From the NCBI RefSeq assembly GCF_033153115.1, contig NW_026889783.1, positions 3,658,001 through 3,722,000 on the forward strand: a stretch of DNA of 64,000 nt, in the 5' to 3' direction. The notes under the pieces were generated by a model that saw nothing but the letters and a program-made list of their open reading frames with translations, did not search any database and was not told where the DNA came from. The stretch is from Saccostrea echinata (taxonomy: Eukaryota). Position numbers and translations under genes: made by a program. Positions 1-64,000 of the stretch are shown here, piece by piece. How positions within the stretch are numbered: the first letter of the stretch is position 1; every line of letters starts with the position of its first letter.

Positions 1-278
1 TTAAATGACCTTATGGTACTGTAACAGTTTTTTATGTGACTTTATTGTACTACACCTGAAAAAGAGGAATAACAATGACAATAGAACTATATCATACTGT
101 ACTAGACATAGAAATCTTTATTGCCTTGTACCTGAGGANNNNNNNNNNNNNNNNNNNNNNNNNNNNNNNNNNNNNNNNNNNNNNNNNNNNNNNNNNNNNN
201 NNNNNNNNNNNNNNNNNNNNNNNNNNNNNNNNNNNNNNNNNNNNNNNNNNNNNNNNNNNNNNNNNNNNNNNNNNNNNN

Positions 279-2383
279 GATAGAGGTGTAGCGGTTTCTA
301 TATGACTAGATATGTTGTAACTTCTGACATTTTCTGACAGGCAGTCTGTGTTATAAATAGACTGAAGCAGGTAATCCCTACTCTGTTCTGTGGACAGCCC
401 TGAGAACCTCTACAATATTAAACATAATGAAATATGGCTGGCAGAAAAGGAGCTTTTGACTGACACATAATACAGACAGTGAAATCATTAGATTTCATGG
501 TGGCTCAATATTCGTGGAATTCATGGGTGCCTCTCATCTATGAATTTACATCCTCCATGAATTTATTAAAAAGGGGTTTCAAAGTCATCTTTTCTATTGT
601 AAATATGAGTGAATACATAATTTCCCATGAACCTGTAAAATTTAAGCAATCCACAAAAACTGGTCCCCATGAATTTTAATGATTCCACAGTATTACAAGA
701 CAATGAAGTATTACAGTGAAAAGGTGGGGTATTTTTTAAAGATAAGGTTTTACACACATTCTTCTGATAAAACTTCTCCATATAATACTGATTCAAACAA
801 CCCAAGTAAGAAACAAACCTGTATGATGCCAATAGCTCTGTGAAAAAGCTTGTTATTGCTGGAAAAAAATTGAAAAAAAGTTTCTTTATTTCAACCTTTT
901 AATTAGTACAATGAATCAAAATAATTTCATTTTCTGAATCAAAATATTTAACATTATTGTTACAGTATGCATGATTGTAAATATGTGAAAAGTGAAATTA
1001 CATGTATTATTGTTTGGTAGCTGTGGTTAGTGGCATACATTTACATTTTCAATTTCCCTTATGATTCTTTACAAATAAGAAAAAAGTTCATTTTCTCATC
1101 AACTATCATGAGCATAAATATCTCTATTGTTACGTCATAATACCGTACTGGACGTTAAAACTTAAGTGCAAACTGTTTTGTTTTAAAACAGATGAATGGC
1201 ATATTTGCGGCAACTCATCAGATAAATAAATACAAGAGGCCCATGGGCCACAACGCTCACCTGAATAACTTTGGCCCTGCTGTTCTTCACCAGATGATCT
1301 TTTTGTAATACCTATTGTGGCCCCGCCCTACCCACAGGGATCATGATTTTAACAATTTAAAATCTACACTACCCTTGGATGTTTCCATATAAGTTTCAGC
1401 TTTACTGGCAAAGAGGTTCTTGAGGAGAAAATTTTTAAAGATTTTTCCTATATATTTCAATGTAAAACTTGGATTCCCTATTGTGGCCCCGCCCTACACC
1501 CAGGGGTCAAGATTTGAATTCTTTAGAATTTATGCTGCCCCAGGATGCTTCTACAAAAGTCTTCGCTTTTCTGACCAAGTGGTTCTTGAGAAGAAGATTT
1601 TTTTTTCTATATATTTCAATATAAAAATTGGATTTCCTATTGTGGCCGCGCCCTGCCCCCAGGGGTCATGATTTTAACAATTTAGAATCTACACTACCCA
1701 AGGATGCTTCCACATAAGTTTCAGCTTTTATGGCCTAATGGTTCTTGAGAAGAAGATTTTTAAAGATTTTTTTCTATATATTTCAATGTAAAACTTGGAT
1801 TCCCTATTGTGGCTCCGCCCTTCCCCCAGGGGTCATGATTTTTACAATTTAGAATCTACACTACCCCAGGATGCTTCCACATAAGTTTCAGCTTTTCTGG
1901 CCCAGTGGTTCTTGAGAAGAAGATTTTTAAAGATTTTTTTCTATATATTTCAATGTAAAACTTGGATTCCCTCTTGTGGCCCCGCCCTACCCCCGGGGGT
2001 CATGATTTGAACAATTTAAATTCTACACTACCCCAGGATGCTTCCACATAAGTTTCAGCTTTTCTGGCCCAGTGGTTCTTGAGAAGAAGATTTTTAAAGA
2101 TTTTTTTCTATATATTTCAATGTAAAACATTGATTCCACATTGTGGCCCCGCCCTACCCCCGGGGGTCATGATTTGAACAATTTAGAATCTACACTACCC
2201 CAGGATGCTTCCATATAAGTTTCAGCTTTACTGGCCCTGTGGTTCTTGAGAAGAAGATTTTTTAATGACCCCACCCTATTTTTGTCTTCTCTTGATTATC
2301 TCCCCTTGTGAGGGGACTTGGCCCTTCATTTTAACAATTTAAATTCCCCTTCACCCAAGGATGCTTTGTACCAAGTTTGGTCA

Positions 2384-2414
<31 letters not shown>

Positions 2415-2474
2415 AAAAATGTGAAAAGTTTACAGACGGACGGACAGACAAACGGACGGACGACGGACAAAATG

Positions 2475-2517
<43 letters not shown>

Positions 2518-5500
2518 TAAGATGTGAATTTAATTTTTGAAAATTCATGAGGTACTTTTAACTATAATGCTTCATGTATATTTATCACTCATCAAGAAAA
2601 TGCCAGCATTTAGTGTCATAATTATGTCCTCAAGAATTTTCAAAAATTAAATTCACTTCTTAAGTGAATTACCAGGAATAGGAAGTAAATAGTTGACAGG
2701 AAGTTTAAAAGAAACATGAAATACTGTGTAAAGGACTGTGCTAACCTGACTTTGAGGTCCACCATAATGTTCTGGAAGACTTTCCCCTTGAGGACATGAG
2801 CACCTGTTGTGATGGCATTACAAATCCACTTTATGCTTATCTCCTCAAACAACATCAGAAACTGGTCTACGGCTTCCTCCCCAATCAGGGAGACTAACTT
2901 CTCTTTTGGCAATGAAATCTCCACTTCAACATCCATCATATCTCTCTGAAAAAGTCATCTATCATTTAGATCATGAACTAAAAACGGTTTTTGAACTTTT
3001 TAAAAAAGTGTTAGAATGACAAATTCAAAGTTACGATTTACACAAAATCTGCTATAACATAATGTACCAAATTTGCTGCAGAGATGGAAAAGGTTTTAAC
3101 TAAAGGGCACCTAGAGAACACATTCAACTTATTTCTCTACCAAACTTAGTGATGCAAGTACATGTACACAAACTCGAATTACTTCTCTTTCTATGTCAAA
3201 GTGTGGCCTATCTGGATGCAAAATTCACAGAATTCAGAAAAAATCCTGTACTTATATCTGCCAGTGAATGCTTCTGAAATTATCTCTCCTCCTCCTCCAA
3301 CCCCCCCCCCCCCCCATATACTGAGGATTTTTTTTCTTTTCGCGGATAAATTTTTAGCAGTGAGTTGGTGAATTTTTAAAACAGAAAAAAATCAAGAGGC
3401 CCATGGGTGACAATAGTCACCTTAGTGACTGTGGCCCTGCTGCTGTCCATCTGACATCAGATTTAAAAAAAAAAAATTCATAAAAATGTTGACTCCATTT
3501 TCTGGACCAAAGCCTAGTCCTTAGGGGGCTATGATTTATGATTTATTCAAAGTTGAATCCACACAATTTTGGGATGCATCAATGAAATGTGAAGATAACC
3601 AACAATGATCATGCTCAAAATTCATTTAAAGAATACAAAGTGTGTGCAAAGCCAACAAGAACCTCTGAAAACAGACGTGGGATCAGGTGCCATGGACGAG
3701 TAAGCATCCCCAGTTGACTGGTCACACCTGCTATGTGCTACTTATCATGATTGGGTAAACAGAGAAATCCGAAGACATCTGAGGGTGAAAATAATGACGT
3801 AACAATTGGTATGAAAAATGCCAGCCACCAAATGACTTAATGACAGGTTGTATCTTCAAACAAGGTCATTTTACTGACATAGAATTTGCAAAATGTTGAC
3901 TTTAAATGAGATTTTTGATATTCTTTCATCATCAACTTATTTGTCAATAGCTTATCTCTACTGTTTTTCCATAGGAATTATGAAGAATCAGGATCACTGA
4001 TTTTAGCCCAACTCTTACCCCACAGTTCGTAATAACTGAAACCACACAACTTTGGAATGTTTTGCTTATTAATACGATCTAAGGTGGTCTTGCCACTCTT
4101 GAAAAGATTTCTTCCTACATACTTCCTTTTAAAACTTTGATCCCCTACTGTAGCATAAACTTATTCCCGGGGGCCCTGATCTGAACAATCTTGAACCATC
4201 TGAGGATGCCTGCACATAAATATGAGTAATAATTGCTTTTTTATTTATTAAAGGAAGACTTTTCCTATTCTCTTGTAAAATCATGGCCCCATCCTTCTAG
4301 AATCTATGTACATTCATACTGATATACATACAACGTACACTGGACAAAGGTTTACTTGAGTCTCTAGTTCAGGTGAGCTCACAATACATACTGTAGCCTC
4401 TAGTTCAGGTGAGCTAATAATACTTACTGTAGCCTCTAGTTCAAGGTGAGCTAATAATACTTACTGTAGCCTCTAGGTCAGGTAAGCTGATAATGTACTT
4501 ACTGTAGCCTATAGCTTAGCTAAGCTAATAATACTTTATACTGTGGTCTCTAGCTCAGGTATGCTAATAATACTTACTGTAGGGGAATTCCTGGCAAAAG
4601 AAATAAGGGCTTTCTTGCAGTGGCATTTTGTCACAGTTTCATCAATTTTTCCATCTGAAAAATTCATATCACCATGTGCTAGGCATTTAGATGAATAAAA
4701 ACATGCAATATACACTACCAATGTAAAAGGTATGTCAAGAATTCATTCAATGCAGAACATGTCTAAATTTATACTAAGTACATTTATCTGAAGAACTATA
4801 GGTTGACATCATAGAAATCAATGTTACAATTTTGAAAGATATAATTGAAAATTGCTACCAGAATTTTATTGAAGTTCAGAAATCATGAAAGCATAATGTA
4901 TTGTAGTTGAATTTTTCAATCATGTACATTGTATATCACAATCAAATCCGATCTAGAAAATTCAAAAAAAAAAAAAAAAAAAAAATGTGAAAATTGAAAC
5001 AATATGTAAATTTTAACCTTATCTTTCAAAATTGTGAAAATTTAATAATTTCTAATTTTACATTTTTTACAATTTCTTTAGACAATTTTTTTTCTTTTTT
5101 TAAAATTTTGAAACAAATGTTAAGTCAGTCGTGATATATCATACACATGATAATATATTTGAACTACATTATGCTTTTGTGATTTCTGAACTTTAATAAC
5201 ATTCTGATTTTCAATAAAATAAGCAAAGTTTGTTATTCCCCTCAATATATCAAGGTCAGAAGTAAAAAGCTGTTTTCTAAATATAGCAACTTTTTGATAG
5301 GCACACTTTTTTCCTTATAGGTCAGGTGTACATGTACAGTACTACTTAAATACCATTTTAAAACTTTATCTTGAAAAATCTTTTTCCCTTTCACTTTATC
5401 TTAAATTTTTTTTTTCCTTTTACCTTACAACAAAATACATTCTTTTTGTATAACATTTAGAATATCATTATTTTAACTTCCTTAAAAGTGACAAATATAT

Positions 5501-8500
5501 ACCCTGAGATAAGTAAATGACTAGATCAGAAGGCTTCACAAAAGGTAGGATGTCCTTCTTCATATCATTAAATGATATCTGGAAGTGTTTACCCTGAAAA
5601 ATTAAGGAAATATATATAAACCATAGGAGTACAGAAATAAAGAATTAATAATTCATACACTAAAAATACCATTGACATTGATCTTCTAAATGATGTTAGT
5701 TCAAGGTCATTACACATTCTCTACTTTTAAAAGACTTTGTTTCCGATACAAAAGAGCTTTTAATATTAAATTTTTCATTTAAAAGGTATGGCCTGGACAG
5801 GAAGTGGACAGATAAGCATGCTGATAGGTTATCAAAGGACGTGGAAATTTTCCTTTTTAAATTTGTTGTCTTGCATAAGCTGCATTTATGTTGATCTTTT
5901 AATTTTGTTACATTTTTCAGTCTGCCTGATTTCATAAACTGTAAAACACACTCATAGCGAACATCTTATAATCCGATGTGTACAGCAAAGCGATTTTCAT
6001 TTTCTGTGGCTTTAAAATATATTGTGAATTTAACGGATATAACGAATTATGTTTATAATGAAATAAAATCGTCTGTCCTTGGCTTTTTGGTAATATAAGC
6101 TTGTTTTACTTAACATTTTCCAGAACACACCTACACACTGACGTACTCACCAATAAGCTGAGGTCTCCATCATTGTTCCTGAAAGCTTTGTAACCTTGGT
6201 CCAAAAATCCTCTCACATCAGAAAGAGCTAAAATAGTTCAAATTATCTCATAAAATTCTATCATCCACAAAAAAATTTCTTATTAAGAAAATTTACGGTC
6301 AGAAAACTGATGGGCTTTAAGTAAGAGAAGAGAAACTAACAAGATCCATAAGTTGGAGGACATTCAGAGGCGTCTATCATTCCCATGATGCCTAGTGTGT
6401 CCTCACCAACGTAGTATATGCTGCCATTAGACCTCAAACTGGAGAAAAATAAAAATTATTAGTTTTAGGGGATCATTTATTGACATACTGATAATTTAAT
6501 TCCAATACTGCCTACATACCTATTTCCTGCCAGTTCTACTATCTGAGCAATATTCCTTATGTTTTCTTTTGTATAAATATGATCACATACAGCTTGATAG
6601 CACCGAAGGAAAGGTTCTGTCTGCCTACAATATAGAACTATTCTTATAATATGAGCATACATGTATATTAACTAAAAACTATTGTTAGCAGTTCAGAACT
6701 GACAAAATAAATATACTAGGACCAGATACAATTCACATTCAGTAATGGATTTCTCTATTTATAAATCTATTAACATTCATGAAGTATAGATGAACATACA
6801 TGTACCTACCAAGGCCTTTCCACAGGCAGAACAGATAAAGTAGCACCTGCAAAAATTGTCTCCAGAAGGATTTTAGTCGCTGACCCACTTTTCATTCGAC
6901 TAGATCCAGCGATTGGCTCTGGCTGAAATGAAAAAAAAAAGTGCAAAAAACATTTATACTATATTTCGTTGTTTCTCTTAACTTGCAATACATTATTTGT
7001 GAGAAACAGTTTTGTTAAAACTTATACCCCAACAACGGGATTCAGAATAAACACTTTAGAGGAGGCCTTCATTTCTTCCATTTTGTTCACCACTGCAAGA
7101 AAAAAATTAAATTTTGTAACCATGCAGCTTATACCTTATCATTCTTATTCTCCATTCTAAATTCCTTCTATCACAGATTTGGGAGATGTTTCTGTTGATC
7201 AATTTACAACAGATAACAGTAGATTGTTAGACACATACATGTACATTTCTTTTATAACTTGCCTTGTAAAAAAGTGGAATTCCATTTTTCTATTGGATTA
7301 TTTCTGAAAGAAAAGAAAAATAATGATCATACTACACCAGTTTTGTTTTCATTTGCAGTCCATTACAATGGTGCCACTTAAACAACTGAGAAAAAGAAAG
7401 GAGCTGTAAAAATCCCAAAAACTACAGGTGTGAACACATCTAGTTTATCCAGATGACCAGATAGCATCTGACCTTACCTTGCTAGATGAGTGGGATTGAA
7501 TCCTAGAACTGCAGGTGTGAACACATCTAGGTTATCTTAGTAGAACCTGACCTTACCTTGCTAGATGAGTGGGATTGAACCCTAAAACTACAGGTGTGAA
7601 CACATCTAGGTTATCTAGGTAGAACCTGACCTTACCTTGCTAGATGAGTGGGATTGAACCCTAAAACTACAGGTGTGAACACATCTAGGTTATCTAGGCA
7701 GTACTGAACTTGACCTTACCTTGCTAGATGAGTGGGATTGAACCCTAAAACTACAGGTGTGAACACATCTAGGTTATCTAGGCAGTACTGAAGCTGACCT
7801 CCCACAAAAGGGGCAGACAACCCACATGTTATTCCAATAAAGAGCACCTGCTTCTTCCCAGCTGTTGCCTGACAATAATCAAGAGTTTATATTGGATTAC
7901 AAAGAACTGTCCTTATATTTTATGCTAAGCATGTAGTACGCTCAATACAGACCTCCTTCAGCATTTCCACTCCACATTGTGGATCATCTTCGGGTGCCTC
8001 TTGGGAGGTAAACAGGGCTCTAAATCCAATATAGAAACAAAAAATAATTACAATCATCTAAATGAAGGGAATCTAAATCTAGAAATAAGTGTCTTTATTA
8101 TGAAACATAAATAGAATTGCTAGGGCTGTCATAAAAACAGTGAACTAATGATAATAGCCTCCTTGATTAGTTGCAAGTGGTGCAGGCACTTACTTATCCC
8201 TCCCTGCTATAAGATATTTGAAACATGGCAGCCTGGACAATTCAGACAGCTTTGCATTGAAAGTTCTCTGTAACAAAGAGAGACAGCTATCATTACCTTT
8301 AAATAGTCATCATTTACCATTCCCACAATAATGAAACAAGTTAAACTTACTGTCGTAATAAAACCAATCCTGCCAGAGGTTCCACAGCCACTAAGTACTA
8401 CAGCACCTGTTGCGGGATTCTAAAATAAAATTCAGTGATGTTATGCATTATAGCTTTTGTAACAGATCCTACCTCTACCCATTCTGGATAAAAACAACTA

Positions 8501-9444
8501 TATCATATAGAGAGGGGTGTGAAAAATTGTACTTCACTGACACAGGATCTATGTAATAAACAAACCTTGATAACAGAGGCTGCAACGGTGATTAATTTGT
8601 CTAAGGTTGCCAACACATCTGCATCAAATAAACTCTGAAAATAAAGGAAAACTTAACATTTATAATATGAAATCCATATTATTTCTTTACTCTAGAAGTC
8701 TTCTAAACTTTTAGGCATACTTCTATATTCACTATACATGCAATTAATTACTTTATACTTACTTTATACTCATTCCAACCTTCGAATATTTCTTGATCAC
8801 ATTTATGAAGCAAAGAAACTATATCTACAAGAGAGAAAAAAAATGTACTCAAAATCAGTTTCAGGTAATGATTATGCACAATAAATTGATAATTAGATTT
8901 TATAGAACAATTGTCTTTACACCTACCTAAAGGGCTGGCAACATCAATATTCTTTGTGATGGGGTTGGCAGCCTCTGTTACTGGAGTAGGCATTTCTTCA
9001 CCTGCAAGAATGCAAAGGGACTATCAGCCTAACTGAAGTCTTTCAGGAGTTATTCCCCTTGAAACACATTTTTTTGGCCCACATTACTTTGCTTTGCCCT
9101 TTGGAACATTGCAAGGACTTGATTTCATTTTTTTTCTTTGATGCACCAGGTAGAGTGATCGAAACCTTGCATTATAACTCTTCTCAGCTATCATGCATAT
9201 CTATGCCTATAAGACTAACCATGCTAACATGACTATGTCATGATGCCATTTTATACTAGTTGAAACACCCCTCTTAATGAATTTTTTTCCATAAGAAAAT
9301 ATATATACTGCGTAAAAAGGACATTGCAATTTTCTTTCTGTTAAGAAAATAACACCTTTTACTGACAACAAACACTAGAAATAGGGATCGATGTCATATC
9401 CTGTATTAAACAACGTTACCTGCCAGTCCTGCCGTAGACTGCAT
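279..9444 (-). CDS. GCKR: Glucokinase regulatory protein-like / MurQ-derived double-SIS protein (3' end runs into the N gap and beyond the window start)
   Basis: Phase-consistent exons (minus strand): 9420-9444, 8927-9001, 8763-8824, 8566-8634, 8351-8419, 8194-8267, 7953-8019, 7720-7868, 7263-7303 (GC donor), 7028-7092, 6810-6922, 6520-6624, 6341-6438, 6151-6227, 5503-5593, 4578-4654, 2746-2945, 819-858, <279-409. Translation is colinear with vertebrate GKRP: PVTEAANPITKNID, VLSGCGTSGRIG, EAPEDD, IGITCGLSAPFVGGQ, VLGFNP, PEPIAGSSRMKSGSATKILLET, KWICNAITTGAHVLKGKVFQNIMVDLKVSNNKLFHRA. Confidence 0.93.
1232..2517. mobile_element. Helentron/HINE-like non-autonomous element carrying an internal ~167-bp satellite array (Cg170/pearl-like)
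   Basis: Starts ACAAGAGGCCCATGGGCCACAACGCTCACCTGA. About 6 tandem ~167-bp units (CTACACTACC at ~1689, 1856, 2023, 2190), then a GACG/GACA microsatellite (~2433-2468) and terminal GCTCACTTGAGCCTTCGGCTCAGGTGAGCTAA with a subterminal inverted repeat/hairpin. Architecture matches oyster satellite-carrying elements. Confidence 0.8.
3393..4380. mobile_element. Degenerate copy of the same HINE-like element, interrupted by a Penelope-like 3' fragment (~3582-3990)
   Basis: Same 5' motif (CAAGAGGCCCATGGG) and 3' motif (TCAGGTGAGCT) with decayed satellite units. The inserted block matches 38541-38920. Confidence 0.65.
4355..4581. repeat. ~36-bp tandem repeat (~6 copies) joining the HINE 3' end to the GCKR exon-16 splice donor
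   Basis: Unit approximately TACTTACTGTAGCCTCTAGTTCAGGTGAGCTAATAA. Its TACTTACTGT is the reverse complement of ACA|GTAAGTA, the donor at 4578/4577. Confidence 0.85.
7417..7790. repeat. ~80-bp tandem repeat of the GCKR exon-8 3' end plus its splice donor (3 full extra copies plus a partial)
   Basis: CCTTACCTTGCTAGATGAGTGGGATTGAACCCTAAAACTACAGGTGTGAACACATCTAGGTTATCT recurs at ~7472, 7551, 7630 and in the genuine exon end at 7714. Confidence 0.92.
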
Positions 9445-10107
9445 GTAAAACTCTTATCAATTCAACTGGCTGGTTTTTGGGGTCATCTGACATCATGTTT
9501 ACTTTCATGTTTAGCTAGCAGTAACACGAATATCGCGCTTCCTGGTACTAAAATGATCATTTAAACAAGTCCAAGTGTACAAACTGTTTATTACATACTG
9601 CCTACAGGGTGTCATAAAAGTAAAGCACATATTTTTCTCACATATTAGTCTGTACTATCATTCGACAGTCACTTTACAAAGAATCTGGAAACAGAGGAAT
9701 GTTATCTTTCTAAACCTCAATCAAAAGAATATTTTTAAAGCGTATATTGTGCTGCTGGTCTTTTCTGGTATGGAAGTTGGTTTGTGCATACTTCAGCATG
9801 TTCAGATGGCCTTAAATTAGCTTATGAAAAATAATTGACAAAGTCATACATTTATATCTCAACCATACATATTACCATGTTTAAATATCCTGAATCAATG
9901 TGCTTTATCAAAAGAAGTTATAATCAGAGCTGTGTGCTGAAGCGATGAACAATTCAAGAATTGAATATTTAAATCGGGATCGTAATTCGATGAACAGGTA
10001 CTTCCGCTCCAAGGAAACTAATGTAAACAATTTTTCAATTTTGGAAAAATTATCATACTTGTTACCGAAGAAATTGATTTTCCGGGGCTGTCACAACAAG
10101 TGGTAGC
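9445..10107. promoter_or_regulatory. Probable bidirectional promoter region between GCKR-like and LRR genes
   Basis: Divergent start codons at 9444(-) and 10108(+) are 663 bp apart. TSS positions are not determinable from sequence. Confidence 0.5.
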
Positions 10108-13100
10108 ATGGCAAAGCAACTGACACGAGATTTTGTAGAAAGAAGAATTCACCCCCTTACGATACAACCCGGTGAATGGGGAGTAGAAACAAGGGGAAGC
10201 AACTATGAGCTAGATTTAAAGATGTGCCAGTTGAGAGATATTGTATTCAGCTTCCACTGGGGAGATGAAAGGTTGGAACTTGATTTATTCTTTTTTTAGA
10301 GAAGTGGACAGGCTTTTGCCATCTCGTATGAAGGCAAAAGTCTGTCCTTTTCATTTAAAAGAATTTATATGCTTGATTAAGAAATCTTTTATTGTTGATA
10401 CGTATTACTTGTTTATATAAAATTTTCTTCATGCACTTCATTTATCGATTTTTAGTTTTTTATTTTGTGTGTCTCTCTGTATTTAATATGCCTTAACAGG
10501 TTGGGACCAATCGCCCAAATGGGATATAATAGCCCGTTTGGGATATAATATCCCAAATGGGATATAAATTCACAGTGCAAAAAATGAAAAATTTCATTTT
10601 GGCTATAAATATCATAAATCCGCATCAGAATTCTTAAAAAGGAATAACTTTTGGCATACAAGTTTTTCTGCAACCCTACAGTTTGTTAGATTGATCCCCA
10701 AGAAGTTTAGGAACTTCCGAGAGATCAATCTCCTAAACAGTGGGCATATAGAAAAACTTGTAAACCAAAAGTTATTCCTTTATTATAAGTATGTTGCTGC
10801 GGATTTATGATATTTATAGCCAAAATAAAAATTTTCATTTTTTGCACTGTAAATTTATATCCCATTTGGGATATTATATCCCAAATGGGTATTATATCCC
10901 ATTTGAGCGATTGGTCCCAACCTGCTTAAGCCAGTTAAGGCTCCAGAAATTCATGTTCAGTATTTTTCATTGATAGTTTTTCATTTTCCATATATTCGAA
11001 TGAGAGCATCTACTTTTCTTTTCATTGTAAAAACACTTTTCTTTTACAGGGAGCCACAGGCCAGATTGTCCTCTGTGATTGATACACCCTCTCGTATCCT
11101 CAAAATGGATGTATCTTTAAATGAGTTGTCTTCCTTAGAGCATGAGAGTTTCCTACCATTTCAGAATCTGCGAGAACTGAATGCATCATTAAACAAAATA
11201 AACAAGTAAGCATGAATATTCAATTAAGTACTTTCTCCTTTGCATGGATACAGAAATGTTATATGAAAAATGTTTCATAAAAATATACTAAGTATGTAGA
11301 AATGCGGTTTTCATTTGTTCTACATTTGTTCTATGTTAATCAATATTGATTGTGTAAAGTTTTTGCTCCAAAATAATTGACAAAGAACTTAAAAGTAAAA
11401 ATTAGCTAAATTATTCTTAACAATGATGTTCAAATGCAACTATGTGGGGAAATTTTATTCAACACTTACAACCATCAATAAATGTGAATAAAACATCCAG
11501 TTTAAATATTATTATCTCTTAACTTTTACTGATATAATGCTTTAGTTTACATAGCAATTTTCTGTTATTTCAGATTCATAGGTATAGAGGTGTGTAAAAA
11601 ATTGTATTCCTTGAATTTATCCCACAATTCTATATCTCAAATTGAGAACCTTGTGAGAAGTAGTTCCTTGGTTGAGTTGAATCTCAGCATGAATGAACTG
11701 GAGGATATATCGTACATGCCAAGCATGATGAACCTGCAGATCCTTAACTTAAATAATAATAAGGTACTTGTACATACTTTAAAACTTTTTTTTTGTCATG
11801 TGTACGGTAAGCCAAAGGAGAATTTCGTATTTAAGTAAAGTACTGACGTTTCTTGGTGAATAAACTACTTTTAATTGATGAAATTCTCAAAAACATAATA
11901 CAGTGTAATGTCCCTATTTATTTTATAAAAAACTGAATAGCAATGATTTCTCAATTGTTTAAAATGGTTCAGTGAGTTATTTTTCTCTCCTTTCACAAAA
12001 TAAATAAAAAACAACAGGATGTTATATTAGGACTATATATCATGTACATACATTGTTTTAGATCAAGTCTCTGGATGGTGTCCAAGCACTACCACAACTA
12101 AGAGAATTGTACGCACAAAGGAATGAAGTGGTAGGTACAAGGCATACACATAACTTAATTCTCAAGATGAATGTATGAATTTGAAGAAAGAAAATGTCAC
12201 TGTGTAAAGACTTATAAACAAGTGAAAGTAACTGCTAAATGAGGTAACTTAGGTTGTGCAGTGGTAACAAATTTTTGCAGATTTAAGTCAATGATACTGA
12301 CATGAGTTCTAATCATTCCAAACTTAGATGACCTTTGAAATTTATTTCCATGAAACATAACAATATTTTCAGATGTTAATAGAATCTTGACATTGTTATT
12401 TCCTTCAGACAGAAATGATTCCCCTGACCAGCTGCTTTCATCTACAAATCCTGAATTTGTCCGGTAACAGAATCCACTCCCTTCACAATGCTGTAGGGGT
12501 TCTAGGTCAACTGAAGAGGCTTGATGTTCTCTCTCTACATGTAAGTCAACAGTTTCAATAACTTTTTTTTCTTGAAACACATTTCCCAAAAATGGGTCTA
12601 CTGTCAATGCTCTGTAGAGTCAGCTGTTTTTAAACAATTGATAAAAATTAAAGAAGAAAAGTCTGTATGGGTTTTGGAATTTGGGAATGTAAATTTTTGC
12701 TGTTTTTCCTTTGATACCCGTCATCATCATGGCTTCTTTTGGTTTTGGGTGGAACTTAGGGCCTCAGAAACAGTCCTCCAGTGCACTCTGTTTTGGGCAG
12801 CCTTTTTCAGTTGTCCACAGCTCGTATCGAGGAGACTACATCTCCACTTCCTAGAGATAGTGATGAAGTCCGTTTGGTCTCTGGTTTTCCATCAGGGGAA
12901 ACCCCCCGTCTCTGTGGATGTTTTTGTACTGGTAGACACTTCTTTCTATCACAAGGTCATTGAATGCACAAAAATCTGTGAACAACTCTCCATTCTCATT
13001 CATGTCCCCAAGTGCCTGGGTGCCCATGATGAGTTCTCTCCCAGAGTTGTCTGCACCTGTCTTGGCATTCATGTCACCAGTCAAGATTTTGATGTCACAT

Positions 13101-14428
13101 CTTGGTCATCTACAGTGTATGTTGGTGAGTAGCACTGAATCAGTTACTTTCCATCCTTTAGAGTGGAATTTTGCTGTTATTATCCTTGTTGAGATTGGTT
13201 CCCATTCTATCAGTCCCACTTGCTGAAGCTGAGGACATTGTGATGGTAACTCCTTCTGTGTGTTCGTAGTTTTCATCTGCATGTCCAGAGTAGATGATTG
13301 TTTCTCCACTAGTCTGTGTAGACATGCCAGTTCCATTCCATCTGCTTTCACATATTCCAAGAAGTTGGATTTTGTACCTCCTCATCTCTTGGGCTACCTG
13401 GACTGCCTTCCCCGTTTCGAACATGGTTTTCACATTCCAGGTCCCTATCCTTGTTACTGCTTTCATTGTCATATCTTTTGGTTGACTGGTTTCCATATGG
13501 CTTTCACCAGTCTGTGTCTTACAACCTCTAGGTCTCCCTGAATTGAGCATTGGATTTCTTCTGTTGCTCTGGTTTCTGTAGTGGGGAGAGGTTTTACATG
13601 ATAGGATTGCTAATCCTATGCAAATCCCCCTGAACCCAGAGGACCAATGGTTTTCTGTTGGGGTTTTCCTTCCCCTAGTCACAGGTACTAGTTATTTAAA
13701 GGTGCTGGAGACTTGCCTTTTGCCACTGTCACTTAGCTACCAAAAGCATTCCAGGACCACCAACAAGGGGGGGGGGGGGGGTGGACATGTGGCTTGCTGG
13801 CAGAACCTATTTCAGATGGTAGGCATTAACTTGAGGTTTTGATAATGTAACTTAGTGATATTGGTTTCATTCCTCAAGACCTTTACCAGCCTTTTGGTAC
13901 CGGTGGGTGTTTAAATTCATACAAATATAAAGTTTGTCTTCATATATTTAATGACCTTCTACATGCATTTTATTCACAGTTTTATTAATTTGCTATTTTA
14001 TCTACAGCAAAAACTAAGATCTCAGGTTATTTTCCCTGTACTGAAGGTTAAGTCAAATGAGCAATTATAATATTGTTACAAGTTTTTATGCCCCTGTAAT
14101 TGAAGATTCGGGGGCATATAGTTTTTGCCCTGTCCATCTGTCTGTCTGTCTGTTTGTTTGTTTGTCTGCAAAAACATTAACCTTGCCCATAAGTTTTGAT
14201 TGGTTGGAGCTATGGCTTTCATATTTCACATGTGTATTTCTTGTTACAAGACCTTTCTTTGGGTACCATCACATTTGACCTTGACCTTGGAGATTCAGCT
14301 TTTGCAAAATTTTGTGAGACTTTGACCTTGGCCATATTTTTTGAACAGTTGGTGCTTGGGCTTTCAAACTTCATATGTGTAATCCTTGTGACAAGATCTT
14401 TCTTTGGATACCAACACCTTTGACCCAT

Positions 14429-14459
<31 letters not shown>

Positions 14460-17400
14460 GAAAAAAACTTTAACCTTGGCCATAACTTTTGACCAGTTGG
14501 TGCTATGGCTTTCATACTTCACATGTGTATTCCTTGTGACAAGACCTTCCTTTGGATACCAACAACTTTGACCTTTGACCTTGGAGTTTGACCTACTTTA
14601 ATTTTGAAAAATTTTAACCTTGCCCATAACTTTTGATTGGTTGGAGCTGTGGCTTTCATATTTCACATGTGTATTTCTTGTGACAAGATCTCTCTTAACT
14701 ACCAACATCATATTTGACCTTTCAACCTTGACCTTGGAGTTTGACCTGCTTTTGCAAAATTTTATGAGACTTTAACCTTAGACATAACTTTTGAACAATT
14801 GGTGCTTGGGCTTTCAAACTTTACATGTGTATTTATTGTTTAAGACCTTTCTTTGGATACCAATAACTTTGACCCTTTCCTTGACCTTGGAGTTTGACCT
14901 ACTTTTGAAAAAAAACTTTAACCTTGGCCATAACTTTTGAACAGTTAGAGCGAGGGCTTTCATCCTTCACATGTGTATGCCTTTTGAAAAGACCTTCATT
15001 TGGATACCAACAACTTTGACCTTTTGACCTTGACCTTAGAGTTTGACCTACTTTAATTTTGAAAAAACTTAACCTTGGCCATAACTTTTTAACAGTTAGT
15101 GCTAGGGTTTTCATACTTCACACGTGTATTCCTTGTGACAAGACCTTCCTTGGATACCAACATCTTTGACCTTGACCCTTGACTCTTGAGTTTGACTTAC
15201 TTTTGAAAAACTTTAACCTTGACCATAACTTTTAAACATTTGGTGCGAGGGCTTTCATACTTCACATGTGCATTCCTTGTGACAAGATCTTCCTTTGGAT
15301 ACCAACAACTTTGACCCTTTGACCTTGACCTTGGAGTTAGACCTACTTTGGAAAAACTTTAACCTTGGCCATAACATTCGAACGTTTGGTTCTAGGGCTT
15401 TCACATTTCATGAACATGTGTATCACTTGTGACAAGACCTTCCCTTGGGCACCATTTGACCTTGACTTTGACGTTTTACTTACTTTTAAAAAAACTTAAA
15501 CCTTCGCCATAACTTTTCAACAGTTGGTGCTATGGCTTTCATATTTCACAAGTATATTCCTTGAGACAAGACCTTTCTTTGGGTACCAACATTTTTGATT
15601 TCTTGACCTGGAGTTTGACTTGCATTTGAGGAACTTTAACCTTTCCCACAAACTGTTATATGGGGACATCAGTGTTTCACAAACACATCTTGTTTTTTAC
15701 TCTCTTTCCTTTCATTTAATATAACTTGCTCATTAATTTTAAAATAAAACTTTACATGAAGTTTTTGATTTGGTAGCAAATCATATTGCTAATAATATGA
15801 TTAATATATTAATTCTTTGAAGGGTAACCCAATAGAAAGAGATAGAATGTACCAGACTGACATCTTGAAGGAAACCAGTATAAAAACCCTGGACAATATA
15901 GCTGTCCGTCCACTACCTAAACCCACAGTCAGTGTGAGTATATGAACTAGGGATTCCACAGAACACTCCGACAGAATAGAGTTTCTCACTAATCTATCAC
16001 ACATTCATTTTGTGCTACATACTAAGGAATCATTGTATTTTATGGATGGTTAGGCCTGTATTTCATTGTAATCCTTTTACTCATGAACTTTATCATAACA
16101 ATGCCTTTACATATGAAATATATCCCTAGCAGTAAATTTAAAAATCAACAAAACTGATCCCACATATTAAAGTGATTCTATATTATTAGAGTAAAAAAGA
16201 ATTTATTGTATACTGGTAATTACAATCTTTGTACTAGGTAGAACATGATCCCGGTGCTAGTAGACACATTCAGAACATCAACGCATTAAAAGATGCAGCC
16301 AAACAGGCATTTGAAGAACGTATGAAAGAATCCAGAGCCAAGATGGACGAGAACATCAACTTTCTACAAAGGAGGATTGTGTAGGATTTAATTTTATGTT
16401 ATAGCACAATTGTTTTGGTGCATATGTATGTAAGTACATTATAGTACATTGAGGTATTTTTAAGTGTTATTTTGGGCACAAGCTTTGATATTGATCTTCA
16501 ACTTGTTTTGTCTGAATGTCTACAACAGGAGTCTACAAAATGAATACTTGGATTATGAGGAAAAGTTAAAGACAGATCTGGAAGCTTGTTTGAGGTGAGG
16601 CATTCCTTGAGGACAATCCGGATCATTCCACTTCTTGGATATTATAATTAATATATCAGAATGTTTGATTATTTCTTTGTATGTTCAGATATCTGGACAA
16701 TTTATCTGCCACTGAATCATCAGGAGTACACAGAGATCATATCAGAGATAGCATTGGCACACCACATGGCAAAGTCTGGCAGGTCAGTGACTGCACACTG
16801 AATAAATCTACAGCTCTTTTTTATATTACTTGTCATCACTAAAACTGGTGAAGTATTTATCCAACAACTGAAAAGAAGTGAGGGTATTAAAAAGTTTGAA
16901 TTGGTTTGACAGATTTTGATACATTGACTTTTGTAGGGGAGAAAACATCACCATCACCACCATCCAAAGACAGACTACTCCAGTATCAAGGACACAGATA
17001 GGGTAGGTATATGTAGGTGTATGACATAGTGTTAATAAGACAGACTACTCCAGTATCAAGGACAAGATAGTGTAGGTGTATGACATAGCAGTAATAAGAC
17101 AGACTACTCCAGTATCAAGGACACAGATAGGGTAGGTATATATAGGTGTATGACATAGTGTTAATAAGACAGACTACTCCAGTATCAAGGACACAGATAG
17201 GGTAGGTACATGTAGGTGTATGACATAGCGATAATAAGTATTATAAATCTAGGATTTTAAATGTGAATCGTTTTCATGATTTTTGTCTGGAAAGATATTC
17301 ATGGATTATGTTCAGTCATCTCTTTGTTAATTCTTTGTAATATCTGAAGTTATTTAGAACAATAGCAAATTAATTAATCGTATTATATTACTGTTCATTA

Positions 17401-17782
17401 AATTATCATTTTACATATTTAAGTACATACGAAATGACTAAATATTTCAAGTATTATAATGTTCTAATACTTTACAACATATCTGTTTACTAAAAAAAAA
17501 ATACATTCAAGTCAAATAAAGATGTGAATATCATTATCACATAGTTTGCTTTGATTCTACATTTTTACAACAAAGCCACAAACCGTGTTAGATGTTTAAG
17601 ACAAATATTATGCTGTAAATTTTGAATTTTATTCCTACTGAAGTAAATTCAAAATAACATGACAGAAAGATAGACATTACATTGCTTTCATAAAGCATTG
17701 CACTCAATTCTTGACTTCGTTATTTGTGTATTTTCAGCTGCTACAGTTTGCTTCAAAAGAACTTTCACGAGAGGGCACATGA
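10108..17782 (+). CDS. Leucine-rich repeat protein (SDS22-type repeats, LRR cap, C-terminal coiled-coil and His6 run), ~411 aa
   Basis: Exons 10108-10271, 11050-11205, 11574-11763, 12062-12130, 12409-12540, 15823-15933, 16238-16380, 16529-16594, 16689-16782, 16937-17002, 17738-17782 (TGA), all GT-AG and phase-consistent. Repeats include LRELNASLNKI, LYSLNLSHNSISQIENL, LVELNLSMNELEDI, LQILNLNNNKIKSLDGV, LQILNLSGNRI, and LDVLSLHGNPI followed by the IKTLD cap. Confidence 0.88.
10497..10925. mobile_element. Fold-back (whole-length palindromic) MITE with TTAA target-site duplication
   Basis: Left arm CAGGTTGGGACCAATCGCCCAAATGGGATATAAT... is the reverse complement of right arm ...ATTATATCCCATTTGAGCGATTGGTCCCAACCTG. 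Pairing continues to a central GAAGTTTAGGAACTTC (~10701-10716). TTAA at 10493-10496 and 10926-10929. Confidence 0.85.
12721..13770 (-). mobile_element. RTE-clade LINE relic: 5' UTR plus APE endonuclease joined directly to the element 3' end (RT deleted)
   Basis: Frameshifted endonuclease motifs TRIGTWNVKTM, LGICESRW, EWEPISTRII and TGDMNAKTG..MNENGELFTDFCAFNDLVI. 12721-12830 reads (minus) GQLKKAAQNRVHWRTVSEAL followed by a (TGA)n tail, typical of RTE 3' ends. Confidence 0.85.
14083..15695. mobile_element. Second HINE/Helentron-like satellite-carrying element, ~10 units of ~147 bp
   Basis: TTTTTATGCCCC start, (CTGT)n/(TTGT)n microsatellite at ~14138-14167, repeats of CACATGTGTATTCCTTGTGACAAGACC...TTTGACCTTGACCTTGGAGTTTGACCTACTTTTG, and terminal GGGGACATCAGTGTTTCACAAACACATCTTGTT. 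Confidence 0.8.
16968..17237. repeat. ~60-70-bp tandem repeat of the LRR exon-10 3' end plus donor (3 extra copies)
   Basis: AGACAGACTACTCCAGTATCAAGGACACAGATAGG|GTAGGT... occurs at 16968 (true exon) and again at ~17038 (shortened), ~17097 and ~17167. Confidence 0.92.
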
Positions 17783-18789
17783 CAGAGATTGTTTGCATCA
17801 TCACATCACACAAGCCATTATTTCTTTCACTGAGCGCAGTAGCCACATGTTCACAAAACACTGCTTAAGAAACAGAAAGTGTTTTCCTCATTTGTCCATC
17901 ACATTTATCACGTAAACCACTGAGGAACCATCATCACAGGACAGAAGCTTAATATTACATATGTAACCAGAACTAAAATATAGAATATCAAAGTTAAATA
18001 GGAAAGATAATAAAGAAGAAAAAGAATTATAGAATGTGTTTGTTGTTTTAATTATTATGATTCTTGAAAGAATTCACAGAAATTGCGCTTATACTTTTTT
18101 GTATGAGGAGAATTATAAAGACTGTATTTCACGTGATCATCGTATCATGATTCAAATTAATGATATCACCAATGCAAGTAAATGATACCAGCTATTGGAA
18201 TTGATCTCTTTGAAAGGCAATGAATACTAAAATGGCACATCAAATTTTGAGATCTATACCAAACTGAAAAATGGTGTCCCCAGGGTATAGGATATGCTGA
18301 TCATGCATTGAAGTGCATGGTATCTTTGATAAATCTAATTTTCATGCTTTTAAAAATTTAGGTTATAGTTGGCCAGGGCCTATATGAACCTCTTAAATTT
18401 CACATCAAAATTTCGATTTTCCAGATGTCAGAAAATCTTTTTCTGATATCAAACTATTTTGGCCTTTATGATAAGGTTATAACTGAAAAATTGGAAAACG
18501 TCACATTTAAAATTTAAATTCATACACTTAAGAAGATTTTTCTAGACTTGGAAAACTATCCAGCATCTAAAGCAAACAAAACTCTCCCAATTTCTGCTTT
18601 CCTTATTGCAATTACAAGGTCCACGTCTAATGAAGAAAATGAAAAATACCAAACTATCTTTTACAAACGTCAGCATAGATAAAATGAACCAAAACCACAA
18701 CCTCCAAAGGTATAATATTATACATCTTTTAGAGTCAGAGATCACGACCGAGAAAACAGAGAAGATCAAAAGAACGTATGAAAACCGAC

Positions 18790-21700
18790 TACTCTAGCGT
18801 CAGAGATACTGGCAGGGTAAGTACTTCTTCCAGTGACATCTGAACCGTAAGTACTTACAAAGTTCACTGGTGTTAAAGACAAAGCAAGTACTAACAGAGT
18901 GTCAACAGAATCAAAGACAACGATAAAATAAGTACTACCAGATAGCCACCAGCGTCAAAGTCACTGTTAGGTTATAAACTAATCAGAGTCATCAATCATA
19001 TATCAAAGACACCCCAAAACACCGTCAGGGTAAGTTTTCTGATCAAGACACGTATGGATAAGTTCTCTGATCAGATGAACATCAGGATAAGTTTTTCACA
19101 ACAGAGACCGTGGGTTAAGTTCCTAGACTTCAGAAACTTCAGGTAATTAAGTTCTATATGAGAGACAAACAGGATAGAGTCTAACGTTACATCAAAGGCA
19201 CCGGCATGGTAAGTTGTCCAATGAAAGGTACCATCAGGGTAGAGTTTCTATCAAAGACACCATAAGGATAATGTGTAAAAGGTGTAGATAAAGAAAAGTG
19301 ATCAGTCTCATAAACTATTTAATCAAATATACCGTCAAGGTGTGTTGTCTCATAAAAGAACCATGTGCATCAGTATGGTGTTAGGGTAAGTTCTGCATCA
19401 AACACACACACCAGGGTAAGTTCTGTCATTGAAGACACGTAAGGGTAAATCATTTCATCAAAGACATCTTCAAAGTAAATTCTACTTCAAAGATACTGTC
19501 AGGGAAAGTTTTCCAAATAAAGAAAACGTCAGCGAAAGTTTTCCCAACAAAGACACCTCAGAGCAAATTCTACATCAAAGACTGTCAGAGTAAATTCTCT
19601 CAAAATAAATACCGTCAAAGTTAATTCAACATCAAAATCTGTCAAAGTAAATCATATTACCAAAAGCACCATAAGAGTAAGTTTTCCCATCAAGGACACT
19701 GTCACAGTAAATTCTCTCATCAATGACTTTATCAGCTGGATACATTCTTTATCAGAGACACATTCAGGGTAAGTTCTCTCACCAAAGACACTGTCAGGAA
19801 AGTTTGATAATCGGAATCACCTTCAGACTAAGATCTTCCTTCATTGAATCCATCAGGATACATTTTCTCAATGAAAACTCTGCAAGGGATCAAAGATATC
19901 TTGAGGGTAAATTGATTAAAATCACCGTCAGGGAATGTTTTCTCAATAAATACAGCGTAAGGAAATGTTCTTTCCTCAAAGACATGGTCAGGGTACGTTC
20001 TTTCATCAAACACACCGTCAGGGAATGTTCTCTCATCAAAGACACCGTCATAGTACGTTCTCTCATCAAAGACACAGTCAGATGGTCTCTCATCAAATAC
20101 ACCGCCTGAGTACGTTCTCTTATCAAAGACACCGTCAGGAAATGTTCTCTCATCAAATACACCACCAGAGTACGTTCTCTTATAAAAGACACCGTCATAG
20201 TACGTTCTCTCATCAAAGACACCGTCAGGGAATTTATCTCAACAATTACACCGTCAGGTCACTCTTATCAAAGACACCGTCAGGGTAGGTTCTCTGATCA
20301 AAAACACAGTCAGGGAATTTTTCTCATCAATTTCACCGTCAGGTCACGTTCTTTCATTAAAGATTCCGTCAGGGAATATTCTTTCATCTAAGACACCGTC
20401 AGATTATGTTTTCACCAAAGGCACCGACATGGAAAGTTCTCTCATTAAAGACACCGTCAGAGTACGTTCTGTTATCAAAGACAGCGTCAGGATACGTTCA
20501 AAGACACCGACAGGTATGTTCTTTTATCAATGATACAGTTAGAGAAAGTTCTTTTAATAAGGACACCGCCGGGGAAAGTTAGTATTTTAAGAAAGAAACA
20601 GTCAGGGTACTTTCTTTTATCAAAGACAAGTCAGGGTACGTTCGTTCAACAAAGATAACGTTAGATTACGTTTTTCCATGAAAGACATATCAGGGTGCAT
20701 TCTCTCAATAAGGTCTTCGACAGGGTACATCATCAGAGTACGTTCTATCACCAAAGACACAGTTAGGTCTAGTTCTTTAATCATAGTCACCGTAAAAGTA
20801 AGTTCTCTCATCAGCGACTCTATCAGGGTACATTCTCTTATCAGAGACACAGTCTGTTTTCTCTCTGTAATCAAAGACATCGTTAGGTAAGGTTTGTTCT
20901 ATCATCTTAAAGACTGATATGGTAAGCTCTCTCATTAAAGACGGCGTCAGTTTAAGTTTTCTCATTAAAGACACCATTAAGGTAAGTTCTTATCAAAGAT
21001 TATGTCAGGGTACATTCTCCATCAGTATAAGTTTTCATAAAAAACACGATCAGGGTAAACTCTCGTCAAAGACAACGTCAGGGTAAGCTCCCTTGATAAA
21101 GATACCAGTAAGATTAATTCATCAACAAAACCGTAAGGGTAAGTTAGCCGTCATGGACAGTAATGGCACCTTCAGGATAAGTTCTCTCATTAAATGCAAC
21201 GCGAGGGATATGTTCTTATGAAAGACACTGAATCGTAAGCCCCCCCCCCCCCTTCAGGATAAGTTCTCTCATCAAAGACGCCGTCGGGCAATTTCTCTAC
21301 CAAATAAAGCATCAAGATAAGCTTGTATATATATAGAAGAAACCACCATGATTTGTTTTCTAATTGAAAAATCAGATTACTTTTTGTTGGATTCCCTCAT
21401 CAAAACCACCAAAAGATAAATTTTCTCACCAAAGACTGTTAGCATACGAGGGGTGATCAAAAGGTTCGCGAACTATCTCTATATTCACAAAACCACTATT
21501 CAGATCATAATGAAATTTGGCACACATATAGTCATAAACATGTTTTATAAATAGCAGCTGTAACGTAATGTTTTGCTCCATGTTTGTGACGTCACAATAT
21601 GAAAATGACGTCAATATGTAGATGACTTGTGACAAAAAATGGCTGACTCAGTCGTACTCGAGCAACGAAAGGCTGTAAAGTTTAACGTATATCTTGGAAA

Positions 21701-24552
21701 TTCCTTTGCAGTAGCATATAATAATTTGTACAAGGTTTATGAAGACAAAAGACTTGCAGAAGTTCAGTCATTAATTGGACTGATTGTTACAGTGAAGGAA
21801 GGGAGATGGTTGAAAATAATGTTTGTTCTGGTGCTCAGTGAAAGTAAGCTGGGGAAGAGATGTGTCCTTAGTTAAGCAATTTGTTATAAAAGGTCGCAAA
21901 GTTACAGTTAGAAGTATAGCTGAGTATCTTAAGAATATTATAATTATTACATCCCTAAAATGCAGTACACTTTAGACTTTAAACATATCAAATATGATAA
22001 AAAGAAGGCGCCCATGGGTTATCCACAATGGAAAAACGACGCACCCAAGACAGAGAAGTCGGGTTTTGATGGTCACCATGCTCATTCTGGGAAAAGTTAT
22101 CCTTATCCACCCATCCTATTACCGAGATTTGGCTATTTGTGACAAATGGACTATTCTTGTTTTAAAAAATAACTTACATGGTATGAAATATAAGACTCGG
22201 AAACATCTTTTAGCCTCTGTGAACAGAGCGCTACGGAGTATGTCACGTGACCGCCTGGATCTTGTGATTCGCGCATAGGCAGAACGATGGCAGACACGCA
22301 TTAAAATTGGACAGGACTACTTAAAAAAAATAATAAAACACAGAAATCTAATTTTATTTCTTTTAAGGAAGTTATTCGATTAGTTCGTGAACTTTTTGAT
22401 CACCCCTCGTAAGTTGAACATTGAACTCTGTCATCATGATCCTACTTGAAATTCACCGTTATGGTAAATTCTGTATGAAATACAACGTCATTGTAAGTTC
22501 TCTCATCAGTGACACAGTCAGGGTAAGTTCTCTTATCAAAGACACCTTCAGGGAATGTTCTTCATCAAAGACACCGTCAGGGAATGTTCTCTCATTAAAG
22601 ACACTCTCAGGGAAGTTTAAATATCACAGACACCGTCAGGTTAGGTTCTCTCATCAATAACTTCATCAGATTAATTTTCTCTAAAATTCTCGAAAACACT
22701 ATAAGGGAATTTCTTTGTGAAAGACATCTACAGGGTAAGTTCTCTGATCAAAGTCGCTGGCAGGGTAAGTTTTACAAACTCCTTTTAAGATAAATACTAC
22801 ATCAGAGGCTCCGTCAAGGTAAGTACTACATCAGAGGTTCCGTCAAGGTGTTTTATATCAAAGGCTTCGTCAAAATAACTTCTCTCATCAAAGACACCGT
22901 CAGGGAACGTTATCTCAATAAGGACTTTGTCAAGGTATCCTCTTATCAAAGACGTTTTAAGGTAAATATTTCTTAAAAAGACAGTCAGGGAAAGTTCTCT
23001 CATCCAAGAGTAAAGGTCAGTTCTATAGTCATAGTCACCGTAAAAGACTATATCGGGAAACATCATCTCACCAAGACAATGTCATTGTAGTACTTTCATC
23101 AAAGAAATCGACAGGGTAGGTGTGATCACCAAAGACACTGACAGGATAATTTTTTTTATCATCCAAGACAAGTCAGGGTAAGTTCTCTTTTCAAAGAAAC
23201 CGATCAGGGAAATTCTACGTAAAAGACACGGTCCGGGTACATTTTCTCAACCAAAACAGCGTGAAAATAAGTTCTATCATTAAAACATCTAACAATCAGG
23301 GTAATTTCTAGGTCTGAGTAAGTTTTCTCATAAGATTGGTTACGTTATCATCAAAGACACCGTCAAGTTAAGTTATCACGAAATGCACCATAAAAGTAAA
23401 TTCTCTCTCATCAAAGACACAATTAGTTTAAGTTCTCATTAGCAATGTCAGGGTAAATTCTCCATCAGTGTATGTTTTCATCAAAGACTGGTAAGTTCTC
23501 ATCAAAGACAATGTCAGGGTAATTTTCCTCGTTAAAGACACTGTCAGGGGAAATTCTCATCAAAGAACTGTAAGGTCTCCGTCAGAGTAAGTTTTCTCAT
23601 CAAAGACACTGTAAGAGTGAGTTCTCTCTCAGGGTAAGTTCTCTCATCAAACATACTTTTAAATTTTTCATCAAAGCCAATGTCAGGGTAAGTTCCCTAT
23701 TATGTTTTTATCAAGTTCACGATCAGGGTAAATTCTCATAAAAGATAATGTCAGGGTAATTTCATTCGTAAAGACATCGTCAGGGTAAGTTCTCATCAAA
23801 CAACCGCAAGGGCAAGTTCTTCGTCAGGGTAATTTCTTTCATCAGACACACCGTTAGGATATATTTTCTCAATAAGGGCACCGTCAGTGACAGAATCAAG
23901 GTAAGTTCTTTCATCAAAGACACCGTTAGGATAAGTGCTGTTGAAAAACAACGTAAGCCAGTTAGTTCTCTTATCAAATACACCTTCAAAGATACCGTCG
24001 GGATAAATTTTTACAACAAAACTTTGTCAAGGTAAGTGCTACATTAAAGACTCCTTTTGAGTAAGTTCTCTTATCAGTGACATCGTCAGTGTTAATTCTC
24101 TCATCAAAGACAACGTCAGCGTAAGTTTTCTTTTCAAGGACACCGTCATGGTAGATTCTACATCAAATACACCGTCAAAATAAGGTCTCTCTTCAAAGAC
24201 ACTGTCAAGGTAACACATCGTTAGGGTAAATTCTTGTAACAAGGACACCGTCATGGTAGATTCTACATCAAATACACCGTCAAAATAAGGTCTCTCTTTA
24301 AAGACACTGTCAAGGTAACACATCGTTACGGTGAATTCTTGTAACAAGGACACTGTCAAGGTAAGTTCTTGCATCAAAGACACGTCAGGGTAATGTTCTC
24401 ATTAAAGGTATTGTTAGGGTAAGTCCTATCATCAAAGAAGCCGTCAGGGTAATTTCTATATCAAAGAAACGTCAGGCTTATGTTCTTATCAAAGGCACCG
24501 TCAGTGTAAGTTCTATCACCAAAGACACTGTCAGGGTAAGGTTCTAGATCAA
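18790..24552. repeat. Degenerate 30-bp minisatellite/satellite array (~5.7 kb including the mariner insertion)
   Basis: Consensus approximately CAAAGACACCGTCAGGGTAAGTTCTCTCAT. The 30-bp period is clearest at 20010-20230, with a higher-order ~100-bp duplication at ~24135-24350. It explains the many low-complexity ORFs in the track. Confidence 0.92.
21447..22409 (+). mobile_element. Mariner (Tc1/mariner) DNA transposon, decayed and internally deleted
   Basis: ~29-bp TIRs CGAGGGGTGATCAAAAGGTTCGCGAACTA / TAGTTCGTGAACTTTTTGATCACCCCTCG and TA TSDs at 21445-6 and 22410-1. Transposase remnants EQRKAVKFNVYLGNSF (N-terminal HTH) and HPSYYRDLAICD (decayed HPPYSPDLAPxD). Confidence 0.92.
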
Positions 24553-26403
24553 AGTCTTCGAGTCCAGAGGGCACCAACACATGAAGACAAAGAAGTCGAA
24601 TATATGGGTTAAAAAAATACCCAAGTCTGTGTTTGATGATAGACATTTCGTTTCTTGACCAAACCAAAAGAAAATGACAAATTTATTGACTCAATTAGAT
24701 ACCTAGTACATGTAACTAAAGCATTGTATAATCCATTGTATGTAAATCTTCGCTAGCCATAACATTTTCGATCCGCTTTGCATCTAACAAACGTTTATTG
24801 GGAGCGGTGCTGTCGAAACCCCTTTGCATAGCAAAGATGACGAGGTAGGGTGCATAAAAAGATGTCATCCAAAACAGTCTTTCTGTGTTAAGCTTTCAGT
24901 CGACATCATCTTATCCATTTTATGAATCTAGGTGTGTACTACTGAAAAGTGAAATATGAATTTACGATGTCATTCTCAGTATGTAGATAGCTTTTACACC
25001 TCGTAAACACAGAGTTTGACATTTTTTCTGACAAATTTCCTGAACTCTTATTTGGGGATTATATTTAGTGTTTCGCTATATGATAATAACAAAATTGATG
25101 CATTTACATATTTCATCCAAAATGCACACAGAGACGGGGCACATCCACTTTCTCACTTTTAATGTGATTATGTATTGAATTTTTTGGACATGTTTTTCGC
25201 AACAATGGTACTGTATTACTTTAGAAGAATCTGATTTTCTTTCAGATGCTGTCTTATGCAGCCCATGAACTTTTTCAGGAAAACATGAAATCTAATTATT
25301 GATGATATCTATAAAACGAAATGTTTATTTACAAAAATAAAAGAAAATGAAATGACCTCATTTTCCTCTGGCTTTATGAATGTATTTCCGTTCTTTGATT
25401 ACGTATCAATCAACAATTTCTTCAAATCAATTAACGTATTGACAAATAAATCGTTGCTCAACTATTTTTCTAGCTACTATAGATACAAATTCTTCAAATT
25501 AAGTTTCTTAGGAGGGGGATTAGTAGCACTAGACAGGGACATATTTATTTTCTCGCCAGTTGAGGACAGATTCTTATTTTCAACATTTTCTCTGACAGAG
25601 TGTTTATTAACAAAATAGGCCACCTCTTCTCAAAATCAAAGGGTCTTCCCCTTACCAAGATGATGTATGATTTCATAATTTTTGGTGAATGCATTTTGGA
25701 AAAAATCCACCCTTAAATATGATATTTACAATATTGAATCATTGCTAGTCTTAATCATTAGCTCATTCCTACACCTTTTAGATGAGGTAGGCATTGAAAA
25801 TCAGTTTGTTATCCTAAAAGCTGCTTTACAGAGAAACTGAATCAGTTCTAAGGTTCTCGATCAGTAGACGAGTTTAGTGATCAGTTTAGTGATGAACACT
25901 AAACACAGGAAATCATTCGACCCAAAGTTAATTTAAAATCTAGTTGAACAAACACTTACGAGATTGGGTTAACATAGAAGGATGTTGATGCCGAGGAGTC
26001 AAAAGTTTAATTGTAAGGAAGTATACACTGAATGTTTTCCGCGGCTTTGGAGAAACACACGACATAAGATAATCAACAAAATTGAGTGCGGCTAGAGAGT
26101 GAATGATTTACAGAGAAAATAATATGTTTTATTTGCATATCCATCGTCAATGTTATCAAGGACATTCAATAAAAAGTTACATAAAATCTAACAAAAGCAC
26201 ACACACACGTAAAGAAAAAGGTTTTCCTATCAAAATGTATGCCATGAAACGAAAAAATCACAGATTTTTTTTTTGCTTCACATATTTAATGCAGATTTTT
26301 TATTTTTATTGAAATGTTTTTTTTTTAAATCGTTCGCTTCTATGGATGTAAAACACTCGTGAAAAAAAATGCTCGCCAGTGGTGCTTCTCAACAGAAAAC
26401 GCG

Positions 26404-40371: not shown

Positions 40372-42082
40372 TTGTATGTATTTGGATTCTTGTTGTAAGT
40401 TTATACTACATTAATGTAAATAATTTGTTGTTAAGTTTAAACTGTGTGATTAATTTTTGCTGGCATTTCGGGTTATTAAATTCTGTCCCATAAAAGCTTA
40501 AGATATTGAGTTGATTTTTGGTATGTGAGTGAATCTTGATGCATTACAGATCAAGTATGCATTTCAATCCGCTTTGATGACTTTTGGTGGAAATATGGCC
40601 TTTTTGATTTCTGCACGTCGTGTGATTTTTTACGGAGTTGCGACTTTTTAAATTTTTTTAGGGGAACTAGATTACACATGCCGGTGGAGGACCAGTATTA
40701 CTAATGCAATGCTCTTAGAATGCTTGTTTTTGGTCTTTTTTCTCTCTATCTAGTTCTTCCATTTTTTTTTGTTCTGCTGATGTATATTTGTTTATGCACT
40801 TATCAACATTTGCCAATCCCTTCAATTAATTATTGCTTCTAAACACTTGTAACTCTTGATCCTCTTGAAGAGAACTTATGTTAGGCAAAGCCTGATGTCC
40901 AAGCAATTTATATGTTATCATTCTTACATGATAAAATATTGATTAAATTAAATTTTTATTATATCAAAATGTACGCTTTTTTTGTATTTCAAGGTATTCT
41001 CCTAAAAAAATAATGAACACACACGTGTGAATAATATTTAAACTTTGGTTCGTTTACATGCTCATTCATACATATCAACTGAACTCATTATGATGAAAGT
41101 AAATTAAGCTTCGTAGTACGTTATTACATATAATTGACTTTCAAAATGAATATAGATATGACATTAATTAAATTTGTTATTTAGGTTAATCACGATCAAT
41201 TTAAAATACAGTTTACGAAGCTTAACTAGGGTTTTTCGCAAGTAGGATTAATGAACGAACCCTTTGCTAACTATAGTAACCAGACTCTATAGTTTTGCAT
41301 ATAAATGCACAAAATAGATTTTATTGTCATTTTATGTTTTTTTAAAAAGTAAAACAGTTAAATAGTGTTTATCGATTCTCGTGAATTTGGAATCTTGTAA
41401 AGCTGTAAACCATATTTTAGAGTAGTAACTATGATTCACAAACGTTAACTGCAGTTTAGAGTTGATAACCATAGTAAAACTGTATTTCACAGATTAAACC
41501 ATGTTCCGCTCTTGTAAATTATATAGTTTTCACTGTTAGGCATATTTTACACAAGTTTGTGAAACAGGAATTTAGTCGAAAACTATTTGGAGCAATGTTT
41601 CAGCCCCTTAAAGTATAGTTTACGATTAATAAATCTAGTTTTCCATACGAAAATCTGGATCTCGCTGTGGCGTGACAAATACTACTCATATATATTTGAC
41701 ATTTTTAATATCATTTTAAACAGCAGTTGGAATTTGGTCACTATCTCTGATAGCCCGACTCAGCGAGAAATAAATTAGTCTACAAATCTTACTAGGTTTC
41801 CAGTTTTCATTTCGAACAGTTCACCCTGTACATCTACAAGTATCTCCCGGACGACAATTTTAAAATATTGGTAAAAATCCAAATTGTTACATGTAACTCA
41901 TTCTGTCTACTGTAAAATCATTTAAAGTTTCAATATTAAAATTATCAGTTTCCTGGTCTTTGTAAGACATGAATCGAGCCAACAGAGGAATCTAAAAATT
42001 ATAAGATATTCTTATCAGTTTTAATTTTTTTTAATAACATGAACAAACTTACTTTACACAGATTTAAAAGAAAATACAGGGT

Positions 42083-44032
42083 TTACTCTAAAATTACAAG
42101 CGATTCTGTTGTCACTTCGGGAAGTTCTTCATAAATAGATTCTGTTACTTCATCTGTGAAATCTTCGTCGCTATCATCGAAATCATCATCGTCAACATCC
42201 TCAGTTAAGTCGTCGTCTTTATCGTCAGACACATCAGATGTATCGACATCGGGGATATCTTCCTCTGGTGGCATGATCATCGTGAAGGTCGATTCTAGGC
42301 CTTCCTTCTTGATCAGCTCCCGGAGCTTCTCTAGTTGCTCGGTCTGCAGACAGAAACAGGAAGGTCTCTTATGCATCCACTTCTTCATTTTCTTTATTTT
42401 TCTCCATTTCTGACGTTTCTGTCCTCTGTTTCCTTTGCTGGCGTTCCATCGTCGCCTGTGGGTCATTGAATGATTATCCTCGTAACTGTTCTGTACCTCG
42501 TCTGTCTTATCTTCGTCTGAATCATCCGTTGTCATCATACCACGACGTTTCTTCATCCACTTCATTTTCCTTTGGCGCTTCCTATTCCATTTTCTCTGTT
42601 TCTTTGACATCCAATCGTTTTTATATACCGATTCGTCGTCATCGTCCTTGATGTCATCATCAGTCGCCATTATAGGATCTCTGAAAAAAAAAGAAACATT
42701 TCTTTGATAACTTGATTATTTAAACATTTTTAAAGACGTGTTAAACAAATGAATAGACGAAAATCAAACAGAAAATACATTAAATGATTTTTAAAATCTT
42801 ACAAAGTACTTTAGCCCAAATTTTTCATTAAATCTGATAGATCTTTAATCGGAGTGTAAAGGGTATAAAAATGTATGATTATTGTTTCAGAGTATTGGTC
42901 ATTATAAAGGTACTGGATCTTGATTTTTGGACAGAACATTCAGTACAAAATTCGAGTTACTCGTACATGATTTTCGTAGTTTGCACGTTTTACAGTCTTA
43001 TTTTATTTCAGTGGTTGCTATATGTACAAAACAAAAACAAAACAAAACAAAAAAAACAAAAAACAAAAACAAACAAACAAAGACTTTACAAGAAAAATCT
43101 CATTAGATTTGACCCCTATTCGTCGAACACATGCATTGCAGGTTGTTAAAAAATGGTTTCATGATTTTACATATCAGTATTTATAGTCGAATGTTCACTA
43201 TTTACACGTTTCAAACAGAGACGAACTACATAAATGCTGCGACCACGCCACTGTGGTACTTGAAACTTTAATTTAAAATAAATATTTCGATTTTGATCGG
43301 TGACATGACCAAATTTGAATTAGTTTAATTTAGGGGACAACCTTTTGATTCGGGGAGGGAGGGGTGGCATATATTTTGGGGACAGATTATTTATTTTCAT
43401 GACAGTTAAGGACAGATTATTTATTTTCATGGCAGTATAGGACAGATTATTTATTCCAAGATCAAGATGATCAGGGGGGGACAGATTATTCATTTTCTTC
43501 CCTGAAANNNNNNNNNNNNNNNNNNNNNNNNNNNNNNNNNNNNNNNNNNNNNNNNNNNNNNNNNNNNNNNNNNNNNNNNNNNNNNNNNNNNNNNNNNNNN
43601 NNNNNNNNNNNNNNNNNNNNNNNNNNNNNNNNNNNNNNNNNNNNNNNNNNNNNNCACTATATTTTAATGGGGGCGGGGGAGGGATGCAGATTCTTTATTT
43701 TTCTTACCAATTGAGAACAGATTATTTATTTTCATTATTTTCGAGGACAGTTTATTTCCACCATCTGCCCTTATCTATCAAAATACATGCAGAGCAACAG
43801 TGTACATGTATCATTGTATTTTGCCGAAAGAGATCTCAGACCCTCTCACTTTTGACCACCGATAATTTATATTTAGGAACTAGAAACCAAAAATCTGGTA
43901 GACTTACCCGTGCCTTCCAGACTGTAGTGCGGCGAACTTCTGTCTTCGCCATTCTCGTCCCCTACCCCCACGCCGAGCTTCCAGAACACTGACCACGGCC
44001 AGCACCAGCAGGAGAGACAACCAAAGTTTCAT
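42083..44032 (-). CDS. Secreted low-complexity Asp/Glu-rich protein with Lys/Arg/Trp/Met-rich blocks, ~240 aa (candidate shell-matrix protein)
   Basis: Exon 1 43908-44032 (MKLWLSLLLVLAVVSVLEA|RRGGRGREWRR..., donor GG|GTAAGT, phase 2) joins in frame to exon 2 42083-42680 (DPIMATDDDIKDDDD...VILE*). An N gap at 43508-43654 in the intron could hide another exon. Confidence 0.8.
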
Positions 44033-44071
44033 CTTGATTCCTGAGTTCTGCTGTACCGTCTGAATGACTTC

Positions 44072-44079
44072 TATTTATA
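44072..44079 (-). promoter_or_regulatory. Candidate TATA box of the Asp-rich protein gene
   Basis: TATAAATA on the minus strand ~40 bp upstream of the ATG at 44032. Confidence 0.5.
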
Positions 44080-45187
44080 CTAAGACTGATCCGAAACAGT
44101 TTACGCAGTTTTGATCCCCATCACGCGGGGTTGTTTTTAGGAAATTGTTTACATCCTGAGTATTTTGAGTGTTTCCTCCCAGCTGTTCCAGTTTTTGCCC
44201 TCCTCTTTACTGACCATTGTCTGTGAACGCCCTGTTGATGTTTTTGAGCGTGCCTGTTTTGAATTATGATACAGAGAAGCACGGGGGAGTTTTATTGATG
44301 TTGGTGCAGATGACCTTCTGACTATGAGGAATTTTGTTTTTGCTTCTGAGGCTGTTTTTCATATTTCCATTTTGCTAGAATTACAAAGACCTGGTGACTC
44401 ATTGACCAAATGTGTCAAATCAAGCTGCTTACAATCATACCAGTACATTTTATCTTATTGCTAAGAAATACTTTTTGATATGCGAATCTTGGTTTTCATT
44501 GAGGTACAATTACTTTGCTTAAAGGTAAAACACCCCCCCCCCCAAAAAAAAAAACCCTTAAATGAATTGCGAAACTGCAAAAGAAGTATAGAAAAAGACA
44601 TGTATCATGTTGTAAATTTTGAGTTTATTGGGTGGAAGTTGGATGAAAAATTAGTTTTCATGTTGTAAATATTTTGCATTTACCTCCACCCAGTAAATTC
44701 AAAATGAAGATGCAAACATAAGTATTTTAAATCTTTGGATTTTCAGTTTAATTTAATATATGGAATCAATTTTTGTATCTGATTAACTTGCTCATATCAA
44801 ATTCGTAGATTAATATTAAAATCAAATGATCATTTTTTTTGCCCCCCCCCCTCTTTTTTTTTTTGATTGTCTAATTTTTGATTACGTCTGTCTAACTGTT
44901 CGTCTGTTACCTTTACACATTTTCAACTTGTCCAAAACTTAGCACAGGGTATTCTGGGGGTAAAGGGGATTCTAAATTGTTCAGATGAAGGGTCGTCCCT
45001 TTTCAAAGGGGAAATAATTGAGAAAAGGCAAAAAAATTAGGATGGGGTCTTTAAAAATCTTCATAAGAACCACGGAGCCAAAAAAGATTAATCTTATGTG
45101 AAAGCTTCATAAGATAGTGTAGATTCTAAATTGTTTAATTCATAACCCCAACAGTTGGGGATGAAATTCTTTTTAAACTGGAATAGT

Positions 45188-45287
45188 TTATGTATCCTCT
45201 TCACTTCTGGAGGGGCCTAGGGCTGCCACATCTCTCCATCAGTCTCTGTCTTGGACTGCTTATTTAGCCCATCCCCAAGGCATCCGG
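45188..45287 (-). mobile_element. Short 3' fragment of an RTE-type LINE inside a decayed HINE-like element (~44870-45850)
   Basis: Minus-strand translation PWGWAK*AVQDRD*WRDVAALGP resembles the RTE C-terminal W..A.DR..WR motif. Confidence 0.5.
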
Positions 45288-46547
45288 ATTAATCTTAATT
45301 ATGTAATTGGAATATATGGGGAATAAATCTTTAAAAGTCTCTATCTTAAGAACAGCAGGGTCATTTATCTGTATGCAAGCATCCTAAGTAGAGTGCAGAT
45401 TAAAATTCGATCCTTTAAATCATAATCTCAGGGATTAGGTTGGGACCACAATAGGAGATCATCAAATCACACGTGATCACATGGGAGTATGTAGAAAAAA
45501 AGCTGTCTAGGGCAGCATGGTTAGGTTAGTCAAATTGATGTCGTAGCATCCATGTGTTTTATGGATTCAGTTAATTTGGTTATGTCATGACCCCTTGAGG
45601 TTAGGGTAGGAATACAATATTGGGTCAAAATTATTCAATAAAATAAGGAAAATAAATCTTTCATATTACTTTTGATTCATCAATATGTAACAGCATATGA
45701 AATATGATAAAAAATATCCTGAATATTTTCTTTGAAACGGAGCTAAATGCAAAGTGTGACAGACAAACAGAGAGAAAGACAGAAATTGAAGGATGACAGA
45801 TGGACATGTCAAACACTATAAGCCCAGGCCATATTCTTAGCGAGGCTTTTTTTTTAAACAAAACAATTTACATACAAAAGCTAAAAAAGATCTTTGTTCA
45901 ATAAATAAACAATGGATTGACTCAGTACTTTTCCTATTTCTAATTTCATTTTGTTCATCCACATTTTGTCTGCCAAGTTTCATATGCAGCACATGTATCA
46001 CTGAGTACATGTCATTCAGGAAAAGATGACTTTATTGTGAATTTTTAAAATAATTTATCCAGCCTGTTGTAATTCATGTGATTATGTGTACTGTTATTGC
46101 TCTAATTCATGACCAGATTCCTCTTACTGTTTCTTTAAGTGTCTGAGAGGTTGATTGTAAGTACATTCATCCGAGTATCTCAAGTGAAATCACAAGACAC
46201 AGATCTGACACATTTAATGATTCAAGTCCTCATGTGATTAAGATTATAATTCTCTCCAAATATAAAAACAATCCAGATGAAGCACTGTTTCTAAGAACCA
46301 CCTTTAGAAAACAAATCTGTTTTCACCTTGAATTTGAATTTGTAAAAGTTCAGATCAATTATTTTCCTTTCTACATCATTAATTGCAAGAAGTTGAGCAA
46401 AAAATGCAGATCTCTAAACTTTTTTTTTCTGTTGGTAAATCCACACATATATCATCAAAAGAACAGAAGTCCTTTCTTTGGGTTGCTTGTTTTGAAAGTA
46501 TAGCTTGGTATTAGATCAAATTCTTTGAAATTTCTAGTTTTAAAGTC

Positions 46548-49500
46548 TCAACTATTGTCTGTAGATTTTAAACCAATTCCTTCACATTTAATGATAGTAG
46601 AATTCTTTGTCAATTTTTGCACTTCAAATTTTGCCTGTAATAAAAGAAATATATATTTATCATATATTCCCTTGATTTTGTTCCAATGTAAATTAAAAAT
46701 ATATATATTTTTCATTTCTAATAATAGTGTATAAATTTTCAGACTTTTGCACTGTAAGTGCAAATTTTGATTTTCACTGATAAATCATTTAAACATTCCC
46801 CTTCCCCCAAAACCCTACAATATTGCAACAAAATAATAGACTCTTGCCTTTGTCATCAATGACGCCACATGTATGGCGGTTTCAGTGTGCAGGGATAAAG
46901 GGCCACACAGGATTTCTGACTTCCCTTCAGCTACTGCCATCAGGACTATCAGCTAATGTAAAAAAAATCTTAAAATAGATCTCTGCTTAAATTATAATTT
47001 AGGAAATAAAGTTAAATGATTTTAACAAAAGCAAAAATTAGGGATGGCAACAATTAACTGACTAATTAATTGGTAGGAAAGATTGTAATCAGTTACAATA
47101 TTCTCATAACCAGTCAGTTGATATATAGTGCTTGTAGTATACAATTTTTCAAAAATATTTCCATCTTTTTAAATTAAAACTCTTTTGTAGTATGTTTACA
47201 ACTGAAATGCGGCAAATGTTCAAAAATGCTGTCAAAACATGTCCTGGCAATTTCATTTTTGTAACCCTGCATACTAAATCAAAGTTAACGTACCCATACA
47301 AAAAATTCTATCTGCTTTTGTTCCAATTGATGCATTAAATCAACAACTAATTTTCTACTCATCAATGTTTAACTGGGTAATTGTTCTTGTTTATTAAATC
47401 ACTGCAAAACTTTGCTATATTTTCAGTGAAATGTCATCAATATCGACAGATTGGCAATGTTTATAGAGTCTGGGACAGCAGATGGTACAAAAACACACAA
47501 GACCAAGCAATCATAATTCAAAATAAAACAACAATAAAAAACAGAATATGAAGAATTTGTTTCATACAGTACACTAAGTCTAGTTCACTGTGTGTTGTTG
47601 AATAGTAAACTAGTTTATGTCCGTGATCAGGAACCCCCTTTCAGTGGTGACATAATAATAGCGCAAAATTTCCTCTTTTAAAAAAAATTTTATCAGTAAA
47701 GTATCTTTCAATTCTAGGAACATCTATGCCATCACAGTAATTTCTTGAGAATAAGATACGAAGTTGCCAGTTTTTAAAATAAAATTACATTTTTATCTAC
47801 TTGGTTTACTGGTTACTCGGTCTGAAAAATTTACAACCAGTTACAAAAAATCATCCAATTGCCATCCCTAGTAAAAACAAGTTTTTTTTTTCTTATGTTC
47901 AATATTATTTCAGTTTAAATTGCTAAGATGCTAAGGTATTATAAAAATAATATGATTTAAGACAAATATGAATTTCAGTCTGACCTGATCTTGTAGAAAC
48001 TCATCCACACAGCCGCCATTAAACAAGTTGTTAATCAGCATGTCCCCCGCCTCCTGTCCGACCCTCTCAGCAGGCTTACCTATTGAGGATACAAAACACA
48101 GAATCATACACAATTCTTTTTATTCATAAAAAATAATTTGAAATTCATTTAACCTTTTAGTCTTATTTCTACCTTTCTTCCCCAGAGCTGATCCTGCCAG
48201 CAAACAGCCAGTGCTTGTTTCTGCCACAACTCTACAATCGGTCAGTTATGGGTTAGTAATGGGTCAGTAATTACTAAACAGAATTGATATCATACAAAAT
48301 GAAATGTTTTATGAACAAGAGGTTATGGTATTCAAATAAACTTTGTGATGAATGACACTGCCCACTCATTTTTCTACACTTACATAATCCCACACCCGAC
48401 CCCGATTCCCTCAGTTTCTTTATGCACTTCTATCTGGATGGGGACCCCTCGATAGTGTTCTTTGATGACACCTGTAGCACACTCGGCCATAATGTGAGCT
48501 ACCTACAAAAGCACAATAAATATTAAAGATATTGCATCTTAACAAGTGATAAGAGCATATCATGTATGGCAGAAATGAAGGGAGGTAAATCTTCATATAG
48601 AATATTAATATGAACGGGGTAGAGTTGTCTACCAATGCTTGGCTATCTTGAACCTAAGGAGTTTCATGTTATATTTAATAAGAAAACCCAGATCCAATTT
48701 AAAAAACAAAATGTTGTGTACACTGCTGTATAAAAATCAAACACTTGAAAATTCTTACTAAACATTTTACATTTAATATAGTGTATGTTCCTTGGTAACC
48801 TATGGTATTTTAATTTTTTTTTTCTCATGATAAAGTCTTCAATTTTGGCATTATCAGCCAAGAGGAATCAAAAACCTAGACTATAAAAGTCACTAAGTCC
48901 AGATAAAACACACTCCTAAAGGTCCATGTACATGTAATAGTTCTAGAATTTGGATCTGTGAACGAGGAACCTTTTCAGTTCAAAATTTAGACACATTTAT
49001 GTTTTAATGAAATATGCAATTAAAAAGGCAGATTTCTGATGTGAAAACTTAACATGAACAGTGAATGTTGAGGTTTATATTTACTGAATAATTTATTATC
49101 CATACCTTTTTAGGCAGCACCCCTGCCACAAATGATAGGCCAAATATTCTGGTGACCGAGCCCTGTTCTGTCATTGTGATTCCTCGTAGACCAGGACTGG
49201 GGGACACCTTAACATGAACCTCTCCTCCTCCTTTTGGGAAGAAACCCCTACAATTCAAAGAAACATTATCTTTCCTAAAATATCTGTATAAAAGCTTTAA
49301 ATGTTAGAAATGATGGGATATAAATATATGTGTGCCTTTTAATATCATCTCAATTTCATGTGATTTTTAAAGTATAACACATCATTTTGTAGCTGCAGCT
49401 AATCATTTTGATATTTATCAGGTAATTTCTGATAGACAGCTGACGACATGGATGTAAACCTAATTTTATGTTTCTTAGATTTATTTTGAGAAAAACTAAT

Positions 49501-52500
49501 GTCCAGCATTAAAAAATTGACCTACAAATTTTGAAGAAAGATTTGTAGCTCTAGTGATACCAAAAGTTAAAAAAAATTGTGCAACTTTATTATTTTGACT
49601 AACCTTCTCTTAATTTCACCTTCAAAATGGAGTCCAAAACGTGCAGCAATAGGACGAAATACCTGCAATACAAGCAGAATAAAATGCAGCAAATAAACAG
49701 AGTGGTTGTTTCATCTAGGTTCCCTCTCCTTTTTATTTCCATACCTGTAAATATTGAGCCTTAGGAATCCTGAAATTACAGAATGGTGGACAATGATAAA
49801 AATATATGCTCCCTGAACCCCACCACTACTACATACATATTTGTATTGAAGAAAAAAAATTCTGTTAAGTAGAAGTTTAGCTTGTTCAAACCAAGGTCCC
49901 ACACTTAAAGGGATAAAGGCATTTATCAGGTCCACAAAGTTTAAAGTTACAACCAAGGTTAATGTTTTTGTGACAGACAGACAGCTAGAAGATGAATGCG
50001 ATTTAATGTTCCCTGGCTTTTTTGAAAGCAGGGGACAAAAAGCCACCTTAACATGCAATTAATGCCTTATGGTGTAAAATACATGGTTACATAAACAATT
50101 TACTCAGTGTAGGATGTTTACCATTAGAATATAGTCAATTTGTGGAGCCATTTCAGCATTGGTTCCACCAATCAAGGACATATGTACTTCTCCATCACTG
50201 AAGAAACAGCAGGGCACAGCTGCCTGCATCAATAAACATATACTCCTACAAACAGAAAAATATTTCACTTCATTCATAATACGCTGAATTCTTAAATAAA
50301 AACATCATCATGTAAAAAATATATTTATCTAACTTATATTTAATCATTATAAATAATGATATGCTTCCATTACCCAGTGAATCAATGTAAATTTACATAC
50401 ACTTATAAATTGTTTTCTCTTTGTTAAGAACTACGCATGCTAACTCTCGATTCCTTCTTACATTTTACACCCATTTAATTCAATACTAATGGCAATTTGT
50501 CCATAAAATCTTTATTGAATGCAAAGAAGAGTTCAATGGTAATTGATTATTAATTTTAGTACCAGTGTTAAATAGTTAATTACTCTTAATTCCAGCTCTT
50601 TTTATAAGGGGGGTAGACGATTTTTCCCATTGAAATCAGGCTTGAAAGATCAGCATATTTTAAAATATTCTTGGATATGGATAAATGTTCTTCGAATCTT
50701 TCCCTATGTTTCACGCATATAAAATTAAACATATGTAATTAATAAAATACAACGTTTAAGTTGTAAACCCCTTCGAAATTGGTGAAAAAATGAGCATTTT
50801 TATCGTTTTTTGACTGTAAACATATGTCCCCCCCACCCCCCACCCAGCCCCACCCCGTGAAACACAAAAAGCTTTGGTATAAATTTGTGAAATAACAATC
50901 CATATTACCTGTAAAAATGAATTTTTGTTCTACTGGGGGGAAAGACGTTTTAAAAATATTTTCCGGTTTCCATTGATTTCTATAGTGAAAAACACCAAAA
51001 TTATAGAGTTATCTTTCATTGTTTTCCCAAATAAGTAATGTTTTATAAAAATTCATATAAATATCTATAAAGATAAGAAAAATTATTCAAATATGTTAAC
51101 TTTTGAAAATTGACTTGGAGGTAGGCGGGAGAGCAATACTATTATTCACAGTTCTTTAGTATTTGCTTGCTTATTTTCATTGAAAGTTCAAAAATGTATC
51201 ATACATAGAATATGAGATTAAAACTTTTGGGTTATCTAGTGTTTGTTTGCCCACTTCCAACTGGGTTGGTAGGTAGGTAGGTAAATTTTTTTCATAAATT
51301 TTTAACATCAATGCTGAAGTTTCAAAATTCATTGAAATTGAAGGTATTAATAAAATTGAAATAGTTAATGGGATGAGAAAATTCCAGAATAAAAAAAATT
51401 GTTTCCTCAAGGTTTAAAAAAGTTTTGAGTTGAGCCATTTATTGTCAGTTGGACAGTAAAGTGCGAATAGACAATTTTTTAAAGATGGCCATGCCTACCC
51501 AGCAGTTTTGGTGTCAGCTTTATATGCCCCAGCCTTGACCTTCCCAGGTATAAAGGTCACTTCTGTTGACCCCACAGCACCATTTTCCAGCTTTCCTCCA
51601 CATATTTCTGAGACTAGTTGTAGTCCAGTGAGGTGTTGAGCTCTAGAAAAATAAAATCTTTCTCTTTATTGTCATCAATATTATATAACGGTACATGCAT
51701 GTCGTACATGGAAGTTTTTGAAAATTATATATTACTGTCAAATATACATGTACACGTCTTGTCATAAAACATATCCAATCTTAACTGTAACTATCAATCA
51801 ACATTTCTAAGACATTGTACATAGATGACACTCTTCATTTAAGACATCATCACATAATTTATTTTGTTTTCCAAGAGCCAAGAAACCCAGAAAATAATTT
51901 CTTCTGAAATCTTAAAATCTTGCAAAATTCACACAAAATCTTCCTGGCTCACTGTCACATGGGGGCCAGATGCACTGGGTCCCTGCTGATTGACAGTAAT
52001 GCAGAAAGGGGGATATGTAAGATGCACACAATGAAAATGCAGTGCCAATTGAGACATGAAATATTAGCTACAAATGGCTGGATCTAGAGTGACTTTATAG
52101 GGCAATGGATGTGACTGAAATGATACAATAATAATAGCGAGCGCAGCTTGTCACTGCAAGCTCTTAAAGCAATGCCTGGGCGAAGAGAAAATTAGGACTG
52201 TGCACATTGATCAAAATGAATTTCTTTCCACAGTAACCTGTGGTCCTATAATGCTTTGCGAATTGCATTTCGCCGCAAACAACGTTCTTGCGGTAACAAG
52301 AGGTTCCAAGAAAAAATTTACTCAACTTGATTTGATGGATATATAGCAGATAAATAGTAGATTAAACTTTCTTTATTAAAATTAGCACTGTTCAAACTTT
52401 GTTTTGGTAATGCAACTTACAAGCGACGTCATGTGACGTCAGAGTCTAGACGTACTAAATGTCATGTGCGGTTTGAAGAGCCCGATCTAAATAAAACTGA

Positions 52501-53213
52501 ATATAGGTATCTGCGCTTGCCCTAACGGTCGCACTGTCAACATATTACAGACAAATTCCAGACATTTAGTAGAAATTTGTAGACAAGAGGGTAAAGTAGT
52601 ATCTACATTTAAACATGGACCTCACATAAAATAAACTAAAGCAGTCTGCTAAGCAGGTGCTCTGTCAATGTATCTCCCAAAATTCCTTTAGTACCTGAGT
52701 CCAGGTTTATCTCTTCCTGCCCTTATTTTCTGAACACGAATGGGCTGATTGAGTAAACAGCTCAATGTTGCAGCATTCCTTAAAATTTGTCCACCCTAAA
52801 AAAAATTGAGTGTCATTTGTGAATTCTTAAATGTAATAGCTACACACATAAATGCATTTATAATGATTCGTTAATATAAAAAAAAAATCATTCCATTTTA
52901 CATAAAATGTTAATTTTTTGCTATTGTAGTACCAGGAATATTGAACAGTTTTATTAGCAATTATAATTAGTTTTTCTCGTAGTTTTATTAGCATAATTAG
53001 GTATATTTTACCGGAAGCTTACCAATTTCAATGTTTATTTTAATACATATACTCATTGCTAGACCTAACAAACAAATAAGATTTTCTACATGTTGGACAA
53101 TGCCACTACGATAAGAAATCAGTTCTCAATGTATTAAAATGGAGCGCGACTCTTACCCCCTCTAGTACACTGCCATCAATATCTAAAAATTCATGCCGAA
53201 CACTCGATGCCAT
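46548..53213 (-). CDS. RTCA: RNA 3'-terminal phosphate cyclase, ~363 aa
   Basis: 11 exons: 53157-53213, 52695-52795, 51499-51642, 50122-50245, 49604-49662, 49106-49247, 48384-48502, 48173-48231, 47985-48079, 46848-46952 (GC donor), 46548-46634. Motifs [80 protein letters not shown] and the catalytic His in SLHTETAI, which separates RTCA from RCL1. Confidence 0.97.
47039..47870. mobile_element. hAT-like MITE in an RTCA intron
   Basis: TIRs TAGGGATGGCAA / TTGCCATCCCTA with an imperfect 8-bp TSD GCAAAAAT / GTAAAAAC. Confidence 0.75.
50560..51157. repeat. Inverted copy of the 34646-35250 repeat
   Basis: Ends ...GACTTGGAGGTAGGCGGGAGAGCAATACTATTATTCACAGTTCTTT. Confidence 0.8.
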
Positions 53214-53450
53214 CCTGGGGAATTGTGATTTACATGTGTATGTATATTGCACAACACTGACAAATCGAAAGTGAAAATAACGCATCAGGTCCCATTGCAA
53301 ATCGTCGGGATCGAGATACACGATTCTATTTTCGTTTTCATTATTTACACAACTTTGCTGCGTTTGCAACATCAAATCATATTGATATTCCAATGAAAAA
53401 AGCAATATTGCAGTCTTAGTTTATTTAGATGTCAAGGAAACGAAAGGAAT
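53214..53450. promoter_or_regulatory. Compact bidirectional promoter and 5' UTRs shared by RTCA and the RlaP-like gene
   Basis: Only 237 bp separate the divergent ATGs (53213-, 53451+). The interval is CpG-containing and repeat-free relative to the introns. Confidence 0.7.
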
Positions 53451-56400
53451 ATGGAAAATGATGAACCTGTGTGTCTGGCAACTGATGTTCTTCAAGCACA
53501 TGAGAGGTTACATCTGAATCTGAAACGGAGTCACAGACACACAGATGGTGGGTTTACTTTCTTTCTTTTTCTTCTTCTTTTTTTGTATCTCACTGGATCA
53601 AAGATTTGATCAAAATTTGTTCATTGTCGGTCTGCATGTCGCCTGTCTTCTAACTTTTTAACGTGAACATGTGAACCAATTTTAACCAAGCTACAAGAGG
53701 ATTCAAGTTTGTCCAAAAGATGACCGTTCCTTTCATACAGTCATAGTCTATAAATGAGGAAGTTTTTAAAAATCTTCTCAGATAATGTATGTGCATAAAA
53801 GTTAGGCCCTATATATTTACACTTGCTGTATTTTTCTAATAAGCCAACTGTAAACAGGGATGGGGTAATCGTAATCGAGTAATCATAATCGATTGTAATG
53901 ATTACTTTTTTTCAAGTAAGCGACAGTAATCTGTAATTGAAGAGATTTTCCATTACTTGTAATCGTAATTTAATCGATTACAGTTAAAATTTTCAATGTA
54001 ATTATAACTTTTTCGATTACTTTCGATTATTTTATACATAAATTGATGTTATTTTGGGGAATTATTTCCAGTCAGTCACACATAGATATCAATATAATTT
54101 GGTAAATAAACTGCATTGTACTCGAAAAAAAAAGAAGATGGAAATACTTATTCATATCTGAAAATGTTTAAACTTCAAACTTGTGTTTTAGTAACTTTAA
54201 AATTTGCAAAATCATTCTCATGTTTTCATTGAAAATTGTAAGGTTTGCTTTTATATTAGTGAGAGGTTATAAGTGTTTGTAAGAGAGGGAGTGTATCACT
54301 GTGTATGCTTATCTTAATTGGCTAATTAATTGACTGAGACATCCTTGATTTGCAGATAATGAGGTATAAACCGTGAACTACCTAGTGTTTAACTTTTATT
54401 CCAATGAAGACAAACAATATTATTAAAACAATTAATAGCTCTCAAAACACTTATTTCAATACAGAATGAAATTATGCTATTTGTTTCATTACTTAAAGAC
54501 ACATTTAATTTACATGTTTATTACTAAGAGTTCTAATTTACTTTTTTTTTTTGAAAAAGACACACACAGGAATGTTTAATGTGTACTGTCAACATACGGG
54601 CAGCCCAAATACTCCTAATGAAGTTATTCACAATAAATTATTAAATAATTTTTGCAACAAATCAATAAATATGGAGGTTCAGATCCAAGGTTGAAAGGAA
54701 TAATTAATTCGTAGGCATATTTTATTGTAGGAATCATGTCTCCACTTTTCATGGTAGAGAATCCCTTATCTGGGCATTTAGTGAGAATGTTAGCCTGCCC
54801 AGAATAAAACCTAAAAAGGAGCACATTCAAACTTCAGTGAATAACATAAAATTTACCATTTAAATATTGCTTTGATATTTGAAGGGATAAAAACTTGGAA
54901 GTAATCGATTAATAATCGATTACATCTTCCAAAGTAATCAATTACAATCGATTACAGGTTAAAAATGAGTGTAATCGATTAATAATCGATTACACAAAAT
55001 TCCTCTAAGTAATCAATTATTAATCAATTACATTTTAATTTCAGTAATCGTGCCCATCCCTGACTGTGAAATTGATTTGAATACCATTTTCGTGTATACT
55101 CACGCATAGAAATATGCAAGGAGAAACTTGTGCTAAAGTGACGTCACAATGAGCTACAGAGATGTTAATAAAAATGTAACAATGTAGGGGATAATTCAAA
55201 CATTGAGTATATTTGTGGTGCTTTTGAACATGTAAAATGTAAATATGCCTACGTGACAAGTCTGTGTGATTTACGGTACACACCAATAACTCACACAAAA
55301 CTTAAAAACATTCCTTAAATGAAAGTGTTCTTTTATATTGTGTGCATAAAGTGTAGATTACATTTTGTTTATATCACAGCCCCCAGGGTTAGAATAGGGC
55401 TACAACAGGGGTTCAAGGTTTTACAGATACAAGAATATTAAGGGATCAATCTTTTAAAGTCTTCTTCTCAAGAACAGCAGTGCTACAGTTGTCAAATTAA
55501 TATGTCAATATTTCAATATCACTAGAATATCAATCTGATATGGTAGTATATTTAATATCCTGTCAGTAAATTTTTTGAAAACATGTGATCATGAGTTAAG
55601 TATCTTTCAGATGCTCATTTGTCAAAATGGGAAATCGGATTCAAGAGAACTTAGTAAGTTATGTTTTATCTGTTATAAAGATATGGGTATACACACTTGG
55701 CAAAAGGCCCATATGATACAATTATCACAATTGATGATACAATTATTGCTCCTTTCCTCTCCTTCTTGCAGTGTTAAATGTTTCTGTGTTAGTTTTCAAC
55801 AGTCTCCTGAGCAGTAGCTTTTATTTTATATGATTATTTGTAATCTGACTGAAAATTTAAAAAATTCAAGTGAAAAATTAGCACTGTTAAATCGATTTCA
55901 TAATGAAATTGAAAGTGGAGTACAGTATTTTTTTTTATTGTAGATAATCTTTCATGGCAATTCAGTAGGCTTCATGCTCATGTAATGTAATTCATGCTCA
56001 TGTAATGATGTATTGCCAAAATAATTGTGTTGGATTAGTTTTGGAAACAGACTTTTACAACTTGCATTGTAGGATAAATATCTTATTTTAAAAGTAGCAA
56101 CTCCGTAGTTTTGTGAAGTACATGTAGTTATATTATCTCATACATTGTAACTCGATCTGTTAAGAAAGATAGACAGGTACACAGAAAGATAAAAACAGTC
56201 CACATCTGTTCTGGTTCACCTGGATCTCAATGGTAAATTTTTTTGTACAGTACTATATTCAGCTAAGTTTATCATAATTATGTAAATTCATATGTTTTCA
56301 GTGTTCCAGAAGTCAGTAGACACCCTGGATAATCTGCGGGACATTAAAGGTGTCTTGGATGGATCAGCTAGGAATTTTGACTGCCCTGGTGTCTGTGAGG

Positions 56401-59400
56401 ACCATCTCCTGGAACTCAGACAGCAGGTGCTGATGCATGTCCCCTCCTCTGTCTCCCCAGAGAACAGACAAAAATTCCAAGACCTCATTGGCAAAACATT
56501 TCAAGGTGAGAAATCATGCATTTAGTTTAACGATGGGAAATGACAAGACATATTTATCAGCAAAACTTCATAATCTTGTGTTAATATCAAAACATTTGGA
56601 TGAATTGCATTGTAACACTTAAGTTGCTACCTGATAAAGTTTGAATAAAACCAGAGAAAAATTAGGCTGAACATTATTGTTAAGTAAAAAAGTTTCATTG
56701 TAGTGTACATCCTACCAAGATGTGACTTTGATCAATAACTCTCCATAAAGCTTAGAATATACATTTTGTTATATGTGGTAACAATGGAAGGGCTATTAAA
56801 ATACTCTGTTTAACATACTTGTTAAATATTCCATATACAGGATTAGAGGTTTTATCGGCAGTCCTTGTGACGTGTCCCTGGTACCAAGCAAGCCAGGACG
56901 AGCGAGGGGAGCAGGCACGCCATAATGTCCTCTTCATAGTTTACCTGTCACTTGACCACCAATTCCTAGCTCCAGTTAATCAGCATGTTTTAAATGAAAA
57001 ATTTGTCCTAGATAAGGTACAAAAGTCTTATAAATTTGATATATTTTTATACATTTACCCTCATCGTCAGTGGGCAAAATCAAAATGGGGCAAATTCAAC
57101 AGTGTGATAGGATGATATTAACATGGAATGAAAATAACCTTAAGGAACACTGTTAAACATTAAAATTGGAAATTTAACAAGCCTTAGATCCCAAGGAATG
57201 TGGTATTTCAGGGCTGGCTGTATGCTATAGAGCTGTACCACTTTGTGTACGCCATTGTGAAAGGTAGAACCAGATGTGTGGAGGTCCTGTATTGTCCAGA
57301 CTCTGCCCAGTTAATACAAAAGGACCAATGGAAACAACTGAGAGATCAGCTGAATTTTTCCCAAGTTACAAGTAATGCAAATATTACACTAAATTATTTG
57401 TAAATGTGTGTTTTATACATTTAGAAAACAAAAATATGATTTTTTTAGATTTACATAGGACAGGTGACCGCTGGATAAAGGTAACCGCTATGAGAAGTTT
57501 GACTGTATATTATTTGTAACATCTGCAGTGATCGATTTAGGTTTTTGGCAAAAATTCTTTTTTTAGAACTCCAGGGGTTAAACGGAAGATTGTATTTATA
57601 GAACTCCAGGGGTTATAAGGAAGATTCTATTTTTAGAACTCAGGGGTTATGTGGAAGCCTGTAAAGGTCAATCAGTCAGTGGTATTGGAAAGAAAGGAAA
57701 AGATGGCAAGTTCCGTCTAGTAGAGTCTACCACATTTCACCAGTTCTGCAACAGCTTTAGGTAATGACAAATCACTCTAATTGTTGAAATGATTGATATA
57801 TTTAGCAATACATTTAGTCAGTAGTCAGAGTTGTCTCAATTTTTATCATCTGAAATTTCGCACTTAAGAGCTTGTCATGCATGTTAGTTAAATCACTGCT
57901 TTTGTGACTTACCTACCTTTTTCAGATTGATGAATCACTTGTACAACATCTCTGCTGATTTACCACCCTGTACAGATCCTTCCCAGCTGCTGAGTCTACC
58001 AGACATAGCTGTGAGAGGGAAGAAACTGCTGTACAGCCTTTATAAAGTATGGATGAATACTGGGAATATCAATCTATTGGATACTTTCTAACACTTTCAT
58101 AATATTTAAACTTCTAATATCTTTCCAGGTAATATTTTCTGGATCATAAAACACTAAATTAAATTTATTGTAGGATCCAGATGTGTCAAAGAGAGATGTA
58201 TTTGACCTACTTGTCCAATGGCGTGACTCAGTAATCTCAGGTCTCAAAAACCTCCAATACACCAATCAACAAGAAATGGAGGAAATCATAGGAAAATGGC
58301 AAATAGAAACTAGACTGAAAGGGAGGAAGATCTCTGTCCCTAAAGGTAAGCTGTAGAGCATGGCCATAGATCTGTGGGGAAGGGAGATATTAAAGAGCAT
58401 GCAAAAGAGTTCAGTTATGTATGACTAGATGTGCCAGAGTTGCTGAGATTTTTTTTTACTGTATTAAGTTATTTTCATGATATGTTTTATGTAATTCATG
58501 ATACGTTTTATGTAATTCATGATACGTTTTATGTAATTTATGAAGTGTTGCCAGATGAACATTCTTCATTGACAACACAGATGCAAGAAATTGGTGGACA
58601 GGTTGCTAAGTTACAACCAGAGCAAATTATTCTGATTGCTCAGGCAGGCAGTCACATGTACGGCTTAGCCACGCCCACTAGTGATGTGGATTTCCTGGTA
58701 ATCTATTCAGAACCATGTGAGGTAAAGTTTAGATTTATTATTTGTTAACATCATGTACCTTTTTTCATGTAATGAACATATTTTTAAAATGCATAATAAT
58801 TGAAACATCACTAAATTGCACAATGACTAGGCCATCTTTAAAAAAAATTGTTATGTTAATTTGCCCTCTCCCGACCAACTGACTAAAAATAGCCCGACAA
58901 TCTCAAAACTTTTTAAACCTCCAGGAAATGATTATTTTTTAAAATTCATTTTGGAATTTTTTCATTTATTCAACTACATGTACTATTTTAATTCTATCAA
59001 TACTTTTAATTTCAATAGATTTAGAAAATGCAGCACTGATGTTAAAAATTTCTTGGGAAAAAAAATTTTGCTGCCTACTTACCAATCTTTTTTTTTTCAT
59101 CTGAAGTCAGAAGAGGGCAAACAAACATTTTTTAAAGATGGCCCTATGACCAGTGATTTAATTGTAGATTTCACATTACTGAAATTTTGGATTTCACAAT
59201 ACTGATTTTTTTTACTGTATAAAGTAATTTACATGATACTTTGCGCATGTACATTAATTTATGTAGTTATAAAATATTGCCAGATAAACATTCTTCATTG
59301 AATGAATTGAATTATTCATTTCTTACTTTTTTTAGTTATGTGTGATAAAATCAAAATGTCTTGAATATTAAATATATAGAATAAACAGTGTAATCTCTCC

Positions 59401-62400
59401 CAATTGGAATTAATCTACTTTTGTTAATGTCCAGAATGTGTTAGGAAGGTGTAAAGAAATCAAGGATAATTTTGAAAGCAGAGGTCCGTCCAAACTTCTG
59501 GAGTATGGTGCTTATGAAGCTCGCCTTTTTTGTGAGATGTTGCTAAAAGGAAGTGTTGTTATTCTGGAAGTAAGTTTTAGAATGCTACTTCTAAGTTGAA
59601 GTCTGTCAACATGTTATTAGGTAAAGTGTGAAGTTTGATAAACTTTTCTCATAAAATGAGAAACTTCATGTGACAAAGATATTTCAAATTTCAAATACGA
59701 AGTTTTGCTTTTTCTATGAATTGCTTGTACATTGCTCTCTAAACAAAAAGATAAAATATTATGTCAATCAAGATGAGACATTTTTTTTTAAATTAAAAGA
59801 GGATAATCTGATACATATATTTTGATTTTACTTTACAGCTGGTATTTGGAGAAAATCACAATTACATGAGCTCATTATGGAAGGTATCAATGTACAACTT
59901 GTACATGTATATGATAAAATTCCCTTAAATACAGAGTATTGATAATTACAAAGATGTACTTTAATAAATTAAGTAGTACATGAATATGATTATTCTCTTT
60001 CAGGAATTAGTCAATAAGAGAAAGAGCTTTTTGTCAGAAAAAGGAATTCAGCAATATTTAGGACTGATACAGAACAACTTAAAAATGTTAGAGAGGGACA
60101 AAAATGGAGGGGCTTCCAAGGACAGGAAACTTTTGTATCAGGTGTGTGGACTAGATAAAATTAGGTCTTTGGAGAAAAATTAACTTGTCCATTCAGTCAT
60201 TTTAGTTGCTTTCATCCAGCTACAAAATATTCTCTTTCTTTAGTAAAATGTTAATGCTTATTGAAACAATATTTGTAAATATGGTATTTATGAAAATATT
60301 TCATAGTTGAAAAACAAGAATGATTCAATATTAATTAAGGAATAAATGTTTTGTTTTTGGTGTTTATGGAGTTACAAGTTGATTGGATCATGTGATAATT
60401 TATATGAATGTTGAACTGTACAAGAATTACCACTCTATTCAACATCCCCATACCCCCCCCCCCCCCCCCCCCCATTTGGACAGTTTCCTATATATGATAT
60501 GTTATTTGAATAATTGAAATACAATTGAACTTCGATATCTCAAACACTGATATCTGGAATACCATGGATATGTCAAAGTTGAAAGTCCCAACCACTTATT
60601 CTTGAAGTATTTTACTCCTGATATCTTGAATCCTTGGATATCTCGAAGTTTTTTCTTGGTCCCTCGAGTTTGAGATAACGAGGTTTACCGTGTAATATTT
60701 AATCGATACTGGTGTGTTTCTTATAGTTATATATTTTCAGTACCAGACCGCCCTACTTCATAACATAGTAAAACAAGCAAAAGATTTTGCAACGACTCTC
60801 CTTTCTGAAAAAATGTGACTGACTTAGGAAATGCCAAATAAGTCACATGTCTTGAAGTTGGTACAACACATAACTGACTAGGAAATGCTTTTGGAATCAG
60901 TTGCTTTCCTTGCTGTCAGTACTTATGACTGATTTAGGAAATGCCCCATGAGTCATATACTTTGTAGTTGATTCAACAAGTGAATGACTAAGGAAATGAC
61001 ATTTGGAATAAATCACCTACTTGTAGTCAGTATAAGTGACTGACTTGAAAATTCCCATTATGTTACATACATAGTAGTTGTTCTCAATACAGGTGACTAG
61101 CTCAGGAAATGCCCAATAAGTAATATGCTTAGTAGTAGTAGTTTGAACAACAAGTGACTGATTTTGGCCTCCAACCACATTGCTTGTAGTCAGTACAAGT
61201 GACTGACAGGAACTGCCCAATAAGTCACATTCCTAGTAGTCCTACAGCTGACTGACTGGCAACATACGTTTACCTCAGAATCCATCTATCACAAAATTAT
61301 AGCCGTATTGATGATTATGGTTAATTATCAGTAAGAAATTACATTAAATATAAATTATTTGAAATGTTAAGTTTAATTAAGTCCTAATTACCTTACGTTT
61401 TTTTCTGGGTTTACTGGATTTTTAGCTGTATTTCAATTCTAGATATTCCATAAGAGTGATGCTGTAGAGAGAATGATGAATGGTGATGTACCCAAAGTTA
61501 GATGTAGTGGAGAACTCCGGGATTTCATCATGAAAATCAGAACAAAACCACTAGAGGTAAACATAACAACAACTAATGGGATTTCTCAATGGTTTTGTAA
61601 ATCATGTTGAATGCTTTGTACATTTGTAAGTTATGCAATTGGTTTTAATGCATCTTGGAGTATTTTAAAAGATAACCATTTATGTGAGTATTTGGATGAC
61701 AAACTAAAGTTTTAAAGAGAGTTAATTGCAAAAATTGTTTAAAAGTGTGTAAAAATGAATGACAATGAGCAAAATTAAAGCTGTTAACAGTTACATGTAT
61801 AAAATGTTAAGGTCTCTTAGGTTGACATTAGGCAAAAAAAAATTTAATCTTTAGTTTCTCAGGCCAAAAAATTTAATATTTAATGCAGCAGGAAGGTCTC
61901 TTTTTGTTTTATTTGAAGCAGTTGTTATCTCTCTCTCTCTTTTTTTTGTCAATCAACAAGATGATATCATCTGATTCTTACCATTTTAATTCTGATATGT
62001 ACTCAACTTTAGATAATGTTATTTCAGACATTTTTGATAAAAAGTTAATTTATAAAGTACCATACATGTAAATTAATTAAAAAGTTAATTCATAAAGTAC
62101 CATACATATACAGGGGCGTAGCTTCCATTGTGGCAATGAGGCAACTGCCTCACTAGATTTTTAACCACCAACACTCCCTCCCATATATAGTTAATAATAC
62201 ATTGCAGAAAATATCTTGTAAAAATTATAATTTAAGCAATTCTATAATGTACGTTCATACCAACAAGGTTTGGGCTCTACCTCCATTACTGAAAACTCCA
62301 AGTAGGCAATGATTGGAAAAAATTAAAAACTGATAAATGTTTGACAATTATTAGTTTTGACGATATAAAAACAAAATTAAAAAAAAATGTATTCATTTTA

Positions 62401-63222
62401 AAATGTGTTAGTTTTAGAAAACATATTTATTAACTCTTTAACCATCGTCGAAAACCTGTGGTGGTCTAGCTTCTCTTGCTTCGTGGGTTTCTGACGATGC
62501 TCTTTTAGATATTTTAATAATATGTGGTATCATATCCACGCTATGAAACTGGTAAAATTAACTATACTTCTGTGCAGGAGAAGTCTGATAAAACACCCAA
62601 ATCCATATTCTGTCCGGAGGGGTGTGTGGTGCCCCCCTCTACCCCCCACCCCCCACCCACCACCACCATGGCGCTGCCCTGACCTACTTGGGGCCTTAGG
62701 TGGCCCCATACCTCCTGCCGCTATGGTTTTGCCTCACTAGAATTTTAAGCCAAGCTACGCCCCTGATATATATACGTGTAATGTGTAACGAAGAAAAACG
62801 TCTTTGAGCAAATATTAAAAGGGGCATAACTCAAATATTTTTTTTTTCAACTTGGAAAAATAGAAAAATTTATTTCCCTTTTCAATATTTCAATAAAATG
62901 ATCAATGCGGGAGTGTTTTACCTGATGTGGCGGTGCCGAGAAACTATAGATTAATTTTTTTGGCCTTAATTCTTTGTGTGTGTTTTAGGTTTATATTAAA
63001 AATCTACACATCTTAAAGAATTTAAAAATATTTAATTTTGTGAACTCATTTCAGAATGACTTTGACAGGGATGTTCTGCTCACAAAAGCAAAACAGAAAG
63101 TTGATGAACTGTTTACAAGATTGGCAGCAAGGAAAACAAGACTTAAGGAAAATATGGACTTTAATGTAATGACAGACTGGTTATTGAATGTCAGGGGTCT
63201 GAAATGTTTGTCAAATATATAA
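53451..63222 (+). CDS. Tandem RlaP/YcgL-like (PF10127-type) Pol-beta superfamily nucleotidyltransferase, ~606 aa
   Basis: 13 GT-AG exons in continuous frame: 53451-53547, 56302-56505, 56841-57016, 57212-57371, 57637-57760, 57926-58046, 58174-58345, 58555-58721 (alternative acceptor 58546), 59435-59569, 59839-59883, 60004-60141, 61443-61556, 63055-63222. The C-terminal domain has QAGSHMYGLATPTSDVDFLVIY, YEARLFCEMLLKGSVVILELVF, LWKELVNKRKSFLS..QYLG and terminal DWLLNVR, typical of the family. Gene structure confidence is high; family assignment is from motif recall. Confidence 0.85.
53855..55062. mobile_element. hAT-like non-autonomous transposon in intron 1 of the RlaP-like gene
   Basis: TIRs CAGGGATGGG / CCCATCCCTG, subterminal GTAATCGATTA repeats and an 8-bp TSD ACTGTAAA / ACTGTGAA. 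Confidence 0.85.
57561..57657 (+). repeat. ~36-bp triplication of a splice acceptor plus exon start
   Basis: TTTTAG|AACTC(C)AGGGGTTA....GGAAG occurs three times. Only the third copy (acceptor 57636/57637) keeps the reading frame. Confidence 0.9.
58828..59146. mobile_element. MITE (related partial copy at ~51240-51491)
   Basis: TIRs TAGGCCATCTTTAAAAAA / TTTTTTAAAGATGGCCCTA. Confidence 0.7.
60520..60694. mobile_element. Small Tc1/pogo-like MITE
   Basis: TACAATTGAACTTCGATATCTCAAAC ... GTTTGAGATAACGAGGTTTACCGTGTA imperfect inverted termini. Confidence 0.5.
60815..61258. repeat. Degenerate ~50-bp tandem repeat
   Basis: Recurring GTGACTGA..TAGGAAATGCC.AATAAGTCACAT..TTGTAGTCAGTACAA. Confidence 0.65.
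61828..62969. mobile_element. AT-rich MITE with a nested GC-rich MITE (62111-62765)
   Basis: Outer TIRs TTAGGCAAAAAAAAATTTAATCTTTAGTTTCTC / GAGAAACTATAGATTAATTTTTTTGGCCTTAA. Inner TIRs CAGGGGCGTAGCTT / AAGCTACGCCCCTG sit within a TA run. Confidence 0.7.
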
Positions 63223-64000
63223 TGGCATGATCTTAGATATTTCGCATTACTTTGATTAAAACATCTTGTTGATTTAATTACAATTACAAGTTTTGCTTCA
63301 GAGTTCATTTTATACATGTAATTTAAAAATTGTGTAAATTGAATATATTGATTTTCAAGAAAATGATCATTTGAAATTTTTCATGATCATCAAACTGAGA
63401 AAAAGCATAAAGGATGACTGCACCCAACAGTGAGTTTTGTACCTTATTTTATCCTTCTGTTGCCTTAATATCTTAATCTAATTTCACTTTTGTATATTTA
63501 CCAAAGAATTATGTCAATTTGGCACCAAATCGAAATATCAAAATGATTTTAAACTGTGATACAATAAAATAATTCTATATTATTTCTCCTTATTTCTAGA
63601 GAATTTACATTTATCTGCCTTTGACTGAACATTAGGTATGAATCAGAGGTGGGGTAAAATTGTAAGAATGGGTCTAAAATTAGACTAGATAAATATATAA
63701 TGACATGTAATAAAAAATAGGAGATCGCTCTTTCTCCCTCTTTATTCTGTATGACACAAGTATACTTTTACAAAGGTTTCTAAATAAAATTGACAGTATG
63801 AGCACGTACGTCCATGCAAGTAAAGAACATTTTAAATCAGTGCCCGACAATTTAACATGTTCTAACACAGTGTCCTAGTTAGTGCAATAATGTAGCCCTC
63901 CGATTTTTTTTCAGGAGAGGACATGCCTACTTCCGTGATTTGTAAATTATGCAAGGTTGCATTATGCAAACGCCTATTATGACGAAAGAGGGCGCTATAC

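Follow-up and report, generated by a model that had tools for sequence, protein, structure and literature searches.

Whether the RTCA gene of the oyster Saccostrea echinata and the RlaP-like nucleotidyltransferase (NTase) gene that starts beside it on the opposite strand serve one RNA end-healing process is the question raised by this locus. It lies in a window of 64,000 nt from contig NW_026889783.1, within which all positions below are counted. The divergent pair is real; its functional coupling is something that we infer.

The Divergent Pair and Its Spacer

RTCA (minus strand) and the RlaP-like gene (plus strand) are arranged head-to-head. Their start codons lie at positions 53213–53211 and 53451, respectively, leaving exactly 237 nt (53214–53450) between the two ATGs as a shared bidirectional promoter region. 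The sequence-only reading of this DNA had placed both genes on a 237-bp promoter, as is found here; its description of them as co-transcribed is better put as divergently transcribed. No runs of N were found in the window sequence between the two genes. Transcript contigs of the RlaP-like gene start at 53346–53350, inside the spacer, and the gap between the transcript ends of the two genes is ~50–130 nt, and at most ~130 nt, which makes it probable that they are co-regulated. A motif scan also finds two ISRE/IRF-like sites in the spacer, GAAAGTGAAA at 53267–53276 (plus strand) and GAAAACGAAA at 53330–53339 (minus strand), the latter ~10 nt ahead of where the RlaP-like transcript contigs begin. 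Both are of the GAAANNGAAA type. ISRE-like motifs occur 15 times in the window against 7.3 expected; the two that fall in the spacer are a post hoc lead only.

The RlaP-like gene (53346–63222, plus strand) has a CDS from 53451 to 63222. Its 13 coding exons (53451–53547, 56302–56505, 56841–57016, 57212–57371, 57637–57760, 57926–58046, 58174–58345, 58546–58721, 59435–59569, 59839–59883, 60004–60141, 61443–61556, and 63055–63222) sum to 1830 nt. All 13 exon translations are exact substrings of P0077, a 609-aa database entry from Saccostrea echinata annotated as an "uncharacterized protein," and tblastn is further evidence for the gene. The spliced product was taken from this entry, and an exon-joined model was built for neither gene. 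GT..AG joints connect exons 2–8 in transcript contigs from four runs of two studies, and two single contigs splice exon 1 (53346/53350–53546) directly to exon 2. The 13-exon plus-strand gene proposed earlier is therefore supported by the P0077 matches and, for exons 1–8, by RNA joints.

On the minus strand, RTCA has a coding span of ~11 exons from 46548 to 53213, delineated with Pfam RTC, NCBIfam TIGR03399, and reading frames. The exon-containing pieces, whose splice boundaries are approximate, lie near 53157–53213, 52691–52795, 51498–51640, 50107–50241, 49570–49650, 49100–49260, 48383–48502, 48180–48245, 47990–48095, 46830–46952, and 46548–46640, with the stop codon at 46548–46550. Profile searches were run exon by exon rather than on a joined protein. 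The pieces match Pfam RTC (PF01137), six of them are collinear over positions 11–325 of the 326 in TIGR03399, and each of these six scores higher with TIGR03399 than with the RCL1 model TIGR03400. The exon at 46818–46952 (TIGR03399 288–325, Pfam RTC 186–219) contains an LHTETAIH stretch with the presumed catalytic His, which by the RtcA motif may be the adenylylated residue. PDB searches with the short RTCA exons returned marginal or irrelevant matches only. The near-full-length collinear match agrees with the earlier view that this RTCA is intact, and by profile the minus-strand gene is a canonical animal RNA 3′-terminal phosphate cyclase. It resembles known RtcA/RTCA cyclases both in its collinear exons across nearly the whole profile and in its C-terminal His-containing motif. 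The oyster enzyme itself showed nothing out of the ordinary; its neighbor is what stands out. To our knowledge, the physiological role of RTCA in animals is still poorly defined.

Family and Two-Half Architecture of the RlaP-Like Protein

Residues 372–503 of P0077 match the Pfam RlaP family (PF10127) with 43.7 bits (cut-off 23, E 3.5e-11), a match that spans only positions 13–144 of the 249 in the profile, or the first ~60%. RlaP outranks every other NTase family for this protein, with NTP_transf_2 at E 8.1e-5. It is also the best family for 9 of 10 homologue matches scanned, the eight long ones of which exceed the RlaP cut-off (41.7–52.5 bits). The hhalign profile comparison with a Pfam-certified bacterial RlaP reached a probability of 97.4% and E 1.2e-11. 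These results uphold the earlier naming of PF10127 as the best profile match, and on their basis the plus-strand product is a true RlaP relative. A six-frame genome scan with the PF10127 profile gave no match because single exons are too short; a genome search with a protein query did recover the gene.

The active-type NTase core identified with Pfam, GSHMYGLATPTSDVD, is encoded by the exon at 58546–58721 (plus strand) and includes G386, S387, D398, and D400, which together with E433 and E438 are invariant in an alignment of 37 homologues. This core aligns with GSHLYGLSTPSSDKD of a bacterial RlaP, and the two share the GS...DxD...YE pattern. The third carboxylate in P0077 is a Glu, where the study of bacterial RlaP speaks of three Asp (PMC12776372). 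Literature searches found no characterized animal RlaP member, in line with what the sequence-only reading had stated.

Comparison of the N- and C-terminal halves of P0077 by hhalign gives 86% probability and E 5e-6 over 234 columns, and a further comparison returned a weak echo of this internal duplication. The N-half NTase core, in the exon at 56841–57016 (plus strand), is degenerate, with TCPWY...ARHN replacing GS...DxD in homologue alignments. As judged from these residues, the N-terminal half holds a copy of the RlaP-like domain that is conserved but catalytically dead, and the C-terminal half retains the full RlaP signature. This pairing of a dead copy with a live one in tandem goes beyond the earlier reading, as does the presence of the whole block twice in the assembly. 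The dead half probably serves as an internal partner or as a module that binds RNA, which would make the protein a pseudo-dimer, and the fusion offers a natural experiment on active-site assembly in the RlaP family.

An AF2 model of P0077 (pLDDT 91.9, pTM 0.88) places NTase strands at residues 379–438, followed by helices up to residue 600. Among two-domain NTases, the C half of the model is similar to 3c18 (Z 9.2), HalB (Z 8.7), and kanamycin NTase (Z 7.5), with Z scores that are middling and, according to the search tool's note, of a commonly observed size. A PDB sequence search with P0077 was blank, and none of its PDB sequence or fold matches was an RlaP chain, so the fold ranking cannot favor RlaP. 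The C half (~358–578) has the same layout of Pol-beta NTase core and helical bundle as the kanamycin nucleotidyltransferase ANT(4′) and Hailong HalB (PDB 1kny and 9dbj). At 11–13% identity and middling Z of 7.5–8.7, this is a resemblance of fold only, and the substrates of those enzymes differ (aminoglycosides and dATP to oligo-dA, respectively).

Bacterial Precedent and Distribution

Biochemical characterization of RlaP dates only from 2025 and is confined to bacteria. A preprint from that year reports that bacterial RlaP appends one or two NMPs to an RNA 3′-OH, with biochemistry for two Pseudomonas enzymes only, and that in Pseudomonas rlaP is located between rtcB and rtcA (PMC12776372). The oyster pairing thus has an exact bacterial precedent. 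In the crystal structure of PfRlaP, an N-terminal NTase domain is joined by a helical C-terminal domain, which ends in a closing helix, and the preprint itself regards the chemical relation of RlaP to the Rtc enzymes as unresolved (PMC12776372). P0077 resembles the bacterial proteins (Pseudomonas fluorescens, Pseudomonas aeruginosa, and T4 NrdC.11; PMC12776372) in its GSxxYGLxTPxSDxD core, an invariant acidic residue downstream, an "ILELLF" helix, a modeled order of NTase domain and then helical domain, and a gene neighbor, rtcA, from the Rtc RNA-repair set. However, the animal protein is double the length, consisting of a dead, strongly conserved half in tandem with a live half, and its third carboxylate is Glu rather than Asp. 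About 60% of the Pfam profile is aligned, and activity is predicted only. The animal gene is also intron-rich, and what joins it to RTCA is a bidirectional promoter, not an operon; RTCB is unlinked.

The RlaP-like family is present in molluscs, one brachiopod, one annelid, one nemertean, and sponges, and a two-domain homologue also occurs on a GC-rich, probably protist, contig. No RTCA was found in the 4.4 kb upstream of this protist-like homologue or in the 3 kb downstream of it. Weak tblastn matches (E 0.32) between RTCA exon 2 and the sequence preceding the protist gene were rejected: Pfam gave no match there, and none of the frames contains an RtcA motif. One metagenome scan with a broad alignment was blank, and a second returned the protist-like full-length homologue, 3′-truncated intron-bearing fragments, and bacterial RlaPs only. 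These metagenome matches carry no information on animal synteny.

Proposed Coupling of the Two Genes and Its Alternatives

We infer an enzyme activity for P0077, co-regulation of the two genes, and coupling to the RTCA pathway. By homology with bacterial RlaP, P0077 would most likely add one or a few nucleotides to the 3′-OH of damaged RNA, such as tRNA. RlaP requires a 3′-OH (PMC12776372), whereas RTCA acts on a 3′-phosphate, and this counts against coupling. We put at about even the prospect that RTCA and the two-half enzyme, divergently placed on a compact bidirectional promoter, are probably co-regulated and plausibly take part in the same RNA end-healing process. An animal RlaP relative on the RTCA promoter offers metazoan RNA repair a specific and testable candidate for a step that restores nucleotides.

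The pairing might instead be a chance product of how the genome came to be arranged in the Saccostrea lineage, with both genes being what they seem and sharing a promoter region but no common pathway; this is a serious contender, which we place somewhat short of even. Head-to-head gene pairs are common in animals. With many windows screened, chance alone should yield some striking pairs, and the distant protist-like homologue has no adjoining RTCA. The linkage, moreover, is seen in one genome only. Of the RNA repair neighborhood suggested by the sequence-only reading, the immediate divergent neighbor in this genome, RTCA, is borne out, but the neighborhood consists of this pair only, with RTCB on another contig. 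Set against chance is the identity of the partner, the same gene that flanks rlaP in Pseudomonas operons, and RNA ends are the target of both enzymes. By our own rough estimate, assuming ~30,000 genes, a single RlaP gene would adjoin RTCA with a probability of ~7e-5, and we put the prior for this exact pair at ~1e-4. If the linkage is conserved, this would be a rare instance in which animals retain a prokaryotic operon pairing as a bidirectional gene pair; if it is not, the family is still an uncharacterized, widely distributed invertebrate enzyme worth assaying.

A bolder version of the coupled reading appears unlikely to us. It holds that the pair is an ancient, conserved RNA-repair cassette of animals, which sponges and spiralians would keep linked and which vertebrates and ecdysozoans would have lost. 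In it, a pseudo-dimeric RlaP would act with RTCA and RTCB to restore RNA 3′ nucleotides after ribotoxin, viral-nuclease, or stress damage, from a promoter switched on by IRF-type immune signaling through the two ISRE-like sites. Less probable still is that the NTase works outside RNA-end repair as a signaling or small-molecule enzyme, possibly immune, that makes HalB-like oligonucleotide signals or modifies metabolites as ANT does. Its closest solved folds are HalB, the kanamycin and spectinomycin NTases, and the uncharacterized NTase 3c18, and the two ISRE-like promoter motifs fit an immune role, as does the IRF-based antiviral axis that exists in oysters (PMC8218723). However, RlaP is its best sequence family by a wide margin, and those fold matches, all of middling and common Z, include no RlaP chain.

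The same contig carries, at 6.75–6.82 Mb, a second copy in inverted orientation that spans at least 63 kb, is 99% identical, has the same gene arrangement, and may be a haplotig or a true duplication. It makes some misassembly possible, but an artefact of assembly or annotation is very improbable, given gap-free sequence between the genes, a spacer 100% identical in both copies, and exons that match transcript contigs of two studies with 0–3 mismatches. At 99% identity, the second copy is no independent evidence of linkage. A contig-wide fold-back was rejected as its source: the arithmetic center shows no inverted repeat, and the window's first 4 kb lack a mirrored copy, so the duplicated block is bounded.

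The divergent gene pair and its shared spacer

The minus-strand reading frames at 46548-53213 form the RTCA gene (RNA 3'-terminal phosphate cyclase), which runs from a start codon at 53213-53211 (protein beginning MASSVRHEF...) to a stop codon at 46548-46550, both on the minus strand. The gene was searched exon by exon. Several exons match Pfam RTC in a Pfam scan, and six exon pieces align in collinear order with NCBIfam TIGR03399, spanning profile positions 11-325 of 326, all six scoring higher with TIGR03399 than with the RCL1 model. The minus-strand exon at 46818-46952 contains, in an LHTETAIH stretch, a histidine that, going by the RtcA motif, is presumably the adenylylated residue. Another PF01137 locus, elsewhere in the genome at G000:C22:15235284-15237516, is probably the RCL1 gene.

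The second gene starts with a plus-strand ATG at 53451, and its coding sequence extends to 63222. The positions of the two start codons confirm that the genes begin 237 nt apart on opposite strands (spacer 53214-53450), as the sequence-only reading had stated; its term "co-transcribed" should read "divergently transcribed." RNA evidence comes from contigs of four public runs in two studies, which are evidently transcript assemblies because they contain only exons, and whose depths are unsuitable for ranking genes. GT..AG joints in these contigs connect 56301-56503, 56839-57014, 57210-57371, 57637-57758, 57925-58046, 58174-58342, and 58543-58721. Exon 1 is joined to exon 2 in single contigs (X1 record 1 and X4 record 11; 53346/53350-53546 to 56301-56503), with 5' ends at 53346 and 53350. 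The mRNA of the RlaP-like gene therefore extends at least to 53346, no more than 132 nt from the RTCA ATG. The 5' ends of RTCA exon-1 contigs fall near 53250-53300, a rough figure from our own arithmetic on binned depths, which gives an equally rough inter-transcript gap of 50-95 nt. This layout amounts to a compact bidirectional promoter. Within intron 1 of the RlaP-like gene, 55328-55521 reaches summed contig depths of 650 to 9000 in all four RNA-like runs, with many loose ends, and probably represents an expressed repeat of high copy number or a piece of a transposon.

A motif count places two ISRE/IRF-type GAAANNGAAA sites inside the spacer, at 53267-53276 on the plus strand and 53330-53339 on the minus strand. 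The window holds 15 such sites versus 7.3 expected, and its density predicts ~0.06 per 237 nt as compared to the two observed, which were picked out post hoc after the spacer was inspected. Oysters possess an IRF-dependent antiviral axis, with responses in ISRE reporter assays (PMC8218723). The spacer sites may hint at immune-inducible control.

At least 63 kb of the block occurs a second time in inverted orientation, ~3.06 Mb away on the same contig (6.753-6.823 Mb; G000:C34:6753001-6823000). The second copy is collinear with the window from 13018 to beyond the window end, with 97-99.6% identity. Both genes are intact in this copy; the NTase gene carries 8 substitutions in 1830 coding nt, and the spacer carries none. 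One 655-nt indel (62111-62765), located in the final intron of the RlaP-like gene, is present in the window copy only; it may be a mobile element and contains reading frames rich in Pro. The duplication leaves out the first 4 kb of the window (1000-4000 lies outside it), and no palindrome centre is found at the midpoint. At ~1% divergence, the second copy could be a haplotype left uncollapsed or the product of a recent inverted duplication; in both cases it adds no independent evidence for linkage. Elsewhere in the window, 1225-2520 is a ~1.3-kb repeat found dozens of times across many contigs of the genome (87-97% identity).

An RlaP relative with two halves

When the motif exon alone was used as a query against 1.84 billion representatives, full-length proteins of ~610-640 aa were retrieved and then named by a follow-up search. 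Among them is P0077, "uncharacterized protein LOC133199394 [Saccostrea echinata]" (609 aa), which the window reproduces exactly: 13/13 coding exons, together 1830 nt, translate to exact substrings. P0077 was taken as the spliced product of the RlaP-like gene. Residues 372-503 score 43.7 bits against Pfam RlaP (PF10127; E 3.5e-11, cut-off 23), and the RlaP-like identity first proposed stands against other NTase families, the runner-up, NTP_transf_2, reaching 8.1e-5. Of ten hits scanned, the eight long ones score 41.7-52.5 bits with RlaP, and the two short fragments do not reach the cut-off. When a profile of 37 homologues is aligned with a Pfam-certified bacterial RlaP (metagenome locus L013), the probability is 97.4% (E 1.2e-11), with GSHMYGLATPTSDVD over GSHLYGLSTPSSDKD, YEARLF over YELKRF, and VVILELVF over PNIIELLF. 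Residues G386, S387, D398, D400, E433, and E438 are invariant. In the AlphaFold2 model, which is confident (pLDDT 91.9, pTM 0.88), the C half (358-578) is similar in fold to two-domain Pol-beta NTases, with middling Z scores: 3c18 (9.2), Hailong HalB (8.7), and kanamycin NTase (7.5). Sequence and fold matches in the PDB include no RlaP chain, so the fold is compatible with RlaP rather than specific to it. Taken together, profile, residue, and fold evidence supports P0077 as a true RlaP relative.

The catalytic domain is confined to the C-terminal 40% of P0077. Alignment of the N half (1-345) with the C half by hhalign gives 86% probability (E 5e-6, 234 columns). It pairs the post-core helix (ELYHF...KGRTR..E.L in the N half, YEARLF...KGSVVILEL in the C half), a W..L motif, and the C-terminal W...R.GR. 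Residues 1-345 also returned RlaP and NTP_transf_2 clusters in a look-alike search by language model (score 0.92), which offers weak support. The N half has TCPWY ... ARHN where GS and DxD would stand, yet C112, P113, W114, E121, N129, G223, and Q224, together with a Lys-rich loop, are near-invariant from sponges to oysters. The N half is thus a pseudo-enzyme domain that has been conserved, as opposed to a decaying relic. P0077 would be a pseudo-dimer with one active site. Within its known enzyme family, the animal protein is most aptly seen as a variant with a new architecture.

Distribution of the family

Named members occur in molluscs (bivalves, gastropods, a chiton), in other spiralians (Lingula, Owenia, Lineus), and in sponges (Ephydatia, Oopsacas), and all are annotated as uncharacterised. 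No vertebrate, arthropod, or nematode member was among the matches of these word-limited searches. A full-length homologue with dead and live domains and short introns, close to homologue P0062, is present at L001:4233-6733, and the same gene is found in L002-L004. These eukaryotic metagenome contigs are GC-rich (59%) and probably derive from a protist. On L001, the gene is flanked by an unknown, divergent 218-aa ORF and, downstream on the opposite strand, another long gene. Four AT-rich marine metagenome contigs (L010, L017, L024, L005) carry intron-bearing 3' parts of RlaP-like genes, with 5' ends missing; their best-matching segments share 30-54% identity with a sponge member, and they are probably invertebrate host DNA.

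Linkage to RTCA and the bacterial precedent

Our literature search found no characterised animal RlaP, only a preprint of December 2025 that deals with two Pseudomonas enzymes and mentions "a small number" of eukaryotic RlaPs without discussion (PMC12776372). According to this preprint, RlaP extends RNA 3'-OH ends by one or two NMPs, prefers damaged RNA, and can restore aminoacylation of over-trimmed tRNA (PMC12776372). In P. fluorescens and P. aeruginosa, rlaP lies between rtcB and rtcA; the authors note that the 3'-OH product is at odds with the need of RtcB for a 3'-phosphate end (PMC12776372). The oyster pair repeats the bacterial rlaP-rtcA adjacency. Reading the pair as functionally linked is reasonable, with an exact precedent in bacteria, and is an inference in the oyster.

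The genomic link itself is suggestive but unproven. Coupling of the two genes in one pathway appears close to an even proposition, leaning slightly against. Chance adjacency is a serious alternative, somewhat short of even: head-to-head pairs are common and many windows were read, the linkage is known from one genome, RTCB lies on another contig (C29), and no RTCA accompanies the protist-like homologue over the 4.4 kb upstream and 3 kb downstream that were covered. However, the partner is specific, the spacer is very short, and both products, presumably in the case of the RlaP-like protein, act on RNA ends. By our own rough estimate, assuming ~30,000 genes, the sole RlaP-like gene would fall beside RTCA by chance with a probability of ~7e-5, or ~1e-3 if any RNA end-healing gene would have counted.

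At bacterial metagenome locus L013:9947-12720 (also L012), the genes directly after that for a 345-aa RlaP encode a CCA-adding enzyme (PolyA_pol head + HD) and a MazG-like protein. Without RtcA or RtcB, this locus looks like an RNA 3'-end maintenance cluster.
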